Positions 1 to 64,000 of a DNA stretch of 64,000 nt are shown here, one piece after another. The notes under the pieces were generated by a model, which did no database searches, was not told where the DNA came from, and saw nothing but the letters and a program-made list of their open reading frames with translations. This DNA comes from Candidatus Daviesbacteria bacterium (GTDB lineage Bacteria > Patescibacteriota > Microgenomatia > Daviesbacterales > UBA10151), in the NCBI GenBank assembly GCA_028712705.1, contig JAQTPP010000002.1, positions 43,180-107,179 of the forward strand. Reading direction: 5' to 3'. Made by a program: the position numbers and the translations under genes. Positions within the stretch are counted from its first letter, which is position 1. Each line of letters opens with the position of its first letter.

Positions 1-124
1 CACCGAAAGAGAAAATGGGATTTGGGTTAGTTGTACTTTTTGAAAAGGATAGATCGAATACAGAGGTGGTTGATGAACATCAAATTACAACAGGGATATT
101 ATCAGAGGTAGCCAATTTTTTGGT

Positions 125-838
125 TTAAGCATCCTCCAGTGTTTGCTTTTTTATTAGTGAAAAATCATCTTTTTCTTCCACAAATGATTTATATGAAAGC
201 TTTGGATTAGTCTTGGAAAAGTAACTGAGGATTTCTTCCGGATGAATCCACTCCGTTTTTCTTTTTCCCAGGTATTCAGGATAAGAAGATGGTTGTTGTT
301 CCCAGTTTTGTAAGGTCTGTCCTTCAGGGTGTATCCTTTCTGAAGATTGGTGAATCAATGCTTGCTTATGAATATATTTAGATAGATATACGAACTGTTC
401 TTCAGTCTCTATGGATACAGCTTTATAGGTATCCTGATATAGAGATCCAACTCTTTTGTATTTTCGATTAAAGTACATCGTGTACCGAGTACCTAGGGAT
501 TGCATAAATTTATCCATAGAAACAGAACTCCTTTGCTTGATAAAAAAATGAAAATGATTAGGCATTAAACAATAGGCAAGTAGAAGAATTTCCTCATAAA
601 AGTTATTCAACCTTAGAAGTTTTAGTATGTCGTTTTTTTCTTTATAGGAAATATTTGGATCGGATAGCTCTTTGAATAAAATTCTTTCATTTTTAGGTAA
701 TAAATAATTTTTGAGATAGGATAGAAAAACGATGTAGTCCTGTTCATCAAGGAATATCAATCTTTTTTCGACTCCGCGGTTGTAGATATGATAATAATTA
801 TTTTCAATATATTGTTTGGTTCTATTGCGTGCAGGCAT
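125..838 (-). CDS. IS200/IS605-like HUH (Y1) transposase, REP-associated tyrosine transposase-like
   Basis: 237-aa ORF. HUH motif 'MPNHFHFF' and N-terminal 'YHIYNRGVEKRLIF' typical of COG1943/IS200-like transposases. A REP-like hairpin lies adjacent. Confidence 0.7.
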   Translation of the reverse strand: MPARNRTKQYIENNYYHIYNRGVEKRLIFLDEQDYIVFLSYLKNYLLPKNERILFKELSDPNISYKEKNDILKLLRLNNFYEEILLLAYCLMPNHFHFFIKQRSSVSMDKFMQSLGTRYTMYFNRKYKRVGSLYQDTYKAVSIETEEQFVYLSKYIHKQALIHQSSERIHPEGQTLQNWEQQPSSYPEYLGKRKTEWIHPEEILSYFSKTNPKLSYKSFVEEKDDFSLIKKQTLEDA

Positions 839-870
839 ACTAGTATTGTATCCGGTTTAGTAAATTTATC

Positions 871-912
871 AAGGTGTATCCTTCTAAGGACGGACCTATA
901 AGGATACACCTT
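871..912. repeat. REP-like hairpin: perfect 13-bp inverted repeat AAGGTGTATCCTT / AAGGATACACCTT with a 16-nt loop
   Basis: Read directly from the sequence, just outside the start codon of the HUH transposase gene. Confidence 0.6.
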
Positions 913-986
913 AAAAGCTTGAAGCGGAAAGATTAATGACGTATGATTATAATTGATGGAAATATATTAAATGGAGATATATTAAA

Positions 987-2108
987 ATGATGAAAATATT
1001 GGTAACAGGGGCGCATTTTACGCCGGCAGTGGCAACTATTGAGGAACTGAAGAAGATTAATGGATTAGATGTAGTTTATGCCGGAAGAAAAACGACTCAG
1101 GAAGGAGATAAGACCCCTTCGGTAGAGTCGCAAGTTCTGCCAGCGTTGGGGGTTAAATTTATTCCAATGATAGCCGGAAGGTTGCAAAGAGTTTTTACTC
1201 TTTATACAATTCCATCTCTTTTTAAAATACCGGTTGGTTTTATTCAGGCTTTATACATAATTTTATCGGAAAAGCCGGATGTAATTTTATCCTTTGGCGG
1301 ATATGTGGCAGTGCCTGTTGTAATAGCTGGTTGGCTTTTTTCGATTCCGATTATTATTCATGAACAAACTCTGGTGTCGGGTTTGGCCAATAAAATAAGT
1401 GCATTTTGTGCAGATAAAATTGCTGTATCTTTTGAACAAGATGTATTTAAGAGTGAAAAAGTTGTTTTAACAGGTAATCCAATCAGGCGTGAAATTGTCG
1501 AAATATCCCAAGGTGTCAAGCTAATCCACACCAGGGGTGGGTTAGAAGTGCCGACTATTTTAATCATGGGGGGGAATCAAGGATCACATATTATTAACCT
1601 GGCTGTTGAAGAAGTTTTAAATAAATTGACTAAATTAGCTTATGTGATTCATGCAACCGGAGATAATAAATATGGAGATTTCGAGAGGCTAGAGAGACTG
1701 GGGAGATTTGGGGAGAGGTATTTGGCCAAGAAATGGATCGGGAAAGGATATGGAGCAATTCTAAAAAAAGCCGATTTGGTAATTTCACGAGCGGGGATAA
1801 ACACCCTGACAGAGTTAGCCTGTTTAGGAAAACCCGCATTAGTTATTCCAATTCCATATCTCTATCAAGACGAACAAAATAAAAATGCCCGATATTTTGA
1901 AAAACTTGGGTTAGTAAGAATCCTGCCGCAATCCAAATTGTCCGCAGAAGCATTATTTAAAAATATCAGGGTTATGTTAAGTGATTTGAATCAATTAATA
2001 GAAAGAGCGAAAAAAGCCAAGAAAGTTATCGTTCCCGATGCTGCTAAAAGGTTAGCACTTGAGACAATACTTTTGGCAAAAAATCTCGGGGTGTGTACAA
2101 GTGGGTAA
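987..2108 (+). CDS. murG: UDP-N-acetylglucosamine--N-acetylmuramyl-(pentapeptide) pyrophosphoryl-undecaprenol GlcNAc transferase (MurG)
   Basis: 373 aa. GT28 N- and C-domain motifs ('FGGYVAVP', 'GGNQGS'). Position upstream of ftsQAZ. Confidence 0.85.
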   Translation: MMKILVTGAHFTPAVATIEELKKINGLDVVYAGRKTTQEGDKTPSVESQVLPALGVKFIPMIAGRLQRVFTLYTIPSLFKIPVGFIQALYIILSEKPDVILSFGGYVAVPVVIAGWLFSIPIIIHEQTLVSGLANKISAFCADKIAVSFEQDVFKSEKVVLTGNPIRREIVEISQGVKLIHTRGGLEVPTILIMGGNQGSHIINLAVEEVLNKLTKLAYVIHATGDNKYGDFERLERLGRFGERYLAKKWIGKGYGAILKKADLVISRAGINTLTELACLGKPALVIPIPYLYQDEQNKNARYFEKLGLVRILPQSKLSAEALFKNIRVMLSDLNQLIERAKKAKKVIVPDAAKRLALETILLAKNLGVCTSG

Positions 2109-2109
2109 T

Positions 2110-2940
2110 ATGGTTAGAAAAGAAAAAAGAAGATTTTTAAGATTTTCAAAAATTATTTTTTTACCACTTTTAGGTTTATTTATTTTAATAATTTTATTGG
2201 TTGCCCGTTCCAGTTTTTTTAGTATCAAACAAATAGAAATTCTAGGGGACAAAATAGGCTGTGCGGATAGCGACCAATTGAAAAATGAATCGGGTTTGTA
2301 TGGACAAAATTTTTTCGTACTGAATAGTAAAAATTTACAAGAAAGACTAAAGACAAAATTCGTCTGCATAAAGACTGTTACGGTTAGCCGTTTGATTCCT
2401 GATAAAGTAAAACTGGAAATTGCCTCCAGGAAACCGGGTGCAATTTTACTTAATCTTAAAGATAAACAGGCTTCCCCCAGTTCTTTAATTGAAAATATTG
2501 CAACTCCCGAAGCCGCAGCGGCGCAGGATTCCTACATGGTAGACGATGAAGGTGTGGTTTTCTCCAAAAGTATAGATAATCCGGATATTCCAAAAATTTA
2601 CATTTATGATTCAGACATTGCTATTGGGAAGAAGCTGAAAAACAGTTTAATTAATAATTCTTTGAAGATTTTGGATAGAATTAAAAAATTTGGTGTAATT
2701 GCAAAAAAAAGCTGGATCGCTGAAGATTTTTTCATCATAAATCCGGACACGATGGATCCCAAAATAATTTTTCGATTAAATGATCAAATAGATATTCAAC
2801 TTGCATCTTTACAATTAATCCTGACTGACGCTAAAATAGACTTGAGAGAGCTCGCGTTTGTCGATTTAAGATTTGATAAACCGATTGTGAGATTTGCCCC
2901 TAAAAACCATGACTGGAGACGAACAAGTTCTCTTTTGTAA
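2110..2940 (+). CDS. ftsQ: Cell division protein FtsQ/DivIB-like (single N-terminal TM plus POTRA-like region)
   Basis: Conserved position between murG and ftsA. N-terminal TM helix 'IIFLPLLGLFILIILLV'. Start placed after the murG stop rather than at the overlapping 2059 ATG. Confidence 0.55.
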   Translation: MVRKEKRRFLRFSKIIFLPLLGLFILIILLVARSSFFSIKQIEILGDKIGCADSDQLKNESGLYGQNFFVLNSKNLQERLKTKFVCIKTVTVSRLIPDKVKLEIASRKPGAILLNLKDKQASPSSLIENIATPEAAAAQDSYMVDDEGVVFSKSIDNPDIPKIYIYDSDIAIGKKLKNSLINNSLKILDRIKKFGVIAKKSWIAEDFFIINPDTMDPKIIFRLNDQIDIQLASLQLILTDAKIDLRELAFVDLRFDKPIVRFAPKNHDWRRTSSLL

Positions 2941-2966
2941 TAAATTATATATAGAAAGGTATAGCA

Positions 2967-4271
2967 GTGGCAAAAGATAAAATTATTTGCGGAATAGATG
3001 TCGGTTCATCAAAAATAGCAACTCTTATTGCATCAGCGGATGAATCCGGTAAATTAAATTTAATTGGAGTTTCTTCAACAGTTTCAAAAGGTGTTAAAAA
3101 AACACAGGTAGTTGATATAGATGAAGCAGTGGAAGCTATAACAGAATCTGTAGAGGCGGCCGAACGAATGGCCGGTTACTCTATTTCGCAAGCATTCATA
3201 TCTCTCGGCGGGCCTCAAATAGAAAGCGTTAACCAGCATGCAGTCGTAGCTGTTTCCGAGCCTGAAGGCGAGATTAAGGAATCAGATGTGAGAAGGGTAA
3301 ATGATGCGGCTCGGGCAATGTCGCTTCCTTCATCAAGGGAAATACTTCATGTGATCCCGCGCACTTTTACAGTTGACGGACAAGAGGGTATAAAAGATCC
3401 GACAGGAATGACCGGAGTGAGGCTTGAAACGGAAACACACATTATTACCGGCTCTGCAACTTCAATGAGAAATCTTGTCAAATGTATTTCGCAAGTAGGA
3501 ATTGATGTAACGGAGTTAGTTTTTTCAGGTATTGCCTCGGCGTTGGCTGTTTTAACCGATACGGAAAAGGAATTAGGGGTGGTCTTAGTCGATATTGGCG
3601 GAGAAACAACAGATGTTGTCGTTTTTATAGATGGATCTGTTGCTTATTCGTCAGTTGTACCGATTGGTGCGCGTCATATCACTTCAGATATGGCTGTAGG
3701 GCTTCGGGTGTCACTCGAATCGGCAGAGAAAATCAAATTGTCGTTGAATAAGATTCCAAAAATTCCCGCAATGGCTGAAGAAACAGAAGAAGAAAATAGT
3801 AAAGCTAACCTAAATCACAAGAAAAAAGATGAGGAGGTAATAGATGTTAAGTCTTTGGGGATTCAGGAGGACATACAAAAAATTTCCCGCAAATCAGTAG
3901 TTGACGGAATTATTAAACCCCGATTACAGGAGATATTTAAATTTGTTGGTAAAGAAATTAAAAAGAGCGGTTTTGGAACACAAACACCGTCTGGTTTGGT
4001 GCTCTGCGGAGGCGGTGCCCAAACGATTGGAGTTTTGGAGCAGGCAAAATATGTACTCGGTTTTCCTGCAAGGCTTGGCACTATTGAAGGCTTGTCAGGA
4101 CTTGTAGAAGAAATAGATTCTCCTGCGTTTGCATCTGCGGCCGGACTTATTTTTTATGGGGCGACACAAAATACTCAAGGTCAATTGCATATACCTGTTT
4201 TATCCGGAAGCTTACCGATTAAAGGAATGATTCAAAAAGGAATAGATTTAGTAAAATCATTTCTGCCCTAG
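2967..4271 (+). CDS. ftsA: Cell division protein FtsA (actin-like ATPase)
   Basis: 434 aa. 'GIDVGSSKI' phosphate-1 motif and 'LCGGGAQ' motif. GTG start. Lies immediately upstream of ftsZ. Confidence 0.85.
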   Translation: MAKDKIICGIDVGSSKIATLIASADESGKLNLIGVSSTVSKGVKKTQVVDIDEAVEAITESVEAAERMAGYSISQAFISLGGPQIESVNQHAVVAVSEPEGEIKESDVRRVNDAARAMSLPSSREILHVIPRTFTVDGQEGIKDPTGMTGVRLETETHIITGSATSMRNLVKCISQVGIDVTELVFSGIASALAVLTDTEKELGVVLVDIGGETTDVVVFIDGSVAYSSVVPIGARHITSDMAVGLRVSLESAEKIKLSLNKIPKIPAMAEETEEENSKANLNHKKKDEEVIDVKSLGIQEDIQKISRKSVVDGIIKPRLQEIFKFVGKEIKKSGFGTQTPSGLVLCGGGAQTIGVLEQAKYVLGFPARLGTIEGLSGLVEEIDSPAFASAAGLIFYGATQNTQGQLHIPVLSGSLPIKGMIQKGIDLVKSFLP

Positions 4272-4335
4272 GCTCTTGCAATTTTAAATAGTAATCTGTT
4301 ATATTCTGCCCGAGAGGAAATTATATTATAGAGCT

Positions 4336-5496
4336 ATGTTAATTAAACCTGATGTTCAACGATTTGCCAAGATTAAAGTGATGGGATTGGGAGGCGGCGG
4401 TTCCAATTCTTTAAACTTAATGATCTCCATGCAGCAGATTCAAGGAGTAGAGTTTGTGGCTGTAAATACAGATGCCCAGGCTTTGCTTAATAACCAATCT
4501 CCTACTAAAGTTCAAATCGGAGAAACTTTAACCAAGGGATTGGGCTCGGGAGGAGATCCTGAAGTGGGCAGGCAAGCTGCTGAAGAATCCTCGCAAAAAC
4601 TTGAAGATGTGTTGTCTGATGCCGATATGGTATTTCTAACTGCCGGAATGGGCGGAGGAACAGGAACGGGTTCCATACCGATTGTGGCTCAGGTTGCAAA
4701 AAATCTGGGCGCTTTGACTGTTGCTGTTGTTACCAAGCCTTTTTCTTTTGAAGGCACAAGACGCATGATGGTGGCGGAAGAAGGGATAGAAAAACTTAAA
4801 GATAAAGTAGACGCCTTGATTGTTATTCCTAATCAGCGGCTTTTGGAAACGGTTGAAAAAAATATGACTTTGCAGGAGGCATTCAAATTGGCAGATTCGG
4901 TGTTGGGTCAGGGTGTCCAGGGTATTTCCGATTTGATTACAATGCCAGGTCTTATTAATGTTGATTTTGCCGATGTAAAAACTATTATGTCTAATGCCGG
5001 TTCGGCGCTCATGGGAATCGGTGTGGCAGGCGGAGACAATCGGGCCGCTGCGGCGGCCAGGATGGCAATAGCATCACCGCTTCTCGAAGTTTCAATTGAG
5101 GGAGCAAAAGGCGTGCTTTTCAATATTGTCGGCGGATCTGATTTGTCAATGACAGAGGTGAATGAAGCTGCTCAAATCATTGCCCAAGCTGCAGATCCGG
5201 ATGCCAATATAATCTTTGGTGCAACTATTAAAGAAGATCAGCTGGATCAGATAAAGATTTCGGTTATAGCAACAGGTTTTGATGAAACAAGAAGAAGACT
5301 GCGGGAGTATATAGGGACCGGTATAGGCTCCGGTTCTCTTCAACAACAAACTAATCCCTGGGTAAAATCAACTCCGGTAGCGGATGAGCCCGAAATACCG
5401 CAAGCATTATCAGAACAAGAAGAAACCGTCAATGAACAGACTAATGAAAATGATGAAGATTTAGAAATCCCAGCATTTCTAAGGTCTAATCGTTAA
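4336..5496 (+). CDS. ftsZ: Cell division GTPase FtsZ
   Basis: Tubulin signature 'GGGTGTG', plus 'NTDAQAL' and 'GLGGGGSN' motifs. Confidence 0.95.
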
Positions 5497-5545
5497 AATA
5501 GAGATTTTGACATAAGATTAAATTATTGTTAATATTATTTAAGTT

Positions 5546-5617
5546 ATGAATATCCAAAATTCGATAAGCATTATTATTGCAATTATTACCTCCAGGAAGG
5601 GAGGGTTCTTCGCGTAA
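5546..5617 (+). CDS. Putative Ile-rich leader peptide (MNIQNSISIIIAIITSRKGGFFA)
   Basis: 23-codon ORF with 7 Ile codons. Overlaps the 5' arm of an alternative stem upstream of a hairpin plus U8 tract. Located directly upstream of the cimA-like gene. Confidence 0.4.
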   Translation: MNIQNSISIIIAIITSRKGGFFA

Positions 5618-5669
5618 CTTAAATTAAGTTTCGCAGAAAGGAAACCTCCCAAAAAAGGGGGTTTTTTTT
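5595..5669 (+). promoter_or_regulatory. Putative transcription attenuator: alternative stems plus intrinsic terminator (U8)
   Basis: GGGAGGGTT (5599-5607) is complementary to AACCTCCC (5643-5650). CTCCC (5646-5650) pairs with GGGGG (5657-5661), followed by TTTTTTTT. Confidence 0.4.
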
Positions 5670-5676
5670 GTGGAAA

Positions 5677-7218
5677 ATGAACAGATTTATTAAATCAAAG
5701 AAAATTGAGACATATGATACAACGCTACGAGATGGTGCCCAAGATCCGCGATCAAGGTCTTCTGTGGAGAAAAAATTAAAGATAGCAAGTCTCCTTCAGG
5801 ATTTTGGGTTTGATTATATTGAAGGTGGTTGGCCCGGAGCAAATGAGGTTGATACAGAGTTTTTCCGACGAGCCGGAAAGATTTTTAAGAAAAATAAATT
5901 AGTGGCTTTTGGTATGACTATAAAAAATACTCAAGTAGAAAAAGATGTAGGTTTAAAAAAGTTACTGGAAAGTGGGACAAGTATAATTACTCTGGTTGGA
6001 AAAACTTGGAAACAAAATGTTGAAAGGACGATTCGTATACCGGGGCAACAAAATTTGGATAATATTTACGAGAGTATTAGATTTTTAGTAGCACAAGGAA
6101 GAGAAGTACTTTTCGATGCGGAACATTGGTTTGACAGTTACAGACAGAATAAAAATTATGCATTTAAGACTCTTGAGGCGGCTCTTGCCGGAAGAGCAAG
6201 CAGATTAATTCTTTGTGATACCAGAGGCGCTGGTACTGATAGGTTTATATTTGAGGCAACCGCCGCTGCTATTGCCAGATTTCCTGAGGCTCGATTTGGT
6301 ATTCATGTGCATAACGATGGAGGATTGGCTGTAATAAATACCATCCGGGCAGTTGAAGCAGGAGCAATTCATGTTCAGGGCACTATGAATGGGATTGGAG
6401 AAAGAGTCGGTAATTTGGATTGGTATTCTTTTTTGTCAACTGCGCAGTTTAAATATGCAATTGAAATGGGGTTAGACTTGACTAAATTAACTGGATTTGC
6501 CCATACTGTTGCACTCATCAGCGGAATTCCTGTTCCTATTAATGCTCCATATGTAGGTTTATATGCTTTTGCCCATAAAGGTGGCCTTCATGCTTCCGGT
6601 CAAAGAAGAGACCGGGAGGCTTATGAACATATTAAGCCGGAGTGCGTCGGTAATAAACGGGTATATGTTTTTTCGGAACAAGGCGGTAGCGCTCATTTGG
6701 AGTTTATGTTAAAAGATCATGGTTATACTTTAAATAGAAAAAACCCAAAATTTAGGGCATTATTAGGAAAAATGAAGCAATATCAATGTTTTGGTAGAGC
6801 TCAAGAAACTTTATTCCTTTATGAAAATATGGAAGGAGGATTAATGCCGTTTACCATTTTAGATGGGAGTGGTGTAGAAGATTTTAGCCCGCTGCCACCA
6901 AAAGCTTATGTTAATGTGCAGGTTAATGGTGACAAATATCATAAAGAAGCAATTGGGGATGGGCCAATAAATGCATTTGATATTGCACTTAAAAAAGCCC
7001 TATCAGCTAAATATCCGGAAGTAAATGAAATAAGGCTTTTGGGATATGGAGTTAGTTTACCAAATGGTGATCCCAGTACGGCAGCTGAAGTTGAAGTTTG
7101 TATTAAGGTAGAATTTGATGGTGAAGAAATAACTTCTGTAGTTCGTGACACTAACCAGCAAAGAGCAGGCGAAAAGGCCTTAGCAGATGCCTATAATTGC
7201 TGTATTATAGAGAATTAA
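5677..7218 (+). CDS. cimA: Citramalate synthase-like / 2-isopropylmalate synthase family protein (LeuA/CimA, TIGR00977-like)
   Basis: Motifs 'YDTTLRDGAQ', 'EGGWPGAN' and 'HVHNDGGLAVINT' of the HMGL-like superfamily. A C-terminal regulatory-domain-like region is present. Start taken at the ATG at 5677 rather than the TTG at 5668. Confidence 0.65.
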   Translation: MNRFIKSKKIETYDTTLRDGAQDPRSRSSVEKKLKIASLLQDFGFDYIEGGWPGANEVDTEFFRRAGKIFKKNKLVAFGMTIKNTQVEKDVGLKKLLESGTSIITLVGKTWKQNVERTIRIPGQQNLDNIYESIRFLVAQGREVLFDAEHWFDSYRQNKNYAFKTLEAALAGRASRLILCDTRGAGTDRFIFEATAAAIARFPEARFGIHVHNDGGLAVINTIRAVEAGAIHVQGTMNGIGERVGNLDWYSFLSTAQFKYAIEMGLDLTKLTGFAHTVALISGIPVPINAPYVGLYAFAHKGGLHASGQRRDREAYEHIKPECVGNKRVYVFSEQGGSAHLEFMLKDHGYTLNRKNPKFRALLGKMKQYQCFGRAQETLFLYENMEGGLMPFTILDGSGVEDFSPLPPKAYVNVQVNGDKYHKEAIGDGPINAFDIALKKALSAKYPEVNEIRLLGYGVSLPNGDPSTAAEVEVCIKVEFDGEEITSVVRDTNQQRAGEKALADAYNCCIIEN

Positions 7219-7374
7219 AAGAAGTCTCTATGTTGTTATTGTAACTAAATATTCCATTTTTTGGCTATTGCCAATTATTGGAATATTTCTTTAATGACTT
7301 TAATGATTTAATTAATAGTTGCTAACTTAGTATTGCTTAGCTACAATTATAAAAGGTTTTATAGGAAGGTAAGA

Positions 7375-10200
7375 ATGTTTAAATCTGTTTCATCACAAGT
7401 TAATTTTCCGGCTTTGGAGGAAGAATTGCTTAAGTTTTGGAAGGAAAATCAAACTTTTGAAAAATCTATCGACACCAGACCCGAGGATAAAAAATGGACC
7501 TTTCTAGATGGACCTCCTTTTGTGACAGGTACACCACATTACGGCTCCCTTTTATCAAGTATTCCAAAAGATGTGTTCGGTAGATATTGGACAATGAAAG
7601 GTTACAGAGTTCGAAGAGTTTGGGGGTGGGACGGACATGGTCTGCCGGTAGAAAATAAGGTAGAGATAGAGCTTAAAATTAAAAGAAAAAAAGACATTGA
7701 GGAAAAAGTTGGAGTAAAGAGATTTATTGAGGAGTGCTTAAAGTACGTTAATCAGGTTTCCTCCGAGTGGGAATGGTACATTACTCATATCGGCAGATGG
7801 GTTGATTTTCAGCATGCTTACAAAACCTGGGATCTTTCTTACATGGAATCAGTGATGTGGGTTTTTAAGCAAATGTATGATAAAAATTTAATTTACAAAG
7901 GCTTGAGAGTTTCGCTGTATTGTCCGCATTGTGCCACGCCGATTTCTAATTTTGAAGTTGCCATGGATGCAGATAATTATAAAGATATAAGCGAGGCGAC
8001 AGCTGTTTATAAATACCAGCTTAAAGATGAACCTGACACTTTTCTTTTGGCTTGGTCCACCACCCCTTGGACTAAATTGGTTACTTTAAGTTTGGCAGTT
8101 AATCCAACGTTAACTTATGTAAAAGTAAATCAGGGGAAGGAAAATTATATTTTGGCAAAAGGTACGATAAAAATGCTCAAAGGTGACTTTAAAAAGTTAA
8201 CAGAATTTAAGGGTAAGGATTTAATAAACAAAGAATTTATACCACATTATTCATTTTATAAAATAGATCCCGGACAAAAAGCTTTTGTGGTAGTTGGTGA
8301 TAAGTTTGTGACAGCTGAGGAAGGAACTGGCATTGTGACTTTGGCAGTTTACGGTGAAGAAGATTTGGCTCTCTTACAAAGAGAAAACATTCCTTTAGCG
8401 ATGCATTTGGATGAGGAAGGAATAATAGAAGATTTTGTGCCTCAATTTGCAGGATTAAATTATTTGGAAGCAGATGAAAAAATAATTGATGATTTAAATA
8501 AAAGAGGATTGATATATCGAGTAGACAGTTATATCCATTCTGTACCTCATTGTTGGCGGTGCGGCACTAGACTTTTTTATGCGCCAAAAGATGCTTGGTA
8601 TGTAGATATACAAAAACTTAAACCGCAACTGTTTAAAAATAATGAACCAATTAATTGGTTCCCTAAACATTTTAAGTTTGGTAGGTTTGCCAAAAGTATG
8701 GAAGCTGCTCCTGATTGGAATATTTCCAGAAACAGGTATTGGGGTTCACCTGTACCGGTTTGGGAATGTGAATGCGGAAAAAGGATAGTTCCCGGCTCAA
8801 TTGCGGAGTTAAAAAAGCTTTCTGGTAAAAAAATTACTAATCTTCACAAACCTGATATTGATGAGGTAAAAATAAAATGTTTTAAGTGCCCTAAATTTGC
8901 AAAAAGGGTTCCTGAGGTTTTGGATTCCTGGATTGAAGCAGGTTCTGCTTCTTTTGCCGAAAGACATTTTCCTTTTGAAAAAGATATTAAGCTAGAAGAT
9001 TTTTTCCCGCCGGATTTTATAGCAGAATATACAGGTCAAATTAGAGCCTGGTTTTATGTTCTTCATGTGATTGGAACAGCGCTCTATGATTCTCCGTCTT
9101 TTAAAAATGTTTTGGTAGAAGGGGTGATGCTTGGAACTGATGGTAGAAAGATGAGCAAAAACTACAATAATTACCCGGATCCTAAAGAGTTGATGCAAAA
9201 ATATGGAGGGGATGCGTTAAGACTTTATCTTTTAGGCTCCCCTATTATGAAAGGAGAGGATGTTAATTTTTCAAATGATGGAGTACCAGAGATTACAAGG
9301 GGTTTTATATTGATTTTATGGAACTGCTATAAATATTTTGTCGACTATGCAACCACTTTTGAGTGGGAAAAAAGTAATTTGGAAAATTTAAATATCTTGG
9401 ACAAATGGATTTTATCAAAGCTTGCAAAACTTATCATAGAGGTAACAAAAAGTTATGAAAAATACGATACTTTTTCGGCTGTTAAATGCTTGCGGGAGTT
9501 TATTGTTAATGATTTATCAACTTGGTATATCAGAAGGTCAAGAGATAGGATTAGCGGGGAGAGCGATGCTGCAAGAAATACATCTTTAAGCGTATTGCGC
9601 AAAGTTTTAGTAACTTACTGCAAAATTCTGGCACCTATTGCTCCTTTTGTATCTGAGGAAATTTTTAAGAACTTGACTGGAGACGAATCTGTTCACTTGC
9701 AGGAGTTTCCCAGTGAAGATAAATCAATGTTGGATGAAAAATTAATGGAAGATATGATTGTGGTAAGAAAAATTGCAGAAGCTAGTCATGCCAAAAGAAA
9801 GGAGGCGGGGATTAAACTTAGACAACCTCTCGTCTCTGTTTTATACAAATTGCCAGAGAGATTAAATGAAGAATTGGAAAAAATTCTTGTGGAAGAACTT
9901 AATGTTAAACATATTGAGTATGAAAAGTCCTCATCTGTGGAACCGCAGGTAATTTTGAATACTAATATTACTCAAGAGTTGGCAGAGGAGGGTAAAGCGC
10001 GTGAGTTGATTCGTCAAGTTCAGCAGAACAGAAAAGAACAAAATATGACATTAGCTGATAAAACCAAAATTATTGCTCCAGAATGGCCACATGCTTTTGA
10101 AAAAGAGATATTAAAAAGCACTGTTTCTGTTTCTTTAGAAAATGGTCCGGAACTCAAGGTTTTAAAGGTGCAAGGAAATGAAAATTCTAAAACTTATTAA
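7375..10200 (+). CDS. ileS: Isoleucyl-tRNA synthetase (class I, type 2-like)
   Basis: HIGH-like 'PHYGS', KMSKS 'KMSKN', and 'WNISRNRYWGSPVPVW' resembling the IleRS 'WCISRQRYWG' motif. An editing-domain-sized insert is present. Confidence 0.75.
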   Translation: MFKSVSSQVNFPALEEELLKFWKENQTFEKSIDTRPEDKKWTFLDGPPFVTGTPHYGSLLSSIPKDVFGRYWTMKGYRVRRVWGWDGHGLPVENKVEIELKIKRKKDIEEKVGVKRFIEECLKYVNQVSSEWEWYITHIGRWVDFQHAYKTWDLSYMESVMWVFKQMYDKNLIYKGLRVSLYCPHCATPISNFEVAMDADNYKDISEATAVYKYQLKDEPDTFLLAWSTTPWTKLVTLSLAVNPTLTYVKVNQGKENYILAKGTIKMLKGDFKKLTEFKGKDLINKEFIPHYSFYKIDPGQKAFVVVGDKFVTAEEGTGIVTLAVYGEEDLALLQRENIPLAMHLDEEGIIEDFVPQFAGLNYLEADEKIIDDLNKRGLIYRVDSYIHSVPHCWRCGTRLFYAPKDAWYVDIQKLKPQLFKNNEPINWFPKHFKFGRFAKSMEAAPDWNISRNRYWGSPVPVWECECGKRIVPGSIAELKKLSGKKITNLHKPDIDEVKIKCFKCPKFAKRVPEVLDSWIEAGSASFAERHFPFEKDIKLEDFFPPDFIAEYTGQIRAWFYVLHVIGTALYDSPSFKNVLVEGVMLGTDGRKMSKNYNNYPDPKELMQKYGGDALRLYLLGSPIMKGEDVNFSNDGVPEITRGFILILWNCYKYFVDYATTFEWEKSNLENLNILDKWILSKLAKLIIEVTKSYEKYDTFSAVKCLREFIVNDLSTWYIRRSRDRISGESDAARNTSLSVLRKVLVTYCKILAPIAPFVSEEIFKNLTGDESVHLQEFPSEDKSMLDEKLMEDMIVVRKIAEASHAKRKEAGIKLRQPLVSVLYKLPERLNEELEKILVEELNVKHIEYEKSSSVEPQVILNTNITQELAEEGKARELIRQVQQNRKEQNMTLADKTKIIAPEWPHAFEKEILKSTVSVSLENGPELKVLKVQGNENSKTY

Positions 10201-11266
10201 TCTGCCGATAACTTTAAGCAGTTTTCTGCTTGTATCAATTGGCATATTGGTTATTTATTCTTCCTCAAAAGAGTTAGCCGTTCAGCAAATTATATTTACA
10301 ATTATTGGTATGGTTTTTTTCTTTTTTATTTCACAATTTGAACTCCAATCACTTAAACATCTGGTAAAGCCGCTTTATATTCTTATTGTTATTACGCTTG
10401 TGGCCGTGTTTATTTTAGGTATAGAAACAAGGGGAGTTTTTCGTTGGTTTTCTTTGGGAATCTTTAATATTCAACCGTCAGAGTTTGCTAAACCAATTTT
10501 AATTTTATTTTTGAGCAAATTCTGGTCGGAAAATAATCCTTCCTGGCGAAATATTTTTAAGAGCATACTCTGGTCTGCGCCTGTTTTTTTGCTTATTTTT
10601 AAGCAACCGGATTTAGGTTCCGCACTGACTATAATCGCAATTTGGCTGGGATTATTATTTGCGGCTCATATCTCTATAAAGAAGATATTAATACTTGTTT
10701 TAATTATTATTTTTATAATTCCGGCAAGCTGGTCTTTTCTGCACAGTTATCAAAAAGAACGCATTATAAGTTTTTGGGCACCCGAATCTGATCCTTTGGG
10801 CAAAGGTTATAACTTGATTCAATCAACAATTGCAGTGGGATCAGGACAACTTCTGGGGAGGGGTTTGGGTAGCGGAACACAGTCAAGATTGCAATTTTTA
10901 CCGGAATTTCGGACAGATTTCATATTTGCTTCAATTGCAGAAGAAATGGGTTTTTTAGGATCTCTTCTGATTTTATCGCTATACCTATTTTTGTTAAGTT
11001 ACTGTTTAAGGGAGGCGCAAAAAACAAACAACTCGTTTAACCTGCTGGTGATATTCGGTGTGGTTTCGATGTTTTTGTTTCAGGTTGTCGTTAACATTGG
11101 AATGAATATAGGGTTACTGCCGATTACAGGTATTACCTTGCCATTGATATCGTATGGTGGGAGTTCGTTAATCTCAACCTTTTTATCTTTGGGGATGGTT
11201 GCATCTTCTGCCAGGAATAGAGCTGACTCTGATTCAATCGGAGTTGACCACATTCAGTTTGCATGA
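10178..11266 (+). CDS. SEDS family peptidoglycan glycosyltransferase (FtsW/RodA)
   Basis: Ten-TM profile. Motifs 'QPSEFAKP', 'KQPDLGSALT' and 'PEFRTDFIFASIAEEMGFLGS'. Confidence 0.8.
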   Translation: MKILKLINLPITLSSFLLVSIGILVIYSSSKELAVQQIIFTIIGMVFFFFISQFELQSLKHLVKPLYILIVITLVAVFILGIETRGVFRWFSLGIFNIQPSEFAKPILILFLSKFWSENNPSWRNIFKSILWSAPVFLLIFKQPDLGSALTIIAIWLGLLFAAHISIKKILILVLIIIFIIPASWSFLHSYQKERIISFWAPESDPLGKGYNLIQSTIAVGSGQLLGRGLGSGTQSRLQFLPEFRTDFIFASIAEEMGFLGSLLILSLYLFLLSYCLREAQKTNNSFNLLVIFGVVSMFLFQVVVNIGMNIGLLPITGITLPLISYGGSSLISTFLSLGMVASSARNRADSDSIGVDHIQFA

Positions 11267-11308
11267 ACGTGGTTGACTTGTAGCTTGGGAAAGGATAAAA
11301 TCTTCTTC

Positions 11309-11650
11309 GTGTTAAATTACGCTATTTGTGAAATTTCAGGAAAACAATATAAGGTTGTTCCTGGTAAAGTTTTTGAAATTAGCCTTCAGAAAGAGGGAGA
11401 AGATATCGAGGCGGACGTTTTGCTTTTATCCGAGGACGGAAAATTAGAAATAGGCACGCCATATCTCAAAAAAAAGTTAACAGTTAAGCGGGTGGAAGAT
11501 ACAAAAGGACCGAAAATAAGAGTCAGTAAATTTCACGCGAAAGCAAATTACCGACGGACAACCGGTTATAGATCAAAAATTACCAGAGTAGTATTACCCC
11601 TGCCCACATTGTCACGCAAAGCGTTGCAGGCGGGTGTGAAAAAACCTTGA
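11309..11650 (+). CDS. rplU: 50S ribosomal protein L21
   Basis: 'YAICEISGKQYKV' matches the L21 N-terminus. GTG start chosen in-frame with the 11273 ORF. Confidence 0.8.
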   Translation: MLNYAICEISGKQYKVVPGKVFEISLQKEGEDIEADVLLLSEDGKLEIGTPYLKKKLTVKRVEDTKGPKIRVSKFHAKANYRRTTGYRSKITRVVLPLPTLSRKALQAGVKKP

Positions 11651-11683
11651 CAATATTTTTCACGGAGTGTATTTTAAGATCCT

Positions 11684-11929
11684 ATGGCACATAAAACAGG
11701 TGGAGGAAGTACCAGAAAAAATAGAGATTCAATTTCCAAGAGATTGGGAGTAAAGCTCTATGGCGGAGAAAAAGCGCAGTCCGGGAATATTATAGTACGC
11801 CAAAAAGGGAATAAATTTTATCCGGGAGCAGGCACAAAACAGGGTAATGATTATACAATTTTTGCTACCGTTTCCGGAAAAGTTGTATTCAAAAAGAGAA
11901 TTGATAAGATCATTATAGATGTAGTTTAA
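11684..11929 (+). CDS. rpmA: 50S ribosomal protein L27
   Basis: '[21 protein letters not shown]' canonical L27 N-terminus. Confidence 0.9.
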
Positions 11930-11931
11930 GT

Positions 11932-12789
11932 ATGGATCAACAAGAACAGATTTACGAACTTGAGATAGATTTACTACAGCCCAACCCGCTACAGCCAAGA
12001 GGATTGATCAGCCCTGAATCTTTATTGGAACTTGCAGAATCGATAAAATCTCATGGAATTCTGGAGCCTTTAGTTGTTGCGAAAACTCCTGCCGGATACC
12101 AGATTATAGCCGGTGAGAGGAGATGGAGAGCTTCTAAGGTCGCTGGTTTAGGAAAAGTACCGGTGATAATCAGGGAAACCAGCCCTCAGGGAATGCTGGA
12201 AATGGCTATAGTTGAAAATGTGCAAAGGATAGATTTAAACCCGCTGGAGAGGGCACAAGCGTATAGGAGATTAATGGATGAATTTGATTTGACTAATCAG
12301 GAAATCGCAGAGAGGGTGTCGAAAAGTCCTTCATATATTTCCAATACGATCAGGTTATTAATTTTACCGGATGCACTCAAAGATGCCTTAATGTCCGGAG
12401 CCACGACAGAAGGTCATGCAAGGGGATTGGCTGCACTGGAAGATCCGCATCTGATAATAAATGCCTACAAAGAAGTATTGAAGAGAAATCTTTCCGTACG
12501 CGGGACGGAAGAATTAGTCCGCCGGATTAGAACAAACATGGGTATCGGTCCGAAAAAAATGGCAGATATTCCGCATATGCGGATTATCTCCGAAGAGGTT
12601 GATAAAATACAGTCGGATATTGGCAATGTTTTATCCTCCGTAACAGATAAATCGCAGACTAAATGTTTCTTGAGCGGAAAGAGGGCCAAGCTGGAATTAA
12701 TTATTGAAGGCGATCCGAATAAAACTACACCGGTTTTAGAAGATTTACGTCAGGCAATCGTCGGGTATTTTAAATTAAAGACGGGCTAG
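11932..12789 (+). CDS. parB: Chromosome partitioning protein ParB/Spo0J
   Basis: ParB box 'GERRWRA', 'LQPNPLQPR', and an HTH region. Confidence 0.85.
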   Translation: MDQQEQIYELEIDLLQPNPLQPRGLISPESLLELAESIKSHGILEPLVVAKTPAGYQIIAGERRWRASKVAGLGKVPVIIRETSPQGMLEMAIVENVQRIDLNPLERAQAYRRLMDEFDLTNQEIAERVSKSPSYISNTIRLLILPDALKDALMSGATTEGHARGLAALEDPHLIINAYKEVLKRNLSVRGTEELVRRIRTNMGIGPKKMADIPHMRIISEEVDKIQSDIGNVLSSVTDKSQTKCFLSGKRAKLELIIEGDPNKTTPVLEDLRQAIVGYFKLKTG

Positions 12790-12799
12790 CCCGAGTCGT

Positions 12800-13384
12800 C
12801 TATTTATTGGTTAGTAAGCCAACATCAGATATTGGATAATATCTAAAAAATGCTTTTCCAATAATCTCTTCTTTTGTGACCGGGCCCCAATCTCTGGAGT
12901 CGGAGGAATGTTCCCGGTTATCTCCAAAAACAAAGTATTGATTGCTTCCTGCCTTAATAATATTACCTTCCTGTATAAAGGCGCCTACCCGGGTTTGAGT
13001 GTCGGGCGGCAGATAATTCTCTTTTATTATTTGGCCGTTAATAAAGACAGAGTTCTTACTTATTTGTAAAGAATCACCCGGTACGGCAATGATTCTTTTA
13101 ATGAAGTCCTGACTTTCATCCCGGGGATTTTTTAAAACTACAACTTCTCCATGTTTTGGATTTCTAAATCTATAGCTGATTTTTTCCGTGATTAAATAAT
13201 CGCCATTGTGAAAGGTTGGTACCATTGAGCTGCCTTGGACTTTGTGGAATTGCGCGATGAATAAATAAATTGAGACAAATATCGCCCCGAAAATGACGAC
13301 CGTTTCAAAAAATTCGATAAAATAGCCGCCTAAACTGGCGAAAAAACTTTTCTTGGGAAGTTCTCCGTAAAGATCAGGTTCCAT
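12800..13384 (-). CDS. lepB: Signal peptidase I (S26)
   Basis: 'GSSMVPTF' (catalytic Ser box), 'GDNREHSSDSR', and an N-terminal TM helix. Confidence 0.85.
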   Translation of the reverse strand: MEPDLYGELPKKSFFASLGGYFIEFFETVVIFGAIFVSIYLFIAQFHKVQGSSMVPTFHNGDYLITEKISYRFRNPKHGEVVVLKNPRDESQDFIKRIIAVPGDSLQISKNSVFINGQIIKENYLPPDTQTRVGAFIQEGNIIKAGSNQYFVFGDNREHSSDSRDWGPVTKEEIIGKAFFRYYPISDVGLLTNK

Positions 13385-13503
13385 TCTATTGAATATATCA
13401 AAGATTTCGGTTGTGAAGCAAGAGGGGGAATGGTAAAATTTGTTAGTCTAAGGGTACTTAGCTTCGTCCAGAGGACGACCAGTCTCTGGCTGGCAGCGGC
13501 AGA

Positions 13504-13770
13504 GTGAATTTTAATATGTTTTATGTCTATTTCGCAAAAAGCCTAAGGAACGGTAAAGTTTATGTAGGATTTACATCTAAGAATCCTGTAGATAGAGTTA
13601 ATGAACATAATAGTGGATGTAACCAATGGAGTAAGAATAATAGACCATTTAAACTGATATACTATGAAAGTTTGATTTGTGAAGATGATGCGCGGCAAAG
13701 GGAACGATTTTATAAATCAGGCGTTGGAAAGAAGATTAAGAATTTAATAGTTGAAGGTATGGGTACTTAG
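13504..13770 (+). CDS. Small GIY-YIG nuclease superfamily protein (COG2827-like)
   Basis: 'VYVGFT', 'R..EHN' and a Glu further along: GIY-YIG core. Its 3' end overlaps the first 10 nt of tRNA-Val. A 12-nt copy of the tRNA-Val 5' end lies upstream. Confidence 0.6.
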   Translation: MNFNMFYVYFAKSLRNGKVYVGFTSKNPVDRVNEHNSGCNQWSKNNRPFKLIYYESLICEDDARQRERFYKSGVGKKIKNLIVEGMGT

Positions 13771-13832
13771 CTCAGTGGTAGAGCGCTGCATTCACATTGC
13801 AGATGTCGGGGGTTCAAATCCCTCAGTACCCA
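13761..13832 (+). tRNA. tRNA-Val (anticodon CAC)
   Basis: Cloverleaf folded by hand. Acceptor GGGTACT/AGTACCC, anticodon loop TTCACAT, T-loop TTCAAAT. CCA not encoded. Confidence 0.8.
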
Positions 13833-14126
13833 CAAGTTAGTTCAATCATGTCAATTATACTGTTGCACACCGGGTGTGTGTAAGTCATCTTGACACTTTT
13901 GATCGCAAAAGTGTCCAAAACTCCTGCAAGTGATGTTCGAGCTAAAATCTTGTCTTTGCTCCTCGGGGAGTTTACCCCTCTGGTATTCCTGCACTAAAGT
14001 GCTAGTCAGTACCAGCTTCCCCTGAGTTGCAAATCCTACGATTTTTATACGCTCTCTGCATCAATTGCAGAATGAAATTTTAGTGCATTTGTTCCAAGTC
14101 AAAGATAAAAAAGAACTTTTCAAAAA

Positions 14127-14267
14127 TTATTTTTTCTTTCTAGATTTTTCTCTCTGAGATAAATCACTCGCAGCAACCTTTCTAACTTTTTTTACTTTAG
14201 ATTTTCTAAGTAGTTTAGAAGCTATCTTAGCAATTTTTAGACTTGTAACTTTTTTACCTTTTGGCAT
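14127..14267 (-). CDS. Small Lys-rich basic ORF (46 aa, MPKGKKVTSLKIAKIASKLLRKSKVKKVRKVAASDLSQREKSRKKK)
   Basis: Its ATG overlaps the hsdS stop (TAATG), suggesting translational coupling. Below the ORF-track length cut-off; composition only. Confidence 0.3.
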   Translation of the reverse strand: MPKGKKVTSLKIAKIASKLLRKSKVKKVRKVAASDLSQREKSRKKK

Positions 14268-15649
14268 TAACTTTCACCTCCTTTTTCTACCATTTCTTCA
14301 ACTTTTCTCTTTGCTTCTTCTAAAAGCTCTTTTGATTTCTTTCTTGCTTCATGCGACTTTCTCACCAACTCCGCAATTTTTTCTTGGGTAGTTTTTGGTA
14401 AAATCGGAATTAGTAAGTTTTTAATTTGTTCTGGTTTCCAATGAGCAATAATCGAACCGCCTGCATCTCTTTCAGCTTGCCATTGACCAATCACTGAGCT
14501 AATACATAAAGCTAAATATTCTGGGTCAATATTATCTTTTACTTTAAGCCGTAAAATCCCACCAGAAATAATGCCTTCCACAGCCTCTTTCAAGACATAT
14601 GCAATTCCTGGAGTCGCGTCCTTGGTCAACAAGACCTCTCCTATTTTTGGCTCAAAATCGTTTTGTAATCTTTTATATAACTCTTCACTCAAATACTTTT
14701 GATCTTTATCTTCAATTCCAAATTTAGACAAACTGCTAACTCTAATAAATAATTTTCCTTCTTCTTGATACGCTTTACTCCCGGGCTCAAAACCTTTTTT
14801 CATTGAGACTAAATCACCAAGTAGTTTTGCATTATGTTTTTTAATCTGCTCAACTAATTTTTGATACTTTGGATGAAAGTATTCCGCATCAATACGGTTT
14901 ACAGATTTAACATCTGAAAGATTAACAACAAAACTCAAATCATTTTCAATCTGAAAATTCTTTAATCCTAATTTTTCCAAAAGCAAATCTTCAGCTTGCT
15001 GATAATAAATTTTTGAATCATCAAATGTTTTTTTAGCTGAAATTATTAACTCTTTAATTACGCTTAGTAATTTTTCTTGTGGTGTAGGTATTAAAAGTTG
15101 TGCTATATTACTTATATTCAACTTTGGCTGTGCATTTCCACTAATATTTCTTATAACTTGTAAATACCCTAACTTTGAATTCAAAAATGTTAATAAAAAC
15201 AACTTTTGATCCAAAGTAGTGTTTGCATCTTTAAATTTTATACCAATGTTATTTTCGCTAATATTACAAACTCCAAGTTCTTCCGGAATTGCTGATACTA
15301 CGCCAATTGTATTACCAACTTTAGATATAACTAAGTCAAAAGGATTAAGTTGTGATTGTTTTAATCTATGATTATCTTCCTCAGATATACACACTAAATC
15401 ATCCTCATTAATAAAAAAATCTTGTAAATTACTTACCCTTATAAAGGGGATACCCTTTTCTAAATAAACATCACTTTTAAGAGATGAACCGAACGGACCG
15501 CTAACAACCTTACAACCAAAATCTTCTAGTGTGCTAAATTGTTGTTCCTTAATGCTTTTATCTAATTCCAAATATTTTGGTTGAAAATATTCTGGGTCTA
15601 ATCTATGGACTTCTTCAAGTTGAGATTTTTGGATGATGGAGAAATTCAT
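14267..15649 (-). CDS. hsdS: Type I restriction-modification specificity subunit (HsdS), two target-recognition domains
   Basis: 460 aa. Duplicated TRD architecture with conserved central and C-terminal coiled-coil repeats (family-level recognition). Confidence 0.8.
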   Translation of the reverse strand: MNFSIIQKSQLEEVHRLDPEYFQPKYLELDKSIKEQQFSTLEDFGCKVVSGPFGSSLKSDVYLEKGIPFIRVSNLQDFFINEDDLVCISEEDNHRLKQSQLNPFDLVISKVGNTIGVVSAIPEELGVCNISENNIGIKFKDANTTLDQKLFLLTFLNSKLGYLQVIRNISGNAQPKLNISNIAQLLIPTPQEKLLSVIKELIISAKKTFDDSKIYYQQAEDLLLEKLGLKNFQIENDLSFVVNLSDVKSVNRIDAEYFHPKYQKLVEQIKKHNAKLLGDLVSMKKGFEPGSKAYQEEGKLFIRVSSLSKFGIEDKDQKYLSEELYKRLQNDFEPKIGEVLLTKDATPGIAYVLKEAVEGIISGGILRLKVKDNIDPEYLALCISSVIGQWQAERDAGGSIIAHWKPEQIKNLLIPILPKTTQEKIAELVRKSHEARKKSKELLEEAKRKVEEMVEKGGES

Positions 15650-15654
15650 AAAAA

Positions 15655-16368
15655 TTATTTACCCTTCTTTAAGACTTTAATTATTTCTTTTCCGTCATTA
15701 GACACTATAAATTTAATTACCTCCTCTTCTTGAATAGAGGTTTTGACCGTCATTTTTTTCATAAGCCCTAGACCAATAACTTTTTCTTGTATTGCCTCTT
15801 CCTGTGTTATTGATCTGTTTTCATAAATTTCAATCCATGGTTTTACCAGTCGATGCTTCTCTAATGCCTCAAAAACAGTTTGAGAGAAAGAATCTCTATT
15901 TTCCTGCCATATAAATTTCTGCCTTGTTTGAGAAAATAAAATTGCAAAAATTGTAATAACACTTAAGAAGAATACGATATAACTTAAAGTTTGGATAATT
16001 TCTAAAAATATATTATTATTCAGGTTAGACAAATAAAAAAATACGAGTGAGGCAATGATGCTTAAAGCTATAAGTATCCATGTTATTTTAGTGGTACTTA
16101 TGGCTATTAATGGTTCAGGATAACCTTTACCTCTATCTTTAAATTTACCAAAAGTTAATTGGAGATAAGGCTGAAATTCTATAATTTGCCAAATTATAGC
16201 GCCCCCTGTCATAAAGGAAAGAAACGAAGCAGGTGTAGCCAGTTTTTCATTAATAAATAAGTTAGTTATAAAATCTTTCGTGAATAAGGGAAGTATTGCT
16301 GTAATTAAGGCTACTAACAACCCAAAGGTCGAAATTATAGTTTGAGTAAAATTATCTAATCTTTTCAT
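15655..16368 (-). CDS. Membrane protein (4 predicted TM helices plus a C-terminal soluble domain), unknown function
   Basis: Hydrophobic segments. Sits between hsdS and hsdM in the same orientation. Confidence 0.45.
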   Translation of the reverse strand: MKRLDNFTQTIISTFGLLVALITAILPLFTKDFITNLFINEKLATPASFLSFMTGGAIIWQIIEFQPYLQLTFGKFKDRGKGYPEPLIAISTTKITWILIALSIIASLVFFYLSNLNNNIFLEIIQTLSYIVFFLSVITIFAILFSQTRQKFIWQENRDSFSQTVFEALEKHRLVKPWIEIYENRSITQEEAIQEKVIGLGLMKKMTVKTSIQEEEVIKFIVSNDGKEIIKVLKKGK

Positions 16369-16449
16369 TTTAAGTCTTAAAATTAATCCTTTCTCCGCTT
16401 AAAGATGTTAGATATTCAAGTTGAGATTTTTGGATAATTGAGTAACTAA

Positions 16450-17067
16450 TCATAAATTAAGTGTTTTAACTACCACGAATGTTTCTAAAGCTTTATTCCT
16501 TGTATATTGCCAAAAACGCAGCGATCTATTATGAAACAGACAAGCAATAAAAATAGAAGTTATGAGTAATAAGATTATCTGTAAATTATATGCTACAAAA
16601 AGAACATATATTGATAGAAATATAGACTGCAAAAGGAAAATTATAAACCAGCCTCTATATAAACTGTAATATGCATTAAAAATTTGTACGTGTCCACTAA
16701 TATCTTTTGCAAGAGCAAATACATAACAAAGATTCCATATTTTATCTTCGTCTTGTTTTTTTAGTTTGAAAAATATTTTTGCTTGTTCGAGTATCTCTTT
16801 TTCTTTATCTGTAAACTCTTTTTTGTTCTCTCTAATAAGAAAATTTAGTAAAGGTATCTCATTCAACAAATTTGCTGCGGTTTGAACAACATGACCAAAA
16901 AAATAAGCAACAATAAACCAAACCAACAAAGCATCAAGTTTAAATTCTGGTATTGTAAGGCTATAGAAATAAAAACTATCAAAAATGATTAAGATTAAAG
17001 CGATTGCCCCAACTAACAAATAACCAATTTGGTCATAAAGATTAAATTTTGAAAAAATATTGTTCAT
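16450..17067 (-). CDS. Membrane protein (4-5 predicted TM helices), unknown function
   Basis: Hydrophobic segments. Its start overlaps the stop of the MBL-fold gene by 4 bp (ATGA). Confidence 0.45.
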   Translation of the reverse strand: MNNIFSKFNLYDQIGYLLVGAIALILIIFDSFYFYSLTIPEFKLDALLVWFIVAYFFGHVVQTAANLLNEIPLLNFLIRENKKEFTDKEKEILEQAKIFFKLKKQDEDKIWNLCYVFALAKDISGHVQIFNAYYSLYRGWFIIFLLQSIFLSIYVLFVAYNLQIILLLITSIFIACLFHNRSLRFWQYTRNKALETFVVVKTLNL

Positions 17068-18011
17068 GAGCGATAAAAGGCAATATCTTCTGTATCATTA
17101 AATGGAATATCTGCTATTATTGTTCTAAACTCATGAGTTTTATAAATTGTCGTATTTGGTAAAACCATTTTGTATTTATCTGATGCTCCATTTTGCTCAT
17201 CCTCTTGTTTGCTGTTAGAGAAAACTATGAATTGCGGTTTCATTATTTTTATTGCTTCTTCATGGAATCCTGATTCGTGGCCATGATGCGACGCTTTTAG
17301 AACAGAACATCCAGCAATTTCTTCTTTACAATTTTCAAAGATATCATTCCATACTCGCTCTTGACCATCACCACCAAGTATAATCTTTTTGTTATTAACT
17401 CTAATTAATAACGCATAAGACATCTCGTCTATTTCAACTTGTTCTTTCTTAGAACCATCTTCATTATAATGAGCCATCTTAATGAGTTTTAGAGATGGAG
17501 AAAGAATGGTAATTCTGTCTTCATAATCCTTCCAGTAGTTTCTTGGAGAATCTTCTCTGTAGGTTTTAATAATTCTTAATGTATAACCTTTCCTAATTTC
17601 TTGATAAGTCTCCCAGTCGTTTTGATATTGCTCATTGTAATCTAAATCTTCGGGGACAAATTCGTGTTCTAAATCCCAAAAATTGATAATCTCGAGTTCT
17701 GTATCATTAAAGAGTTTGCTTAATCCATATATATGATCCATGTGTGGGTGGCTACAAATGAATCGAAAGATCGGTTTCAATTTTCCATTAGTATCACGAA
17801 AATCATTAGAATTTTTATAATAATTTAATACATTTTCGTATTCCGCTTGATCGTCATAGTGATTCAAATCGATAAATGTAATCCTTTCTTCCTTAGTTTT
17901 AATAACTTGTCCTTGGTTATTTTTTACCTCACGATAAGGAAAATGAACAATTGTACAATCTCCAGAACCAACATTAAGAAAGTGTATTCTAACTCCCATT
18001 TTTATCTCCAA
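17064..18011 (-). CDS. MBL-fold metallo-hydrolase, ComEC-C-terminal type (predicted nuclease)
   Basis: 'IHFLNVGSGDCTIV' resembles the ComEC MBL signature 'hFLDVGQGDa'. HxHxDH motif 'SHPHMDH'; 'ASHHGHESG'. Overlaps hsdM by 10 bp. Confidence 0.65.
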   Translation of the reverse strand: MEIKMGVRIHFLNVGSGDCTIVHFPYREVKNNQGQVIKTKEERITFIDLNHYDDQAEYENVLNYYKNSNDFRDTNGKLKPIFRFICSHPHMDHIYGLSKLFNDTELEIINFWDLEHEFVPEDLDYNEQYQNDWETYQEIRKGYTLRIIKTYREDSPRNYWKDYEDRITILSPSLKLIKMAHYNEDGSKKEQVEIDEMSYALLIRVNNKKIILGGDGQERVWNDIFENCKEEIAGCSVLKASHHGHESGFHEEAIKIMKPQFIVFSNSKQEDEQNGASDKYKMVLPNTTIYKTHEFRTIIADIPFNDTEDIAFYRS

Positions 18012-19966
18012 AAACTAAAATTTTGCTCCTTTGCAAATTTAATGAAAGCATCAGCTATTTGATCTAAATCATGATCTAAAGCTTTATTTCCCTTACTATC
18101 AAAAGTTATTTCTCCTTTTTCATCTTTTTTATAGACATAATCTCCGGAATTATCTTTCCCACTTCTCCTAGAAACAGCCATAAAGATTGGGTAATCCTCT
18201 AAAGGTTTTTCACCTTCCGTCCATTTTTGCAAAAATAATACAGATGTCTTTGTGCCTGTGTGTGGTTTAAAAGTATTAACCTGTAACCCTACAACTGCCA
18301 AAATTCTGGCCTTATCAAAAATCCAATTCCGGATATATTCCATATTAGTATTATTCAAAACTCCTTGTGGCAAAACTATGGCTAATCTGCCACCAGGCTT
18401 AATTAGATTCAAAGCTCTTTCAATAAATAGAATATGACGTTCCATTTTATTGCGCAGTTTGCCTTTATCATTTTTAGCCAGTTCATAGGCATTTAAAACA
18501 GTTCTATCTATAATTTCACCGGCAAATGGTGGATTAATTAAAAGCATATCAAAACCAAAATACTTAAAATACTCCTGGTTTTCCTTATCTTTGTCATAAT
18601 CGTTAAATCTTAATAGCCTTTGTTGTAGTTCCGCCCTAGCTTTTAATTTTTCGCTATCATCACCTTGCCATTCTTTTGGATTTAGAGAATTTAATTTAAA
18701 AATATGCGACCTGCCATCACCTGCAATAAGCATTAAAGCCCGGGAAATTTTGACCGGTTTATCGTCAAAATCTATTCCGTAAATATAGTTTCTTGCATAA
18801 TCTATTCTAGTATCGCGAGAGACGTTCTCCGGCATATTACCCCAAACCCATTGCATAGCGTGGATTAAAAATCCGCCAGATCCGGAAGCGGGGTCTGTTA
18901 CATACTCATCTTTTTTGGGATTTAGCATTTTTACTGCCATATCAATAACATGACGGGGAGTAAAATATTGGCCCCTGTTACCCTTGGCAACATCCGGAAG
19001 TAAGTACTCAAAGGCTCGATCTATGATTTCCAAATTAGCATCAAGCAATTTAACTTTTTCAAATTCCCCTATGCAAACAGAAAGATGCGTTGGGGACAGT
19101 CTTATTGTTTCACCCGGCAAAAACATACCCGGCCATTCTTTTTGTGAATTTTCGAATAATCTACTTATATTGTCATAAGTAATTCTTGGATCTTTTGACT
19201 GGCGGAAAAGTAGCTCGCCATGTCTATCTCTGGCATACTTCTCATCATAGAGTTTTGCATAAATAAGTTTAAAAATTTCATTAAAAGAATCCTCTCCTGC
19301 ACCTGCCAGAACTAATTCCTCTAAAACCTTAATCACCCTTACTAAATCAAATTTTGTTTCAAGTTGATCAAGCGTAAGTTTTTCTTCCAGAACATCATCT
19401 ACTGTCTGATTTGATCTGGGAATATCACGCAAAGTATTTTCAAATTCATGAGGGTAAGGTCTATACAAAATTACTTTAGTTACGCCGTTTGATAAAACTC
19501 CGATTGGAGCACCTTGCGCATTTAGATAACTTTTTACTTGTTCCAATCCGTCTTTTGCATCCGGACTTTTGATTTCTAAAATTATATGAGGTGTTTCTTT
19601 GTCTTCGTCGTAAACTACAATATCTGCTGCTTTTTCGCGTATCTCCCTTCCAAAATTTACTGATTTTTCAACAGCTATTCTTTCGTAAGAGTAGTTATAA
19701 GTTTTGTTTAGTCTATAAAGCCAAAGCTGGCGGACAATTTCTTCAGGTTCGCCAGCTTGTTTTTCTTCGCTCCATATAAACAAATCTGTGTTTCTTTTAA
19801 AACATTTAAGGTAAAATTTGCCTTTTTCTTTTTCAAATATATCTAAAATTTCTGAGGGGTTTATTTTTTCAAACTCTGTAAGGCCAAATTGAACATCTGG
19901 CCTACGAAAAATTTTATTGACGATCTGTTCTGTTATACTCTTAGCCATTAATTTTACTCTTTCCAA
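18002..19966 (-). CDS. hsdM: Type I restriction-modification N6-adenine DNA methyltransferase subunit (HsdM)
   Basis: Motif I 'DPASGSGGFL' and motif IV 'NPPF'. HsdM_N-like N-terminus. The true start may be the Met at 19948, which leaves a 4-nt gap after the lexA stop. Confidence 0.85.
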   Translation of the reverse strand: MERVKLMAKSITEQIVNKIFRRPDVQFGLTEFEKINPSEILDIFEKEKGKFYLKCFKRNTDLFIWSEEKQAGEPEEIVRQLWLYRLNKTYNYSYERIAVEKSVNFGREIREKAADIVVYDEDKETPHIILEIKSPDAKDGLEQVKSYLNAQGAPIGVLSNGVTKVILYRPYPHEFENTLRDIPRSNQTVDDVLEEKLTLDQLETKFDLVRVIKVLEELVLAGAGEDSFNEIFKLIYAKLYDEKYARDRHGELLFRQSKDPRITYDNISRLFENSQKEWPGMFLPGETIRLSPTHLSVCIGEFEKVKLLDANLEIIDRAFEYLLPDVAKGNRGQYFTPRHVIDMAVKMLNPKKDEYVTDPASGSGGFLIHAMQWVWGNMPENVSRDTRIDYARNYIYGIDFDDKPVKISRALMLIAGDGRSHIFKLNSLNPKEWQGDDSEKLKARAELQQRLLRFNDYDKDKENQEYFKYFGFDMLLINPPFAGEIIDRTVLNAYELAKNDKGKLRNKMERHILFIERALNLIKPGGRLAIVLPQGVLNNTNMEYIRNWIFDKARILAVVGLQVNTFKPHTGTKTSVLFLQKWTEGEKPLEDYPIFMAVSRRSGKDNSGDYVYKKDEKGEITFDSKGNKALDHDLDQIADAFIKFAKEQNFSFWR

Positions 19967-20555
19967 GTATACCTACAATTTTACCTAATAATCTAGTCTC
20001 CGGATATATTGGAATATTTTTATACCTTGGATTCTCCGGTTTTAGATAAACCTTGCCATCATCATGAACAAATCTTTTGACTGTTGTTTCGTCATCATTT
20101 CTTGCAAGCACAATATCCCCATTTTTAAACTCTTTAGCATTCCTTACAATTACTATATCTCCATCCTCAATATTAGCCCCTATCATAGAATCACCGCTAA
20201 TTCTTACCAAACGATCGCTGGAGGTAACTTGTACATCGTCTGTTACACGCCATTCGTTAATTTCATAAGTTTGCATATATGGTCCGGCTGCACTTACTCC
20301 AACTACAGGAGCCATTTGTTTTAAACCTAACTCCTTAATACCTTTATCCAAAATTCTTAAGCCTCTTGCCATGCCTTCCGCTTTTTCTATATAACCCTTG
20401 TCTTCCAGGAGTTTTAATATATCTAAAACTGCTTGATTAGAGGAAACTTCAAGAGCGTCACGTAGTTCTGCTAAAGTTGGGGGATAACCGGAATCTGAAA
20501 TGGATTTGTAAATAAGTTTTAAGACTTCGGCTTGGCGGACAGTAATTTTATCCAT
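19941..20555 (-). CDS. lexA: LexA repressor (wHTH plus S24 peptidase)
   Basis: N-terminal winged HTH. Ala-Gly cleavage site 'SAAGP'. 'GDSM' Ser box and catalytic Lys region 'VKRF'. Confidence 0.8.
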   Translation of the reverse strand: MDKITVRQAEVLKLIYKSISDSGYPPTLAELRDALEVSSNQAVLDILKLLEDKGYIEKAEGMARGLRILDKGIKELGLKQMAPVVGVSAAGPYMQTYEINEWRVTDDVQVTSSDRLVRISGDSMIGANIEDGDIVIVRNAKEFKNGDIVLARNDDETTVKRFVHDDGKVYLKPENPRYKNIPIYPETRLLGKIVGILGKSKING

Positions 20556-20569
20556 GACTAATCTATAAT

Positions 20570-20587
20570 ACTGACTAAATAGTCAGT
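20570..20587. promoter_or_regulatory. Candidate LexA operator: near-perfect palindrome ACTGACTAA-ATAGTCAGT
   Basis: 18-bp palindrome with 8 of 9 arm positions symmetric, 15 nt upstream of the lexA start. Not the E. coli or Cheo consensus. Confidence 0.35.
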
Positions 20588-20752
20588 TTGTCAAGAAGTA
20601 ATTTGTCCATTTTTCTTGCCTAATTATTGCACAGAAGAGGTCGGGAATAAAGATCGGTCCACCTCGGAGTCAAAGCCCACCTTCGAGGTGTTGTTAAATG
20701 GGTTGGGCAGAAGTGGAAGTTTGGCTCATTTTGAAGTAGAATATCCAGATTA

Positions 20753-22987
20753 ATGAAACAAGTTGTTGTAGCGCTTCTGGTAATAATAACTATAATTAGT
20801 CTTCTGGTAATTGCCTTCACCGTTAATCAGGTAGGGGAAGAAGAACAAAGGCTTAAATCTGATTTGCAATACCGGTCTACCCTTCTTGCCGAAAGCCTGA
20901 AAGAAACAGTCGAACCAAATTTTATTAATAAATCAGAAAACTACTTACAGGATGTAGTAGAAAGGTTTGCTAATAAAGAAAGGTTTGCAGGATTGGGGAT
21001 CTATGACAATAAAAATAAAGTTATTGCGGTTTCCTCTACCATCCCCGAGGCCACCTCTGCTGCTTCCGAGATAGTTGCCAATGCTATGGATGCGGATAAA
21101 GCAAGCGGAGATTTTGAAAAATTTGCGAACAAAAAAATGTATGTTTTGGCAATACCTTTACATGATGACAAAAGCATAGTGGGCGCCTTAATGGTGGTAC
21201 AAAATGCCGGTTATATTGATGACCGCTTAAACGAAATCTGGAAAAATAATCTTATCAGATTACTTATTCAGGCATCACTACTCTCTCTTGCTACAGTTCT
21301 TCTGATACGCTGGATTATTTACAGACCAATCCGGGGGTTGGTTGAGACATTAAAATTAGCAAGAATGGGAGGAGTGGAACAAAACCCCAAAGGCTTAACA
21401 AACTCTTTTTTCTTTCGACCCCTTGTTAAAGAAATTTCCAATATGAGAAGCAGTTTAATGGAGGCCAGAATTTCAGCCAGCGAAGAGGCCAGGCTGCGGT
21501 TGGAAAAATTAGATTCTCCGTGGACAGCAGAGAGATTGAAGGAATTTATCAAAGATATTTTAAAAGGAAGGACTATTTTTATGGTTTCCAACAGGGAGCC
21601 TTATATCCACACAAAAACAGGGAGAAAAATCGATTATTATTTTCCGGCCAGCGGTGTGGTCACGGCAATTGAGCCGGTGATGCGGGCTTGCGGTGGGGTC
21701 TGGATTGCCCATGGGAGCGGTGATGCAGACCGGTTGGTTGTTGATAGCAGCAGCAAAATAAAAGTTCCGCCCGATGAACCAAAATATGTACTGCGGCGTA
21801 TCTGGTTAACCGATAAAGAAGAAGCGGGTTATTATTACGGTTTTTCCAATGAAGCATTGTGGCCTCTTTGTCATATAGTTCATCAGAGACCGACTTTTAG
21901 AAAAGAAGATTGGGAAGAATATAAAAAAGTCAATCAAAAGTTTGCCGATGTTATCATTTCCGAAATAAAAAACCAAGATCGGCCGATTGTTTTAATTCAA
22001 GATTTTCACCTGGCTTTGGTTCCGAAAATGGTCAAGATGCAAAGATCAGGGGCTGTCGTAGGGATTTTTTGGCATATTCCCTGGTCAAGCCCGGAATCTT
22101 TTAGTATCTGCCCTTGGAAAAAGGAAATTTTAGACGGCATGTTGGGAGCAGATCTCATTGGCTTTCAGACTCAACTTCATTGCAATAACTTTATTGAAAC
22201 GGTCGGTAGAGAACTTGAATCCCTCATAGATTTTGAACGATTCGCAATTACCAGAAGTAACCATATCTCTTATGTCAAACCATTTCCAATCAGTATTGCT
22301 TTTCCAAACGGTTTTGATAAAGCAAAAGATCTGGACGGAAAAGAAGAAAAAGAGCGCTTACTCAAGAGCTTAAGGATCAAGACTAAATATATCGGGCTGG
22401 GGATTGACAGGCTTGATTATACAAAAGGAATTCTGGAACGGTTTAAAGCAATTGAGGTTTTCCTAAATAAATACCCACTTTACAAAGGTAAATTTACCTT
22501 TGTCCAAATTGCCGCCCCCAGCAGAACCAGAATTAAAAAATACCGTGATTTTGCAATCGAGGTAGAAAACGAAGCGGAAAGAATTAATGCTTTATTTAAA
22601 ACAAAAGCCTGGCAGCCGATTATACTTTTGGTAAAACATCACAGCCACAGCGAAATCCAGAAATTTTACAGAGCTACAGATTTTTGTCTGGTGACATCCT
22701 TACATGACGGAATGAATCTGGTGGCAAAAGAATATGTGGCCTCAAGATATGATGAAAAGGGAGTTTTAATTTTGAGTCAATATACCGGTGCTTCAAGAGA
22801 GTTGAAAGATGCCTTGATTGTTAATCCCTACAACGGAGAACAAACAGCAGATGCTATAAAGAAAGCGCTGGAGATGACCGCAAAAGAGCAGACTAAAAGG
22901 ATGCGCAGCATGAGGGAAATAATCAAAAATTATAATGTTTACCGCTGGTCGGCAGAACTTTTAAAGACTATAGTCAATTTAGGGTAA
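20753..22987 (+). CDS. otsA: Trehalose-6-phosphate synthase (GT20, OtsA) with an N-terminal membrane/sensor extension
   Basis: The C-terminal ~470 aa carry GT20 motifs ('VSNREPY', 'YYYGFSNEALWPLCH'). The N-terminal ~270 aa have two TM helices flanking an extracytoplasmic segment. Confidence 0.8.
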   Translation: MKQVVVALLVIITIISLLVIAFTVNQVGEEEQRLKSDLQYRSTLLAESLKETVEPNFINKSENYLQDVVERFANKERFAGLGIYDNKNKVIAVSSTIPEATSAASEIVANAMDADKASGDFEKFANKKMYVLAIPLHDDKSIVGALMVVQNAGYIDDRLNEIWKNNLIRLLIQASLLSLATVLLIRWIIYRPIRGLVETLKLARMGGVEQNPKGLTNSFFFRPLVKEISNMRSSLMEARISASEEARLRLEKLDSPWTAERLKEFIKDILKGRTIFMVSNREPYIHTKTGRKIDYYFPASGVVTAIEPVMRACGGVWIAHGSGDADRLVVDSSSKIKVPPDEPKYVLRRIWLTDKEEAGYYYGFSNEALWPLCHIVHQRPTFRKEDWEEYKKVNQKFADVIISEIKNQDRPIVLIQDFHLALVPKMVKMQRSGAVVGIFWHIPWSSPESFSICPWKKEILDGMLGADLIGFQTQLHCNNFIETVGRELESLIDFERFAITRSNHISYVKPFPISIAFPNGFDKAKDLDGKEEKERLLKSLRIKTKYIGLGIDRLDYTKGILERFKAIEVFLNKYPLYKGKFTFVQIAAPSRTRIKKYRDFAIEVENEAERINALFKTKAWQPIILLVKHHSHSEIQKFYRATDFCLVTSLHDGMNLVAKEYVASRYDEKGVLILSQYTGASRELKDALIVNPYNGEQTADAIKKALEMTAKEQTKRMRSMREIIKNYNVYRWSAELLKTIVNLG

Positions 22988-22989
22988 TT

Positions 22990-23775
22990 ATGGATTTATG
23001 GAAAGATTTAAACAAAATTACCGCTCTTTTTAAGAGAGGCCCCATAAAAATTTTAATGCTGGATTTTGACGGCACTTTAGCTCCGATTGCCGGATCTCCG
23101 GATAAAGCAAAGCTTTCAAAAGAATCTAAAAATTTATTAATCAAGCTTAGCAAAAAGAGGGGGTTTTATTTGGCAATTATCAGCGGTAGAAGTTTAAGCG
23201 AGCTGAAAAAGAAAGTTAACTTAAAAAACATCATCTATGCCGGCAATCATGGGTTGGAGGGAGAAATTTTTAATCAAAAGTATGCCTTTCCTATACCAAA
23301 CAAAACTTTAGTAACTTTAAAAAATATCCGCGGACAACTTGATAAAATAGCCAGCCGGTTTAAAGGGGTATTTATTGAGGATAAAGGCTTGGCATTAAGT
23401 TTTCACTACCGGCTGGTAAGCAAACAACAAGTACCTCCTGCTAAATTACTTTTTAAAAAAACGCTGAAGTCTTATCTTAAAATTGGCTTAATCTCTATCG
23501 TGGCAGGGAAAATGGTATTTGATGTACGACCAAGACTAAATTGGAATAAAGGCAGTTTTGCAAAGCTAGTAATTAACCAAATACATATACAAACAAAAAC
23601 AATACCGGTCGTCGTTTTTATCGGTGACGACAAAACCGATGAGGACGTTTTTCAAAAAGTCGGAAAAGGAATTACCATAAAAGTAGGCGGTGGTTACCGA
23701 TCAAACGCTAAGTATCGGCTTAGTAATACCAAAGATGTTTTTAAGTTTCTTGAGTGGATAGCAGATAATTTCTAG
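22990..23775 (+). CDS. otsB: Trehalose-6-phosphate phosphatase (HAD-IIB, OtsB)
   Basis: 'LMLDFDGTLAP' (DxDGT) and 'GDDKTDEDVF'. Confidence 0.85.
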   Translation: MDLWKDLNKITALFKRGPIKILMLDFDGTLAPIAGSPDKAKLSKESKNLLIKLSKKRGFYLAIISGRSLSELKKKVNLKNIIYAGNHGLEGEIFNQKYAFPIPNKTLVTLKNIRGQLDKIASRFKGVFIEDKGLALSFHYRLVSKQQVPPAKLLFKKTLKSYLKIGLISIVAGKMVFDVRPRLNWNKGSFAKLVINQIHIQTKTIPVVVFIGDDKTDEDVFQKVGKGITIKVGGGYRSNAKYRLSNTKDVFKFLEWIADNF

Positions 23776-24922
23776 TCACTGTAGAGAAACACACAGGTTT
23801 CTCTGTGTGCAACGACTCATTAGCTTTTATTGCCTGCTGGTATATCTTTAGTGTTATTCTGATAACATCATCCAAATTAAATTTTTCTTTAATTCTTTGC
23901 CTTGCTGCTCTTCCCATTTGTCTGGCAAGCGCTTTTTTTCTTAACAGGATTGTCAATTGATCGGCTAATTCCCCAACCTTGTCGGTTTGTAGTAATAATC
24001 CATGAATGTTATGTTCAACTACAAAAGGCTTAGTTAATGATCGTTTTGCTACAATAGGTAATTCTGATGCCATTGCCTCCATGACCGCCATCCCTCTATT
24101 TATCGGGGGATAGCAAAAGACATCCGCAGCAGAATGAAACTTCCTGATATCGAAATGTGCAGGGTATATTAATACTTTTCCGGAGAGATTACTTTTCATT
24201 ATTTTTTCTTCTATTTTTGCTTTCGTATCCCCCCATTCGTCATCACCTGCAATAATCAATCTGGCGCTAGGAATTCTCTTGCATACAATCTTAAAAGCGT
24301 CTACCAACTTCTCTATACCTTTTCCTGGAACTATTCTTGATAAGCATAAAATTACTCTGTTGTAAGAAGTAAGATTTAGAGAATTACGTGTTTCTATCCT
24401 TTCCTCATTTGTAATAGAAGTAAAGTTATTTAAGTTTATCCCATTAAGCACAATTTTTACTCTGGTTTTTTTAAGTCCATTCCGAATTAATCTCTTAGCC
24501 AGATAAGGGGCAATTGTGATAACAATATCGCAGTTAGAATTTAACTCATTTACAACAAAAGCATATTCGCTAGCTTTGTAAGCAAGGTGTTCATGACTAA
24601 TAACCGGGATCTGAAAAACCCTTCGTGCCAACTGACAGCACAAGAGCGAATTCCTGCATTGTGCATGGATTAGTTGAGGTTTATATTTTTTGGCAATATC
24701 AAATATAATTTTTTCGGCTATTTGTTTGTTTTGTCTACTCCTTGATATTGGTGCGAAAAACAATTTAATTTTTGGAGAAATATGCGACGCATATGGTCCT
24801 TGTCCTGCAACCAATATTACTGAAATATTATTATTAATCAATGCATTAGCAAGATTAATCGCATATCTTTCCGAACCACCAAAATTGAGTTGTTTTAAAA
24901 CTATTAATACCGATTTAATCAT
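23741..24922 (-). CDS. Glycosyltransferase family 4 (GT-B, group 1)
   Basis: 'GGSERY' N-domain and the EX7E-type C-domain 'PINRGMAVMEAMASELPIV'. Confidence 0.8.
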   Translation of the reverse strand: MIKSVLIVLKQLNFGGSERYAINLANALINNNISVILVAGQGPYASHISPKIKLFFAPISRSRQNKQIAEKIIFDIAKKYKPQLIHAQCRNSLLCCQLARRVFQIPVISHEHLAYKASEYAFVVNELNSNCDIVITIAPYLAKRLIRNGLKKTRVKIVLNGINLNNFTSITNEERIETRNSLNLTSYNRVILCLSRIVPGKGIEKLVDAFKIVCKRIPSARLIIAGDDEWGDTKAKIEEKIMKSNLSGKVLIYPAHFDIRKFHSAADVFCYPPINRGMAVMEAMASELPIVAKRSLTKPFVVEHNIHGLLLQTDKVGELADQLTILLRKKALARQMGRAARQRIKEKFNLDDVIRITLKIYQQAIKANESLHTEKPVCFSTVTRNYLLSTQET

Positions 24923-24992
24923 GAGTGCATTTTAACAGATAAGGAGGATTGCGCCAATGCAATATATACAGTAATTTTGGTATAGTGTTCGT

Positions 24993-26204
24993 ATGGACAA
25001 TATTAGCCGCAACTACCGTGAGTTACTCAAGGAGAACCGTAGAGTAACAGATGGTTTTCAATATACCATTCCCTCTCCTACTTCTTATCCATACCAATGG
25101 CTATGGGATTCTTGCTTCCATGCCATAATTTTGTCTCACTTTAAAGTAGCTGATGCAAAAAAAGAAATTCTATCGCTTTTGTCAAAACAGTTTCAAAACG
25201 GGATGATCCCCCATATGATTTATTGGAAAAAATATAAAAAGACAGATTTCCCCCGAATTAAGTGGGGGAAAGAAGAAACCAGCACTATTACTCAACCGCC
25301 AATGCTCGCATTTGCAGTGTGGCAGATTTTTCAGAAGGAAAAAGATAAACTTTTCCTAAGATCGGTTTATCCTCATCTTTACCACTTTTATAGATATTTG
25401 CTAACCGAGCGCGATCCTCATGAAAATCATCTAATTGGAATTATAAATCCTGATGAATCCGGCGAAGACAACTCTCCCAGATTTGATTTACCTTTAGGAT
25501 TACCGCCGGTGCAGACTTTAAAAGAAAATATTAAAAGAAGGCTCAAATTAGTGGCTCAAAATATTGAGTGTAAATTTGATGCCCCATTTTGCATGAGGAA
25601 TTTTTTCTGGGTTAAAGATGTATCTTTTAATTCCATTATGGTAGCAAATTTAACTTTTTTGGCAAAAGTTGCCAGAGAGCTGGGTAACAGCGAGGATGCT
25701 ACTTATTTTATGAAAGTAGCAGAAGATATATCCTCTGCTATGAGACAATTTATGCGGGAAAATGGTGTTTTTTACTCAACTTATGGGGAGGAATACAAAA
25801 AGATTAAAGTTAAGACCTGGGCCATATTTGCTCCGCTTTTTGCTAAAATCCTCGGTCAAGAAGAGGCGAAACAATTAGTTAATCGGCACTTGCTTAATAC
25901 GAGGGAGTTTTGGACGAATTTTCCGATTCCGACTACCTCTTTAGATGAACCATCCTTTGACCCCCAAGGTTATTGGAGAGGATCTAGCTGGATAGCGACT
26001 AATTGGTTTGTCTATAAGGGTTTGCTAAATTATGGCTTCCGGGACATAGCAGAAGAAATTAAAAAATCCTCTACTAGTTTAATCCAAAAATCCGGCTTCC
26101 GTGAATATTTTAATCCCCAAACAGGGGAGGGATTAGGGGCAGAGAGTTTTACTTGGGGCGGGTTAGTTATAGATATGGATGGATTTGATACAATTAACTC
26201 GTGA
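24993..26204 (+). CDS. Six-hairpin glycoside hydrolase-like protein (GH63/trehalase-like)
   Basis: 'YPYQWLWDSCFH' and acidic/aromatic motifs typical of (alpha/alpha)6 glycosidases. Weak family assignment. Confidence 0.4.
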   Translation: MDNISRNYRELLKENRRVTDGFQYTIPSPTSYPYQWLWDSCFHAIILSHFKVADAKKEILSLLSKQFQNGMIPHMIYWKKYKKTDFPRIKWGKEETSTITQPPMLAFAVWQIFQKEKDKLFLRSVYPHLYHFYRYLLTERDPHENHLIGIINPDESGEDNSPRFDLPLGLPPVQTLKENIKRRLKLVAQNIECKFDAPFCMRNFFWVKDVSFNSIMVANLTFLAKVARELGNSEDATYFMKVAEDISSAMRQFMRENGVFYSTYGEEYKKIKVKTWAIFAPLFAKILGQEEAKQLVNRHLLNTREFWTNFPIPTTSLDEPSFDPQGYWRGSSWIATNWFVYKGLLNYGFRDIAEEIKKSSTSLIQKSGFREYFNPQTGEGLGAESFTWGGLVIDMDGFDTINS

Positions 26205-27424
26205 AAAATATACTTAAACAAACCTCCTGGCTGTTTTTTTCTCAAACTATAACCAGAATAATAGGCTTTTTTTATGTGATCTATTTAGCCAGGATTTTAG
26301 GTGTTTCTGATTTTGGTTTATATACCGTAGCTCTGGCATATTTTTCAATAATTTCTTCAATTGCTGACTTTGGATTTAATAGATTTTTAATTAGGGAAGT
26401 TGCAAGAGACAGATTACAGGCGCCTCAACTTATTTGTAATGTGGCTGTATTTCGATTAACGCTAACTTCGGTTTTATTCGCAGTATTTTCTATATTTTTA
26501 TATGCGTTGGATCAGGATAAAATGAGGATTAGCTTGATTTTGCTGGCGACGCTTGCGATTTTACCTCAATCTATTGCCTTCACCTTTGATGCAATTTTTG
26601 TTGCAATTCAAAAATTGCAGTTTTCTGCCGGCGCTCTTTTTATCTCCAGTTTAACAACCGCCCTTGCCGGTTTAATCTTAATTGAAAACGGTTTTGGTGT
26701 TTGGGGCGCAGTGAATGCTTTAATTCTGGGACAGTTTATTTATGCGGCTGCCTTAACTTATCTTTTATATAGACAACAAGGGATATTTTTATCGGCGATT
26801 AAATCACGCGTAATTAAGGAAGCAATACTGGGGTCTTTGCCTTATGGGCTACTTTCGGTATTAGGGTTGCTCTATTTCAGGATTGATAGCGTTTTACTTT
26901 CTTATATCAAAGGAAATTTTGAGACGGGTATTTACGGGGTTGCCTATAAGTTCTTAGAAGCTGTGATATTTATTCCCGGAGCTTTTTCACTGGCTCTGTT
27001 TCCAATTTTGGCGAAGCTGCATGATGATAGGACAGATGAGATGAGAAAGCTATATTTTAAGAGCATTAAGGTGATGGGGGTAGTAGGCATAGTATTATTT
27101 CTCATATATTTTTTGATATTGCCTTCATTAATAAAACTTTTTTTGCCAAATTATTTGCAATCTATAGAAGCTATAAGGATACTCTCTTTTTCAATTCCGT
27201 TTATATTTATAGCTGCTCCCGGCGTACAAGTTTTATTATCATCCGAAAAATATTTAAAATTAGTGGTATTGCTCTCACTTTTTACAGTGGCATTTAATGT
27301 TATATTAAACTTGAATTTTATTCCGGAATTTGGGTTTAGGGCAGCAGCCTGGATTACGGTTGCATCGGATGTGCTTTCTTTTGCCGTTTTTTACATTCTG
27401 ATTATTAAGAAGATTTTTAAATGA
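26201..27424 (+). CDS. Polysaccharide/oligosaccharide flippase (Wzx, MOP superfamily)
   Basis: 407 aa, about 12 TM helices, Wzx-like N-terminus. Confidence 0.65.
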   Translation: MKNILKQTSWLFFSQTITRIIGFFYVIYLARILGVSDFGLYTVALAYFSIISSIADFGFNRFLIREVARDRLQAPQLICNVAVFRLTLTSVLFAVFSIFLYALDQDKMRISLILLATLAILPQSIAFTFDAIFVAIQKLQFSAGALFISSLTTALAGLILIENGFGVWGAVNALILGQFIYAAALTYLLYRQQGIFLSAIKSRVIKEAILGSLPYGLLSVLGLLYFRIDSVLLSYIKGNFETGIYGVAYKFLEAVIFIPGAFSLALFPILAKLHDDRTDEMRKLYFKSIKVMGVVGIVLFLIYFLILPSLIKLFLPNYLQSIEAIRILSFSIPFIFIAAPGVQVLLSSEKYLKLVVLLSLFTVAFNVILNLNFIPEFGFRAAAWITVASDVLSFAVFYILIIKKIFK

Positions 27425-28401
27425 AAAAAAATAAGGCCTCGGTAGTAATTCCAAACTGGAATGGAAAAAATTTATTGGAAGATTGTCTGCAATCTTTGGA
27501 AAATCAAAGCTTTAAGGATTTTGAAATAATTCTGGTAGATAATGGTTCGGAAGACGAGTCGGTAAAGTATGTACAGGATAATTTTCCTCAAGTAAAGATA
27601 ATTAAATTAGAGAAGAATTTTGGTTTTGCCAGGGCTATTAATGAAGGGGTTAAAGCCTCAGTTGCCGAGTATACTCTCTTTTTAAATAATGACACTTCGG
27701 TGGATAAAGATTGGTTAAAGAATTTAATTGCTTGCGCTGATTCTCATCCCGAGATAATTTCTGTTAATTCCAAACTATTAAATTTTTATGACAGAAAGAT
27801 AATAGACGGGATAGGTATTTTAGTTAATGAGGTAGGTCAGGCCAGGTCTGTCGGCTGGCAAGAAAAAGACCTTGGTCAGTTTGATAAGGAGCAGTATATT
27901 TTTGGGGCAACAGGCGGGGCGTCGCTTTTTAGAAGGGTAGATTTTATTAAAGTAGGGGGGTTTGATGAAAATTATTTTATGTATTCGGAAGAAGTTGATT
28001 TTGCCTTTAGGGCTCAGTTTCAAGGATACAAGTCAATTTCTTGTTCTAAAGCAGTGGTATACCATAAACATAAGGCCTCGGCCCGGGAAAAACCGCACCA
28101 TATTGAATATTGGCAGTTTCGCAACATGACTCAGACAATTATTAAAGATTTTCCAACGAGCGTTTTATTTAAAAGATGGCGATGGTTAAAAATAATTGCC
28201 GTGCATTTAAATACAATTTTTTATCAAGTTAGAAACGGGTATTTTTGGCCACCGCTTTTGGCTATGCTTTGGATATTTTTTCACCTGCCTAAACTTTTAG
28301 ATGAGAGAAGGAAAATCCAGATAAATAAAAAAGTAAGTGATGAATATATTGAAAATTTTTTGAAAGAAAAGAAGATTACTTTTTGGGGGCTACGGAGATA
28401 A
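27421..28401 (+). CDS. Glycosyltransferase family 2 (GT-A)
   Basis: 'VVIPNWNG', 'DNGSED' (DxD-like), 'LFLNNDT'. Confidence 0.8.
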   Translation: MKKNKASVVIPNWNGKNLLEDCLQSLENQSFKDFEIILVDNGSEDESVKYVQDNFPQVKIIKLEKNFGFARAINEGVKASVAEYTLFLNNDTSVDKDWLKNLIACADSHPEIISVNSKLLNFYDRKIIDGIGILVNEVGQARSVGWQEKDLGQFDKEQYIFGATGGASLFRRVDFIKVGGFDENYFMYSEEVDFAFRAQFQGYKSISCSKAVVYHKHKASAREKPHHIEYWQFRNMTQTIIKDFPTSVLFKRWRWLKIIAVHLNTIFYQVRNGYFWPPLLAMLWIFFHLPKLLDERRKIQINKKVSDEYIENFLKEKKITFWGLRR

Positions 28402-29524
28402 GTAAAACCCAGACTAAAATTGGCGGATAGAACAGACTGTTGGCAAAAAAGGAATGGATAAGCAGTCCGGTAAGTCCTGAGATTAAAATTAAATTCCTGC
28501 CGGTTGAAGATTTGATGAGAGTCCATAAGAAATAAAGATAGGAAATCAGCCCCAAAATGCCGGTTGTTGATGCTACAAAGAGAAGGGAAGAGTCATTGCT
28601 GGAAGCGCCGTGACTTTTTAGAAATTGCTCATCTCCTAAGCTATATTCTCTGATTGCATACCTGTAGGCATTAAATCCTATTCCTAAAATAGGATTTTTT
28701 TGGAAAATTTGAAAGCCCTGTTGCCATGTATTAAGACGCAGTGAAGCAGATTGTTCCCTGTTGATATTCTGCGGTATAGCAACAAGACGGTTGTAAATTT
28801 GAAAACCCAGCAGCAAGAAAGTAAAAAGAAGCAAAGTTGTGACGGTATATTTCTTTGATTTTTTAGAAAGAGAAAAAGTTAAACCGCTGACTAAAAACAT
28901 AAAATAACTGCTACGGGAGAAAGTAGTTAAGAGAGCTGCATAAGTTATTATAAAAAATAATGTATTCCATTTCTTGGCCATTGCCAAATTTTGGAATATT
29001 AATATTAAAGTCAGGACCAAAAAAGCTCCGGCAAAATTTGGGTCTAAAAAAGTGGAAACAGTTCTAAAGTAGTGCGGGTCCCACCCCAGGAAACTTAAAA
29101 ATTCTAAGTTTGGAAAGATTATAAATTGCAAAAGTCCCAGTACTGCAAAAGAAATTCCGGCAAGCAAAAGTGTTTTTTGTAAACTTTTCCTGAAATCACC
29201 AAATGCATCTGAAAAGATAAGCCAGGCAATGAGAATATAAAGAGCAAAACGGATAATATACAAAAAGCCGGTAATATATTCATTTAATTTAAGATGTAAA
29301 GGAGTAAGAATAAGGGAAGCAATTGCCAGGGAAATAAAAATAAGCGCTGCGGTAATCCGGGCAGGGGGTTTGTGGAGTTGGAATTTTGTTTTGAGTAATC
29401 CCCACAGACAGAAAAAAGCTATAATAATATCTAAAATTGTGATGCCGCCGTTTGCAAAAGGTATCCTAATCAATTGACCCGCTGATATGGCGAATGCTAG
29501 TATTAGACCTAAAAGGTTAGTCAT
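28376..29524 (-). CDS. O-antigen ligase/polymerase-like membrane protein (Wzy_C family)
   Basis: 382 aa polytopic membrane protein with a central periplasmic loop. Context with wzx and the GTs. Confidence 0.5.
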   Translation of the reverse strand: MTNLLGLILAFAISAGQLIRIPFANGGITILDIIIAFFCLWGLLKTKFQLHKPPARITAALIFISLAIASLILTPLHLKLNEYITGFLYIIRFALYILIAWLIFSDAFGDFRKSLQKTLLLAGISFAVLGLLQFIIFPNLEFLSFLGWDPHYFRTVSTFLDPNFAGAFLVLTLILIFQNLAMAKKWNTLFFIITYAALLTTFSRSSYFMFLVSGLTFSLSKKSKKYTVTTLLLFTFLLLGFQIYNRLVAIPQNINREQSASLRLNTWQQGFQIFQKNPILGIGFNAYRYAIREYSLGDEQFLKSHGASSNDSSLLFVASTTGILGLISYLYFLWTLIKSSTGRNLILISGLTGLLIHSFFANSLFYPPILVWVLLISVAPKK

Positions 29525-29538
29525 GCAATATACTTTTT

Positions 29539-30579
29539 ATGAAATTATATCCTAAGGTTGCGTCCATCTTCATCATTTGGCTTATATCGGTTTTGTTTAT
29601 TACCTATTTTGGTTTTTCTACTTTACCACATTCCAATAAATTTGAGTATGATTTTTTTGGAAGTTTCGGCAATTGGGACGGCGGACACTTCTTGGGAATT
29701 GCCAAAGCAGGTTACAGCCAAAAATTCCAGTATGCTTTTTTTCCACTGTATCCTTTAGCGATTAAAATCTTAAGTTTAGTGACCCATAACTTCTTGCTGG
29801 CAGCGGTTTTGATAAGTATGGTTGCAACTTTTTTAGGACTGAATCTTTTGTATAAGCTGGTAATAGAGGATTTTGACAAGAAAATTGCTACAGAAACGGT
29901 TTTAATTTTTTTATTTTTTCCCACGTCTTTCTTTTTACTAACCGCTTATTCCGAAGGGTTGTTCTTTTTTCTGGCCGTTTTGACATTTTATCTCTTGCGA
30001 CAAAAAAAATTATTTTGGGGTGTTGCCGCAGCCGCTTTAGTTTCCGCCACAAGATTAGCCGGTTTGGCAGTAGGAGCAGGATTAATAGCAGAGGTGATAG
30101 CAACTCAGGGGTTTAACCGTAAAAATTGGTACATAATATTTGCTCCGGCAGGGTTTGTGATCTATTGCATTTATCTTTATCTCCAAACAGGCGACCCGTT
30201 TTATTTTATTACGGCTGAAAATCATTGGCAAAGAACATTGGCCGTACCAACAGCCGGTTTCTGGCAAGCCTTAACAAATGTCACAAGTTTTAATATTTTC
30301 CTTGATTTAATTTTTGCCATACTGGGAGTGGGGTTTGCTGTAAGGTCTTTGCGGTTTTTACCCCCTTCCCTGGCTATTTATAGTTTATTGTCGGTTGGTA
30401 TCCCTCTTTTTACCGCCACTCTTTCATCAATGCCGCGATTTCTACTACCTGTATTTCCGATATTTATTTTAATGGCATTAATAAAAAAACCGCTGATAAG
30501 CATAAGTCTGCGGGTTTTTTCTATTATGTTGCTGGCGGAATTCAGCACTTTATTTATAACCGGCTATTTTGTTTCTTAA
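29539..30579 (+). CDS. Polytopic membrane protein, GT-C/mannosyltransferase-like
   Basis: 346 aa, about 10 TM helices. Glycan-cluster context. Confidence 0.35.
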   Translation: MKLYPKVASIFIIWLISVLFITYFGFSTLPHSNKFEYDFFGSFGNWDGGHFLGIAKAGYSQKFQYAFFPLYPLAIKILSLVTHNFLLAAVLISMVATFLGLNLLYKLVIEDFDKKIATETVLIFLFFPTSFFLLTAYSEGLFFFLAVLTFYLLRQKKLFWGVAAAALVSATRLAGLAVGAGLIAEVIATQGFNRKNWYIIFAPAGFVIYCIYLYLQTGDPFYFITAENHWQRTLAVPTAGFWQALTNVTSFNIFLDLIFAILGVGFAVRSLRFLPPSLAIYSLLSVGIPLFTATLSSMPRFLLPVFPIFILMALIKKPLISISLRVFSIMLLAEFSTLFITGYFVS

Positions 30580-31307
30580 GGGTTATAGTTGATTATTCTT
30601 TGGATTTCACTCTGATTTAAAGCAGAATCCTGTGCTTTTATGGAAATGGTATTATCGCCGTCATTTAAAGATTGGTCAATTGTGAAACTCCCATCGCCGT
30701 TGACAATCGCCTGGGTATTGTTGACAAAGACTTTTGCGCCCGGCTCGGTTTTGCCTGAAACTTTTACTTTCCTGTCGCCACCTTGGATCTTTTTGTTGTC
30801 CTCGGGTTCGCTTACGGCAAGAGATGGTTTTTCACTGTCGTAAATTAATTTAATGGTTTTTGACGGTAAGCTTTCTTTCTCCTGTTCGTCCAAAGTAGTG
30901 CCGTAAATGTTATTTATGCCGAGATATAAAGTTACGTTTGCAAAAGTAAAGCTGCCATCACTTGAGACATCAACAGTTTGTAGCGATTCACCGTCAATAT
31001 AAAGCCTGACGCGGGAGTTAGGACTTACAAATCCTTGAATATCAATTTGAGCAGAATTTGTAGCTTCGAAAGGAATATTTAAAACCGGTGGAGCCAGGGA
31101 AGCATTTTGGGCTGATTTAGGAGTTAGTGCCTGGGGAGGTTTGATAATGTTTTTAATAACCCCAATACCGCCGATAAAGTATGGTAAAACCCAATTCAGG
31201 GTGGCGTAGATTAAAAGTAGAATGATAACTAAAGTAACTATGAAATTTCTTTTGCTTTTGCGGGCTAATCTTCTGGCTGATCTTCTGGAGCGGTATCTGT
31301 AAGCCAT
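30576..31307 (-). CDS. Membrane-anchored protein with Ig-like/Big-like extracellular repeats
   Basis: Basic RS-rich N-terminus, one TM helix, then beta-rich 'DGSFT' repeats. ORF-track N-terminal extension (to 31490) rejected because it reads through two tRNA genes. Confidence 0.45.
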   Translation of the reverse strand: MAYRYRSRRSARRLARKSKRNFIVTLVIILLLIYATLNWVLPYFIGGIGVIKNIIKPPQALTPKSAQNASLAPPVLNIPFEATNSAQIDIQGFVSPNSRVRLYIDGESLQTVDVSSDGSFTFANVTLYLGINNIYGTTLDEQEKESLPSKTIKLIYDSEKPSLAVSEPEDNKKIQGGDRKVKVSGKTEPGAKVFVNNTQAIVNGDGSFTIDQSLNDGDNTISIKAQDSALNQSEIQRIINYNP

Positions 31308-31351
31308 TATACTTCTTAGTATATAACAAAATCTGGTAAAATATGACGGAT

Positions 31352-31426
31352 TGCGGGATTTGTATAGTGGTAATACGCTACCTTCCCAAGGTAGAGCCGC
31401 CAGTCCGATTCTGGTATCCCGCTCCA
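31352..31426 (+). tRNA. tRNA-Gly(CCC)-like; atypical (8-nt anticodon loop, non-canonical T-loop TCCGATT), CCA encoded
   Basis: Hand fold: acceptor GCGGGAT/ATCCCGC, D-stem GTAT/ATAC, anticodon stem CTACC/GGTAG with loop CTTCCCAA, T-stem GCCAG/CTGGT. It abuts tRNA-Thr with no spacer. Confidence 0.45.
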
Positions 31427-31498
31427 GCCGAAGTGGCTCAGTGGTAGAGCAGTACTTTCGTAAAGTACGGGTCGTGGGTTCGATTCCCACCTTCGGCT
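31427..31498 (+). tRNA. tRNA-Thr (anticodon CGT)
   Basis: Acceptor GCCGAAG/CTTCGGC, anticodon loop TTCGTAA, T-loop TTCGATT. Confidence 0.8.
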
Positions 31499-31516
31499 CT
31501 TGAAACGAAGAATGGT

Positions 31517-33166
31517 CTATTTATTGGTTTCCAGGAGTTCCTGTTTCAAGATTTGATTGTTTGGGTCAATGTTTAGAAGTTGTTTAAAAATTTCCCTTGC
31601 TTTGTCTTTATCCCCCATGTTCAAATAAATAATTCCGATGGCATTTTGCAGTGAGAGGTTTTTTGGATTCATCTGGGCGGCCTTTTGGAAATTCAAAAGG
31701 GCAAGATCGTATTTTTTTTGCTCAAAATATACTGCTCCGATATTCTGATAAGATTGCCATAAATTAGGATTATATTTAAGAGCATTTTGATAATTTTCCA
31801 GGGCTTTTTCCGGCTCATTCAGCTCTCTGTAGGTATTTGCTAAATTGTGATAAGCATCGCCATAATTAGGCTTTAGCGCAATTGCTTTTTGGAATTCCTG
31901 CAAAGCTGCAAGTTTATCACCTTTTCTTCCGTAAACGTCGCCTAAATTATTGTGCGCATTAGGAGAAGAGGGCGAAGTCTTTCCGGTTGCTATCCAAAGA
32001 TTATCCTCAGACTTCCAGTCTATATTTCTGACAATAGTCCTCAAAGTAAATAAAATAATTGTTATAGTGAATAGAATGTATCCGGTTTGCCTGAATTTTG
32101 CAGAAGCTATTAGTTTATCAAACCCGAGTCCTGCCAGGCTTAAGATTCCAATAATAGGAAGGTATAAATATCTTTCGGCAACAACCCAGTTTAACCTGAA
32201 AGGTGTCAAAGTTGGGGATAGGGCAATCAGGAAAAACGATAACCAGAAGAAGATGAATTTATTTTTCTTAAAACTAATTAAGATTCCAGCTAACAAGGCA
32301 ATAGTGATTAGTAGTCTGATGATAAACTGGATTTGGCTGAAAGCCAGTTCAGAATGGTAAAGCGTCAGCGTTTTGGGAAAAAAGATCATCTCAAGATATG
32401 AAGTTACGGCAATAGTGACAATTGCGATGGGATTATCAATCCCGCTTTGCTGATAATGTACGGACCTTAAAGTAGTTTCCCGTTCCGGTAAGGCATTTAA
32501 AGTAATCAATGCAAAAAATAGCGAGATAAAAAGATAGGGAAGCATTTTAGGCCAATTTTTTTTAAGTCCGCCGGCCGTCGGACCAAATGTAATCTCAAAG
32601 AGGGGAAATATTAAAAAAAGCGCTAAAGGCATTTGCGGATGCGACATAAGTGATAATAGGTAAAAAGTAATAGATAATAGGTAATAGAGTTTTTTCCTGG
32701 GGGACAGGAGGTAGAAGAAAAAAGATAATAGGAAGAAGAAACTATATTGTGTATACATGCCTCCGGAGATCCAAACTACAGCTTCGGAAATTGCCGGATG
32801 GACAGCAAACAAACTGGCTACGAAAAAGCCTAAACGTTTGGAATAAAGAAAGTTAAACAAGGCATAGATTAGAAAAACCGAGCCAAGATGAAAAAAGATA
32901 TTAGATAATCTAAAAAGGGCCGGATTAAGCCCTCCAATTTGAAAAATAAACCAGTATAGAAACGGTCTTATGAAGCCAAACGTGTGATTAAAGACATTAC
33001 TGAAGCTACCGATGTTGGGATTCTGGACGATTTCAGTAAGGTCGTCTGATAAAAAAGCATTGTTTAGTGAATTGCCATATGCAACCAAGACCAGTATTAA
33101 CAAGAAAAGCAAACTAAACCGGTGTTTTCCGATTGCTTGGGCAAAGGTCATTGTTAAAGTATACAA
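31517..33166 (-). CDS. Polytopic membrane protein with C-terminal TPR repeats (PMT/GT39-like plus TPR)
   Basis: N-terminal ~380 aa have multiple TM helices. The C-terminus has about 4 TPR units ('AxxxYxxAL...NP' periodicity). Confidence 0.55.
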   Translation of the reverse strand: MYTLTMTFAQAIGKHRFSLLFLLILVLVAYGNSLNNAFLSDDLTEIVQNPNIGSFSNVFNHTFGFIRPFLYWFIFQIGGLNPALFRLSNIFFHLGSVFLIYALFNFLYSKRLGFFVASLFAVHPAISEAVVWISGGMYTQYSFFFLLSFFFYLLSPRKKLYYLLSITFYLLSLMSHPQMPLALFLIFPLFEITFGPTAGGLKKNWPKMLPYLFISLFFALITLNALPERETTLRSVHYQQSGIDNPIAIVTIAVTSYLEMIFFPKTLTLYHSELAFSQIQFIIRLLITIALLAGILISFKKNKFIFFWLSFFLIALSPTLTPFRLNWVVAERYLYLPIIGILSLAGLGFDKLIASAKFRQTGYILFTITIILFTLRTIVRNIDWKSEDNLWIATGKTSPSSPNAHNNLGDVYGRKGDKLAALQEFQKAIALKPNYGDAYHNLANTYRELNEPEKALENYQNALKYNPNLWQSYQNIGAVYFEQKKYDLALLNFQKAAQMNPKNLSLQNAIGIIYLNMGDKDKAREIFKQLLNIDPNNQILKQELLETNK

Positions 33167-33168
33167 GA

Positions 33169-33771
33169 TTATCTGGGGATAGTTAAGGTGGTCCCGGGTT
33201 CAATCAAATCCGGATTTTGGATGTTATTTGCTTTGGCAATTTTATCAAAAGCGTATATATCCCCATAAGCACGGCCGGCTATTTTGGAAAGCCAGTCATC
33301 TTCTACAACTGTGTATGTGTCGCCGTCAATCTTTGGTCCCCAAATAGTCATATTTCCTCCACCTGTACCTAAGGGTTCTGGTGAGACTTCTGTTTGGGCT
33401 TGCTGAACTTCCAATTTTGGGATTTCAAGCACTTGTCCTGTTTCGACTTGGTCGGGATTTGTTAAATTATTTGCCTGGGCAATTTCCGTATATTTATAGC
33501 CGTCTTGATAGTATTTATCTGCGATCATGAATAAGGTATCACCATCTTTGACGGTATATTTACCAGGAAGTTTGTTTGGTGAAACATCTGTTTCTGCTTG
33601 CGTTTGTTGGGCAGGACCTAAACTGGATTTGCTTTGATTGAGGTAATTAAAGATTAAAATTCCAATGACTAAAATAATTAACACGCCTAAAACTAAACTA
33701 ACTCTGGATTGATTAGATTGAATTTCTTTTTCAAGTTTCTCTAAATAATTACTGGAAGTTTTTTTAGCCAT
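33169..33771 (-). CDS. LysM domain protein (two LysM repeats, N-terminal TM)
   Basis: 'YTVKDGDTLFMIADKY' and 'YTVVEDDWLSKIAGRAY' LysM signatures. Confidence 0.75.
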   Translation of the reverse strand: MAKKTSSNYLEKLEKEIQSNQSRVSLVLGVLIILVIGILIFNYLNQSKSSLGPAQQTQAETDVSPNKLPGKYTVKDGDTLFMIADKYYQDGYKYTEIAQANNLTNPDQVETGQVLEIPKLEVQQAQTEVSPEPLGTGGGNMTIWGPKIDGDTYTVVEDDWLSKIAGRAYGDIYAFDKIAKANNIQNPDLIEPGTTLTIPR

Positions 33772-33875
33772 TTTTTGGAGCAGATTAGAGGACAGTTATT
33801 GACTTTTACTTTTTATTCCAAATCAGCTTATTTGTCAAGAGGGTAAATATTTTGTTACAATATTCAGCGTATCTT

Positions 33876-33952
33876 GGGGCCGTAGCTCAGTTGGTTAGAG
33901 CGTCTGGTTGTCAACCAGAAGGTCGCGGGTTCAAGTCCCGTCGGCCCCGCCA
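33876..33952 (+). tRNA. tRNA-Asp (anticodon GTC), CCA encoded
   Basis: Acceptor GGGGCCG/CGGCCCC, anticodon loop TTGTCAA, T-loop TTCAAGT. Confidence 0.85.
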
Positions 33953-33969
33953 AGTGGTATACTATTTTT

Positions 33970-35715
33970 GTGGAAATATCTAATCAACAATTGGCTAAAA
34001 TCTTTCGCAATGTAGCAGCTGCGTACACTCTTAAAAAAATCGGTAATATTTTTCAAATTCGCGCTTATGAAAATGCCGCTGATGCAATAGAGCATTCAAC
34101 TGCAGAAGTTCAAGATCTTTGGCAGGAAGGCAAACTCTCAGAAATTCCAACATTGGGAGAAAAACTTCAGGATTATTTGGATGAATTGTTTACAAAAGGG
34201 AAAGTTAAGCATTTTGAGCAGGTCGAGAAAGGTATCCCTGCTGTAGTGTTTGACTTACTTGATATCGGCGGAGTGGGGCCAAAAAATGCGGCCAAGCTAG
34301 CCGAACTTGGTGTTAAGGATTTGGAGGATTTAAAAAAGAAAATTAAGTCAGGGGAGCTGGTTAGTAAAGGTTTTTCTGCTAAAATCGCTCAAAATATCAT
34401 GTTAGGTCTTCTTGACTTAGATCAAAAGGATCACAGGATGCTTTTGCCATATGCCTTCGCGCAAGCTGACAAGATTTTGAATTATTTAAAAAAGAGCCCT
34501 GATATATTAGAGGTACACCCCTTAGGTTCCTTGCGGAGAATGGTGGCAACAGTGGGGGATTTGGACTTTTCAGTTAGCTCGGAAAAAGAAAAAGAAGTGG
34601 TGGAATATTTTTGTAAGATGCCGGGAGTTTCCCGGGTGGTTGATAAAGGAGAAAACAAGGCTACGATAGTTTTGACAAGCGGTATTCAGGTTGACTTATT
34701 GGTTGGTAAACCTGAAAGTTATGGAGCCCTTTTGCAGCATTTCACTGGCTCCAAAGCTCACAATATTAAGCTGAGGACTCTTGCTCAGCAAAAAGGTTTC
34801 TCTTTGTCTGAATATGGAGTCAAAAATGTCACAAGTAACAAGTTGCAAGAGACAAGAACAGAAGAAGAGTTTTACAAATTGCTGGGAATGCAGACTCCTC
34901 CGCCCGAAATTAGGGAGGATACGGATGAAATTGAGGCCGCAACTGCGCATAAATTACCTGAGCTAGTAGATTTTGAAGACATTAAGGGTGATTTGCATAT
35001 CCATTCTAATTTGATTTCCCAACCCTCTCATGATGTCGGAGCAAATAGTGTTGAGGAAATAGTAAGCAAAGCAAAGGACCTGGGATATTCTTATATTGGT
35101 ATAACTGATCATCAGCCAAGTCAGACAGGTCACACTATAAGCCAGACAATCAGACTAGTTGAGAAAAAGAAAAAGATAATCGAGGAAATAAATTCCTCAC
35201 AAAAAAGTGTTCGAGTACTAAACTTACTCGAAGTAGATATTTTACCTGATGGTAGCTTGAGTTTATCCGAACAAGCCTTGAAACTTCTGGATTTTGCCAT
35301 TGCTTCTGTTCATTCATCTTTTAACATGCCTGAAGAAAAAATGACACAAAGAATATTAAAAGCTTTGGAAAGCCCTTATGTAAAAGCGCTAGGTCATCCA
35401 ACCGGAAGACTGATTGGCAAAAGGGATTCTTATGAGGCTGACTGGAGGAAGATTTTTGAATTTGCAGCCAAAAATAAAAAAGCTTTGGAAATAAATGCTC
35501 ATCCAAATAGATTAGATTTAAGGGATGATCTCGTCAGGACGGCACTCAGCTTTGATGTAAAATTCGTCATCAATACTGATGCCCACGAGGTTTCTCAAAT
35601 GGACAACATGAGGTTTGGGGTAGCAGGGGCCCGCAGAGGTTGGGCTACAAAAAAAGATGTAGTTAATACCTGGGACTGGACAGATCTTGCAAAATGGTTT
35701 AGGATTAACTTATGA
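33970..35715 (+). CDS. polX: DNA polymerase X family protein with C-terminal PHP domain
   Basis: Pol beta-like HhH/nucleotidyltransferase N-terminal half and a PHP histidine-rich C-terminal half ('LHIHSN', 'GITDH'). Confidence 0.8.
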
Positions 35716-36260
35716 TCATGTATGTAATTGCGGGGGTAATTATTGTAGTAATATTATGGCTGTTTGCTACATACAACTCGCTTGTTACTTTGCGTAATCG
35801 TGTTCGTGAAGCCTGGTCTCAAATTGATGTGCAACTGAAAAGACGGTCATCTTTAATCCCAAACTTACTCGAAGTTGTGAAGGGTTATGCCAAGCATGAA
35901 AAAAGCGTTTTTGAAAATGTTACAAAAGCAAGAAGCGCCCTTTTGGGTGCCAAAAATCCCGGGCAAGCTGCAGCGGCAAATGATATGTTGACCGGTGCTT
36001 TAAAATCTCTGTTTGCGGTAGCAGAGGCTTATCCCAATCTTCGGGCGTCTGAAAATTTTAAGGAGCTTCAGGAAGAAATTTCCGATACGGAAACCAAAGT
36101 AGCAGCCTCCAGGCAGTTTTATAACACCAATGTTTTGGATTTGAATAACACTATTGAAACATTTCCTTCAGCCTTGATTGCCAATATGTTCGGTTTCCAA
36201 AAGGCTGATTTCTTCCAAGCTTCAGAGGAAGAGAAAAAAGATATAAAAGTTAAATTTTAA
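35712..36260 (+). CDS. lemA: LemA family protein
   Basis: N-terminal TM plus the '[25 protein letters not shown]' LemA signature. Confidence 0.85.
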
Positions 36261-36360
36261 ACTCCACGCAATCTTCCGCGGTAGATTGCCGCGCTAATCG
36301 CCCCGCTTTGCGGGACTATAGCTCGCAATGACAAAAGAGAAATGATAAAATAAACCCAAT

Positions 36361-37287
36361 ATGGCAACTGTTAATACAGCTTGGGATCAAGTTTCCGGAA
36401 ACATTTTCAAGACATGGTTAATCATGTTTTTATTTTCCATATTTGCAATCGGGGTGATATATGTTCTGGCAATGGGGTTTGGATTTGACAGAACCGGAGG
36501 TTTGGGGTTTGTAGGAATGGCATTGATTTTAGTCGGGATAATGAATTTCGTCTCGTATTACTATTCAGACAAGATTGTTTTGGGAATTTCCGGGGCCAAG
36601 TTGCTAAAACATGATGTTAACAAAGAGCTTTATCATTTGGTGGAAAATTTATGCATTGCTGCGGGTTTACCTATTCCCAAAATTTATATAATTGAAGACA
36701 GCGCCACCAATGCTTTTGCAACGGGAAGAGATCCAAAGCATGCTGCGATTTGTTTTACAACAGGAATTTTAAGCAAACTTAGCAAACAGGAGTTGGAGGG
36801 AGTGACGGCCCACGAGCTATCGCATGTCGGAAACAGGGATACACTCCTCATGAGTGTTGTATCTGTTTTAGTAGGGACTATTGCACTTCTTTCCGATTGG
36901 TTTATGCGGTCAATGTGGTTTGGCGGGCATGATGATAGAGATAATAAAGGAAATTCAATAATGCTGGTTGTGGCTATTGTAGCAGCAATTTTGGCTCCAA
37001 TTGTGGCGACTTTAATACAACTTGCGGTATCAAGGCGTCGGGAGCTTTTGGCAGATGCTTCCGGGGTTTTGCTAACCAGATATCCGGAAGGTTTGATAAA
37101 TGCACTGTTAAAAATTTCTTCTGATAAAGAACCGCTGGAAGCAGCCAATAGAGGAACTGCTCATCTGTATATTGTAAATCCCCTTAAAGGTAAAGATGCG
37201 GCCGGTTGGTTTGCCGGTCTTTTTAATACCCATCCTTCAATAGATGTTCGTGTTAAAGCCCTGCGTGAAATGGAGGGAAAAGTCTAG
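36361..37287 (+). CDS. htpX: Zinc metalloprotease HtpX (M48)
   Basis: 'HELSHV' zincin motif, four TM helices, downstream Glu. Confidence 0.9.
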   Translation: MATVNTAWDQVSGNIFKTWLIMFLFSIFAIGVIYVLAMGFGFDRTGGLGFVGMALILVGIMNFVSYYYSDKIVLGISGAKLLKHDVNKELYHLVENLCIAAGLPIPKIYIIEDSATNAFATGRDPKHAAICFTTGILSKLSKQELEGVTAHELSHVGNRDTLLMSVVSVLVGTIALLSDWFMRSMWFGGHDDRDNKGNSIMLVVAIVAAILAPIVATLIQLAVSRRRELLADASGVLLTRYPEGLINALLKISSDKEPLEAANRGTAHLYIVNPLKGKDAAGWFAGLFNTHPSIDVRVKALREMEGKV

Positions 37288-37300
37288 TTGTAATCCAATT

Positions 37301-37594
37301 ATGAAGTTAACATCAGATCAAATAAAACATGTAGCTAAACTGGCTAATCTGCCACTGACTCCTGATGAGGAAGAAAAATATTCTGATCAGCTTTCCAAAA
37401 TTTTAGAATACGTTGAGCAACTTAATCAGGTTGACACATCCGATGTGGAGTCGACATTTAATGTAACTGGCCAAAGCAATGTAATGAGGGAAGATGAAAC
37501 TACTCCCAGTTTATCTCAAGAAGAAGCGTTGTCAAATGCACCGAGAAAGAAAGACAGCATGTTTGTAACGAAAGGAGTATTTGAAGAACAGTAA
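37301..37594 (+). CDS. gatC: Asp/Glu-tRNA(Asn/Gln) amidotransferase subunit C
   Basis: '[31 protein letters not shown]' GatC signature. Start taken at the internal Met of the 37244 ORF. Confidence 0.8.
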
Positions 37595-37601
37595 TTTTTA
37601 C

Positions 37602-37635
37602 AAGGTCAGACCTTGAGTGCTCAAGGTCTGACCTT
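37602..37635. repeat. Strong hairpin: AAGGTCAGACCTTGAG-TG-CTCAAGGTCTGACCTT (16-bp perfect arms)
   Basis: gatC-gatA intercistronic. Shares AAGGT...CCTT termini with the REP-like hairpin at 871-912. Confidence 0.55.
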
Positions 37636-37644
37636 AACAAGACT

Positions 37645-39000
37645 ATGAATATAACGGAACTAACGCTTACAGAAACTTTAGAAGCTTTAAAACGGAAAGA
37701 TTTTTCGGAAGAAGAGTTAAATAAGGCTTATTTAGAAAGAGCAGCAAAATTAAACCCGAAATTAAATATTTTTTTAGAAATTAAAAAAAATTCTTGCGGT
37801 ATTCCTGCGGCAATTAAAGACGCAATTTTAACCAAAGGAATGAAAACTACAGCTGCTTCTAAAATATTGAGTAATTTTTTACCCCCTTACAATGCTACGG
37901 TTATAAATAAACTAATAGAGCAGGGGATTAGTATTCTTGGAAAGACCAATTGTGATGAATTTGCCATGGGAGGATCAGGAGAAAATTCTGCCTTCGGATC
38001 AACAAAAAATCCCTGGAATTTAAATAAAGTTACAGGTGGCTCTTCCAGCGGTTCGGCAGCAGCGGTAGCAGCAGACTTATGTGCATTTGCGCTAGGTTCT
38101 GATACTGGTGGATCTATCCGCCAACCTGCCTCTCTTTGTGGGGTAGTGGGTTTAAAGCCAACTTACGGCCGGGTTCCGAGATACGGGCTTATTGCCATGG
38201 CCTCCTCCTTAGATACAATCGGACCCATCACTAAATCAGTTGAAGATGCGGCTCAGGTTCTAGAGTGGATAAGCGGCAGCGACGGCTATGATTCTAACTG
38301 TAGCGATACAAAGTTTACGTTACAACCTGAAAGGTTGACGCAGGGAATTAAAGGTTTAAAAATAGGAGTGCCAAAGGAATATTTTAGTGAGGGGTTAGAT
38401 CCTGAAGTAAAAAAAGTTATTGAGGATGCAATAAAAAAGCTGGAAGAGCAAGGTGCAGAAATAGTAGAAGTAAGTTTGCCTAACAGTAAATATGCCTTAG
38501 CAGCATATTACATCATTGTTCCCTCTGAGATATCAGCCAATATGGCTCGATTTGACGGCATCAGGTATGGATCCGCCAGGGCAGACTTTGGACCGGAAAT
38601 TAAAAGAAGGATAATGCTTGGGACATATGCCCTATCAAGCGGATATTATGAGGAGTACTACGCCAAGGCAGCACAGGTGAGAACTTTAGTGAAGCAGGAT
38701 TTTGATAAAGCATTTGCCAATGTTGATGTGATAGTTGGTCCGGTCTCCCCCACCACAACCTGGAATTTAGGAGAGAAAATAGACGATCCGCTTACTATGT
38801 ATTTATCTGATATTTATACAATTTCTGCTAACTTGGCGGGAATTCCGGGATTATCCGTACCATGCGGGTTCGCTGACGAACTTCCGGTAGGCCTGCAGAT
38901 TTTGGGAAAGCAGTGGGATGAGGAAACTATTTTAAGGGTAGGTTACGCTTATGAGCAGGCAACGGAGTGGAGAAAGGAAAAACCGAAATTGTCATTCTGA
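37645..39000 (+). CDS. gatA: Glu-tRNA(Gln) amidotransferase subunit A (amidase signature)
   Basis: '[13 protein letters not shown]' amidase signature; Ser-cisSer-Lys triad context. Confidence 0.9.
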
Positions 39001-39063
39001 GTGATTAGCAACCGCGTGCCGCCACCGCTCACTACGTTCGCTCGCAATGACAGAAGAAGAAAT

Positions 39064-40395
39064 ATGAATAATTACGAACCAATTATAGGGCTTGAGGTTC
39101 ATGTAGAGTTAAATACCAAATCCAAAATGTTTTGCCGTTGCAGTGCCGATTATTTTGGCAAAGAACCTAATACTCACACCTGCCCTGTTTGTTTAGGATT
39201 GCCGGGAGCGCTGCCTGTTATTAATAAACAAGCTATTGAGAGCTGTATAAAAATTGGCTTGGCTTTGGGTTGCCAAATTTCAAAAAAGTCTCTTTTCGAA
39301 AGAAAAAATTATTTTTATCCTGATTTGCCAAAAGGTTTTCAAATTTCCCAATACCGCTGGCCACTGTGTATCAACGGACAAATAACTTTAGATAGCGGAC
39401 AAGTAATTAGAATTAACCGTGTGCATCAGGAAGAGGACACCGGAAAATTATCACACCGGGGAGATGTGACACTGGTAGATTTTAATAGATCGGGAGTGCC
39501 TTTGGTGGAGATAGTCACCGAACCTGATTTTAGGGATGTTGAATCAGTCCGTGATTATGCCAAAAAATTGCAGCAGCTTTTGAGATATTTGGGGGTTTCA
39601 AATGCAGATATGGAGCGGGGAGATATGAGACTTGAAGCGAACATTAGCGTCCATCCTATAGCTATAGCCTCCAAGGCGTCCCCCTGGAGGCTACCGGATT
39701 ACAGGGTAGAGTTAAAAAATATTAACAGTTTTAGATTTATAGTAGCGGCAATTGAGTATGAAATTAAACGGCAAATTGAAGCTTTGGAAAAAGGAGAGAA
39801 ATTACTTCAGGAAACCAGAGGTTGGAATGAGGACAAAAAGTGTACGTTTTTGCAAAGAAGTAAAGAAGAAGCTCATGATTACCGCTATTTTCCCGAACCG
39901 GATCTGCCGGAAATTGAAATTCAGAATTCAGATACCAAAAAAATTGCGGAACAATTGCCGGAACTACCCTGGAGCAAGAGCAAGAGGTTTGCGGATGAGT
40001 TTAAGCTGACAGCAACGCAAGCGCAAATATTAAGCGAATCAAAAGAGCTGGCCTGGTTCTTTGAGGAAACAGTCAAACATGGTAACAAACATGGAGTAAG
40101 CGCAAAGGAGATAGCAAATCATCTGATTAATAAAAAAACAGATATAAATATAGTGCTTCCGGTGCAGGTTATTGAAGAGTTAAAGGGTAAAAGAGTCGGA
40201 ATAATAGAGAATAAAGAAGAGCTGGAAGAACTTGCTGAACAAGCTGTCAAAAAAAATGCAAACGCAGTTCTGGATTATAAGAAAGGTAAAGAGGTAGCGC
40301 TGCAAGTTTTAATAGGCGCAGTAATGAAATTATCTTTAGGCAAAGCAGATATTGCTAAATTGAAGCCGATTTTGGAAAAATTACTTAAATCTTAA
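39064..40395 (+). CDS. gatB: Asp/Glu-tRNA(Asn/Gln) amidotransferase subunit B
   Basis: 'PIIGLEVHVELNTKSKMFC' GatB N-terminus; C-terminal YqeY-like tail. Confidence 0.9.
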   Translation: MNNYEPIIGLEVHVELNTKSKMFCRCSADYFGKEPNTHTCPVCLGLPGALPVINKQAIESCIKIGLALGCQISKKSLFERKNYFYPDLPKGFQISQYRWPLCINGQITLDSGQVIRINRVHQEEDTGKLSHRGDVTLVDFNRSGVPLVEIVTEPDFRDVESVRDYAKKLQQLLRYLGVSNADMERGDMRLEANISVHPIAIASKASPWRLPDYRVELKNINSFRFIVAAIEYEIKRQIEALEKGEKLLQETRGWNEDKKCTFLQRSKEEAHDYRYFPEPDLPEIEIQNSDTKKIAEQLPELPWSKSKRFADEFKLTATQAQILSESKELAWFFEETVKHGNKHGVSAKEIANHLINKKTDINIVLPVQVIEELKGKRVGIIENKEELEELAEQAVKKNANAVLDYKKGKEVALQVLIGAVMKLSLGKADIAKLKPILEKLLKS

Positions 40396-40432
40396 ACTCC
40401 CTCTTGAAATAACATCCCAAGGTGCTGGTAAA

Positions 40433-43400
40433 ATGACAACCACAAAGACTATTATGCCTAAATTTGTTCACCTTCACGGTCACACCCAATATTCTCTTTT
40501 AGACGGACTGTCAAAAGTTCCGAAATTAATTAAGGCCGTTAAGGATTCGGGTATGGAATCAATAGCCATTACGGATCATGGGGTAATGTATGGGGCTATT
40601 GAATTCTACAAAGCTTGCCGCGAAGCCGGAGTAAAACCTATTGTCGGGGTAGAAATGTATGTTGCCAAAAGATCCCATAAGGATAAAGAAGGAAAACTTG
40701 ACAGCGAACCGTTTCATTTAACAGTACTGGCTAAAAATTACCAGGGATATCTGAACTTGATGAAGCTGACAACTATTGCCCACCGTGACGGATACTACTA
40801 CAGACCAAGGGTGGATAAAGCTTTATTGAAAGAGTTTCACGAAGGATTAATAGCTTTGTCAGGCTGTCCTGCAGGAGAATTTGTCAGGTCTTTGAATACG
40901 AGAGACCCTAAAAAGGCCGAGGAAGTAATCAAAAATTATTTAAGTATATTTGGCGAAGGTAATTTCTATTTGGAATTGCAAAGTCATCCATATCAGCAGT
41001 CTTTGGACGAAGCGGTAGACGATACAGTCAAAAAGGATCTGCAGGAGATACTGGATATACAAACCCAAACCTGGAGTACGGTAAAGCAGTTATCAAAAAA
41101 AATTGGTATACCAATAGTTGGAACCAACGATTACCACTATGTTGCAAAAGAAGATGCCCAAGCTCAAGATGCATTGCTTTGTGTTCAAACCGGAAAATTG
41201 CTTAGCGATGTTGTAAGGCTTCGGATGATTGATACCCCTGATTATTTTGTGAAATCACCGCTTGAGATGGCGGAAAATTTTAAAGATATTCCGGAAGCTC
41301 TGGAAAATACTGTAAAAATTGCGAAACTGGTTGATTTGGAAATCCCGTTGGGTGTAGCCCGGTTTCCGGTATTTGAAACTCCAAACAAGGCTTCCTCAAT
41401 GGAGTATTTGCGGGAGATAACATATCAAAAAGCAGCTGAAAAATTGGAATTGACAGAAGAAATAAAAGAGCGTTTGGATTTTGAACTTAGCGTGATTGAG
41501 AAAAAGAAATATGCGGACTATTTTTTGGTGGTTGCGGATTTTATGGACTGGGCTCACCAGCGGGGGATTATCACTAATACCAGGGGCTCTGCGGCAGCTT
41601 CAATGGTTTTATATTGTTTAGGGGTAACTAACCTAAACCCTTTGGGTTATTTACTGCCTTTTGAGCGTTTTTTAACAGTCTATCGCCCGTCCCTGCCGGA
41701 TATTGATGTTGATATAGCTGATGACCGCCGCGATGAAGTGATAGATTATGTGATGAAAAAATATGGTAAAGACCGGGTTGCTCACATTGTGACTTTTGGA
41801 ACCATGATGGGCCGGGCTGCCATTAGGGATGTGGGTAGGGTTATGGGGATGTCTTATTCCGATGTAGACAGGATTGCCAAATTAGTCCCGCCCCCCCACC
41901 AGGGTTTTCACAAACCTTTAGGGTTAGTAGTTAAAGAAGTGCCGGATTTGCAGAATTTATATAGAAGCGATCCTCAAATTAAGAAACTGCTGGATTTGGC
42001 TGCCAGGATTGAAGGTACTGTGCGTCATGCTTCGGTACATGCGGCGGGTATTGTTATTGCCCCGGATGAAATAACCAATTTTACCCCTTTGCAAAAAGAA
42101 TCCAGCGGAGAAAGACTGGTATCCCAATATGACATGTTTGCGGTAGAAGATGCAGGTTTGGTGAAAATGGATCTTTTAGGTATCAGAAATTTATCAATTT
42201 TGGGTAAAGCCGTTGAATTTGTCAAAGAAAATAGAGGAATAAGCATTGACCTGGATAAAATCCCCCTGGATTACAAAAAGGCTTTTGAGCTTTTGGCCAA
42301 AGGCGAAACTATGGGAGTTTTTCAGCTGGAAGGTTCGGGCATGACCAGATATGTAACAGAACTGAAGCCAACCAGTATTACCGATATTCAGGCCATGGTG
42401 GCTTTATACCGCCCCGGGCCGTTGGGGGTAATCCCGGAATATATTGCCCGAAAGCATGATCCGAAAAAAGTGAAATTTTTTGACCCCCGGATGAAAGATT
42501 ATACCGAAGCCTCTTTGGGTTTGCTGGTTTATCAGGATGACGTATTGCTTACAGCTATTAACATTGCCGGTTATTCCTGGGAAGAGGCTGATAAGTTCAG
42601 GAAAGCCATGGGTAAAAAAATTCCCTCTGAAATGGCCAAGCAAAAAGACAAGTTTATTGAAGGATGCATTAAAAACGGCATGAGAGCGGAAAAAGCGGAA
42701 GAGTTATTTGCCATGATTGCTCCCTTTGCAGCTTATGGGTTTAACAAAGCTCATGCAGCCAGTTATGCCATGATTGCTTATCAAACAGCTTATATGAAAG
42801 CAAGTTTCCCTGTTGAGTTTATGGCGGCGGTTATGACGGCCGAATCAGGAGACAGCGATAAGATCGCCTCGGCGATCGAAGAATGTAAAAGACTTCAGAT
42901 TGTAGTTTTGCCGCCTGATGTTAATAAATCAGGAATCGGTTTTTCTCTGGAGAAACTAAAAGAGCTTTCGCAGGCCGATCTGGAGCGAAGTTTGAGTGTT
43001 GGAGAAAGCGAAGCGAAAGCAGGCCACAATCGTGTAAACCGATTATGGCAGGGTATAAGGTTTGGCTTATCAGCTGTGAAAAATGTAGGTATTTCTGCGA
43101 TTGAATCAATCATTTTGGCAAGAGAAGATGGAGAGTTTGTGTCTTTGGCGGATCTTTGTTCACGGGTTGATACCCGTTTGGTAAATAGAAAAACCCTGGA
43201 AAGTTTAATTAAAGCAGGTGCCCTGGATCATTTGGGAAGCCGGGCCGGACAGCTTTTGGTTTTGGACTCTTGTTTGGAGCAGTCTCATAAGCAAAGTAAG
43301 GCAAGATTGTCCGGACAAGTGTTGCTGTTTGACAGCGAAGAGGATCAGGGAGTATTTGCTGTGAAACTGCCGGATGTTGCCGAACTGCCTCTTGAACAAT

Positions 43401-44026
43401 TGCTGGTTTTCGAAAAAGATCTTCTGGGTTTTTACCTGCATGAACCCCCTTTTCTTGCGGCGCTTCAAAAATTAACCAGGTTTGTATCTATCAAACTTTC
43501 CGATTTGAGCGAGGAAAGTATTGGGAAAACTTTGAAACTGGGAGGAGTTATTGTTGCGGTTAAAAAAGTATTAACCAAAAAAGCAAGCAAAGAAATGGCA
43601 TTTGTTAAAATTTCCGATGGGATTTTCAGCCTGGAAGTAGTAGTTTTTCCCAAAATATTTGAAACAAGCAAAGAATTTCTGGTTTCGGATCAGGTTGTTT
43701 TAATCTCCGGACGCGTCGAGAAAAGAGAAGAAGAACTTTCTTTAATTGTTGAAAAAATTGCGCCATTTGATCCTGAGAGCGCGGATGAGGTGCAGCAAAA
43801 CAGCTTGATGGTTGAGATTTATATTCCGGCAGGGGTAGATATATCGGTATTACAAAATATAAACAGAACTCTGCGGGGATTTCCGGGAGGCGCGCCGGTT
43901 GCGTTATTTTTAAATAGCGACAAGGGTGTAAGACGCATGGATTTGCCGTTTTCTGTTGATCCGCAACCCTTACTCGAGGAAAAAGTTAAGGAGATTCTAG
44001 GCAAAGGTGCTTTTAAAATAGTCTAG
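40433..44026 (+). CDS. dnaE: DNA polymerase III alpha subunit (DnaE)
   Basis: 1197 aa. PHP N-terminus ('HLHGHTQYSLLDG'), polymerase core, C-terminal OB fold. Confidence 0.9.
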   Translation: MTTTKTIMPKFVHLHGHTQYSLLDGLSKVPKLIKAVKDSGMESIAITDHGVMYGAIEFYKACREAGVKPIVGVEMYVAKRSHKDKEGKLDSEPFHLTVLAKNYQGYLNLMKLTTIAHRDGYYYRPRVDKALLKEFHEGLIALSGCPAGEFVRSLNTRDPKKAEEVIKNYLSIFGEGNFYLELQSHPYQQSLDEAVDDTVKKDLQEILDIQTQTWSTVKQLSKKIGIPIVGTNDYHYVAKEDAQAQDALLCVQTGKLLSDVVRLRMIDTPDYFVKSPLEMAENFKDIPEALENTVKIAKLVDLEIPLGVARFPVFETPNKASSMEYLREITYQKAAEKLELTEEIKERLDFELSVIEKKKYADYFLVVADFMDWAHQRGIITNTRGSAAASMVLYCLGVTNLNPLGYLLPFERFLTVYRPSLPDIDVDIADDRRDEVIDYVMKKYGKDRVAHIVTFGTMMGRAAIRDVGRVMGMSYSDVDRIAKLVPPPHQGFHKPLGLVVKEVPDLQNLYRSDPQIKKLLDLAARIEGTVRHASVHAAGIVIAPDEITNFTPLQKESSGERLVSQYDMFAVEDAGLVKMDLLGIRNLSILGKAVEFVKENRGISIDLDKIPLDYKKAFELLAKGETMGVFQLEGSGMTRYVTELKPTSITDIQAMVALYRPGPLGVIPEYIARKHDPKKVKFFDPRMKDYTEASLGLLVYQDDVLLTAINIAGYSWEEADKFRKAMGKKIPSEMAKQKDKFIEGCIKNGMRAEKAEELFAMIAPFAAYGFNKAHAASYAMIAYQTAYMKASFPVEFMAAVMTAESGDSDKIASAIEECKRLQIVVLPPDVNKSGIGFSLEKLKELSQADLERSLSVGESEAKAGHNRVNRLWQGIRFGLSAVKNVGISAIESIILAREDGEFVSLADLCSRVDTRLVNRKTLESLIKAGALDHLGSRAGQLLVLDSCLEQSHKQSKARLSGQVLLFDSEEDQGVFAVKLPDVAELPLEQLLVFEKDLLGFYLHEPPFLAALQKLTRFVSIKLSDLSEESIGKTLKLGGVIVAVKKVLTKKASKEMAFVKISDGIFSLEVVVFPKIFETSKEFLVSDQVVLISGRVEKREEELSLIVEKIAPFDPESADEVQQNSLMVEIYIPAGVDISVLQNINRTLRGFPGGAPVALFLNSDKGVRRMDLPFSVDPQPLLEEKVKEILGKGAFKIV

Positions 44027-44027
44027 C

Positions 44028-44053
44028 CTCCAGGGGGACGCCTTGCAAGGCTA
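44028..44053. repeat. 26-bp repeat copy 1 (CTCCAGGGGGACGCCTTGCAAGGCTA; contains the 12-bp palindrome GCCTTGCAAGGC)
   Basis: 24/26 identical to 44802-44827. Directly follows the dnaE stop. Confidence 0.6.
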
Positions 44054-44100
44054 AGCGGGTGCAGGTTGCCAGCAGGTTTAGATTATGTTAGTATTCCTTA

Positions 44101-44415
44101 ATGATTTCAGTGAAAGTTGATGAACAAAATATACATATTGGAGATACTATAAGAGTACATAGTAAGGTGGTAGAAGGAACAAAAAGCAGAGTGCAGATTT
44201 TCGAAGGAATTTTAATCAGGCTTCGGGGTCGGGATGTTAATAAAACTTTCACTGTCCGTAAAATTGGAACAGGAGGGATTGGGATTGAAAGAACCTGGCC
44301 GTTGGATTCAAATTCTATTGTTAAAATTGAAGTTAAAAAAAAGGCCGGAAAAGTTAGAAGATCAAAGCTTTATTTTTTAAGAGGATTGACTGGTAAAAGC
44401 GCTGTAAGGGTTTAA
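44101..44415 (+). CDS. rplS: 50S ribosomal protein L19
   Basis: '[17 protein letters not shown]' L19 signature. Confidence 0.9.
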
Positions 44416-44434
44416 TTATTCTTCCAATAATTCA

Positions 44435-44794
44435 ATGTCCAATACCGATATCGGAAATAAAGGAGAAGAACTGGCGTGCAAGTATCTTAAGAAACTGGGG
44501 TATAGAATTCTTGAAAGGAACTTTCGGATCAGGGGTGGAGAAATAGATATTGTGGTAAAGGATGGTAATACCTTGGTGTTTGTGGAAGTAAAGACTCGTT
44601 ATTCTCACGATTTCGGCTTGCCTGCCGAGTCCATGACACCTTGGAAAATTCGCTCACTTTTGAAAACCGCCAGATTTTATATTCAGAAAATTAACTGGGG
44701 TGAGCGAGAATACAGGTTAGATTTTATGGGGGTGGATTTTGCTGAATCTGGGGATAATCCCAAAATAGAACTAATTAAGAATATTGCCTTATAG
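44435..44794 (+). CDS. yraN: YraN family endonuclease (UPF0102)
   Basis: 'GEELACKYLKKLGYRILERNFR..GEIDIVV' and 'VFVEVKTR' motifs. Confidence 0.8.
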   Translation: MSNTDIGNKGEELACKYLKKLGYRILERNFRIRGGEIDIVVKDGNTLVFVEVKTRYSHDFGLPAESMTPWKIRSLLKTARFYIQKINWGEREYRLDFMGVDFAESGDNPKIELIKNIAL

Positions 44795-44801
44795 TATTAC
44801 G

Positions 44802-44827
44802 CTCCAGGGGGACGCCTTGCGAAGCTA
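44802..44827. repeat. 26-bp repeat copy 2 (CTCCAGGGGGACGCCTTGCGAAGCTA)
   Basis: Directly follows the yraN stop; 2 mismatches to copy 1. Confidence 0.6.
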
Positions 44828-45715
44828 CCCCTTAGTTTTTTCCGCTACCACAAAGGGGATTTCTTCCCAGTCTTTAACTTTTCTAATTTTTTTATTAATT
44901 TCCCAAACCGTTTCCAAAAGTTTTGGATCGAGTTTTAAACTCTTAGCCCGGCCAATTAAGGCAACGATATCTTTAGGAAAACATTTCCCCCCAAAACCTT
45001 TGGATGTAGTTACATCCAGGTGTGAGTTAAAAATCCGGCGGTCTGCCACAACGATGTTTTTAACTTCTTCATATTTAATACCTAAAGCCTGGCATAAATC
45101 ATACATCTGATTGGCAAAAATTACCTTGGTGGCTAAAAAAGCATTAGCCATATATTTGACCATTTCGGCAGTTGTAGTATCTGTTTGGAAAACCTTGGTT
45201 TTCGGGAATCTTTGTCTGTATAAAGAGATCAATCTTCGGGAAACCGTATCGTTATTCGCTCCTACAACATTGCGGTCTGATTTTATAAAATCCTCTAAAT
45301 AATTTGCCTCTGTTAAAAATTCCGGGTTCATGGCAAAGTTGCTTTTTGGGTATTTTTTTTCTAAAGCAGCAGTGGTACCGGGTACAACAGTTGATTTAAT
45401 CACAATGATTTTGTCGGTATTGTCGGTATATTGGGTAATCTCTTTAATGTTTTCTTCGATGATTGAAAGGTCGATTCCCGATTCATCTTCTTTCATCGGG
45501 GTGGGCAAACAAATAAAAATAAACTCGCTTGATGCAACTACGCTTTCTAAAGATTCGGTGTTTTTGTATTTGTCGTAAAATTTAATTTCATATTTATCTT
45601 TTATCTCCGGTTGGGAAAAGCCGTATGCCAAGGCTTGACCGACTATTCCGTAACCGATAATTCCAAGTTTGGCGGGGTTGATTAGTTCTGCGGAGTCCTC
45701 TTGTTGCTTATTCAT
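44825..45715 (-). CDS. Nucleotide-sugar (UDP-glucose/GDP-mannose family) dehydrogenase, compact form
   Basis: Rossmann 'GIIGYGIVGQ', catalytic Cys region 'GFGGKCFPKD'. Start set at the internal Met; the ORF-track N-terminal extension is hydrophobic junk. Confidence 0.65.
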   Translation of the reverse strand: MNKQQEDSAELINPAKLGIIGYGIVGQALAYGFSQPEIKDKYEIKFYDKYKNTESLESVVASSEFIFICLPTPMKEDESGIDLSIIEENIKEITQYTDNTDKIIVIKSTVVPGTTAALEKKYPKSNFAMNPEFLTEANYLEDFIKSDRNVVGANNDTVSRRLISLYRQRFPKTKVFQTDTTTAEMVKYMANAFLATKVIFANQMYDLCQALGIKYEEVKNIVVADRRIFNSHLDVTTSKGFGGKCFPKDIVALIGRAKSLKLDPKLLETVWEINKKIRKVKDWEEIPFVVAEKTKG

Positions 45716-45745
45716 GCAAAAAAAGTATAGCATAAAGAGTAAACC

Positions 45746-46150
45746 ATGGGTATTATTAAAAAGGTAGCTTTGGCAGTGTTCAAAGACAAAAAGCTGCTGC
45801 AGGTAAGAACACACAAAGAGAGTCATGTATTTTTTACGCTTGGCGGTAAACCGGAAGGGGATGAATCCGAAATTGAACGCTTAAAAAGAGAGGTTAAAGA
45901 AGAAATCGGGTGCGGGTTGGATGAGTCGTCAATAAAGTTTTTGACAGAATTTGAAGATGTGGCACACGGTAAAAGCGGCGCTTTGGTAAACATCAAAATG
46001 TATGAAGGAGAATTAATTGGTATCCCACAGCCTTCTTCAGAGGTAGTGGAGATCGGCTATTTTGATACTAAATCAGATAAAAAATATCTTTCAACTATTG
46101 CAAAAAGGACAATCTTCCCCTGGTTTAAAAACCATGGGTATATAAATTAG
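45746..46150 (+). CDS. NUDIX hydrolase
   Basis: Nudix box 'GGKPEGDESEIERLKREVKEEIG'. Confidence 0.8.
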   Translation: MGIIKKVALAVFKDKKLLQVRTHKESHVFFTLGGKPEGDESEIERLKREVKEEIGCGLDESSIKFLTEFEDVAHGKSGALVNIKMYEGELIGIPQPSSEVVEIGYFDTKSDKKYLSTIAKRTIFPWFKNHGYIN

Positions 46151-46190
46151 GCATTGACAGGCACATGACCTCATAGTAATATAACCCCCA

Positions 46191-46784
46191 ATGTTAGAAA
46201 GTGAATTTGAAAGACTATGGAGATGGGCTCCGGTTCCCGATGAAGTTCGTAAAGAAAAAGGCGCTTGGAATTATGGGTCTCCTGGTAATAATTTTACTGG
46301 AACTGATAATGAGCGAGAATCCGAACTTTCGTTGTCTGATATTCGAAGATTAAATTCTAGGTTTACTGAAGGACCAACGAGAAGATTACGGCCGTATGTA
46401 ATAAAGGCAAACCCACTTTTTAAAGAGCAATCAGGCAAAGAGGAATCAGATGAAACACCCGGACAGTCTAAATACGTACTTAGAGAAGGAAGATGGGCAA
46501 TTACTGTAGCAGGAAGAATAGCTAGACGACCAGATAGTCATGATCATAATTGGGTGGTGAAGCATAAGGACGAAGGAACTCTACCAAGACCAGTAAAACT
46601 GATGCGATCTATGAAGAGAGATGGTTTTATGCCAGAAGATTGGCCAGTAGAAAATGTATCAAGAGATCCTTTAGAAGGTCCGTGGCAAGTAGGAGGAAAA
46701 ATTACTGTATTTAGTTCCCATGCTGAATGGGAGGATCTTGACGCTGGTTTCATTGCAAGATCCCACAAAACTCCAAAGACTTAA
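46191..46784 (+). CDS. Hypothetical protein
   Basis: 197-aa ORF with no recognisable motifs. Its 3' part is overlapped antisense by the recombinase ORF read-through. Confidence 0.35.
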   Translation: MLESEFERLWRWAPVPDEVRKEKGAWNYGSPGNNFTGTDNERESELSLSDIRRLNSRFTEGPTRRLRPYVIKANPLFKEQSGKEESDETPGQSKYVLREGRWAITVAGRIARRPDSHDHNWVVKHKDEGTLPRPVKLMRSMKRDGFMPEDWPVENVSRDPLEGPWQVGGKITVFSSHAEWEDLDAGFIARSHKTPKT

Positions 46785-48435
46785 TAAATCGATAGATTTT
46801 GCTTGGTTGAATTGATATAATTTTATAGTTTGCTGCCAAGTCTGACTTGGTTGGTATATTTGACGCGCCGCGTTCGTCTAGTGGCCTAGGACGTTGGGTT
46901 TTCATCCCAGAAATCACGGGTTCGACTCCCGTACGCGGTACCAAATCCCGAGTTAGCGGGGCGGCGCAGAGCGCCGCCCATGGGTTTAGAGCTCCACAGC
47001 AAACTATTTTGTCGGTGAGCTTGAGGTTCGAGCCGAAGATTTTTTGTGCAAGTACCTTTTTTGCTTCCATGTCTTCCCCCCTTGCGGTATTAGCTGCGTT
47101 AGCAGCTTCCACTATCCAGTTTTTGAAAGGTTCGAGCCAAACATTTTGCGTTTGTTGAAAGCGGAGGATTTGTTCTTCTAACGTCTTCTTTTTAGATAAC
47201 AGTTCAGCTTTTTTGTTAAGGTAAGAATCTCTCTCAATATCCTGGTCAAGGTATGAATCAAGAAGACGTTGAAGTTTATCATTTAAACTTCTAATCTCCG
47301 CTTGTTTCTCCTCAACAAACGCATGGCAGGATTGGGCTACATTTTTTTCTTCTACAGATAATCTATCCAGCATTTTATCTGCCCAATCCTGACGCAAAGA
47401 AACTGATGCAATATTATCTGAAAGCTGTCGATCAAGTTCCTCCTGCCTAATAAAAGGTTGATTACATTTAACAGTTTTGGACTTTTTCGTACATCTGTAA
47501 TACAAATAGGTGGCATGATGATTTGTTTCCTTATAAAATTTTTCCTTAAATTCAGCCGTAATCATCATGCCGCACTGCCCGCAGCGAAAAAGTCCCAGGT
47601 ATGGTTTTAAAACAAGAGGTTTTTTCCAAGACCTGCTTCGTTTCCTCCATACCTCTTGTACGCTATCCCACAGTTTCTTTGAAATGATCGGCGTATGTTT
47701 TCCTTCGTGGATCTCGCCCCAATATTTAAAATGGCCATAGTAGAAAGGGTTAGTTAAGATCTGTTTAGTTACTCTATCAGCTTTCCATTCCTGTCCTTTT
47801 CTGGTCACTATGCCATTTTTAGCCAAAAAGTCCCGGATATCCATTATCCGGTAGTTACCGGTAGCAAACAGTTCAAAAGCCTTTTTAACAATAGTAGCCC
47901 GCTTTTTATCCAAAACTATAGTTTTGATAAGGAGGTCGTTAAGGTAGCCAACAGGAGGGATACCAGGATATATACCATTTCTGACTTTTTGGCGTAAACC
48001 TCTTTTGGTGTTTTCTGAAAGCGAGTCCACGAAGTATTTGCTTTGCCCAAATGCGATGGTGAGCATAAATTTTCCCTGGGGTGTAGCATCAAACCAGAAT
48101 TGAGGAAACTTAAGATACTTAATTTTACCGGTATCAATAAGATAAATAATTTTGCCGCCATCCACACTATTTCTCGCAAGTCTGTCAGGATGCCAAGCTA
48201 AAATTCCATCTGCTTCCCCGGCTTCAATCCTTTCGATCATACTGTTAAAAATAGGCCTGCCAGGGATTTTAGCTGTCTGCTTTTCAACAAGCTCTTCTAA
48301 GATAATAATACCTTCACGCTTGGCATACTCCCTTAGCTCTGTAATTTGAGCAACAATTGATAAAGCCTGCTTATCTTCTACGTCTGTAGACTTGCGGGCA
48401 TATAAGAACATTTTATTCGTATTTGTAATACTCAT
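46750..48435 (-). CDS. Large serine recombinase (resolvase/invertase catalytic domain, recombinase domain, zinc ribbon, coiled coil)
   Basis: N-terminus 'LYARKSTDVEDKQALSIVAQ' with catalytic Ser, 'DRLARN', a Cys-rich zinc ribbon ('CGQCG...C..C') and a C-terminal coiled coil. The ORF's 3' end reads antisense through IR-L and tRNA-Glu, so the real C-terminus is uncertain. Confidence 0.8.
   Translation of the reverse strand: MSITNTNKMFLYARKSTDVEDKQALSIVAQITELREYAKREGIIILEELVEKQTAKIPGRPIFNSMIERIEAGEADGILAWHPDRLARNSVDGGKIIYLIDTGKIKYLKFPQFWFDATPQGKFMLTIAFGQSKYFVDSLSENTKRGLRQKVRNGIYPGIPPVGYLNDLLIKTIVLDKKRATIVKKAFELFATGNYRIMDIRDFLAKNGIVTRKGQEWKADRVTKQILTNPFYYGHFKYWGEIHEGKHTPIISKKLWDSVQEVWRKRSRSWKKPLVLKPYLGLFRCGQCGMMITAEFKEKFYKETNHHATYLYYRCTKKSKTVKCNQPFIRQEELDRQLSDNIASVSLRQDWADKMLDRLSVEEKNVAQSCHAFVEEKQAEIRSLNDKLQRLLDSYLDQDIERDSYLNKKAELLSKKKTLEEQILRFQQTQNVWLEPFKNWIVEAANAANTARGEDMEAKKVLAQKIFGSNLKLTDKIVCCGALNPWAALCAAPLTRDLVPRTGVEPVISGMKTQRPRPLDERGASNIPTKSDLAANYKIISIQPSKIYRFIKSLEFCGILQ
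46867..46943 (+). tRNA. tRNA-Glu (anticodon TTC), CCA encoded
   Basis: Acceptor GCCGCGT/ACGCGGT, anticodon loop TTTTCAT, T-loop TTCGACT. Its last 20 nt are repeated at 63223-63242. Confidence 0.8.
46939..47019. repeat. 81-bp perfect inverted repeat, left copy (partner 48840-48920)
   Basis: Exact reverse complement verified by hand. Overlaps the last 5 nt (TACCA) of tRNA-Glu. Contains the GC hairpin GGCGGCGC-AGA-GCGCCGCC. Confidence 0.85.
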
Positions 48436-48486
48436 AAAATAACCTTGAACCCTGTCGGGTATAAAAAGAATTTTTGCGATAAATTA

Positions 48487-48640
48487 TTGGCAGTTTGTTC
48501 CATATCTTTTGTGAAAGCGGATTGACTCCGCTTTCACTTAAATGGCCACCTTGGTGATCTCAACCGGTGAAGGTTGTCCAAGATGGCCATTAAAAAACTC
48601 CACCGAATGTTGAGATCGCAAACATATTACAAACTGCCAA
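48487..48640. promoter_or_regulatory. Complex palindromic site upstream of the recombinase gene (candidate recombination site / regulatory region)
   Basis: 12-bp IR TTGGCAGTTTGT/ACAAACTGCCAA. It encloses a 10-bp-stem hairpin (48511-48537) and a ~50-bp imperfect palindrome AATGGCCACCTTGG...CCAAGATGGCCATT centred on AACCGGT (48541-48591). Confidence 0.4.
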
Positions 48641-48839
48641 AAGAAAATACAATATAGCAAAAATTCAATTGCGCATTTAGGCAAAGTTTCCCCACCTTAA
48701 GTGGGGAATTATTGATTTATATTTATATAAAAATAAGCAAAGCTTTTCTTTTTGCTTTGCAAAAAATAAAAAATCGCAAGGGGAATTAAAATTTCAAAAA
48801 AAGGTACTGCAATTAAAAGAATCTTGGGCTTTCTGTTTC

Positions 48840-48920
48840 CTCACCGACAAAATAGTTTGCTGTGGAGCTCTAAACCCATGGGCGGCGCTCTGCGCCGCCC
48901 CGCTAACTCGGGATTTGGTA
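48840..48920. repeat. 81-bp perfect inverted repeat, right copy
   Basis: Reverse complement of 46939-47019. Abuts and overlaps by 3 nt the 184-bp IR copy A. Confidence 0.85.
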
Positions 48921-49101
48921 GCGATCTATGATATCGCTCGGACTTATTTTATCAGGAATTATTAATCGGCGCATCGTATCGTTACGCTTCGGCCGGCTAA
49001 TCGCCGGCCTTGCTAATCACCGACGTATCGGTTCGCTCCGCTCAGGCCGCCTTCGGCGGCCTTCGCTTACCCCGATTCAATCGGGGCTTAAAACTAATCT
49101 T
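48918..49101. repeat. 184-bp perfect inverted repeat, copy A (partner 62667-62850); GC-rich with at least 4 internal hairpins
   Basis: Exact reverse-complement match verified by hand. Internal hairpins include GGCCGGC-TAATC-GCCGGCC, GGCCGCC-TTC-GGCGGCC, CCCGA-TTCAA-TCGGG and GCGAT-CTATGAT-ATCGC. Confidence 0.85.
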
Positions 49102-49215
49102 ATCTTTGGAAATTTTCGCATTTTCTATCCTATCTTTCTGTCTGTTTTATTTTGAGTAGCTTTTGTCTAAAGAGCACTTTTGTTACTCAAACAAAATGTC
49201 TGTTATACTTTATTT

Positions 49216-49980
49216 ATGTCTCAAAATTTTTATGATAAGGTAGCTAAAAAATTTGGTGGTTATGGATATGGTAATGGAAGGAAACCTCAGTATAAAAGCG
49301 AATACCCAGCGGGCGATCCTGAAAGGATTTTTAAAGAAAAGCTATTGGAGTTAAGTTCAAAAGATAAAACGGCACTGGATAGTGGGTGCGCTGACGGCAA
49401 ATTTACTCTTTCTATTGCTCCCTATTTCAAAAAAGTGTACGGGATTGATATTTCAAAGGAAAATTTGAATGTTGCAAATAACCACAGAGCTGATGAGAGA
49501 AGTAAAAATGTTGAATATTCTTTTCAAAACGCAAAACATACCTCATTTGAGGATTCTTTTTTTGATATAGCATATTGCAGGAGAGGACCTACTTTTTACA
49601 AGGAGTATCACAGAATTCTTAAAACCGGTGGATATTATCTTGAAATTGGAATAGGAGAGATGGATACAATAGAGCTAAAAAAGATATTTGGCAGAGGGCA
49701 AGGGTATGGAGAATGGGATAAGTCAAAATTGGATGAAAACTTAAAAGAAATAAAGAATCTTGGTTTTAAGGTTATTTTTGCAGAGAATTTTTATCCCTTT
49801 GAATACTATCCTTCTTCCGCGGAGTTTGATTTATTTCTACATCAGGTACCAATTTTTGAAGATTATGATTCGGAAAAAGACGAGGTATCACTGCAAAAGT
49901 ATGTTAAGAAATTTTCAGCCGATAAAGGTATTATGCTTTCGCGTCACCGGTTGGTAATGGTTGTACAAAAAGTCAGTTAG
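49216..49980 (+). CDS. Class I SAM-dependent methyltransferase (Methyltransf_11/25-like)
   Basis: Motif I 'LDSGCADGKFT'. No DPPY/NPPF motif, so probably not a DNA N6/N4 methyltransferase. Start taken at the internal Met of the 49180 ORF. Confidence 0.65.
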   Translation: MSQNFYDKVAKKFGGYGYGNGRKPQYKSEYPAGDPERIFKEKLLELSSKDKTALDSGCADGKFTLSIAPYFKKVYGIDISKENLNVANNHRADERSKNVEYSFQNAKHTSFEDSFFDIAYCRRGPTFYKEYHRILKTGGYYLEIGIGEMDTIELKKIFGRGQGYGEWDKSKLDENLKEIKNLGFKVIFAENFYPFEYYPSSAEFDLFLHQVPIFEDYDSEKDEVSLQKYVKKFSADKGIMLSRHRLVMVVQKVS

Positions 49981-49994
49981 ACGATTTTCTCGTT

Positions 49995-50750
49995 TTATTT
50001 TTCGTAAATTCTGATTGCTTGCCGATATTTACAAAAGTCACAGTCGCTACCACTATTGGGTAGTTTTTCAGATTTTAAACATTCTATAGCATCGAAAATA
50101 GTTCCTTCAACCCAGCTATCGTCTCCTTCGTATGGAAGAATTTTAATATCAAATTCCAGTTTGGCATCAAAAGCTGCTTTGTCTGTATTGCCATTGCAGT
50201 AAACAAAGTATCCGGTATTTGAAACTTTGAAACAGTTTTTCCTAAAAAGCCACTGGTATATTTCCATCTGCCTTTTATAGCCAATTTGCCACTCGGCATT
50301 GAGGGTAACTTCTTCATCTTTGGCAGTAGCCTTGTAGTCAACTATGATTAGTTCTTTTTTGGGATTAACCCAAAGATCATCAATTCCCCCTGTTACCAAG
50401 ACATTACTGTGATCTATTTTTAAAGTTATTCCACCCCGTAGAGAATCTCTCCACTCATCCAACTTTTCGTGAGCCATAGGGACTGCATCAACTTTGTAAT
50501 GTTTCATCAAAGGATGGGGAGTACCATTTGCACGATGAATATCAAACTCTTTTTTTAACAATTTATCTACAGCAGAATTAAGGGAGAAGGGATACCCAGG
50601 CGGTTGAGCAACTCCTAATTTTCTATCAAGGTAAAAACATCTTGGGCAATTTAAATATAAATCAATTTTTGACCTGCTCAAACGAAATAATTCTTTAGAA
50701 TTCTTATCATATAAATTTCTTTTCCTACTTGGATTGTAATATTTAGACAT
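49995..50750 (-). CDS. Cas4-like/RecB-family PD-(D/E)xK nuclease with 4-Cys cluster
   Basis: N-terminal 'CPRC'; 'GGIDDLWV' (D), 'IIVDYKATAK' (D-x-K), 'QMEIYQ' (QxxxY); C-terminal 'C-x11-C-x2-C'. Start at the Met 4 nt after the upstream gene's stop. Confidence 0.65.
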   Translation of the reverse strand: MSKYYNPSRKRNLYDKNSKELFRLSRSKIDLYLNCPRCFYLDRKLGVAQPPGYPFSLNSAVDKLLKKEFDIHRANGTPHPLMKHYKVDAVPMAHEKLDEWRDSLRGGITLKIDHSNVLVTGGIDDLWVNPKKELIIVDYKATAKDEEVTLNAEWQIGYKRQMEIYQWLFRKNCFKVSNTGYFVYCNGNTDKAAFDAKLEFDIKILPYEGDDSWVEGTIFDAIECLKSEKLPNSGSDCDFCKYRQAIRIYEK

Positions 50751-53583
50751 CTTTGAAGTTGTACTTTTGCTCTCTTTTTTGGAAAGCCTCTCTCCCTCCC
50801 TCAAGAATTTCGCAAACGTGCTGGCGGACACCTTTTCTATAAAGTATAGATTTTTCTTTTGATTCCGATAGTTCAAAAGCATTTTCTAGTGATCCAGATA
50901 CATATTCAAATGTATATTTTCTATTATCTCTACCTTTTTCTTGACCTTCCTGGTTTGCTACTATTATTTCTTCGGCATCAGCTCCAACAACTAGATTAGG
51001 GTTATGTGTTACAAAAATAATCTGTCTTCGCTTTTTCTTTTTCTTGATAAAAGATACCAAATCATCGTATACGGATCGATTATCCAAGTCATCTTCAGGT
51101 TGGTCTAAAAGTATAGGCCATTCTTCATTGCTTAGGTCAATTAAAATTCTTAATAACACAAGACCTTTTTTACCAGGAGACATTTTATCCAATGAATCAT
51201 TTTTATATGAAATTTTGAAATCAAGGTAAAAATAGTCATCCAAAATTTTTGTTACTGCTTCTTTGGTAGATTTATTCTTAACAGTTTTTATTTTTCCATC
51301 TATTACGCTTGTGAAAATAGCAGTTATAAAATCTATATGTTCGTTCGGATTGTATTGATATTCATACTCATCTTTCCACTCAGTACCGTCTATCAATCTT
51401 TTAATATCTACTTTATTTATACAACCATTTATTACTTCATCATTAAATCTTTGCTCATTGAATCCTACTAAAACGTTTAAAGAGATTCCGTCAAATCTCT
51501 TTTCATACTTTTTAAATTCGTCCTTTATTGAATTATAACTACCGAATATTTTTTTATAAACATCAATTAAGAATTCTTTCTCATTTTTATGGCTATTTTT
51601 CTTTGATTCTAGATTCTTTTTTTCAATAGCTATCCTATCTAGTTTACCCTGCTCAATCTTAATTTCTTCATTTTTCTTTTTGAGTTCATCTTGGAGTTTA
51701 ACCTTTGCCATTAGAGGTGTTAGATCTTTTCGGATCTCTTCCAAAAGCTTTTGCTTTTCAGAAACTCTAGTATCTATTAATCTAATTATTTTACCTACAG
51801 ATAATAATAAATTATTACGTACAGTTTCTATCTGATGAAATTCTTTTGTAAATTCATTTTTAATCTCCTCATCTTCTAGATATACTAATTGTTCGTTCTT
51901 TAAATTCTCAAAACTTTTTAATTGTTGATAAATATTTTGACTAAATAAATTTATATGCTTTTTATCTTCCGATAAAAGTGTAACCTTTCTTGTTGCTTCT
52001 TGCTCTTTGTTTAATAATTGTTCGTAATCTTTAATTTGTACAGTAGTTAAGCCAGACTTGATCTTGATTTCGTTAGCTTCTTTCTGCAGTTGCTCTAGAT
52101 ATTTCCTAATACCACTCTCCTCTCCAAGTTGCTTTAAAGTTTGTTCAATTTCTAAAATATCATCCCTGAACTGATATAGATTGTTTATGCTAATAGGAAT
52201 ATTTTTTGAAAGGCTTTTAATTTGCATAAGATCACTTTCGTGTTTTTCTTTCACCTCTTTATCTTGAAGTAGTACATCCATTACGAATCTATTTAAAGTT
52301 TCTCTACTTTTTATATTCCTTTCAGAAAGTTTATTTAAATAATTTTGTGGAATATATAAAATCTTTCTTTCATTTTCTTTAACTTGTGCACCTGTATTTT
52401 TGAGAAAAGTACTTGCTCCATCTGTCCAAACGACTTCGAAATTAAAGTTTGGATTTTCGTCGAATGTATAAGGTAAAACTAATTGTCCATCTGTAAATCT
52501 ACCACCAGCTTCAAGTGGATCAATGGTTTTAGCAATATAATAAAGTAATAAAGATTTACCTGTAGATTTACCGCCAATGATAGCTGTTAAGTTATTGTTA
52601 ATTTCTATTGGGTCTGATTGAAAATTTTCATTTCCGGTACTATCAATAAATCGTATTTTATCTATGAGAAAATATGTTTTTTTTGATTCTGGGCGTTCGT
52701 AACCAAAAGCTACTCTATCCCAAGGCTCAAATAAAATTTGTTTTAATCCTTCAAAAGTTTTATCTGCTTTTATCCAAGTTATATCTTTTTCCGTATTGCC
52801 TTGAGTATTAGTGAACTGTTTCCCTAAAAAATTATCAAGATCGGAGAATGAATGACAGTCTGATGTAGTGACAACAGCTTTAGGCTTTGACTGTATACTT
52901 TTATTTTCATAGCGATCAGTTTGTAAGTAATAATCTTTATTGTTAGCATTTCCGAAGAAAAAATCACAAAAGCTGTCAAATGAGTCAGCTAACTCCTTTT
53001 TAACATTAGAGCTAGGAACAGCCCTTAAGCTCCCCATACCTGAAGCCACCCCTACAATGAGATAAGGACAGTCATTTCCAAAACTATCCTCTAAAGTTTT
53101 TTTTAAATCTTCAATCGAAATACTTACCCGATCATATCCGCCACACCCTGTAATATCTGCATCAACACAATAACATTTTGATTCATCAGGTTGTTTGTTT
53201 TGAAGGGGTAATCTAGAAAGAAAGCTTTTTATTCTTGCAATCTCGCATTGAGGATCAAAAATCAGATGGCATTGTAATTGTTCTGTAGCTTGATTAAGAC
53301 TAATATCTAGTCTCAATTCAATATTTGGAAAGAAAACTTTCCCCTCAAAATCTGAATTACCTTGTATCTTTGAGATAAGTTTTTCATACCCATCTATGGA
53401 AAAGTAATCAGTGATACCAAATACTTCTACATCAGAATTCTTAATTCTTTCCAGAAAAAGATTCCAAACGTCATCAATAATACCGCCTCTTATTTTATAT
53501 TGGTCTTCTCTTTTAGTCTCAGGAGTATGAATCTGTAAATCCCACTTCCTCCATACAGAACCCTTTGGGTATAAATTGTTCAT
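50743..53583 (-). CDS. PHP-domain-fused SMC/Rad50-like ABC ATPase (Ppl/TrlF-like architecture)
   Basis: N-terminus 'KWDLQIHTPETK' His-rich PHP-like. Walker A 'GGKSTGKS'. About 350 aa of coiled-coil-rich insert. C-terminal 'ILLDQPEDDLD' Walker B/D-loop and 'FVTHNPN' typical of OLD/SMC-like ABC ATPases. Confidence 0.7.
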   Translation of the reverse strand: MNNLYPKGSVWRKWDLQIHTPETKREDQYKIRGGIIDDVWNLFLERIKNSDVEVFGITDYFSIDGYEKLISKIQGNSDFEGKVFFPNIELRLDISLNQATEQLQCHLIFDPQCEIARIKSFLSRLPLQNKQPDESKCYCVDADITGCGGYDRVSISIEDLKKTLEDSFGNDCPYLIVGVASGMGSLRAVPSSNVKKELADSFDSFCDFFFGNANNKDYYLQTDRYENKSIQSKPKAVVTTSDCHSFSDLDNFLGKQFTNTQGNTEKDITWIKADKTFEGLKQILFEPWDRVAFGYERPESKKTYFLIDKIRFIDSTGNENFQSDPIEINNNLTAIIGGKSTGKSLLLYYIAKTIDPLEAGGRFTDGQLVLPYTFDENPNFNFEVVWTDGASTFLKNTGAQVKENERKILYIPQNYLNKLSERNIKSRETLNRFVMDVLLQDKEVKEKHESDLMQIKSLSKNIPISINNLYQFRDDILEIEQTLKQLGEESGIRKYLEQLQKEANEIKIKSGLTTVQIKDYEQLLNKEQEATRKVTLLSEDKKHINLFSQNIYQQLKSFENLKNEQLVYLEDEEIKNEFTKEFHQIETVRNNLLLSVGKIIRLIDTRVSEKQKLLEEIRKDLTPLMAKVKLQDELKKKNEEIKIEQGKLDRIAIEKKNLESKKNSHKNEKEFLIDVYKKIFGSYNSIKDEFKKYEKRFDGISLNVLVGFNEQRFNDEVINGCINKVDIKRLIDGTEWKDEYEYQYNPNEHIDFITAIFTSVIDGKIKTVKNKSTKEAVTKILDDYFYLDFKISYKNDSLDKMSPGKKGLVLLRILIDLSNEEWPILLDQPEDDLDNRSVYDDLVSFIKKKKKRRQIIFVTHNPNLVVGADAEEIIVANQEGQEKGRDNRKYTFEYVSGSLENAFELSESKEKSILYRKGVRQHVCEILEGGREAFQKREQKYNFKDV

Positions 53584-53584
53584 A

Positions 53585-53668
53585 TTATTCTTTATTATTT
53601 TCTACAATCGCAATTTCTTCCTGCGTTAGGCCGTAGAGTTTATAGACAAAATCGTTAAATTCAAACAT
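53585..53668 (-). pseudogene. 27-codon ORF (MFEFNDFVYKLYGLTQEEIAIVENNKE) resembling a DNA methyltransferase C-terminal tail; possible gene remnant or coupled micro-ORF
   Basis: 'LYGLTxEEI' is a recurring C-terminal tail of N6-adenine methyltransferases/type IIG enzymes (recollection). Its stop sits 1 nt before the ATPase start codon. Confidence 0.25.
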
Positions 53669-53831
53669 ATTAAATAATCACTTGCGCATAAATTTTTCTT
53701 CAAATATGTCATCAAAAACGGTTTCATTACTTTTACGGTAAATGGCATACCAATAATTTTTATCCATTTATCATGAGTTAGTAAGTTTCCGTATAATAGA
53801 CATTAAAATTTTGCTTATTAGTTTCCATATA

Positions 53832-56800
53832 TTATGAATGATACTGTCTCGTTCCTCTACAGTAAGGGAAACGGGAACAACCATAAAATCTACCATACCT
53901 TCCGGTTCTCAATATCATACCCGAACCGCATTTTGGACAATTTTTATCGTTAGAAATTAGAGCATCATTAACATCTTCGGCAGGCTTTTCAACTAATGTA
54001 TAACCCTTACAATGCATACAAAATCGTCCATATCCGGTTGTCAAATCAGGATCCCTAAAGTCTTTATATTCTCTAACTTCCTTACATTTTGGACACTCCT
54101 TCATTGAACCATTTTGTAAATTTTCTACCGTTTCGTGTATATGGCTTATGACATTATTTTTTCCCACCCCATTTTTAACTAAACTAATTATTCTTTCGTT
54201 AAGAGTTGCAATAGGATTGTTGCCAATGTTGAATTTATTAATTCTTAAAAATCTGTAACCGTAACTCTCTAATACTTTTTCTCTATAAATATCTGATTCG
54301 GAATAATAATCTTGGTAGTTGTATTCATTTATTTCATCGGTATCCTTAAAGTGCTCTTTAAAACCGTCATATTCCATGACGATTTTGTGTTCTTTATGTG
54401 TTTCGTCCTTATATACAAGTAAGAAATCAACCTTATATTTTGGATGATTGTAGGTTCTATCGAGTTGTTTCAAATACTTTCCAAGCTCAAACTGTGGAAT
54501 AAACTCAATGCTATCCTTGTGTTTTGTCCAAAACTCCGTTTGATAAAACCAATTCATGACTTCAGGCTCCATCTTAGACTTCTTATCAGCTTCGGTAACA
54601 CTGTGCTCCTTCTTAGATTCGTTAAGAACAAAATAATAGTGTCTTAAGGCTTCACCTATTGAACCGGTATAATTTTCAATAGGTTTACTTAACACAAAAT
54701 GCATACATTCTTTGGCACGGCTTAAACCAACGTTCAATCTTTGAGCTTTTATTCTTCCTTCTTCTTCAACATCAACATCATTTAAATCTTTAATAAACAC
54801 ACCCCAAAGATGATCATCTTCTTCCATCGCAACCATGGAATAAAATACGAGATCTCTTTCTTCGCCTTGGCAGGTGTCAAAAGTCATTATTTTTAATTTA
54901 AAGGTATCGTAAAAGTAATCTTTTTCCGGTAATTGACTAATTTTTTCAACGAGTAATTTCTGTTGATTGGTGTGGGGCGTTATAATACCAACGCTTTGAT
55001 TAGACCCAGACTCTTTGAGTTTTTTCAACTCCGAAATAATATATTTGACTTCCAATTCATTAGAATTTTGCAACAATTCCGTTTTCCCATCATGTTTGAT
55101 AAACGAAAATTTCAGTACTTCATCAATCGACTTCCCTCGAATTTTCATTACCTGTAGGCTGTCCTGATAAAAGTATTTATTTGAATAGGAAATAATCTCT
55201 TTGTAACCTCTAAAATATTTTAAAAGTTGTATATCGTAGTTACTAATAAAATCAAAAAACTCAAGAATTGAGGTTTTAATATTAAACTTTTTGAGTTTCT
55301 CTAATTTCACACCTTCATTTGAAATATTTTTAACAAAGCTGTCTTCAAGTTGACTTAAATATTTCCTATTTTCTTCTGTGCGAGCTTGCGCAGTCTTAAC
55401 GTTACTAAATTGTTTTCTATCTCCCAAAACTAACACCTTTTTAGCTCTCAGAAGTGCAGGAAAGGCCTGAGCTATGCTTACCTGTGAAGCCTCATCTATA
55501 ATTACTAAATCAAATATTTCAGGTTCAAGAGGAATATACTCAGCATAATCTCTAATTCCAGCCAAAATGCAGGGAAAAGCCTCTTTAAGCTTTAGAAATT
55601 CATTTTGTGGAAACTTCATTTTGCTTTGAATTATTTTTTTCAAAGCGGTTGCGGTAGCTTTGTAATTAGTCCAAAAATCAATCAGCCTATTGTCCATGAC
55701 ATGAGTCATTTGTACAGTAAGCAAGCTTTCAATGTCTTTCTTTTGACTATCGTAGTTGAGATCAGGAATGTCTTGAAAATCCTTTTCAATCTTTTGGTTC
55801 AAACTCAAATATCTGATTAATTTATCGAAATCCAAATCAGATATTTTTGTGAAACTATTATCAGTAAGAGTTTTAAATGACGAAAGATTAACTTTTAGTT
55901 TTTTAGCCGTAAGTGGATACTTATCTATATTTGAGCCAAGATATTTTATATCATCATTTAAAGCTATTAAGTCATTTAAAGATGATAGAGTGCTTTCATT
56001 TTTTATGGCTTGATGAAAAAAGTGTAAGTAGTCGAGTTTACTAATAAATTTGTCATCAAGCTTGCCAAATATTTCATCCGCATAATTATAGATGTTCGTT
56101 GCTTCGTCAAGTTTCTTTAGGTTTTGTTGTGGTTCGATTGAAGATGAATATTTAAAATTTTTTCTAAATTCAGTATTTAGCCGCCCTATCTGATCTTTTT
56201 TGAATAGATAGCCGAATAGCCAATTTTTCTCCTCTTTATATTTTTGTATGGACGAGTTTAGGATTTTTAACCTAGAAGAATCGAAGCTTTCGAACTCTAG
56301 AATTGAATTTACTTTATCTCCATATACTTCACGCAGTTTAGCGACAGATGAAGAAAGAGAGCTTAAAAACTGTAAATATTTTTGAAAATCAGATGTATCT
56401 TTGAAGTCATCAAGAGAAAAATCCAATAACTCAAATATTTTTAGTGCCTTTTCATTTTCATCAGTATTAATTACTAAATTAGCTTTAAGTGTTAAAAATA
56501 TCTTCCGGAATTCTTCAAGATCTATCGCAGACTCCTGCTGTTTAACCACTTCTTCTAAATCAATGGGGAAACCATTGTTTGTATGGTAGCTTTCAAGATC
56601 AAAGTATTCGTGAATCTCTTTTATATCGATATCCTTATAAGTCAATATTTCTGCTTCTATGTCCTCCTTTAATGACTTCTGAGATTTATCAATATTCTGT
56701 TCTAGATCCTTATAGTTTTTCTTTACTGCAAGAAAATTATTTGTAATAGCTTTAATTGATATTGGACTTAGTATCTTTGCATAAGCATTACCTATTTTCC

Positions 56801-58430
56801 CCAATCTTAAAACAGGATTTTGAAAATTATCGTCTGTCCTAACTTTGTTCATCGTTTCCGTTATCTTATCCTCTACAACATCAAGAGCCTCTTTCTTATC
56901 AGACAGAACTAAAACAGATTGGTTTTTAAGTATTGCGTTGAAAACAACTGCGGTTATTGTATGGCTTTTACCTGTTCCAGGAGGACCTTGCACAATAATA
57001 TATTTACAATCATCTTGCTTTATAGCTGATAGTATTTGTAGTTGTTCTTCGTTTAATGGAATCGGGCTTTGAAATACAAGTTTATCCTGTACTTCTTGAT
57101 CATTCCAATCTTCTTGAATTTCTATATTGAAACTTTTTGGGTCTTTCTGAATAAAGTCATCAATTAACTTGTTAAAAGCACCAGCTAAAATATTATCCTC
57201 GGAAGAAAGAAGCTTTAAAATTTCTTCGTAATCGTTTACCAACGCTTCATCAGATTTATCGAATAAGGTTATATAGCATGAATTAGACACCCTAACAAGA
57301 AAACTCTTCGCAACCTGCGGGTCCGTTTTATCTATATCAATATTGTTGTCTAATTCAAAAAAGTTAGTGATCTCATTCAGGATTTCGCTTGTTAATTCCC
57401 TGAAATCATCTTGATGTTGTGCTAGATAGATAATTCTTTCAGCAATGGTTTTTAGATTTCCCTTTTTATCTTTTTCTTGATTATATTGCTGTGAAATGTA
57501 TTCAAGTGCTTTCTTGTTTATGTAGACTTGAGAATCAAATTCTATATTCAATAGATCATTTTGTTTTTCTACAGTAAACGGAATATAGAAAATTGGATAC
57601 TTTGCCTTTTCAAAAGTGATATCGCAAAAATATAGATAAAATTCCTGTTTGTCTAAAATGGTACGGTTCCGCTCCATCTCATATACTTCTGCAAATAAAT
57701 CTCCGACACGGAAACTTTCAAAAAACGACAAAATATTAGTTTTGGCATTATCAATGTCAAAAACATCCTTTAATTGCTTAGGAATGTCTACCTTTTCCTT
57801 TGCCAACAGGAGCTTAATAACTTCTGAAATTTTATTTTCAAGCAAGGAGGTGAGAACAGAGGTAAGTTCCTCTTCCATTAAATAGATACTGTCCTCATCT
57901 CCTAAATTTAAGTTCTCGAGTGGTTTTTCTAAATAATTAATAAATGGTAGTACTAATTTTGATTGAATGACTTTTGAAGTTGCTTCGAGGGCTGTACTTA
58001 ACGCTTGGTCATATTCTTTTTTATACAGAGTAGACGATTTCTCAATCTCTCCACCAATTTGTTCAAGCATCTGAGAAATTTGCTTATTCGTTATTTTTGT
58101 AAGAGATAGCTCGATAAGATCAAGAAGATTTTGGGGTATATTTGTACGGTAGACACCTTTTTGGATCGCATTTAAAGCACTTTTGTCAAAAGAATGATTA
58201 ATTGCTTTCCAAACAAGATTAGAAAAAGCCGGATATTTATTAAGGTTTAAACCAATTAGTAGATTATTACCACTTCGTAATTGAACACTCCGTTTTGGGT
58301 TTCTTCTTTTATGGAAATCTGTTTCCAGAAAATCCATAAAGTATTTAGCAACTTCGCGAATAAAAGTAAGGCTCTTGGAGAGACTAAAAACTTTTTCGTC
58401 TTTATCAGTCTCATTATCAATTAATGCCAT
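53832..58430 (-). CDS. Giant SF1 (Upf1/DNA2-like) helicase fused to a DUF559/Vsr-like PD-(D/E)xK endonuclease and two topoisomerase-type zinc ribbons (Hhe-like architecture)
   Basis: Walker A 'GPPGTGKSHT'; motif II 'IIDEASQ'; 'VLVLGDRKQ'; C-terminal 'FLLVYKDETHKEHKIVMEYDG...REKVLESYGYRFLRI' REase-like; 'CPKCGSGMILRTGRYGRFYGCSRFPYCRGT' zf-C4_Topoisom. N-terminal ~470 aa are DUF4011-like. Confidence 0.8.
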   Translation of the reverse strand: MALIDNETDKDEKVFSLSKSLTFIREVAKYFMDFLETDFHKRRNPKRSVQLRSGNNLLIGLNLNKYPAFSNLVWKAINHSFDKSALNAIQKGVYRTNIPQNLLDLIELSLTKITNKQISQMLEQIGGEIEKSSTLYKKEYDQALSTALEATSKVIQSKLVLPFINYLEKPLENLNLGDEDSIYLMEEELTSVLTSLLENKISEVIKLLLAKEKVDIPKQLKDVFDIDNAKTNILSFFESFRVGDLFAEVYEMERNRTILDKQEFYLYFCDITFEKAKYPIFYIPFTVEKQNDLLNIEFDSQVYINKKALEYISQQYNQEKDKKGNLKTIAERIIYLAQHQDDFRELTSEILNEITNFFELDNNIDIDKTDPQVAKSFLVRVSNSCYITLFDKSDEALVNDYEEILKLLSSEDNILAGAFNKLIDDFIQKDPKSFNIEIQEDWNDQEVQDKLVFQSPIPLNEEQLQILSAIKQDDCKYIIVQGPPGTGKSHTITAVVFNAILKNQSVLVLSDKKEALDVVEDKITETMNKVRTDDNFQNPVLRLGKIGNAYAKILSPISIKAITNNFLAVKKNYKDLEQNIDKSQKSLKEDIEAEILTYKDIDIKEIHEYFDLESYHTNNGFPIDLEEVVKQQESAIDLEEFRKIFLTLKANLVINTDENEKALKIFELLDFSLDDFKDTSDFQKYLQFLSSLSSSVAKLREVYGDKVNSILEFESFDSSRLKILNSSIQKYKEEKNWLFGYLFKKDQIGRLNTEFRKNFKYSSSIEPQQNLKKLDEATNIYNYADEIFGKLDDKFISKLDYLHFFHQAIKNESTLSSLNDLIALNDDIKYLGSNIDKYPLTAKKLKVNLSSFKTLTDNSFTKISDLDFDKLIRYLSLNQKIEKDFQDIPDLNYDSQKKDIESLLTVQMTHVMDNRLIDFWTNYKATATALKKIIQSKMKFPQNEFLKLKEAFPCILAGIRDYAEYIPLEPEIFDLVIIDEASQVSIAQAFPALLRAKKVLVLGDRKQFSNVKTAQARTEENRKYLSQLEDSFVKNISNEGVKLEKLKKFNIKTSILEFFDFISNYDIQLLKYFRGYKEIISYSNKYFYQDSLQVMKIRGKSIDEVLKFSFIKHDGKTELLQNSNELEVKYIISELKKLKESGSNQSVGIITPHTNQQKLLVEKISQLPEKDYFYDTFKLKIMTFDTCQGEERDLVFYSMVAMEEDDHLWGVFIKDLNDVDVEEEGRIKAQRLNVGLSRAKECMHFVLSKPIENYTGSIGEALRHYYFVLNESKKEHSVTEADKKSKMEPEVMNWFYQTEFWTKHKDSIEFIPQFELGKYLKQLDRTYNHPKYKVDFLLVYKDETHKEHKIVMEYDGFKEHFKDTDEINEYNYQDYYSESDIYREKVLESYGYRFLRINKFNIGNNPIATLNERIISLVKNGVGKNNVISHIHETVENLQNGSMKECPKCKEVREYKDFRDPDLTTGYGRFCMHCKGYTLVEKPAEDVNDALISNDKNCPKCGSGMILRTGRYGRFYGCSRFPYCRGTRQYHS

Positions 58431-58491
58431 AGTTTAGATCAATTCTAGCAAAATTCTTTGATTTAAGATAGGAAGAAATTAAACTTGAGAT

Positions 58492-59004
58492 TTACAGACC
58501 CCAGATGCCTCTTTTATTTTTCTTGGCCTCATCTTGAGCTTTAAGTAATAACTCCCGGTAAATAAATGGTTTCTTTTTTTGGTAAACTACAACTTGTGCC
58601 ATGCCAAGTCTGGCAAGTTTCATAGAGACATTTTTGCCATCAACAATTACATAGGCAAGTATCCTGCCAAATTTGTCTCCTTTGTAATTGTCATATTCCA
58701 GTTTTATTTCTTTCCCTTCAACCAATTTTCTGTTTGCTTCAGTGGCCTCTTTTTCAAAAGGCTCATTAGTTTCAGGGGAAGTTATACCAACATACCTGAC
58801 AATTGCCCCGCTGTGCAAAACAATGGTATCTCCGTCAACAATCCGTTCAACTTTTGCTTCCTTTGGAAAATAACTGATATTCTGGGTCTGGTATTTACCT
58901 GTATTTTCAATTAGGTCTTTAATCTTTTTCTCATAAGGAGTATTTTTAAGATGAGGCAATATATCTTCCAGTAAATTTTCTGAAACGGTAATTAGTTTAG
59001 CCAT
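58492..59004 (-). CDS. Staphylococcal nuclease (SNase/thermonuclease)-like protein
   Basis: 'RIVDGDTIVL...VRYVGITSPE' and 'GKEIKLEYD...DKFGRILAYV' SNase OB-fold catalytic motifs. The ORF-track N-terminal extension overlapping the upstream gene was rejected. Confidence 0.65.
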   Translation of the reverse strand: MAKLITVSENLLEDILPHLKNTPYEKKIKDLIENTGKYQTQNISYFPKEAKVERIVDGDTIVLHSGAIVRYVGITSPETNEPFEKEATEANRKLVEGKEIKLEYDNYKGDKFGRILAYVIVDGKNVSMKLARLGMAQVVVYQKKKPFIYRELLLKAQDEAKKNKRGIWGL

Positions 59005-59044
59005 ATTTATGGATCCCGTATCAAGTACGGGATGACAAGGTAGA

Positions 59045-60265
59045 TTAGTTATGCTCAATAAAAGCTTTGTAGCCAACAAGCTTTTTGTTATCCCCTGAAC
59101 TGGAATAGATATTTTTAACTCCAAAGGTGAGATATAACTCATCTTTGGCATAAGTGATGGTAGTGCCATTGGGGTCTGATGAATTGAAGGTTTGCTTGAA
59201 ACCGGAATTTGTAAGCTCTCTGGTATAGTAATCAATAAAGTCTTGAGGAATAGTTTCCAGTTGTGATGATTCAAGGTAGACACCTTCCTGCTCAATTCTT
59301 CTTTTACCTGAAGTAAAAAGTAAGGTTTTGCTTTGGGTTAGTTCCCAAGTAAGGCCGGAGAATAAAGCAGGCAAGATAGAAGGATTAGAGGGGGTAGAAG
59401 GAGAAGAGGGATTAGGGGCAACAGGTAGCGTGGGAGTGGGGGTTGGTTTAGTTTCAAAAGAAACAACTTCGGAGACTTCTATTAAATTAGGGGTTGGGGT
59501 CATGTTGCCTTTAACTTCTACCTTCATGTTTTCAAAATTAGCTAAATTAACATTTTGTGATTTAGGTATTAGAGTCCACATGGTTTTATTTTTATCATTT
59601 GCCTGCAGGTAATATCCTTTGGTAGACTTTTGTATTGTCCCCTGGGCAGTAATTGACCGGTGCAGGATTGGAGAAAAATTGGGGAATAGTTTACCTACAG
59701 CATAGTTCAGGCCTGATTTAAATCCTACTCCAAAACCTCCAATTCCCACCATTATTACAATCAATGCCAGGACAGGAATGCGCAGAGTAATCATTTGTCT
59801 TTTGAGCAGTTTAGCTAAAAATTTCTTGAGATATGTTACAGGATTGGTCAGAAAGAAGCCAAAAAGAGGAGGGTCTTCTTTTTCAGAGGGTTTGGTATTT
59901 TGGTTAATTTCTATGATAGGAGGCAGAATTGAGGAAGGATTAGAGGGAACAGAAGGATTATCCGCCTTCGCCGAGGCTTCGGTGGACGAGGTAGGATGTT
60001 CAGATGTAATGAAGTGACCATGTTCGTCTCTTGGTTTGTTTTGGGCTGCTTCAGAATAATGTTCGTGTTTTAAAGCATCTGGTCCTTCGGCTTCACTCAG
60101 GATCTTCGAGGTATTCGGAGTGTTCAGGGGAGGAGTTTGTGGCGTAGGCGGGATAGGATTAGGTTGGGGTTGTGTCTGGTAAGGACTGTTTGGGTCTACA
60201 GGATTAGTATGGGGGTTAAAGTTAGAGCCAAAAGGTTGAGGCGGATCTTTGGGCAGATTATCCAT
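59045..60265 (-). CDS. Proline-rich membrane protein (low-complexity P/T/N-rich segments, one TM), unknown function
   Basis: Composition and one hydrophobic helix 'ITLRIPVLALIVIMVGIGGFGVGF'. Confidence 0.45.
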   Translation of the reverse strand: MDNLPKDPPQPFGSNFNPHTNPVDPNSPYQTQPQPNPIPPTPQTPPLNTPNTSKILSEAEGPDALKHEHYSEAAQNKPRDEHGHFITSEHPTSSTEASAKADNPSVPSNPSSILPPIIEINQNTKPSEKEDPPLFGFFLTNPVTYLKKFLAKLLKRQMITLRIPVLALIVIMVGIGGFGVGFKSGLNYAVGKLFPNFSPILHRSITAQGTIQKSTKGYYLQANDKNKTMWTLIPKSQNVNLANFENMKVEVKGNMTPTPNLIEVSEVVSFETKPTPTPTLPVAPNPSSPSTPSNPSILPALFSGLTWELTQSKTLLFTSGKRRIEQEGVYLESSQLETIPQDFIDYYTRELTNSGFKQTFNSSDPNGTTITYAKDELYLTFGVKNIYSSSGDNKKLVGYKAFIEHN

Positions 60266-60311
60266 ATCTTCAGTATACCCTCAAGATAATTTCAGGTGCA
60301 AGCTAAAGATT

Positions 60312-60884
60312 CTATTTAACTGCAATAGATATTAATTTTTCGTGATACTCCGGCTTTTTTGAAGAATCAACTCCATATAAAACTACTTCAATAATATCAA
60401 ATACCCAATTGACTTTTTTTAGCCTGGTACTTAATTCCAAGAGAGAGGCTTTAAATGCTTCTTGAGCTTTTGGATCTCCTACCCAAGCCACAGTAACATG
60501 AGGATGAAATGGTAAGTTATTATCAGCAGCGCAGTAAATAGATAGACTTTTTGAAATTAACTTATTAAATTCCTGTAATTGCGGCGGATATTGAACATCT
60601 GAAAATAGTATTCTTGGCTTATCTTCTCCAAAATACCCAAAACCGCTAACCTTTAATTTAGTTCCTTTCAGTATTTCTAAATACTTTTTGACATCTTCTG
60701 CTATTCTTGACAAAGCGGATTGAGATTGTTTATCTAAATAACAAACGGTGATATGAGGAGTTTTAGGGTGGGTTGTTTTAAATAAAGGACTGATTTGAGA
60801 AATATCGGTCTGTAAGTCTTCAAAATCTTGTTGATACTTCTGAGGCAGGGGGATTCCAATAAAATATGAACTATAATCTTTCAT
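60312..60884 (-). CDS. 2H phosphoesterase, LigT/ThpR-like (2'-5' RNA ligase family)
   Basis: Two HxT/S motifs: 'HITVCYL' and 'HPHVTVAW'. Confidence 0.75.
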   Translation of the reverse strand: MKDYSSYFIGIPLPQKYQQDFEDLQTDISQISPLFKTTHPKTPHITVCYLDKQSQSALSRIAEDVKKYLEILKGTKLKVSGFGYFGEDKPRILFSDVQYPPQLQEFNKLISKSLSIYCAADNNLPFHPHVTVAWVGDPKAQEAFKASLLELSTRLKKVNWVFDIIEVVLYGVDSSKKPEYHEKLISIAVK

Positions 60885-60941
60885 GAAAGCAGTATATCAA
60901 ATTTTGACTTTTTGAGCTTATAGGTTTACAATCCGATTGTT

Positions 60942-61886
60942 ATGTCAGCTGAAGCACCGAAAAATACTGGTATAACTGCTCCTAATACACAGCAAGAACC
61001 ACAAGGCTGTCTTCCCGGATTTCTAAGAAGATTATTTGCAACTCCACAAGAAGTACAACAAATACCAAAAATTATACAGCCACCATCAGGCTTAGAAGGC
61101 TTTGCTGATCAGCTACAGCAAGGAATAGATGGATATTTTGCATCAGTAAGGCAGCAAGATTTAGAGAGAAGAAATGCTGAAGCTGCAAGGATGGCAAATA
61201 AGGCATTAGAAAAGATAAAGACTGAACAACTACAAAGAGACCGGCTGGAGCAAGAACAATCAAGAATTAGGGCAGCAGTCACAGAGGCATCTAAGACCTT
61301 ACAGGATTTCCAGATAGCCGAAAGATTGAGATATATACAAGATAAAATATGGGGAGGAAAAGGGAATATAGCAGCTGCAGAACCTGCATTTAATATTGAT
61401 GGAAGGTATAACCGCCTAGGCGGACTTAGGTTAGAATATGAATGCCCATATTACTACAGAACGGTAACAGAAGAATGGTCAGATGCAAAAAATTATGCTT
61501 CCCGAAAATATGAACGAAGGTGGAAGTATGCTTCAGCTACATTTGGAACATGTCTGAGTGTAGATGTATTAGCCTGTCGACAGGACTCCCAAGTGGAGGC
61601 AAGAAAGCTCCTTGAAGTATCAGCAATATATGATTATACATTTAGAGTAGGTGTAGGTCGTTTCCCTTTTGGGGGTGACACATTCTTAGGGAAAGTTACT
61701 ATCCCGATAGACCAACCAGATAGCAAAACCCTTTTAGGCGGGGCTTTAACTCAAGAAACAGTTCATAGAGTTGCTATTGGATGGATACCGTCGAAACTAG
61801 ATGAACAAGCACTGGAAGAACGGTCACGTCTCCCTCATTGGGAAAAATGGATTTATGTACCCCCAGTGTATTCAGGTGGTGACTAA
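60942..61886 (+). CDS. Hypothetical protein (Gln/Glu-rich coiled-coil N-terminal half)
   Basis: 314-aa ORF with composition distinct from its neighbours; no motif recognised. Confidence 0.35.
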   Translation: MSAEAPKNTGITAPNTQQEPQGCLPGFLRRLFATPQEVQQIPKIIQPPSGLEGFADQLQQGIDGYFASVRQQDLERRNAEAARMANKALEKIKTEQLQRDRLEQEQSRIRAAVTEASKTLQDFQIAERLRYIQDKIWGGKGNIAAAEPAFNIDGRYNRLGGLRLEYECPYYYRTVTEEWSDAKNYASRKYERRWKYASATFGTCLSVDVLACRQDSQVEARKLLEVSAIYDYTFRVGVGRFPFGGDTFLGKVTIPIDQPDSKTLLGGALTQETVHRVAIGWIPSKLDEQALEERSRLPHWEKWIYVPPVYSGGD

Positions 61887-62666
61887 TATTTATTATTTTA
61901 ATTTGCGGCTTCCGCCGCCCCCGCAAAGTTAAGGTATAAAGACCCAAAAAGAGGGCAGCACCATTAGAAGGAATGTTAGGAATGTAGATAAAAATATAAT
62001 TGGGTGCTGCCCGATATACGCGAACCCGCCAAATTTTACTTCGGGATTTTAAAAGGGCGGGTGAGCCATCGGAATCAGTTGTGAGTGTCCCGTCTCGAGA
62101 CGGGACCGAACGGCATGGAAACAGAACAGGGTAAAAATTGCGGCGGGGGCGAAAGCGGAATACCCCCGCAACGGCAGGCGGTACTTCATAACCAATTTAA
62201 GGTAGTCAAGGAGCAGACCCTAAAGGGTCTCCGATCTATAACAGAATAAATAAAGGAATCAATATAAAATAAAATTTCGCGGCTCCGCAGACGGGTTAGA
62301 TACTGTATGAGCAAAATTGAAACGTACCATATAGGCGAGTCGCCCCCTAGGGCGACCTCTCGCCCAAAAGCGGGGGTGCCGCCACAACTATTTGGGTGGG
62401 TGGGTTGCTAGGAGTATGTACCAGCTCCACAACTTACCACAACACCACAATTTGTGGGCTGCTGAAGCAGGTAACCACAATTGTGGTCCACAATAAATTA
62501 TTGTGGTGATTAGATTGTTACAACAGGCTAATTGTGGTACTTATAAAAATAATGCAACTTTGTAAATGGTTGTGGGAGTGGGACTAGTTGCCCGCGGATG
62601 GGTGGGGTGGGCAAGGGCAACATTTTCTGTTTCCCCCTTTCCCCTCCTGCGAAAATTTCCAAAAAA
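61887..62666. other. GC-rich ORF-free structured region: stacked hairpins, CCACAA/TTGTGG palindromic iterons, G-tract (G4-like) motifs; candidate ncRNA and/or origin/partition/operator array
   Basis: No ORF of 60 aa or longer in any frame across ~640 bp. Perfect 20-bp palindrome GTCCCGTCTCGAGACGGGAC (62088-62107). GCGGGGG-[GC-GAAA-GC...]-CCCCCGC. Three CCACAA-N(0-5)-TTGTGG palindromes at 62475-62510 plus half-sites. GGGTGGGTGGG (62396-62406) and GGGTGGGGTGGGCAAGGGCAA (62600-62620). Confidence 0.5.
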
Positions 62667-62850
62667 AAGATTAGTTTTAAGCCCCGATTGAATCGGGGTA
62701 AGCGAAGGCCGCCGAAGGCGGCCTGAGCGGAGCGAACCGATACGTCGGTGATTAGCAAGGCCGGCGATTAGCCGGCCGAAGCGTAACGATACGATGCGCC
62801 GATTAATAATTCCTGATAAAATAAGTCCGAGCGATATCATAGATCGCTAC
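62667..62850. repeat. 184-bp perfect inverted repeat, copy B
   Basis: Exact reverse complement of 48918-49101. Confidence 0.85.
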
Positions 62851-62866
62851 ACTTCGGCTACGCTCA

Positions 62867-63190
62867 GTGCAGGCCTATATGGAACGATCAAAAGAATGGT
62901 TTGTATATATGCTTCTTTGCGATCAGAAAACTTTCTATATTGGTATTACCACTGAGTTAGTTAACAGATTTTCTCAACATAAAAACAAATTATCTAAAGC
63001 AACAGTAGAGTTTTCTGATCTAAAACTAGTTTATTGTGAAAAGTATCTATCGGAACATGAAGCTGCTCTTAGGGAGAAACAGCTTAAGGGATGGAGCCAT
63101 GCAAAGAAGCAAAAGTTAGTAGACGGGATTCTTGGTAGGAATGTATGTACTGAGTATGCAGAAGTTCTGCTAAAACGAGAGAACTTGTGA
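62867..63190 (+). CDS. Small GIY-YIG nuclease superfamily protein (COG2827-like)
   Basis: 'FYIGIT', 'R..QH', conserved Glu and Asn. Lies between IR184-B and the 20-bp tRNA-Glu 3' repeat. Confidence 0.65.
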   Translation: MQAYMERSKEWFVYMLLCDQKTFYIGITTELVNRFSQHKNKLSKATVEFSDLKLVYCEKYLSEHEAALREKQLKGWSHAKKQKLVDGILGRNVCTEYAEVLLKRENL

Positions 63191-63222
63191 GTTTACCCTG
63201 AACGAGCGAAGCGAGCTGAAGG

Positions 63223-63242
63223 GACTCCCGTACGCGGTACCA
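63223..63242. repeat. 20-bp direct repeat of the tRNA-Glu 3' end (candidate attR)
   Basis: GACTCCCGTACGCGGTACCA is identical to 46924-46943. Confidence 0.7.
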
Positions 63243-63306
63243 TAATAAGAGTTTAGTTTGTTACAATAATCTAAACAAAGAATAATGGGTTTACATTGTT
63301 AAAACA

Positions 63307-63807
63307 TTATCTTGATTCAATTTCAGGCACCTTCCTATCGAAAGGCCAAAATTCCCCGTCGCCAAATCCTTTTCTATCCACCTCTGTGTAATCACTGCTA
63401 TGTCTAACATCAAGATAGTTCGAAGCAAGGGTTTGCATTATGACATCGGGGTTTAATTGTTTATCGCGCAGAACTATCGGACTAGTAGGACATCGAGTTA
63501 CTTCTGCGTACCTATACCCAAAAGAAAAACCATATTCCCCACGATCGACTATTCTTTTGGGATCCCCTTGAAGTTGCCAATATCCTAGCTGGTTATCCAT
63601 TATAGCTTTGTACTCAAATTTGAATTTTGGAGCACCGCGGATTATTAGCAATTGTCTTTCAACACTCCCGTCAATGTTAACAGATTGGAATTTATACCCT
63701 GTAGTAACATCCCAAGCTCCTCCTGGACTTACCCAACTACCAGAGCCGTATCCTTCTCTGACTGCGGATGTAGAATGAACGCTTGTGATATGACCTATAT
63801 TCCACAC
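63307..63807 (-). CDS. Hypothetical protein
   Basis: 166-aa ORF, Gly/aromatic-rich. An upstream ORF on the same strand continues to the window edge. Confidence 0.3.
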   Translation of the reverse strand: MWNIGHITSVHSTSAVREGYGSGSWVSPGGAWDVTTGYKFQSVNIDGSVERQLLIIRGAPKFKFEYKAIMDNQLGYWQLQGDPKRIVDRGEYGFSFGYRYAEVTRCPTSPIVLRDKQLNPDVIMQTLASNYLDVRHSSDYTEVDRKGFGDGEFWPFDRKVPEIESR

Positions 63808-64000
63808 AAGTGAGATCCGACTTAATAAAGTTCCCTCTCCACATAAATATTTAGCACCATAACTGCCATCATATCTTTCAGCTTGCTCAAGGTAACAATG
63901 ATCAAAACTGGATGTTGATATTGAATAAGGAAATCTTTTCCACCAGAGGACATAGGCTCCACTAAGTTTATCCCCGTCAATTATTGCCTGCAGATATTCA

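Follow-up and report, generated by a model that had tools for sequence, protein, structure and literature searches.

The classical enterobacterial attenuators are trpL, hisL, leuL, thrL, ilvL (ilvGMEDA), ivbL (ilvBN), pheL and pheM (pheST). The leader region described here, from a member of the CPR/Patescibacteria (Candidatus Daviesbacteria), resembles them in the succession of a promoter, a short open reading frame with a codon run, mutually exclusive helices (1:2, 2:3 and 3:4) and a terminator located just before the gene, and pheM-pheST offers a parallel for a leader peptide that is coupled to an aminoacyl-tRNA synthetase. Despite the similarities, the systems differ in host phylum, in the target, which is cimA (citramalate route) instead of the ilv genes, and in the codon run, which is Ile-only here but combines Ile, Val and Leu codons in ilvL and ivbL. 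In contrast to the enterobacterial leaders, the Daviesbacteria leader also lacks a Shine-Dalgarno sequence, probably has a 5' UTR of 0-6 nt, and shows no sequence similarity to them except for a weak match to Phe_leader.

In Firmicutes, T-box riboswitches control ileS and many ilv and leu genes. They too sense the charging of tRNA-Ile and choose between a terminator and an antiterminator, but the Daviesbacteria leader has no specifier loop, T-box motif or Rfam match, and the sensor would be a translating ribosome. With respect to the regulated enzyme, the CimA proteins of the TIGR00977 type are represented by that of Geobacter sulfurreducens and belong to the threonine-independent isoleucine pathway.

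Leaderless leader peptides have been reported in Actinobacteria, comprising those of Corynebacterium ilvB, leuA and trp, Cys-rich uORFs of mycobacteria, and an ilvB uORF together with comparative predictions (PMC10272879, PMC1262725). Similar to our locus, these are (near-)leaderless short uORFs that attenuate amino acid biosynthesis genes, but their sequence and structure are unrelated, they occur in another lineage and before other target genes, and for the Daviesbacteria uORF the leaderless character is deduced solely from how close its ATG lies to the -10 box. Attenuators of branched-chain amino acid synthesis in Firmicutes, such as the Rli60/ilv leader of Listeria (PMC5864092) and the Leu-rich attenuator peptide of S. 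aureus (PMC5794164), likewise use a peptide-dependent terminator/antiterminator switch before the biosynthesis genes. They are embedded in the multi-layer CodY control of an ilv-leu operon, whereas in Daviesbacteria the leader is specific to Ile alone and stands before one gene, cimA.

The evidence shown here, which comprises the sequence elements and how well they are conserved, the alternative pairings and their covariation, and the family to which the enzyme belongs, makes it likely (with a probability of roughly 85%) that this locus is a ribosome-mediated leader-peptide transcription attenuator that is specific for isoleucine and controls a citramalate-synthase-type gene. The mechanism would be a textbook one in an unusual setting, the CPR/Patescibacteria.

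Organization of the leader region

The leader (5507-5676) is located directly 5' of the CimA-type synthase gene and contains a promoter, an Ile-rich uORF, three mutually exclusive helices and a strict intrinsic terminator (Table 1). Positions refer to the 64 kb stretch of DNA that was analyzed, here called the window.

Table 1. Features of the cimA leader and the downstream genes in the window.
Feature	Position	Strand	Description
Promoter	5507..5535	+	-35 TTGACA 5507-5512, 17-nt spacer, TG 5527-5528, -10 TAATAT 5530-5535
Leader peptide uORF	5546..5617	+	MNIQNSISIIIAIITSRKGGFFA; ATG 5546, TAA 5615-5617
Putative regulatory Ile codon cluster	5570..5587	+	ATT ATT ATT GCA ATT ATT
Region 1 (CCUCC)	5589..5593	+	Partner of region 2 in the anti-antiterminator hairpin
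Region 2 (GGGAGGGTT / GGGAGGGUU)	5599..5607	+	Pairs with region 1 or region 3
Antiterminator, upper part	5608..5642	+	Internal stem-loop; contains the stop codon; equivalent hairpin in relatives
Region 3 (AACCTCCC / AACCUCCC)	5643..5650	+	3' arm in the antiterminator, 5' arm in the terminator
Region 4 and U tract	5657..5669	+	GGGGG 5657-5661 and U8 5662-5669; intrinsic terminator with region 3
CimA-type (citramalate synthase-like) enzyme	5677..7218	+	513 aa; HMGL-like, HCS_D2 and LeuA_dimer allosteric domains
Promoter-like site	7319..7347	+	TTGCTA-17-TACAAT, within the 156-nt cimA-ileS spacer
ileS (isoleucine-tRNA ligase)	7375..10200	+	TIGR00392, 753 bits

The promoter is near-consensus, with 10/12 matches and an extended -10 in the promoter scan. 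The uORF that lies between it and the synthase gene has the 23 codons (plus TAA) and the seven Ile codons ascribed to it in the first-pass annotation; two of the latter (5552-5554 and 5564-5566) are found outside the cluster. The annotation also had the uORF end inside GGGAGGGTT, which needs correction, as this segment forms codons 18-21 and the stop codon follows 8 nt further 3'. Since region 2 is this close to the stop codon, it would be covered by a ribosome terminating there. Between the last Ile codon and region 1 there is a single nucleotide. The downstream hairpin with its T8 tract had been recognized correctly: CTCCC (5646-5650) and GGGGG (5657-5661) were also picked up by the terminator scan, as one of three strict terminator hairpins in the whole window.

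The ATG of the uORF is located 10 nt 3' of the -10 box. Judging from this distance, the 5' UTR probably measures only 3-4 nt and the leader mRNA is probably leaderless or nearly so, and as no Shine-Dalgarno sequence precedes the uORF, the attenuator model needs leaderless initiation.

Conservation of the leader in orthologous loci

The leader was compared among 14 independent orthologous CPR loci, in which the synthase is 48-69% identical. All of these contain a uORF that is 21-23 codons long and includes 5-7 Ile codons, a terminator (stem of 7-9 bp followed by U6-8) and the start of the gene. The ATG and the in-frame stop codon of the uORF are invariant, with length differences of 3 or 6 nt only, and in every locus the stop codon is found four codons 3' of the GGAGG segment and the Ile cluster keeps the pattern II(I)xII(I). 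Isoleucine is encoded by ATT in 69 of the 79 leader Ile codons (87%), versus 54% in four genes of the window. Most of the 14 loci have an equivalent of the promoter (TTGACA-17-TGnTAnnAT), located 6-13 nt 5' of the uORF start codon; that of L070 was read by eye, and those of L063, L065 and L072 match the consensus more poorly. Orthologous loci without the Ile-rich uORF or the alternative stems had been named in the first-pass annotation as evidence against an attenuator, and none was encountered, both being retained in 14/14.

An Ile-rich short ORF is by itself weak evidence in a window of 37% GC, where 4 of the 342 short ORFs that start with ATG have at least seven Ile codons. As such ORFs arise by chance in AT-rich DNA, single-locus statistics were set aside in favor of the comparative evidence. 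The combination of the promoter, the strict terminator, the folding of the whole leader (z = -3.75) and the conservation in 14/14 loci is not due to chance. The same frequency of Ile-rich ORFs, together with the position of the hairpin downstream of ftsZ, would fit an arrangement in which the hairpin is a plain terminator of ftsZ with an AT-rich short ORF nearby by chance, and no switch is present. However, ftsZ is separated from the uORF by a strong promoter, and the relatives conserve the reading frame and the Ile cluster as well as the alternative pairings, for which covariation is seen. Moreover, the upstream neighbor varies among the relatives (M20 peptidase, toxin-antitoxin-like ORFs, acetyltransferase, small ORFs or a gene on the opposite strand), whereas the leader always accompanies cimA. 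Because of this promoter, and because the upstream genes vary, we reject a terminator of ftsZ as an explanation, and regard it as extremely improbable.

Alternative structures and proposed mechanism

In the window, the 1:2 hairpin (5589-5593/5600-5604) has a predicted stability of -8.7 kcal/mol, the 3:4 terminator helix of -10.4 kcal/mol and the antiterminator (5599-5650) of -23.7 kcal/mol, the latter exceeding the alternatives even without a ribosome. Across the 14 loci, helices 1:2 and 3:4 together are 94.8% paired, a value reached by none of 500 shuffles, and slid partners give at most 68%. The pattern was also found on 63 distinct sequences: over both sets helix 1:2 is 94-95.5% paired and terminator helix 3:4, in which 3-5 pairs show compensatory changes, is 91-95% paired. 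In alignments that were not fitted to helix 2:3, this helix is 88% paired, compared to at most 53% (A3) and 61% (A4) for slid controls, and shows covariation, with A72-U120 replaced by G-C in three sequences; the 63 sequences again give this result. Folding and the paired helices in relatives thus uphold the mutually exclusive terminator and antiterminator that had been proposed from the sequence alone.

Folds in which the segment occupied by a ribosome was masked gave mixed results for the full leader and a consistent picture for a transcript ending before region 4. In the shorter transcript, region 3 is predicted to be paired with a probability of 0.56-1.0 in 14/14 loci, and this drops to 0.01-0.72 with a ribosome at the stop codon, for which the full leader gives a terminator probability of 0.46-0.97. 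With a stalled ribosome, the terminator is still favored in 5/14 loci for the full-length transcript at equilibrium. As these five loci keep the terminator, and the antiterminator of the window is the most stable structure without a ribosome, the switch must be kinetic in the attenuator model. The geometry in these equilibrium models agrees with such a switch: the antiterminator strand would become available when the ribosome stalls and would be occupied when it terminates.

We therefore propose the following model, whose inferred parts are the start of transcription, translation of the uORF and stalling on it, the order in which the helices form kinetically, and a read-through that depends on Ile. 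Transcription would begin just 5' of the uORF, a few nucleotides from its ATG. With an ample supply of charged tRNA-Ile, the ribosome would pass the Ile codons and reach the stop codon, where it would cover region 2; region 3, left free, could then pair with region 4, and the resulting 3:4 hairpin and U8 tract would make RNA polymerase terminate 8 nt short of the cimA ATG. When the charging of tRNA-Ile is low, the ribosome would stall within the Ile codon cluster and hide region 1, so that region 2 is available to pair with region 3. These would form the base of the long antiterminator before region 4 is synthesized, allowing RNA polymerase to continue into cimA. If the uORF is not translated, 1:2 and 3:4 can both form, which would terminate transcription.

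Related leaders and the nature of the signal

A covariance model and a metagenome scan yielded about 50 further copies of the leader, which precede cimA, ridA-ilvA, ileS or small unknown ORFs. Threonine dehydratase, IlvA, provides the other route to 2-oxobutyrate, and in other CPR contigs its gene is preceded by the Ile leader type. In relatives, LeuA is encoded by a gene of its own that follows a Leu-rich sister leader, and a Trp/Phe/Tyr-rich sister leader is located before a DAHP synthase gene. Outside the CPR, cimA of two Phycisphaeraceae genomes likewise has an Ile-run uORF with a terminator in front of it, unrelated to the leader described here. The separate LeuA behind a Leu leader, the Ile leader before ilvA and the Ile-run uORFs of the Phycisphaeraceae all support an Ile-responsive reading of the cimA leader.

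The C-terminal part of the peptide (T/A-S-x-K-G-G-x-L-x) could be taken for a nascent-chain arrest sequence or sensor, or for part of a functional small hydrophobic peptide, in which case the mechanism would not be the sensing of tRNA-Ile at the codon level, and the TS-x-KGG stretch is shared by most of the 14 leaders and recurs in the metagenome copies. The conserved residues, however, are exactly those encoded by the paired RNA segments ACCUCC and GGGAGG, and the pairings survive where the peptide has changed, as in L063 (ending in ITPKGVSLA) and L069 (ending in ITPQWRRSFA). Furthermore, the sister leaders share the RNA scaffold and carry runs of Leu, Phe or aromatic residues that fit the gene that follows, which is what codon sensing would produce. 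We regard a function of the peptide itself as very improbable.

The alternative helices of the leader, and the precedent of T-boxes in Firmicutes noted above, would also be compatible with an RNA switch that is read by a sensor other than the ribosome (a T-box-like interaction with tRNA-Ile, a metabolite riboswitch or an RNA-binding protein), the uORF being incidental. Yet at the Rfam gathering thresholds the window contains tRNAs only, and a permissive scan of 5400-5800 found no T-box even at E <= 10. The sole Rfam resemblance is to Phe_leader (RF01859; 27 bits, E = 0.017, gathering score 55), itself a family of leader peptides. In addition, the leader is merely ~125 nt long, and a sensor of this kind would leave the invariant ATG and stop codon, the indels in multiples of three and the gene-matched amino acid runs unexplained, making it a very improbable alternative to sensing by the ribosome. 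An Rfam scan of 17 non-CPR cimA loci gave no match either, and a literature search for leader peptides of citramalate synthase, or of CPR/Patescibacteria, retrieved no relevant report. The best reading of the leader is that of an attenuator of the classical type, without an Rfam family and for which no report was found.

The synthase and its pathway context

Citramalate synthase condenses pyruvate with acetyl-CoA, after which LeuCD and LeuB yield 2-oxobutyrate. The synthase encoded downstream of the leader contains the domains PF00682, PF22617 and PF08502 (HMGL-like, post-HMGL and LeuA allosteric), and the catalytic motifs LRDGAQ, HVHNDGG and NGIGERVGN, read in the sequence, are intact. Similar to the Geobacter-type CimA, it has a three-domain architecture including the LeuA-type allosteric domain, and TIGR00977 is its best-scoring family; in contrast to that enzyme, its activity is predicted. 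The score of 401.8 bits is below the curated cut-off of 450 but still ~180 bits above the other models (LeuA at most 223 bits, homocitrate synthase at most 176 bits), and the protein is 38-41% identical to named CimA proteins compared to 24-27% to LeuA. It is part of a separate CPR clade, whose members are at least 49% identical, followed by a gap to ~41%. A PDB sequence search returned only remote LeuA, homocitrate synthase and CimA relatives (93-146 bits), and thus does not help in assigning specificity. Sequence comparison therefore supports placement within the citramalate synthase family, in line with the LeuA/CimA-type assignment of the first-pass annotation, and a grouping with homocitrate enzymes, which would have spoken against its proposal, is not observed.

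No leuC, leuD, leuB, ilvC, ilvD, aspartate kinase, ilvA or DAHP synthase gene was found in the window by BLAST, with the cimA neighbors from 59 other genomes and the genes of L074 as queries, and leuCD, leuB and ilvBCDE were found neither in the window nor in the CPR loci. It could thus be argued that the leader is a true Ile attenuator, but that the synthase is an orphan or repurposed member of the LeuA family outside the isoleucine pathway and ileS is the relevant target. The sub-threshold TIGR00977 score would fit such a scenario, as would several metagenome loci where the Ile leader precedes ileS and a small ORF replaces cimA, and the description of CPR/Patescibacteria as generally lacking complete amino acid pathways (PMC7143001). 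On the other hand, the leader stays with cimA in the 7/14 loci in which ileS is not adjacent, ileS carries a promoter-like element of its own, the catalytic motifs and the allosteric domain are retained, and relatives hold leuA, ilvA, ridA and aromatic-pathway genes under matching leaders. Overall, we consider an enzyme outside the isoleucine pathway unlikely. For the below-cut-off CPR clade, the leader may rather serve as a functional label, which backs citramalate synthase (Ile) over LeuA (Leu).

The first-pass annotation placed ileS immediately after the synthase gene. This holds for the window and for 7/14 loci (with spacers of 9-88 nt), but the adjacency is limited to one subclade. The ATG of ileS at 7375 is in frame with an ORF at 7333-10200 and is backed by homology, and terminator scans found no terminator-like hairpin in 7219-7374. 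From the promoter-like site in the spacer, ileS seems to have its own promoter; possibly it is partly co-transcribed with the attenuated transcript, and read-through probably adds to its expression.

Implications for the CPR

The CPR/Patescibacteria are generally described as having few recognized regulatory RNAs. The first-pass annotation considered attenuation unexpected in a reduced genome, but in this lineage it proves to be common; the surprise is thus in the biology of the lineage, not in a single locus. The Ile attenuator and the Leu and aromatic sister leaders provide an indirect but strong indication of working enzymes whose expression would be tuned to tRNA charging, which suggests that in at least some Daviesbacteria-type CPR the synthesis of branched-chain and aromatic amino acids is under the control of the cell itself. 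With ~60 distinct sequences, the leader defines an RNA family that is absent from Rfam and could serve annotation.

A broader interpretation, which we put forward tentatively and at somewhat less than even odds, is that this locus belongs to an attenuation regulon that extends across the Microgenomates-type CPR and is specific for individual amino acids. Leaderless leader peptides on a shared scaffold (CCUCC / GGGAGG / CCUCCC / GGGAGG-U) would sense Ile, Leu, Phe or aromatic amino acids, and switch on the initial enzymes of biosynthetic routes that have been retained (cimA, ilvA, leuA, DAHP synthase), ileS, and small proteins as starvation effectors of these host-dependent ultra-small bacteria, with Ile made de novo by the citramalate route.

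The leader may also point to small unknown proteins that are switched on at Ile shortage. The small attenuator-controlled proteins have no Pfam or NCBIfam match and no homolog in the window, and several of them share an N-terminal F-x-D-x-T-A-x-x-A-V/I motif.

A candidate isoleucine attenuator upstream of cimA

Judged from its sequence, the locus between ftsZ and the gene for a citramalate synthase (CimA)-type enzyme is, with a probability of about 0.85, a classical leader-peptide transcription attenuator that is specific for isoleucine and controls the CimA-type gene. All leader elements lie in the 180-nt gap behind ftsZ, and the upstream open reading frame (uORF), pairing segments, hairpin and T8 listed in the first-pass annotation match the sequence. 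That annotation erred in ending the uORF inside GGGAGGGTT (region 2); the stop codon lies 8 nt downstream of it and a single nucleotide separates the last Ile codon from region 1, a geometry that fits a trp-type kinetic model. In the window leader the anti-antiterminator (helix 1:2) alone has -8.7 kcal/mol, the antiterminator (helix 2:3, including the internal stem) -23.7 kcal/mol and the terminator helix 3:4 alone -10.4 kcal/mol. The leader fold is better than 200/200 shuffles (z = -3.75), and its hairpin is among three strict terminator-like hairpins in the 64 kb. An Ile-rich short ORF by itself is unconvincing in DNA of 37% GC, because 4 of 342 in the window have at least seven Ile.

Directly after the U-tract stands a conserved R-TGGARAAAATATG. 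Terminator arm 4 carries a Shine-Dalgarno-like GGGAGG, and an ATG or GTG 7–8 nt past it starts a mini-ORF of 4–7 codons, which in some loci overlaps the cimA start codon; it may provide translational coupling, possible only with the terminator arm free.

Coordinates of the leader, its genes and related features (window unless a locus is named)
Feature	Position	Details
ftsZ	4336-5496	TIGR00065, 420.7 bits
-35 box TTGACA	5507-5512	promoter scan/sequence reading
-10 box TAATAT	5530-5535	17-nt spacer from -35 box, TG at its end
uORF MNIQNSISIIIAIITSRKGGFFA	ATG 5546, TAA 5615-5617	23 codons; ATG 10 nt past -10 box
Region 1, CCTCC	5589-5593	
Region 2, GGGAGGGTT	5599-5607	
Internal stem-loop		between GGGAGGGTT and AACCTCCC
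Region 3, AACCTCCC	5643-5650	
Region 4, GGGGG	5657-5661	
T8	5662-5669	then GTGGAAA
Region of R-TGGARAAAATATG	5662-5679; L064 1140-1160; L068 1829-1849	
Synthase (cimA)	5677-7218	ATG directly after GTGGAAA; 513 aa; HMGL-like, HCS_D2, LeuA_dimer
Promoter-like site	7319-7347	cimA-ileS spacer
ileS	7375-10200	TIGR00392, 753 bits
Short cimA-ileS spacers sharing a motif	L008 5561-5596; L064 2745-2781; L068 3413-3445; L070 4386-4417; L069 4582-4669	TTTTTTG(T/C)TA(G/A)AAT
Phycisphaeraceae uORF and terminator	L031 ~3779-3890; L039 ~3755-3875	
Sister leaders	L002 1697-1853, 2278-2433; L065 4731-4844, 5134-5288; L074 ~9766-9860, 11685-11785, 12449-12545, 19479-19613	
Split LeuA	L074 10001-11483	
Aromatic-pathway genes	L063 1-2587; L002 18-1660; L074 19667-21275	
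Metagenome Ile leaders (examples)	L082 6257-6388; L100 1582-1674; L114 807-942	
Hairpin region	48435-49180	hairpins 48870-49090

Conservation of the leader

Fourteen independent loci were compared. The clade members they encode are 48–69% identical to the window synthase; three of the loci came from genome contigs and the remainder from assemblies via protein look-up. The attenuator proposed in the first-pass annotation is supported by a layout kept in all of these orthologous loci, with the alternative pairings conserved. In each, a uORF of 21–23 codons contains 5–7 Ile arranged as II(I)-x-II(I); ACCUCC and GGGAGG segments are present, and the stop follows GGA by four codons. An internal hairpin and a 7–9 bp terminator with U6-8 come next, before the synthase start; an extended -10 promoter is recognisable in most. 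The uORF ATG and stop are invariant and lengths differ solely by 3 or 6 nt, which is a coding signature. ATT accounts for 69 of 79 Ile codons in the leaders and for 54% in four window genes. The leader goes with cimA, since its 5' neighbour differs by locus (ftsZ, M20 peptidase, toxin-antitoxin-like ORFs, acetyltransferase, small ORFs).

A covariance model was built on the terminating ("off") structure, helices 1:2 and 3:4, and the 14 leaders were re-aligned (A3). Paired cells in these helices reach 94.8% (best slid control 68%; shuffles 0/500), with 15 double-change cells in the two combined. For the base of helix 2:3, to which A3 was not fitted, 88% of cells are paired (best slid control 53%), A-U becoming G-C in three sequences and U-A becoming C-G in three; counted jointly with two internal-stem pairs, the observed value is reached by 0/500 shuffles. 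An alignment of 63 distinct sequences gave 95.5% for helix 1:2, 91.4% for helix 3:4 and 88.1% for the 2:3 base (best slid control 61%).

Ribosome position and leader structure

The 14 leaders were folded with the ribosome modelled as a 28-nt unpaired mask. In transcripts ending before region 4, region 3 pairs with region 2 at 14/14 loci, both in the absence of a ribosome and with one stalled in the Ile cluster (mean region 3 pairing probability 0.56–1.0); its pairing falls to 0.01–0.72 once the ribosome occupies the stop codon. With region 4 included, a ribosome at the stop codon gives a terminator probability of 0.46–0.97. At equilibrium, full-length transcripts carrying a stalled ribosome give a less clear picture: the terminator is still favoured in 5 of 14 loci, so that the decision must be kinetic, as in the trp model. 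A ribosome stalled in the Ile cluster would leave region 2 free to pair with region 3 before region 4 emerges, while one at the stop codon would cover region 2 and let the terminator form.

The -10 box lies 6–7 nt from the uORF ATG in 8/14 loci and 9–13 nt in the others (in L070 the distance was read by eye), and no Shine-Dalgarno sequence precedes the uORF at the 14 loci. From the short distance and this absence we infer leader-peptide translation from a leaderless or near-leaderless mRNA.

The synthase and ileS

Assignment to the CimA rather than the LeuA or homocitrate synthase family holds: the citramalate synthase model TIGR00977 scores 401.8 bits, below its cut-off of 450, vs 223 bits for the best LeuA model and at most 176 bits for homocitrate synthase models. 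The window synthase is 100% identical to a Candidatus Daviesbacteria MAG protein. Members of its CPR clade show at least 49% identity; below them there is a gap, and non-CPR CimA-type proteins begin at ~41%; identity is 38–41% to proteins named citramalate synthase and 24–27% to LeuA, including LeuA paralogues of related CPR contigs. A PDB sequence search returned remote relatives only. Homologues of leuCD, leuB, ilvC, ilvD, ilvA and aspartate kinase were absent from the 64 kb window.

ileS directly follows cimA in one subclade only (window, L008, L064, L068, L070, L063, L069), where spacers are given as 9–88 nt (156 nt in the window); the remaining seven loci have a convergent recJ 3' of cimA and no adjacent ileS. 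A terminator hairpin scan found none in the window spacer, and read-through of the attenuator possibly boosts ileS too. The short spacers share an extended -10-like motif 9–13 nt 5' of the ileS ATG, which points to a separate ileS promoter with a very short 5' UTR; short or absent mRNA leaders may be common in the lineage.

Two of 59 non-CPR cimA loci, both Phycisphaeraceae (Planctomycetota), carry unrelated uORFs upstream of cimA with runs of 4–5 Ile codons (..AIIIIID.., ..AIIIIRG..), each followed by a GC hairpin and U-tract before the gene. To judge from the sequences, cimA in these genomes seems to have an Ile attenuator of independent origin, a convergence of regulatory logic.

Related leaders and wider occurrence

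This kind of attenuator is known, and the present Ile leader is uncatalogued; the literature searched mentions no leader peptide either in CPR or ahead of a citramalate synthase gene. Microgenomates have been described as without complete amino-acid pathways (PMC7143001). The main value of the leader is twofold: its implications for how CPR bacteria regulate amino-acid synthesis, and the wider attenuator family to which it led.

The covariance model also matched weaker relatives near CPR loci, with the same kind of scaffold and other regulatory codons. The Leu-rich MSKTIVYSFRNTENLLGLLLLALLLGAFLGRSF precedes a short LeuA in L002 (NF002086, 470 bits). In L074 a Leu run (MKSQISITLALLLTR) precedes LeuA, the Ile-rich MASQQFIIEIIINS threonine dehydratase (ilvA) and RidA, and MRTFELKNWFYFYFTS..., with a Trp/Phe/Tyr run (NWFYFYF), DAHP synthase and DHQ synthase. 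The Phe-rich MQNLRRYFNFFFTFA (YFNFFFTF) precedes an 80-aa ORF in L065, and several uORFs with mixed Leu/Val/Ile runs precede small ORFs. The LeuA encoded directly 5' of the Ile leader and cimA in L072 is full-length and, at 550.6 bits, exceeds its cut-off.

The L074 LeuA is split into a 424-aa catalytic part and a separate 75-aa ORF matching the C-terminal allosteric region of the L072 protein (64.6% identity); that of L002 is short (403 aa) and has no regulatory domain. Related CPR contigs carry genes for chorismate mutase, an aminotransferase, a prephenate dehydrogenase/dehydratase fusion, DAHP synthase and DHQ synthase, so the lineage keeps parts of aromatic amino-acid synthesis too.

A pattern scan of a metagenome collection gave 57 loci, about 50 with the same scaffold. 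The genes behind these leaders are cimA (6 loci), ileS, directly or past a small ORF (6), ridA-ilvA (1), ilvE-ilvD-ilvB behind an Ile/Val leader in a lower-scoring group (4), prephenate dehydratase genes past small ORFs, and many small ORFs of 67–225 aa, which matched no Pfam/NCBIfam family. Several small ORFs share the N-terminal motif F-x-D-x-T-A-x-x-A-V/I (FRDPTASQAVQYV, WFDPTASQAVIHV, FPDTTASLAVNNV), and at seven loci a small ORF takes the exact place that cimA has in relatives (order: leader, X, opposite-strand recJ, cca). The 64 kb window encodes no homologues of these small proteins.

Elsewhere in the window, a gene-free stretch of ~750 nt contains a series of perfect hairpins that are GC-rich in this 37% GC genome (fold z-score -5.3 on the + strand, -6.7 on the - strand). 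It has no tRNA, tmRNA or meaningful Rfam match; it may encode a structured RNA of no known class, or palindromes may simply cluster there.

Follow-up and report, generated by a model that had tools for sequence, protein, structure and literature searches.

Small GIY-YIG nuclease genes inside tRNA genes of a Candidatus Daviesbacteria bacterium: probable homing-type cassettes that use tRNA as homology

Two small GIY-YIG nuclease genes in the genome of a Candidatus Daviesbacteria bacterium are probably miniature selfish cassettes of the homing type, for which tRNA sequence would serve as portable homology and the tRNA promoter as the source of transcription. In all six frames, the window, as the whole 64,000-nucleotide stretch of DNA analysed here is called, has 339 ORFs of 50 aa or more, and these two alone are GIY-YIG. 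A cassette of this kind would measure some 300-400 bp and reside inside a tRNA gene, with a single minimal GIY-YIG nuclease (Slx1-like, 84-103 aa) as its product. It appears to bring or copy whichever portion of the tRNA is displaced, such that one intact tRNA survives on the ORF side and a truncated pseudo-tRNA, interrupted by hairpins, is left on the far side of the ORF. Type A (locus 1) would be ordered as 5' fragment, hairpins, ORF and intact tRNA, and type B (locus 2) as intact tRNA, ORF, hairpin and 3' fragment (Table 1). The class seems to be widespread, with the same arrangement apparently recurring at many tRNA genes across candidate-phyla bacteria.

Table 1. Features of the two loci, in coordinates of the window
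Feature	Position	Strand	Basis
Promoter-like site of tRNA-Val: TTGTGA, 17-nt spacer, TG-extended TAAAAT	13411..13439	+	consensus scan
Left copy of tRNA-Val nt 1-12	13452..13463	+	exact 12-mer; L081 alignment stops exactly at 13463
30-nt double hairpin, TCGTCC-AGA-GGACGA + CCAGTC-TCT-GGCTGG	13464..13493	+	comparison with related loci
Insertion relative to empty allele, 309 bp	13464..13772	+	blastn, L081 vs window
Degenerate copy of tRNA D-arm nt 13-25, CAGCGGCAGAGTG	13494..13506	+	comparison with tRNAs
84-aa minimal GIY-YIG nuclease gene (Slx1-like / UPF0213), ORF1	13516..13770	+	Pfam PF01541, homologues
Intact tRNA-Val(CAC)	13761..13833	+	ARAGORN; Rfam 73.8 bits
Intact tRNA-Glu(UUC)	46867..46943	+	ARAGORN, Rfam
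Island, ~15.9 kb, between tRNA-Glu and cassette	46944..62849	.	Pfam; low GC, reversed skew
Left-end motif of ORF2-type cassette, CAC TTCGGCTACGCTCAGTGCAGGC	62850..62874	+	conserved in L086, L087, L083, L084
103-aa GIY-YIG nuclease gene, ORF2	62879..63190	+	Pfam
Right-end motif + hairpin, GTTTACCCTGA...GCTGAAGG	63191..63222	+	co-folding across 8 loci
Copy of tRNA-Glu nt 58-77 (T-loop to CCA)	63223..63242	+	exact 20-mer

At locus 1, GGGTACTTAGCT is present in exactly two copies in the window, the left fragment and nt 1-12 of the intact tRNA-Val (13761-13772), and zero matches were obtained across 100 shuffles. This repeat and the 20-nt repeat of locus 2 are far beyond chance. A preliminary description, made from the sequence alone, had located the exact 12-nt copy correctly and had proposed that tRNA-Val loci with and without the insert be compared. 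A metagenome scan with the tRNA-Val pattern returned one contig, L081, which is syntenic with the window and carries the empty allele: lepB is followed directly by a tRNA-Val 100% identical to that of the window, without the nuclease gene. By blastn, L081 1636-3468 corresponds to window 11641-13463 and L081 3457-3538 to window 13761-13842. Locus 1 is an insertion with boundaries that coincide with the 12-nt repeat (the 309 bp can be placed equally well at 13452-13760 because of that repeat), as judged from the one empty/filled pair found, and the left fragment is read here as the displaced native 5' end of tRNA-Val. At this one site examined there is presence/absence polymorphism, the window and a related locus, L090, being filled and L081 empty. 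L090 is the more distant relative (LepB 61% aa) and has the cassette at the same site, with 79% aa and 75% nt identity to that of the window, whereas the closer relative L081 (LepB 75% aa) lacks it. The cassette is therefore patchy and better conserved than its flank, which, in one comparison, is suggestive of horizontal spread.

The insert comprises a double hairpin, a decayed D-arm piece and the 84-aa ORF1. The upstream tRNA copy, earlier described as 12 nt, is exact over that length, but its extent had been underestimated: nt 1-12 are followed by the double hairpin and then by CAGCGGCAGAGTG, a pseudo-tRNA mosaic that runs on to nt 25 around the hairpins. Of the 13 positions of the D-arm relic, 10 agree with the window's own tRNA and 12 with the tRNA D-arm of the filled L090. 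At the other end, the ORF1 stop codon (TAG, 13768-13770) is formed by nt 8-10 of tRNA-Val (U8-A9-G10), and ORF and tRNA share 10 nt, an overlap that the preliminary description had rightly reported; the double hairpin, the longer mosaic and the use of U8-A9-G10 as a stop codon were absent from it. Homologues place the start of ORF1 at ATG 13516 rather than at GTG 13504, so that the 88-aa GIY-YIG ORF first proposed keeps its family and is shortened to 84 aa, a length found exactly in 39 of 75 homologues.

The promoter-like site precedes the left fragment by 12 nt. In the empty allele, tRNA-Val is preceded by TTGTGA-17-TAGAAT, a promoter-like site common to both, and extended -10 boxes precede left fragments at other loci too. 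The cassette of locus 1 has no strong promoter-like site of its own and is apparently transcribed by way of the tRNA promoter into a joint mRNA-tRNA transcript, in which RNase P cleavage at tRNA +1 would remove the stop codon and may keep the nuclease low. The consensus scan gave a second promoter-like match (9/12, + strand, 13570-13598) within the ORF, such that read-through from the tRNA promoter is not the sole possible source of tRNA-Val transcription.

Equivalent junctions carry the same double-hairpin module in at least 22 related loci, with compensatory changes in 9 of the 12 pairs, a number reached in none of 500 shuffles; the percentage paired is inflated, as the hairpins were chosen by their pairing. 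Folded as a single sequence, the window's own copy is no better than shuffles (z -0.7), and it is comparison among loci that argues for the structure. In a scan for the module, 76 of 93 matches (repeat listings included) were inside the nuclease ORF or no more than 150 nt from it. Within the pseudo-tRNA it is found after T8, T12 or T17 and in the anticodon loop; it always marks one end of the cassette and is multiplied in some loci. Such behavior is that of an independently inserting unit and would suit a transposon-like origin, in which the GIY-YIG protein acts as a nickase or transposase on hairpin or inverted-repeat ends, perhaps via single-stranded hairpin intermediates, and the tRNA repeats are target-site duplications. 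The partly complementary end motifs that flank ORF2-type cassettes, and the match of ORF1 to Slx1 (PDB 6SEH), whose relatives are structure-specific nucleases, would suit it as well. This origin is nonetheless rather unlikely: the repeats are of no fixed length, ranging from 8 to 58 nt with one boundary anchored at the tRNA end, and ORF1-type cassettes carry the hairpin module at one end only and have no terminal inverted repeats. To our knowledge, no GIY-YIG transposase has been described.

Locus 2 is organized in the opposite order and is complicated by an island. ORF2 encodes 103 aa from its ATG and 107 aa from GTG 62867, the length given when it was first described, accurately, as a GIY-YIG ORF followed by a 20-nt copy of the tRNA-Glu 3' end. 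The 20-mer, GACTCCCGTACGCGGTACCA, is identical to 46924-46943 of tRNA-Glu, has no further copy in the window even at 3 mismatches and had zero matches in shuffles; it is read here as the displaced native 3' end of tRNA-Glu. The right-end motif is partly complementary to the left-end motif, and in the window copy the closing stem of the right end is found in both the MFE and the centroid structures (z -2.2). ORF2 has 263 homologues, and a protein identical to it is annotated in a Candidatus Daviesbacteria MAG. A search of the window and locus 2 with Rfam at a permissive threshold gave tRNAs and two sub-threshold matches and nothing else.

The intact tRNA-Glu, some 16 kb upstream, appears from homologous loci to be the original partner of this cassette. 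The island between them, whose right boundary is estimated to within a few nt, encodes a large serine recombinase together with a methyltransferase, a PD-(D/E)XK nuclease, an SMC-like ATPase, an SF1 helicase, an SNase and LigT. The serine recombinase had made the locus-2 repeat a candidate attachment site, and the preliminary description had allowed the nuclease genes a role in generating island junctions. If the repeats were attachment-site duplications left by integrases, the GIY-YIG genes would be passive cargo; tRNA 3' ends are indeed classical integration sites, and the island next to tRNA-Glu has locus 2 at its distal end. In two close homologues of the locus (L086, L087), however, the left-end motif directly follows the 3' end of tRNA-Glu, and the same end motifs and 3' fragment are kept without any island; the 20-nt repeat thus belongs to the cassette and not to an island junction, and the attachment-site reading was rejected. 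ORF2-homologous cassettes have 11-20-nt tRNA copies at the equivalent place. In three others (L088, L089, L096), foreign DNA stops a few nt before the left motif of the cassette, which argues that islands insert upstream of a cassette already there. Locus 1, a 309-bp insert with a single GIY-YIG ORF, no recombinase and a duplicated tRNA 5' end, is also difficult for the passive-cargo explanation, and serine recombinases are not known to generate 20-nt direct repeats. An origin of the repeats as island junctions is very improbable, and the claim of a role for the nucleases in making such junctions was not supported, the island having a recombinase of its own. The island most plausibly came later, integrating at the tRNA-Glu end and pushing the cassette 16 kb away. 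In L083 and L084 the left-end motif follows the 3' exon of an intron-containing tRNA; a tmRNA considered at this position was rejected, since Rfam identified a group I intron inside a tRNA.

The arrangement is not peculiar to the window. The preliminary description had called for a survey of homologues for tRNA adjacency, and 49 of 80 homologous loci proved to have a tRNA within 100 nt (~3 expected), 48 of them on the same strand; same-strand adjacency is enriched ~16-fold (P ~1e-48). tmRNA is the neighbor at a further three loci, and a tRNA with a group I intron at two. Against the proposal, roughly one-quarter to one-third of the 80, among them an entire clade, lie away from any tRNA or tmRNA, so that some members of the protein family have a different setting. 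Beyond the ORF, 10 nt or more of the neighboring tRNA are duplicated at 40 of 48 tRNA-linked loci (type A, 28/34; type B, 12/14), as compared with ~7% for mismatched loci and <1% for shuffled flanks. That the matches are mere coincidence, i.e., short stretches of conserved tRNA sequence beside unrelated small ORFs, has a negligible probability. Chance recurrences of tRNA-derived 11-mers do exist in the window, but the explanation is refuted by the shuffles, by the alignment boundary at the repeat in L081 and by the family-wide P value. The suggestion of a selfish, homing-style insertion targeted to tRNA genes was supported by the empty allele, the enrichment next to tRNAs and the excess of far-side copies over the controls.

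Target range and history are also informative. At least 15 tRNA identities plus tmRNA are used, and the ORFs cluster partly by tRNA identity: the best-matching ORF is at the same tRNA identity for 24 of 51 tRNA-linked ORFs, where 4.7 are expected and 14 was the maximum in 5000 permutations. It weighs against the proposal that homology arms on the short side measure only 8-24 nt. The element-side copy differs from the displaced native copy in some loci (L007, L013, L044, L080, L092); in three of these (L013, L044, L080) CCA is found on the element-side copy alone, and in L007 that copy has a chimeric acceptor strand. Serial and tandem arrays occur (L004, L008, L017, L072), as do decayed copies with premature stops (L005, L021, L035, L044), the latter being expected of selfish endonuclease genes. 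The closest copies differ by at least 21% in protein sequence, and there is thus no sign of a recent burst, which also weighs against the proposal.

Both proteins exceed the Pfam PF01541 cut-off of 22.6 bits with ease (ORF1, 57.5 bits, E 1.7e-15; ORF2, 55.4 bits, E 7.5e-15) and on this basis belong to the GIY-YIG superfamily and are predicted nucleases. Y5, Y16, G18, R27, H31 and E63 are invariant in 50 homologues, and we take the conserved residues to have the catalytic roles assigned by analogy with I-TevI. The AlphaFold2 model of ORF1 (pLDDT 95) has the order beta-beta-alpha-alpha-beta-alpha-alpha, and the best Foldseek matches are BH0048 and Slx1 (4XM5, 6SEH), the probability being 1.0 and the E-values weak (0.007-0.05); I-TevI and UvrC rank below them. 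The best PDB sequence matches are the UPF0213 proteins 1YWL and 1ZG2, followed by SLX1. Among the homologues of ORF1 no invariant or nearly invariant Asn is found after E63; a C-terminal Asn marks the UvrC/HEase lineage, and minimal Slx1-like stand-alone domains lack it (PMC1564403). By sequence and modelled fold, ORF1 is assigned to the Slx1-like / UPF0213 branch (COG2827), in agreement with the COG2827-like label first given to it. Such stand-alone proteins are annotated merely as "GIY-YIG nuclease family protein". ORF1 has no separate DNA-binding module, all 84 aa falling within the catalytic domain in Pfam and AlphaFold2. With NCBIfam TIGR01453 (group I intron endonuclease) it scored 16 bits against a cut-off of 56, and PHROGs gave a weak "homing endonuclease" match alone (E 8e-5). 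Only one relative was found in the viral contigs searched, which suggests that phages are not an obvious vehicle.

The family assignment bears on whether these are simply host genes. A small GIY-YIG protein could serve the cell, for instance by repairing or maintaining tRNA genes under heavy transcription or by acting in RNA metabolism, with placement in a tRNA operon for co-expression and the tRNA fragments as debris of tRNA gene duplication. Slx1-like stand-alone proteins have been read as ancient, mostly vertical repair factors, and a fusion to the tRNA Gm18 methyltransferase TrmH is known (PMC1564403); the catalytic residues are conserved, and the ORFs lie consistently on the tRNA strand, apparently with a common promoter. 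A host function nevertheless has a low probability, somewhat below that of the transposon-like origin. It does not readily account for a precise empty allele in the closer relative and patchy presence, for the variety of tRNA identities and tmRNA used, for partial duplications that lie systematically and exactly on the far side of the ORF, or for serial and tandem arrays and decayed copies; nor did PADLOC match the nuclease to any defence family.

Spread of the proposed homing-type cassettes may involve breakage by the nuclease of an unoccupied copy of the same tRNA gene, followed by repair with an occupied allele as template, by which the cassette would be copied. Homology would be required only in the tRNA sequence that flanks the break, so duplications would begin at tRNA nt 1 or finish at the tRNA 3' end, and the cassette would be movable between genomes with unrelated flanks. 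Involvement of RNA or cDNA was considered in view of duplications that stop exactly at mature tRNA ends and of the CCA on some element-side copies; it was set aside, as no reverse transcriptase is present and homology confined to the tRNA gives the same boundaries. As judged from the sequences, the filled allele would not be obviously immune if the target lay wholly within the tRNA: the pseudo-copy is disrupted by hairpins, while the intact tRNA copy is that of the empty allele. Protection would require a target that reaches beyond the tRNA, or another mechanism. Characterized GIY-YIG homing enzymes (I-TevI, the Seg proteins) carry a DNA-binding module, and the cassette proteins are catalytic domain only.

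It is possible, if distinctly less probable than the cassette reading itself, that the minimal Slx1-like GIY-YIG proteins of candidate-phyla bacteria are a new class of structure-guided homing elements. The 84-aa nuclease would then recognize hairpin-prone tRNA-gene DNA, or its own double hairpin, rather than a long sequence, and one lineage could colonize many tRNA and tmRNA genes across phyla by means of the portable homology that the tRNA itself provides. The covarying double hairpin would then move with the nuclease gene as a second module and could shield the leftover pseudo-tRNA from re-cleavage or from recombination with the intact copy, and release of the tRNA by RNase P, in cutting off the borrowed stop codon, would throttle nuclease output.

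No description of tRNA-nested GIY-YIG cassettes in bacteria was found in the full-text literature searched, which covers only a minority of subscription journals. If the proposal is correct, many Slx1-like / UPF0213 proteins, at least in Patescibacteria and some other phyla, are selfish rather than repair proteins, and a large protein family would be reassigned. tRNA genes would join the known niches of homing-type elements, where a portable partial copy of the gene, in place of splicing, would make the insertion tolerable. For genome analysis, the cassettes create pseudo-tRNA fragments, can replace parts of tRNAs by co-conversion, mimic island attachment sites (as at locus 2) and may break assemblies at tRNA genes; all five short Logan contigs checked end inside a tRNA. 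The biochemical questions that follow are how a catalytic domain of 84 aa locates its tRNA gene and by what means an occupied allele is protected, and very small programmable or structure-specific nucleases might be a use.

Several known systems share some of these features. Like integrase-borne tRNA and tmRNA islands, the cassettes use a tRNA as landing site, restore it and leave the displaced fragment as a direct repeat; unlike these islands, they have no recombinase, measure 0.3 kb rather than several kb and duplicate 5' ends as often as 3' ends. Unlike DNA transposons, insertion sequences and MITEs, they have no fixed-length target-site duplication. Paquin and Lang reportedly described double-hairpin elements of fungal mitochondria, consisting of two adjacent GC-rich hairpins and found at new sites that include positions beside mobile endonuclease ORFs. 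The double hairpin of the cassettes resembles those of Allomyces in layout, a likeness by description rather than by comparison of sequences, and differs in being found almost only in pseudo-tRNA copies beside a nuclease gene.

GIY-YIG nucleases are familiar as selfish genes in phage T4, where SegB, encoded within the cluster of tRNA genes, favors inheritance of that region of T4, and as intron-encoded I-TevI. Those enzymes have ~200-250 aa with a separate DNA-binding domain, which the cassette proteins lack, and they sit between genes or in introns, not in a partially duplicated tRNA; they also belong to the UvrC/HEase branch (PMC1564403), and the cassette nucleases to the Slx1 branch. In being a minimal stand-alone GIY-YIG domain without the conserved C-terminal Asn, the cassette proteins are like E. 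coli YhbQ, B. halodurans BH0048 (1ZG2) and E. faecalis EF2693 (1YWL). Prokaryotic Slx1-like / UPF0213 / COG2827 proteins have been taken for repair proteins of unknown role that are inherited vertically (PMC1564403), and no tRNA-nested mobile arrangement has been reported for them in the literature searched.

The closest precedent, by analogy, is to be found in the mobile endonuclease ORFs (mORFs) of fungal mitochondria. A free-standing LAGLIDADG or GIY-YIG endonuclease ORF inserts into a gene and carries a replacement gene end, creating gene hybrids (Allomyces macrogynus atp6; Glomus atp6, atp9, cox2 and nad3), while the native gene end remains downstream as an unexpressed duplicate; the elements spread horizontally, and in Allomyces the endonuclease has been demonstrated to drive mobility (PMC3630166). 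The cassettes likewise carry a replacement for the displaced part of the gene and leave the native part as a duplicate. They differ in that the host is a bacterial chromosome; in that the target is a tRNA, a tmRNA or an intron-containing tRNA rather than a protein gene; in that the replaced end may be either one; in that the nuclease is a catalytic domain of 84-103 aa from the Slx1-like branch; and in that the duplications are only 8-58 nt long, with the pseudo-copy interrupted by conserved hairpins.

At the tRNA-Val(CAC) gene a small GIY-YIG nuclease cassette has been inserted between a partial copy of the tRNA 5' end and the intact tRNA. A scan of metagenome contigs for the tRNA-Val pattern returned one contig (L081), an empty allele in which lepB is followed by a promoter and then directly by tRNA-Val. 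Its alignment with the window breaks exactly at 13463 and restarts at 13761 with 82 nt of 100% identity, leaving 309 bp of the window, delimited by the 12-nt repeat, that the empty allele lacks. The preliminary description had reported this exact copy of the tRNA-Val 5' end, GGGTACTTAGCT, which is indeed present in two window copies; neither it nor the 20-mer of locus 2, GACTCCCGTACGCGGTACCA, recurs in 100 dinucleotide-preserving shuffles, and chance, under which the repeats would be coincidental, is effectively excluded.

From left to right the filled allele comprises tRNA nucleotides 1-12, a 30-nt double hairpin (TCGTCC-AGA-GGACGA, CCAGTC-TCT-GGCTGG), the sequence CAGCGGCAGAGTG (a diverged copy of tRNA-Val nucleotides 13-25), a 9-nt spacer, ORF1 and finally the complete tRNA. 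The double hairpin and the diverged copy are additions to what the preliminary description had noted. ORF1 encodes a GIY-YIG domain, as does ORF2 at locus 2, but homologues place the start codons so that the lengths of 88 and 107 aa first assigned to them are reduced to 84 and 103 aa. The promoter-like site before the insert is common to the empty allele, and we infer that ORF1 and tRNA-Val are now co-transcribed from the tRNA promoter; given a second promoter-like match within ORF1, read-through is not the sole possible route of tRNA-Val transcription.

Coordinates of features in the window and in related loci (L numbers)
Feature	Position	Details
Synteny with L081	9911-13463	~77% nucleotide identity
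Promoter-like site	12 nt upstream of left tRNA-Val fragment	TTGTGA, 17-nt spacer, TG-extended TAAAAT
12-mer, left copy	13452-13463	
ORF1	start ATG 13516	PF01541, E 1.7e-15
Second promoter-like match	13570-13598 (+)	9/12, promoter scan
ORF1 stop TAG	13768-13770	tRNA-Val positions 8-10
tRNA-Val(CAC)	13761-13833	first 12 nt are the second 12-mer copy
Low-GC block	14000-20600	28-35% GC
First minus-strand gene of block	14267-15649 (-)	
ORF call	30576-31490 (-)	304 aa
tRNA-Gly(CCC), tRNA-Thr(CGU)	31353-31499	junction 31426/31427
Serine recombinase ORF	46753-48435 (-)	
tRNA-Glu	46867-46943	
20-mer copies	46924-46943, 63223-63242	first is tRNA-Glu 3' end
GC-rich non-coding segment	61990-62420	47% GC vs 37% in window
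Hairpin cluster	62680-62800	CCCCGATTGAATCGGGG, GGCCGCCGAAGGCGGCC, CCGATACGTCGG, GGCCGGCGATTAGCCGGCC
Left motif of ORF2 cassette	62850-62874	
ORF2	start ATG 62879	PF01541, E 7.5e-15
L004 array	2520-3370	
L007 chimeric tRNA-Pro	3270-3330	
L008 second ORF copy	3240-3355	
L017 pseudo-tRNAs	1340-1980	
L072 tRNA-Ser array	2200-3350	
tRNA with group I intron	L083 1161-1363, L084 1210-1402	Rfam RF00028, 78 and 69 bits

The association with tRNA genes extends well beyond the window. A protein search yielded 75 homologues of ORF1, 39 of them exactly 84 aa long and most on contigs of about 1 kb. The closest homologues have the C-terminus M/L-G/D-x, encoded by NTG-GNN-NNT-TAG; that DNA is the 5' acceptor strand of a tRNA whose U8-A9-G10 serves as stop codon. 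The stop was verified in the window and in related loci L001, L002, L006, L016, L019, L060 and L090-L094. The last five, short Logan contigs with close ORF1 homologues, all end 19-35 nt past the stop codon, inside the tRNA, and such cassettes, or the presence side by side of empty and filled alleles, may be a systematic cause of assembly breaks at tRNA genes. More than 529 relatives emerged when one genome per species was scanned. The best 80 were examined and are nearly all from Patescibacteria MAGs; Omnitrophota, Ignavibacteria, Calditrichaceae and other groups contribute a few. In 49 of these best 80 loci a tRNA lies within 100 nt (on the ORF's strand in 48), where the density of tRNAs farther out in the flanks of these loci predicts about 3 (P about 1e-48, binomial test); in 3 loci without a tRNA, a tmRNA gene is beside the ORF.

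Two arrangements were recognized: type A (35 loci), in which a copy of the tRNA 5' part precedes the ORF by 30-80 nt and the intact tRNA directly follows it, and type B (14 loci), in which the intact tRNA precedes the ORF and a copy of the tRNA 3' part follows. Of the loci tested, 28 of 34 of type A and 12 of 14 of type B have an exact tRNA copy of at least 10 nt, versus far-side copies in ~7% of mismatched-locus controls and <1% of shuffled flanks. At least 15 tRNA identities are in use, and for 24 of 51 tRNA-linked ORFs (4.7 expected) the closest-matching ORF shares the tRNA identity, so that lineages mostly keep one tRNA and switch occasionally. A whole GIY-YIG clade (L024, L031, L070, L073 and neighbours), many of its ORFs ending ...LSLTG, has no tRNA or tmRNA in 3-kb flanks.

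A second filled locus, L090, occupies the same parB-lepB-tRNA-Val site, with an ORF 79% identical and a cassette 75% identical in nucleotides. Its LepB is only 61% identical to that of the window, against 75% for the empty L081; the distribution of the cassette is therefore patchy, and its conservation exceeds that of the flank. The D-arm relic in the window matches the L090 tRNA D-arm at 12 of 13 positions and its own tRNA at 10 of 13. Intact and partial tRNA copies also differ in L007, where another tRNA-Pro contributes to a chimeric 3' strand, and in L013, L044 and L080, where only the element-side tRNA copy has CCA. Such differences suggest that tRNA sequence is co-converted with the cassette, possibly with one isoacceptor gene being overwritten by another. 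Several homologous ORFs are truncated, and only one relative was found on viral contigs.

The nuclease itself is conserved, with Y5, Y16, G18, R27, H31 and E63 invariant in 50 homologues. Against PDB, the family profile matches the UPF0213 proteins EF2693 (1YWL) and BH0048 (1ZG2), then SLX1; the confident AlphaFold2 model (pLDDT 95) likewise has BH0048 and Slx1 as its best structural matches, with I-TevI and UvrC lower. The protein does not reach the threshold of the NCBIfam group I intron endonuclease model, gave no match in a defence-family search, and fits the minimal Slx1-like branch that Dunin-Horkawicz et al. (PMC1564403) describe for prokaryotes. That branch is regarded as ancient and mainly vertically inherited, and a fusion to the tRNA G18 methyltransferase TrmH has been noted within it (PMC1564403). 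A host function for the nuclease is a less likely rival to selfish insertion; the patchy distribution of the cassette speaks against it.

The partial copies are mosaic pseudo-tRNAs, in which tRNA stretches alternate with GC-rich hairpins. In the clade of ORF1 the hairpin is a 30-nt double (TCnnCC-ARA-GGnnGA then YCnnCC-TYT-GGnnGR) placed after T8, T12 or T17 of the pseudo-tRNA, at times in 2-4 copies (L006, L011, L017, L091-L093). A double-hairpin scan of related loci, 399 kb in all, listed 93 hits (repeat listings counted), of which 76 are within 150 nt of or inside a nuclease ORF. Compensatory changes occur in 9 of 12 base pairs in a 23-copy alignment of pairing-selected sequences, which none of 500 shuffles reached; folded alone, the window double hairpin is no better than shuffles. 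Other subfamilies have different hairpins, and whole pseudo-tRNA arms in L017 and L004 are replaced by CCCGA...TCGGG hairpins. Serial or tandem arrays occur in L004 (one tRNA-Val array, two different GIY-YIG families), L008 (a second ORF copy beginning right after a partial tRNA), L017 (mosaic pseudo-tRNAs without an ORF) and L072, in which a cassette precedes two of three successive tRNA-Ser genes and one pseudo-copy has the double hairpin in its anticodon loop. As candidate roles, the hairpins might break direct-repeat homology and so prevent cassette deletion, destroy a nuclease site, prevent interference of the pseudo-tRNA transcript with the functional tRNA, or serve as the recognition structure of the nuclease. 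A transposon-like mechanism guided by the hairpins is a rival to homing.

At locus 2, an element of the same kind as locus 1, the reported copy of the tRNA-Glu 3' end was likewise found. ORF2, only 28% identical to ORF1 and the only other GIY-YIG ORF in the window, has 263 homologues. In these relatives the cassette consists of a CAC-TTCGGCAAGCTCAGTGCAAGC motif, the ORF, a GCTTGCCCTGA...GAAGGG motif and an 11-17-nt tRNA copy from T-loop to 3' end; the two end motifs show partial complementarity, and a long stem between them, closing around the ORF, is predicted. The tRNA-proximal gene between tRNA-Glu and ORF2 codes for a large serine recombinase; the other products encoded there are a methyltransferase, PD-(D/E)XK nuclease, SMC-like ATPase, SF1 helicase, SNase and LigT. 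The cassette had been suggested to help generate the island junctions, which is not borne out: tRNA-Glu is immediately upstream of the cassette in related loci L086 and L087, and the 20-nt repeat is part of the cassette. Integrase att sites, as an alternative origin of the repeats, are effectively excluded. In L088, L089, L096 and the window, unrelated DNA reaches the last few tRNA nucleotides just before the left motif, and other elements thus repeatedly integrate at the tRNA-Glu end, upstream of a pre-existing cassette. In L083 and L084 one tRNA gene hosts two different selfish elements, a group I intron and, 3' of the tRNA, an ORF2-type cassette.

Several neighbouring features deserve mention. 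The four clustered GC-rich hairpins left of ORF2 are of the same CCCGA...TCGGG type as the arm replacements in L017 and L004, and may be a relic of another decayed cassette. The helix-rich, GC-rich segment at the island right end contains several long stretches complementary to one another, and its only RNA match, to abiF, is sub-threshold (21.6 bits vs 37). It may represent a structured island RNA that lacks annotation. Antisense to tRNA-Glu, the recombinase ORF spans the entire tRNA gene, which its final ~65 codons overlap; either the protein in fact ends earlier or integration completed the recombinase gene. Elsewhere, tRNA-Gly(CCC) and tRNA-Thr(CGU) abut without a spacer, and a minus-strand ORF call overlaps both. 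Directly 3' of tRNA-Val, the low-GC block has reversed GC skew and minus-strand genes, the first resembling by eye a type I restriction specificity subunit; L081 synteny ends ~50 nt past the tRNA, and the block may be a second, separate island on the 3' side of the same tRNA-Val.

The tRNA-gene-targeting selfish insertion originally proposed is upheld as regards insertion (L081) and tRNA association (49/80 loci), and the architecture and the nuclease conservation are likewise shown. The homing steps beyond these are a proposal. The nuclease would break an unoccupied tRNA gene copy, and repair would copy the cassette from an occupied allele, the sole homology being tRNA sequence on either side of the break. 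Duplications would then begin with tRNA nucleotide 1 or finish with the tRNA 3' end, one intact tRNA would be kept, and spread between genomes with unrelated flanks would follow. The locus 1 mRNA would form the tRNA's 5' leader, and RNase P cleavage at +1 would remove the stop codon, a possible brake on nuclease expression. The main difficulties for homing are that the nuclease has no DNA-binding domain and that the intact tRNA does not differ between filled and empty alleles, so the mechanism does not account for immunity of the filled allele.

A full-text literature search of incomplete coverage turned up no account of GIY-YIG cassettes nested in bacterial tRNA genes, a provisional result. 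The niche in bacterial tRNA and tmRNA genes, the use of a catalytic-domain-only Slx1-like nuclease in such elements, the borrowed U8-A9-G10 stop codon and the covarying hairpin modules in pseudo-tRNAs are all believed to be undescribed. A free-standing homing-type endonuclease element that carries a partial copy of its target gene is rated as an already known kind: mobile endonuclease ORFs of fungal mitochondria likewise carry a replacement gene end (PMC3630166), and the mechanism proposed here parallels theirs.

Follow-up and report, generated by a model that had tools for sequence, protein, structure and literature searches.

What kind of system is encoded by an operon that opens with lexA, carries methylase and specificity genes resembling those of a Type I restriction-modification (R-M) system, lacks hsdR, and holds three further genes between hsdM and hsdS? 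Our preferred answer, to which we assign a probability of about 0.65, is a composite of four layers: an HsdR-free R-M core, LexA control, a cargo slot, and two separately acquired cargo units. The locus lies in a 64-kb window (the whole stretch of DNA that was analysed) of a Candidatus Daviesbacteria genome. A sequence-only reading had described seven co-directional genes, and all of these ORFs were confirmed on the minus strand at 14127-20555. The features of the locus are:

13761-13833, plus strand: tRNA-Val(CAC) (ARAGORN; Rfam, 73.8 bits)
14127-14267, minus strand: Lys/Arg-rich 46-aa ORF, status uncertain
14267-15649, minus strand: hsdS (ORF and Methylase_S match)
15655-16368, minus strand: TM2 (ORF, 237 aa)
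16370-16453, minus strand: relic ('ghost') hsdS start, a 27-codon ORF that spans the entire TM1-TM2 gap
16450-17067, minus strand: TM1 (ORF, 205 aa)
17064-17999 from ATG, or to 18011 from TTG, minus strand: MBL gene (ORF and profile matches)
18002-19948 from ATG, or to 19966 from TTG, minus strand: RM subunit gene, earlier called hsdM (ORF and domain matches)
18014-19027, minus strand: N6-adenine methyltransferase domain (Pfam N6_Mtase and Eco57I; motif I DPASGSGGF, motif IV NPPF)
19418-19747, minus strand: HSDR_N_2 nuclease domain, motif D109...E125-x-K127 (648-aa numbering)
19941-20555, minus strand: lexA (ORF and domain matches)
20565-20594, minus strand: sigma-70-type promoter (-35 TTGACA, 20589-20594; 18-nt spacer; -10 TATTAT, 20565-20570)
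20570-20587, no strand assigned: putative LexA box, palindrome ACTGACTAWWTAGTCAGT, which fills the promoter spacer

The location between tRNA-Val and otsA was borne out, the former by ARAGORN and Rfam, the latter, with otsB, by domain matches (Glyco_transf_20 at 4.8e-118; Trehalose_PPase). The operon block is a low-GC island, compositionally distinct from its flanks (GC3 of 0.13-0.26 in all seven genes versus 0.34-0.41 in otsA, otsB, lepB and parB), and tRNA-Val marks the distal edge of this block. For the lexA/RM junction, two arrangements had been proposed: the 26-nt overlap holds with a TTG start, whereas the 4-nt gap does not, the ATG giving an 8-nt overlap; this ATG is the start used in the NCBI protein. 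The RM and MBL genes overlap by 10 nt (TTG) or are separated by 2 nt (ATG), MBL and TM1 share a 4-nt ATGA overlap, TM2 ends 5 nt before hsdS, and hsdS overlaps the Lys-rich ORF by 1 nt. The 81-nt gap between TM1 and TM2 was confirmed from the sequence.

The reported absence of hsdR also held, as none of the large ORFs of the 64-kb window is HsdR-like. The product taken for HsdM does contain an N6-adenine methylase domain, but a PD-(D/E)xK nuclease is fused to it, which makes it an RM subunit. Specifically, in the 648-aa product (from ATG) the nuclease is N-terminal (Pfam HSDR_N_2, 1.8e-20) and the methylase is a gamma-class N6-adenine DNA methyltransferase (Pfam N6_Mtase, 2.9e-36); the protein matches PADLOC MTase_I PDLC03034 over its full length (8e-178). 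Its best PDB match by sequence is RM.BsaXI (8w0p, 1.6e-26). Foldseek with the AF2 model likewise ranked BsaXI best (7.9e-16, versus 1e-6 for Type I M subunits); because the methylase half is poorly modelled (mean pLDDT 62, pTM 0.41), this fold match rests on local similarity. The nuclease region of the model is confident (pLDDT about 80-95), and its motif aligns with the D...E-x-K of BsaXI. All 31 homologues at 67-92% identity, and a set of 26 that includes more distant ones, keep D109, E125 and K127, which speaks for an active site that has been preserved; DPASGSGGF and NPPF of the methylase are both invariant among homologues as well.

HsdS is a specificity subunit with two target-recognition domains (TRDs; Pfam Methylase_S in two stretches, PADLOC Specificity_I at 1.3e-54). 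Its overall identity to the S proteins of related loci ranges from 24 to 57%, with single TRD halves reaching 73%, as compared with 55-79% for RM. No recurrent HsdR-like ORF was found around 87 related loci (0.81 Mb); among the 18 ORFs of at least 600 aa encoded there, ResIII was detected in two only, one of them a Z1-domain protein. Given an RM nuclease-methylase fusion like BsaXI together with a two-TRD S subunit, RM and S plausibly form a complete HsdR-independent R-M system. The 46-aa ORF 3' of hsdS had no family match in Pfam, PADLOC or NCBIfam; comparable small basic ORFs follow hsdS in three related loci, and most loci differ or have nothing at this position.

The lexA product consists of a winged-helix DNA-binding domain and an S24 self-cleaving domain (Pfam LexA_DNA_bind and Peptidase_S24; TIGR00498 at 1.4e-47, 162 bits versus a cutoff of 111). 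Fourteen operon LexAs share the Ala-Gly cleavage site, Ser123 and Lys160 without exception, and the GC3 of lexA (0.249) is in line with the island. The operon promoter, whose -10 box ends 9 nt upstream of the lexA ATG, agrees with the consensus at 11 of 12 positions and is the best match within 13400-20800; related loci keep TTGACA...TATAAT in this position. Of 49 loci, 46 carry a site that fits the consensus of the putative operator, C(T/A)GA(C/A)(T/C)A-AAT-(A/G)GTC(G/A)G, 32-34 nt upstream of the lexA start codon, with arms that co-vary (CTGAC..GTCAG versus CCGAC..GTCGG). The window operator is the sole site with a PWM score of at least 12 in the 64 kb, and in related loci (0.8 Mb) those with a score of at least 14 occur almost only upstream of lexA. 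The GAC(T)-N4-(A)GTC palindrome of the operator is reminiscent of the Gram-positive GAAC-N4-GTTC box. Of 75 informative related loci, 55 encode LexA directly upstream of RM, and in close relatives the two genes stay joined beside differing neighbours. Collectively, lexA-RM-S is a widespread operon of Patescibacteria.

This conserved putative operator inside the promoter supports the earlier suggestion that LexA controls the locus. Since lexA is the first gene and the single sigma-70 promoter has the operator in its spacer, LexA would repress itself and all downstream genes, the R-M genes and the cargo included; RecA-stimulated self-cleavage after DNA damage would then derepress the R-M genes and cargo jointly. 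The SOS regulon of the superphylum Patescibacteria, including LexA and the motif it binds, is reportedly the subject of a 2017 study (Sanchez-Osuna, Barbe and Erill, Environ Microbiol 19:3465); should the present motif or the lexA-RM-S operon be described there, the coupling to LexA would not be new.

That the interval between hsdM and hsdS is a hotspot for defence add-ons, as had been proposed, proved true family-wide. The RM-to-S gap is at most 69 bp in 3 of 56 loci and 257-2273 bp in the remainder, and 63 cargo proteins fall into 46 clusters, many of which match defence families. These matches include Schlafen/AlbA_2, DUF4145/PD-T7-4, NYN, OLD/AriA/PtuA-type ATPases, KAP NTPase, trypsin-like proteases, mad3 and LmuA. 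Where RM is 85-91% identical to that of the window, the cargo is instead Bro-N, or else a 161-aa ORF, a 340-aa ORF and a UvrD/PDDEXK protein. Both edges of the slot show strong conservation, at the C-terminus of RM and the N-terminus of HsdS. The RM-to-S interval is thus a hypervariable slot with rapid exchange of defence cargo; a metagenome scan gave 80 related RM-S loci, and MBL, TM1 and TM2 are absent from all of them.

The first cargo gene of the window had been read as a ComEC-type MBL gene, and the best solved relatives of its family profile are indeed ComEC C-terminal MBL domains (9ic4, 1.4e-9). Its product matches PADLOC PDC-M48B at 4.2e-14, with weaker matches to LmuA and RTasMBL, and the motifs H-P-H-x-D-H and HHG are invariant in 27 sequences; we predict a ComEC-type MBL-fold hydrolase, putatively a DNase of PDC-M48B type. 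The other two products are membrane proteins, as stated, each with about four hydrophobic helices. TM1 (four-TM) matches PADLOC Csx27 at 2.4e-5 over almost its full length, and its homologues directly adjoin MBL genes in four loci. An iterative HMM search recovered 22 MBL-adjacent partners, PDC-M48A-type proteins (2e-67) included; such searches can be inflated by TM-rich proteins, and here every match was MBL-adjacent. In about 30 of 43 bacterial and archaeal loci the MBL gene has a four-TM gene next to it, and these pairs occur without hsd genes in many phyla. MBL and TM1 show 40-58% identity across Patescibacteria, Bacteroidota, Desulfobacterota, Bifidobacterium and Methanobacterium. The pairs lie in a conjugative element with E2/E1/JAB genes and beside toxin-antitoxin genes, transposases and R-M genes; their most frequent neighbours are DNA methylases (7 of 126), with E2/E1/JAB proteins found there as well. 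An Hsd-embedded independent system, one option of the sequence-only reading, fits MBL-TM1, the pair recurring in about 30 loci without hsd genes. To our knowledge, PDC-M48 is only a candidate defence system, and a Csx27/ComEC-like module is to date a computational prediction only.

TM2 combines four TM helices with a small beta-rich C-terminal domain. Only 17 homologues were found, the named ones from Patescibacteria; TM2 is the sole RM-S cargo in one locus (L088), is accompanied by DUF4145 in another (L090) and adjoins an MvaI/BcnI Type II R-M system in a third (L086). Its AF2 model (pLDDT 71) had no fold match in the PDB. The relic hsdS start separates TM2 from TM1: its ATG overlaps the TM1 stop as ATGA, and 13 codons (39 nt, 16415-16453) read M-I-S-Y-S-I-I-Q-K-S-Q-L-E before the sequence diverges. 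The relic is a direct repeat (D1) of the true hsdS 5' end, including 21 identical nt, and its peptide matches the family-wide HsdS N-terminus, xTYSIIQKSQLEG; three related loci have similar relic hsdS starts. With TM2 occurring at the RM-S genes of relatives without MBL-TM1, and a relic hsdS start in between, the three inserted genes can no longer be treated as one unit. Rather, the relic records a stepwise acquisition.

In the four-layer composite, an RM + S complex would methylate host sites and cut nearby unmethylated DNA without ATP-driven translocation, by analogy with BsaXI/BcgI, and the two TRDs of the HsdS-type subunit would confer sequence specificity. The slot between the RM 3' end and the hsdS 5' end takes in foreign defence genes. 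MBL as a cytosolic hydrolase and TM1 as its Csx27-like four-TM partner (PDC-M48 type), translationally coupled, may act as a membrane-docked DNase against incoming DNA or as a second-line effector induced by damage, and TM2 is a Patescibacteria-specific membrane protein travelling with R-M genes. The architecture, its conservation, the operator, the turnover of cargo, the independence of the two units and the relic hsdS start are established here; CPR bacteria are not readily cultured, and we infer all enzymatic activities, SOS inducibility and any anti-phage role.

Three other explanations compete with this composite. In one, raised by the sequence-only reading, a nuclease-less M2S complex would direct the MBL hydrolase and both membrane proteins as a nuclease/membrane-disrupting module that replaces HsdR. 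The tight packing of the inserted genes between M and S, with the ATGA overlap at MBL/TM1, would suit such an effector, as would the precedent of PrrC, an effector that a Type I system both harbours and controls (PMC12707154). However, the M protein bears its own conserved, BsaXI-like PD-(D/E)xK domain, RM lies directly beside S in three loci, the inserted genes are missing from all 80 loci of the metagenome scan, MBL+4TM pairs occur in many phyla without any hsd genes, and the relic hsdS start splits MBL-TM1 from TM2. This explanation is largely refuted, and we consider it very improbable.

Could RM and S instead be an epigenetic system that only methylates, an orphan M+S with a degenerate or DNA-binding N-terminal domain, a housekeeping SOS repressor in lexA and unrelated passengers as inserts? 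Databases label the RM protein 'N-6 DNA methylase', its N-terminal domain alone has no PDB match by sequence profile, and LexA scores above the equivalog cutoff for bona fide LexA. What makes this doubtful is the D...E-x-K triad, invariant in close and more distant homologues, together with S TRDs that diversify as in active R-M systems, a slot that holds recognisable defence genes, and a lexA with the codon composition of the island. DNA uptake or scavenging is unlikely too: here MBL and TM1 would be a minimal ComEC-like channel plus nuclease feeding nucleotides to an auxotrophic CPR cell, their place in an R-M operon ensuring that imported DNA is vetted. The kinship of MBL with ComEC C-terminal domains is consistent with this, and Makarova et al. 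(2019, FEMS Microbiol Lett fnz088), as relayed by citing papers, predicted that Csx27-family proteins form ssDNA channels connected with the machinery of natural transformation. Yet the pair is sporadic, horizontally scattered at 40-58% identity, found in mobile or defence contexts and, unlike a housekeeping uptake system, absent from the 80 related Patescibacteria RM-S loci.

Among known systems, Type IIB BsaXI/BcgI likewise unite an N-terminal PD-(D/E)xK domain and a gamma-class N6-adenine methylase on one polypeptide, with a separate two-TRD HsdS-like subunit and no translocase. The window RM differs from BsaXI in size (648 versus 916 aa), with an overall identity of about 20%, and we know of neither a lexA leader gene nor RM-S cargo for BsaXI or BcgI. 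The EcoprrI-PrrC/RloC Type I loci also hold foreign defence genes inside the hsd operon beside hsdS, and PrrC guards the Type IC locus that contains it (PMC12707154); the window locus lacks HsdR, however, and the range of cargo is much wider (46 clusters for 63 proteins). In the methylation-associated defence system (MADS; Maestri et al., 2024, as cited in PMC12065111), the PADLOC/NCBIfam gene numbering places mad3 and mad4 between the methylase gene mad2 and the S gene mad5. In NCBIfam, RM matches MAD2 best and S matches MAD5 best, and one relative's cargo protein matches mad3, but the scores fall far below the equivalog cutoffs (307 versus 720 and 173 versus 400 bits), and PADLOC profiles for mad1, mad3, mad4 and mad6-8 found nothing in the window. 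With the Csx27 family (Makarova, Gao, Zhang and Koonin, 2019) the locus shares a four-TM Csx27-like protein plus a ComEC-type component, although no CRISPR type VI-B locus belongs to it; the methylase and E2/E1/JAB neighbours echo the competence, ubiquitin-like and DNA-modification links named in the title of that paper and in summaries of it. In PDC-M48, A is a small TM protein and B an MBL hydrolase; TM1 misses the PDC-M48A models and matches Csx27, and the gene order is reversed, with MBL first. The window MBL nevertheless matches PDC-M48B at 4e-14, a 52% identical MBL adjoins a PDC-M48A protein (2e-67) in another locus (L001), and TM1 joins the PDC-M48A-containing partner family by iterative HMM.

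The seven ORFs listed by the sequence-only reading are present exactly so, arranged head to tail on the minus strand; its 'hsdM' is called RM here, and MBL stands for a ComEC-type metallo-beta-lactamase-fold protein.

13761–13833, tRNA-Val, bordering the operon on one side
14127–14267, minus, Lys-rich ORF of 46 aa
14267–15649, minus, hsdS, 460-aa product
15655–16368, minus, TM2, membrane protein of 237 aa
16450–17067, minus, TM1, membrane protein of 205 aa
17064–17999 or 17064–18011, minus, MBL-fold protein
18002–19948 (648 aa) or 18002–19966 (654 aa), minus, RM
19941–20555, minus, lexA
Other border of the operon, otsA/otsB (Glyco_transf_20, 4.8e-118; Trehalose_PPase)

The proposed 26-nt overlap of lexA and RM is found with a TTG start, while the 4-nt gap offered as its alternative is an 8-nt overlap with ATG; the RM/MBL junction also differs from its earlier description, where the two genes either overlap by 10 nt or stand 2 nt apart. 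The window derives from a Candidatus Daviesbacteria MAG, as NCBI entries from this organism match its MBL, TM2 and methylase proteins at 100% identity. Because GC3 is low throughout the operon (0.13–0.26 in all seven genes, lexA included) compared with 0.34–0.41 in otsA, otsB, lepB and parB, the seven-gene block looks like one imported unit. A repeat search revealed no convincing att-like direct repeats bounding this island against tRNA-Val, no intrinsic terminator was found in 13400–20800, and an Rfam scan returned no RNA beyond the tRNA. At the tRNA itself, an 88-aa GIY-YIG ORF (13504–13770), whose GC3 of 0.258 matches that of the R-M island, overlaps the tRNA-Val 5′ end by 10 nt and has on either side a 15-nt direct repeat of this end (13449–13463, 13758–13772); the segment 13449–13772 may be a small insertion of the homing-endonuclease type.

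A second low-GC island (GC 0.27–0.34) occupies 46750–59295 on the minus strand, adjoining tRNA-Glu (46867–46943), and has the look of an integrated element or of a further defence island:

46750–48435, minus, large serine recombinase
49995–50882, minus, PDDEXK_1 nuclease
50743–53583, minus, SMC_N-like ATPase of 946 aa
53832–58430, minus, SF1 helicase of 1532 aa (AAA_11/AAA_12 plus topoisomerase-type zinc ribbon)
58492–59295, minus, staphylococcal-nuclease homologue

That no hsdR is visible in the window was borne out: the large ORFs of the 64 kb include no HsdR, i.e. no SF2 translocase with a nuclease. Likewise, in 0.81 Mb of sequence surrounding 87 related loci, no HsdR-like ORF occurred repeatedly; the 18 other ORFs of at least 600 aa in this sequence do not recur, and ResIII was matched by two of them, one being a Z1-domain protein on the opposite strand. 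The view that hsdR is a lacking part did not hold, however, since RM has a nuclease domain of its own and a Type IIB enzyme as its top match. In the single RM ORF, Pfam placed a full-length HSDR_N_2 domain at aa 74–183 (1.8e-20), followed by N6_Mtase at aa 314–651 (2.9e-36). HSDR_N_2 is a PD-(D/E)xK nuclease fold found at the N-termini of restriction enzymes. The residues D109...E125-x-K127 (648-aa numbering) were invariant in two sets of homologues (n = 26 and n = 31), as were the methylase motifs DPASGSGGF and NPPF. Searched against all PDB sequences, RM matched best the RM subunit of BsaXI, a Type IIB enzyme (8w0p, 1.6e-26), with the D...E-x-K residues lining up in a weak N-terminal segment of the alignment. 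An AlphaFold model of RM, confident for residues 1–310 and poor in the methylase half (mean pLDDT 62), gave BsaXI as the first Foldseek match (7.9e-16), nine orders of magnitude ahead of Type I M subunits; the nuclease-methylase fusions DrdV, BpuSI and LlaBIII were also among the matches. As the N-terminal 300 aa, used alone as a profile, matched no PDB sequence at E ≤ 1, the fold is not assigned independently of the methylase part, and the domain is called a nuclease from Pfam HSDR_N_2, the invariant D..ExK and the match of the full-length protein to BsaXI. The partner gene encodes an HsdS-type specificity subunit (S) with two stretches of Methylase_S; in PADLOC, RM and S were matched as MTase_I and Specificity_I, but RM reached only 38.6 bits against TIGR00497 (hsdM; cutoff 243). 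With nuclease and methylase both in RM, plus an S subunit carrying two TRDs, we conclude from these predictions that the pair has the components expected of a Type IIB enzyme and that hsdR is not missing. That RM cuts DNA we hold with moderate confidence.

An alignment-based scan for RM in metagenome contigs yielded 80 loci at 55–79% identity, or 84 with the loci found through TM2. In 56 loci with both RM and hsdS complete, the distance between these two genes was −10, 3 and 69 bp in three cases, 257 bp in one and 452–2273 bp in the rest; the 2352 bp of the window are the largest gap. The 63 gap ORFs of at least 80 aa fell into 46 sequence clusters, whose representatives were scanned for families. 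Matches were obtained to Schlafen/AlbA_2 (3), DUF4145, i.e. PD-T7-4 (2), trypsin-like proteases (2), OLD/AAA_15/AAA_21 ATPases (Old, AriA, PtuA, AbiLi, mad3), and to DUF6119, NYN, KAP NTPase, DUF3800, PD-T7-1, PD-T7-5, PDC-S45, PDC-M04A and LmuA, and many representatives matched nothing. Turnover of this cargo must be fast, because RMs that are 88% and 91% identical to ours have different genes beside them: a Bro-N protein, or a 161-aa ORF, a 340-aa ORF and a UvrD/PDDEXK protein. The borders of the slot are strongly conserved, with DEIAEAFIKFAKEQKFSFW at the RM C-terminus and xTYSIIQKSQLEGAxRLDAE at the HsdS N-terminus, the latter conserved at the DNA level too. When the related loci were inspected for the three genes inserted in the window, MBL, TM1 and TM2 were present in 0 of the 80 metagenome RM-S loci.

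The label of the MBL protein as ComEC-type was upheld, in that the closest solved relative of its family profile is the C-terminal MBL domain of ComEC (9ic4, 1.4e-9; ComEC 30bt, 7e-7). The motifs H-P-H-x-D-H and HHG are intact and invariant in 27 sequences, and the protein has no TM segment. In PADLOC, residues 27–292 matched PDC-M48B (PDLC04675, 4.2e-14; PDLC04673, 1.3e-12), with weaker matches to the MBL components of Lamassu (LmuA) and DRT (RTasMBL); matches to NCBIfam 6A-MBL, Avs1a and ComEC stayed below cutoff. A modest 27 clusters among 1.84 billion representatives belong to the family at E ≤ 1e-30, and the family is scattered, at 30–58% identity, over Patescibacteria, Saccharibacteria, Bacteroidota, Desulfobacterota, Bifidobacterium, Elusimicrobiota and Methanobacterium. 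Viral contigs and plasmids held distant relatives only (≤ 24% and 28–35% identity respectively), so the module is not obviously phage- or plasmid-borne.

The MBL gene has, in approximately 30 of 43 loci, an immediate upstream or downstream neighbour, nearly always on the same strand, that encodes a 160–260-aa protein with three to four hydrophobic helices. TM1 homologues adjoined MBL in four loci by tblastn, and an HMM iterated from TM1 collected 22 partners, all of them MBL-adjacent. These included the partners in L001 and L003 (L-numbers denote related loci from other genomes or metagenome contigs), which are of the PDC-M48A type (2e-67) and were reached at 1e-53 to 1e-56; TM1 compared directly with the PDC-M48A models gave no hit at E ≤ 1. 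TM1 also matched Csx27 modestly (PDLC01605, 2.4e-5; aa 6–178 on positions 2–180 of the 206-residue model), as did its orthologue in L006 (1.3e-8), and its 205 aa and approximately four TM helices fit the size and topology of this family. According to papers citing Makarova et al. (2019), Csx27-family proteins are predicted to form channels for ssDNA, encoded alongside parts of the transformation machinery. The charge distribution suggests that the central loop and basic C-terminus of TM1 are cytoplasmic, where the signal-less MBL protein could dock.

The sequence-only reading had considered MBL and the membrane proteins as an effector directed by the R-M complex. This was not supported: none of the other loci with the MBL pair contains this RM-S system, just as none of the 80 RM-S loci contains the pair. 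Since these other loci are of varied context, e.g. HigB/MqsA toxin-antitoxin genes in L003 and a transposase in L005, MBL and TM1 thus constitute an autonomous two-gene module that is often found among DNA-modification genes; among 126 neighbours of such pairs, N6_N4 DNA methylases were commonest (7), followed by Methylase_S, transposases, E2/E1/JAB proteins and ArdC. Three loci illustrate the range. On a conjugative element (MobA/TraG; L001:5000–9912), a 6A-MBL-type set comprising a 377-aa MBL protein and an E2/E1/JAB fusion lies immediately upstream of the PDC-M48A/B pair, and an ArdC anti-restriction gene and a Type III-like R-M system follow. In a Paceibacterota locus (L006:268–4476), the MBL and Csx27-like pair lies inside a different R-M system, in the order N6_N4 methylase, BsaWI-like endonuclease (Type II R-M), MBL, 4-TM protein and second N6_N4 methylase. 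In a locus from Patescibacteria (L011:8628–10918), a gene for a 216-aa S24-peptidase protein, in which no LexA DNA-binding domain was recognisable, lies 4 nt upstream of the 4-TM and MBL genes, with a ParB-methylase gene divergent to it; S24-type regulators may thus have been linked to the MBL and 4-TM module more than once.

TM2 is a separate cargo unit. Only 17 homologues were found, and those named belong to Patescibacteria. It alone lies between RM and S in L088, follows a DUF4145 gene in L090, and in a Moranbacteria genome follows an N6_N4 methylase and an MvaI/BcnI endonuclease; the company kept says 'R-M-associated membrane protein'. An AF2 model (pLDDT 71) shows, with moderate confidence, four TM helices and a small beta-rich C-terminal domain, and Foldseek returned no PDB hit below E = 0.5. 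The Lys-rich 46-aa ORF matched no family and forms no conserved one; basic small ORFs also follow hsdS in three other loci (L090, L119 and L129). It may be a genuine gene, or A-rich sequence may mimic one.

The order in which the two units arrived can be read from the 81-nt gap between TM1 and TM2, which repeats the hsdS 5′ end (direct repeat D1, 41 nt, of which 21 are identical). A truncated copy of this end, here termed a relic hsdS start, was found in the window and in three related loci:

16370–16453, minus, window: 27-codon ORF ending one base before the TM2 ATG
L115:3755–3805, relic hsdS start
L146:5910–5975, relic hsdS start
L117:2397–2500, relic hsdS start

In the window, the relic ATG overlaps the TM1 stop codon (ATGA), and its first 13 codons, M-I-S-Y-S-I-I-Q-K-S-Q-L-E, spell the family consensus of the HsdS start before divergence sets in. 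The order in L115, L117 and L146 is cargo A, truncated hsdS start (13–33 codons), cargo B and real hsdS. Homology between a relic and the real hsdS 5′ end of its own locus extends over approximately 40–65 nt. Because a relic lies between TM1 and TM2, the arrangement shows that MBL-TM1 was at one time the direct neighbour of hsdS and that TM2 came in later, along with a fresh hsdS 5′ end. Relics could have originated if a circular cassette with its own copy of the conserved hsdS 5′ segment had integrated at the resident copy by a single crossover.

The expression of the entire block is probably governed by its first gene. The LexA protein passes the TIGR00498 equivalog cutoff and comprises a LexA DNA-binding domain and an S24 domain; the A90-G91 cleavage site, S123 and K160 are invariant in 14 LexAs of such operons. 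In 55 of the 75 loci with usable upstream sequence, lexA lies directly upstream of RM, and in the remaining 20 other genes, often RadC-like, take this position. One subgroup of the RM family (L103–L121, L124, L134 and L135) has neither lexA nor operator, and several of its upstream genes end RadC/JAB-like. Of three close relatives examined (RM 85–91% identical), two have contigs that reach upstream, and both read lexA-RM with neighbours unlike those of the window. The best promoter match of the region lies upstream of lexA, with a palindrome filling its 18-nt spacer:

20565–20570, −10 element of the operon promoter
20570–20587, putative LexA operator, ACTGACTATTTAGTCAGT
20589–20594, −35 element of the operon promoter

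The arrangement TTGACA, palindrome, TATAAT is common to 46 of 49 loci, at a fixed 32–34 nt from the lexA ATG. The palindrome follows the consensus C(T/A)GA(C/A)(T/C)A-AAT-(A/G)GTC(G/A)G, and its arms co-vary, with CTGAC...GTCAG in some loci and CCGAC...GTCGG in others. In a weight-matrix scan, the window operator scored 20.6–24.9, no second site in the 64 kb scored ≥ 12, and shuffled sequence gave 0–3 hits at threshold 12. In the related loci, sites scoring ≥ 14 were located essentially only upstream of lexA, both sequence samples being free of classical SOS genes. The sole notable operator-like palindrome away from lexA, CCGACCATAGCGTCGGG (L133:1428–1445, score about 16), lies approximately 60 nt upstream of a gene for a 644-aa P-loop ATPase and 2.4 kb from lexA. 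In the window (20556–20570), 9 nt separate the end of the −10 box from the lexA ATG, with no Shine-Dalgarno sequence to be seen; the lexA message may be leaderless. On the simplest reading, lexA, RM, cargo and hsdS would share a single transcript that LexA represses by binding the putative operator. The earlier suggestion of SOS control or autoregulation is thus favoured by the operator predicted in lexA's own promoter in 46 of 49 loci, and our confidence in LexA control of the operon is fairly high.

How the parts may work together can be outlined as follows. At basal, LexA-limited expression, an RM2S-type enzyme would methylate the host DNA and cut unmodified incoming DNA. An infection that escapes restriction would cause breaks or stalled replication, RecA filaments would form and LexA would cleave itself, raising the whole operon and with it both restriction enzyme and cargo effectors, which in this genome would be a membrane-docked ComEC-type DNase with its Csx27-like partner, plus TM2. 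The cargo units would work on their own, not as arms of the R-M enzyme. Our confidence is high for the architecture and the independence of the cargo, and moderate to low for an anti-phage role of MBL-TM1 and TM2.

A wider reading, to which we assign a probability of roughly one in four, takes lexA-RM-hsdS of Patescibacteria as an SOS-gated platform for cassettes. The conserved 40–65 nt at the hsdS 5′ end would serve as recombination site, cassettes would stack Campbell-style with each insertion leaving a relic hsdS start, and every captured cassette would fall under one LexA-repressed promoter. Cheap restriction would then run at the basal level, and costly second-line effectors, in the window the membrane-docked ComEC-type DNase, would be held back until DNA damage indicates a failure of restriction. 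If true, the operon would organise immunity in ultra-small bacteria in the manner of an integron, and would supply a ready-made list of candidate defence genes.

Patescibacteria (CPR) are episymbionts of very small genome size, and few defence systems are believed to occur in them. If our reading is correct, a genome-poor lineage could concentrate immunity by joining in one operon a compact restriction enzyme without translocase, a repressor that senses damage and a defence slot of fast-changing content. The slot would also be a discovery tool, 56 loci having yielded 46 protein clusters, most of them without annotation. The PDC-M48 or Csx27-ComEC-type module is, to our knowledge, known from computational predictions only, and the locus would offer it a natural test context, in which one could ask whether SOS serves as an alarm that escalates anti-phage defence.

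Compared with known systems, the operon shares with Type I R-M an HsdM-type gamma N6-adenine methylase and a two-TRD HsdS, but lacks the HsdR that Type I requires. Type IIB enzymes (BsaXI/BcgI-like) unite nuclease and methylase in a single RM polypeptide, as here, and have a specificity module with two TRDs, which here is a separate 460-aa HsdS-type protein of the same operon. Such enzymes cleave to either side of a bipartite site, in an AdoMet-dependent and ATP-independent way, a mode that the present pair may share. MADS came into question through MAD2 and MAD5, the best NCBIfam names for RM and S. It was rejected, as the scores are far below the equivalog cutoffs (RM against NF047738, 306.9 bits, cutoff 720; S against NF047740, 172.6, cutoff 400) and mad1, mad3, mad4 and mad6–8 are absent, the PADLOC scans of the seven operon proteins matching only mad2 and mad5. 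ComEC/Rec2 was likewise dismissed: only the MBL part is present, without the competence channel domain (TIGR00361, 14.4 bits, cutoff 190). The cas13b (type VI-B1) association of the Csx27 family is not seen here either, the seven operon proteins giving no PADLOC hit to Cas13b or another CRISPR component besides the Csx27 match.

Our literature search returned nothing relevant on LexA and R-M in Patescibacteria, on PDC-M48 or on hsdMS with LexA. Reference lists do name a 2017 study of the Patescibacteria SOS network (Sanchez-Osuna), and the LexA coupling is not new if that study already lists the lexA-RM-S operon. The single pieces all have precedent, the core in Type IIB enzymes (BsaXI, BcgI) and the MBL pair in PDC-M48 and the Csx27 family. 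Embedding, too, has been seen before, with PrrC in EcoprrI (PMC12707154) and in MADS, whose Mad4 is a DUF4276 Toprim protein (PMC12065111). Set against these, three features appear new, as far as we have checked: an R-M operon of CPR bacteria, led by lexA and without HsdR, has a slot that is hypervariable across the family; relic hsdS starts document stepwise capture and stacking of cassettes; and the window has this particular combination of cargo.
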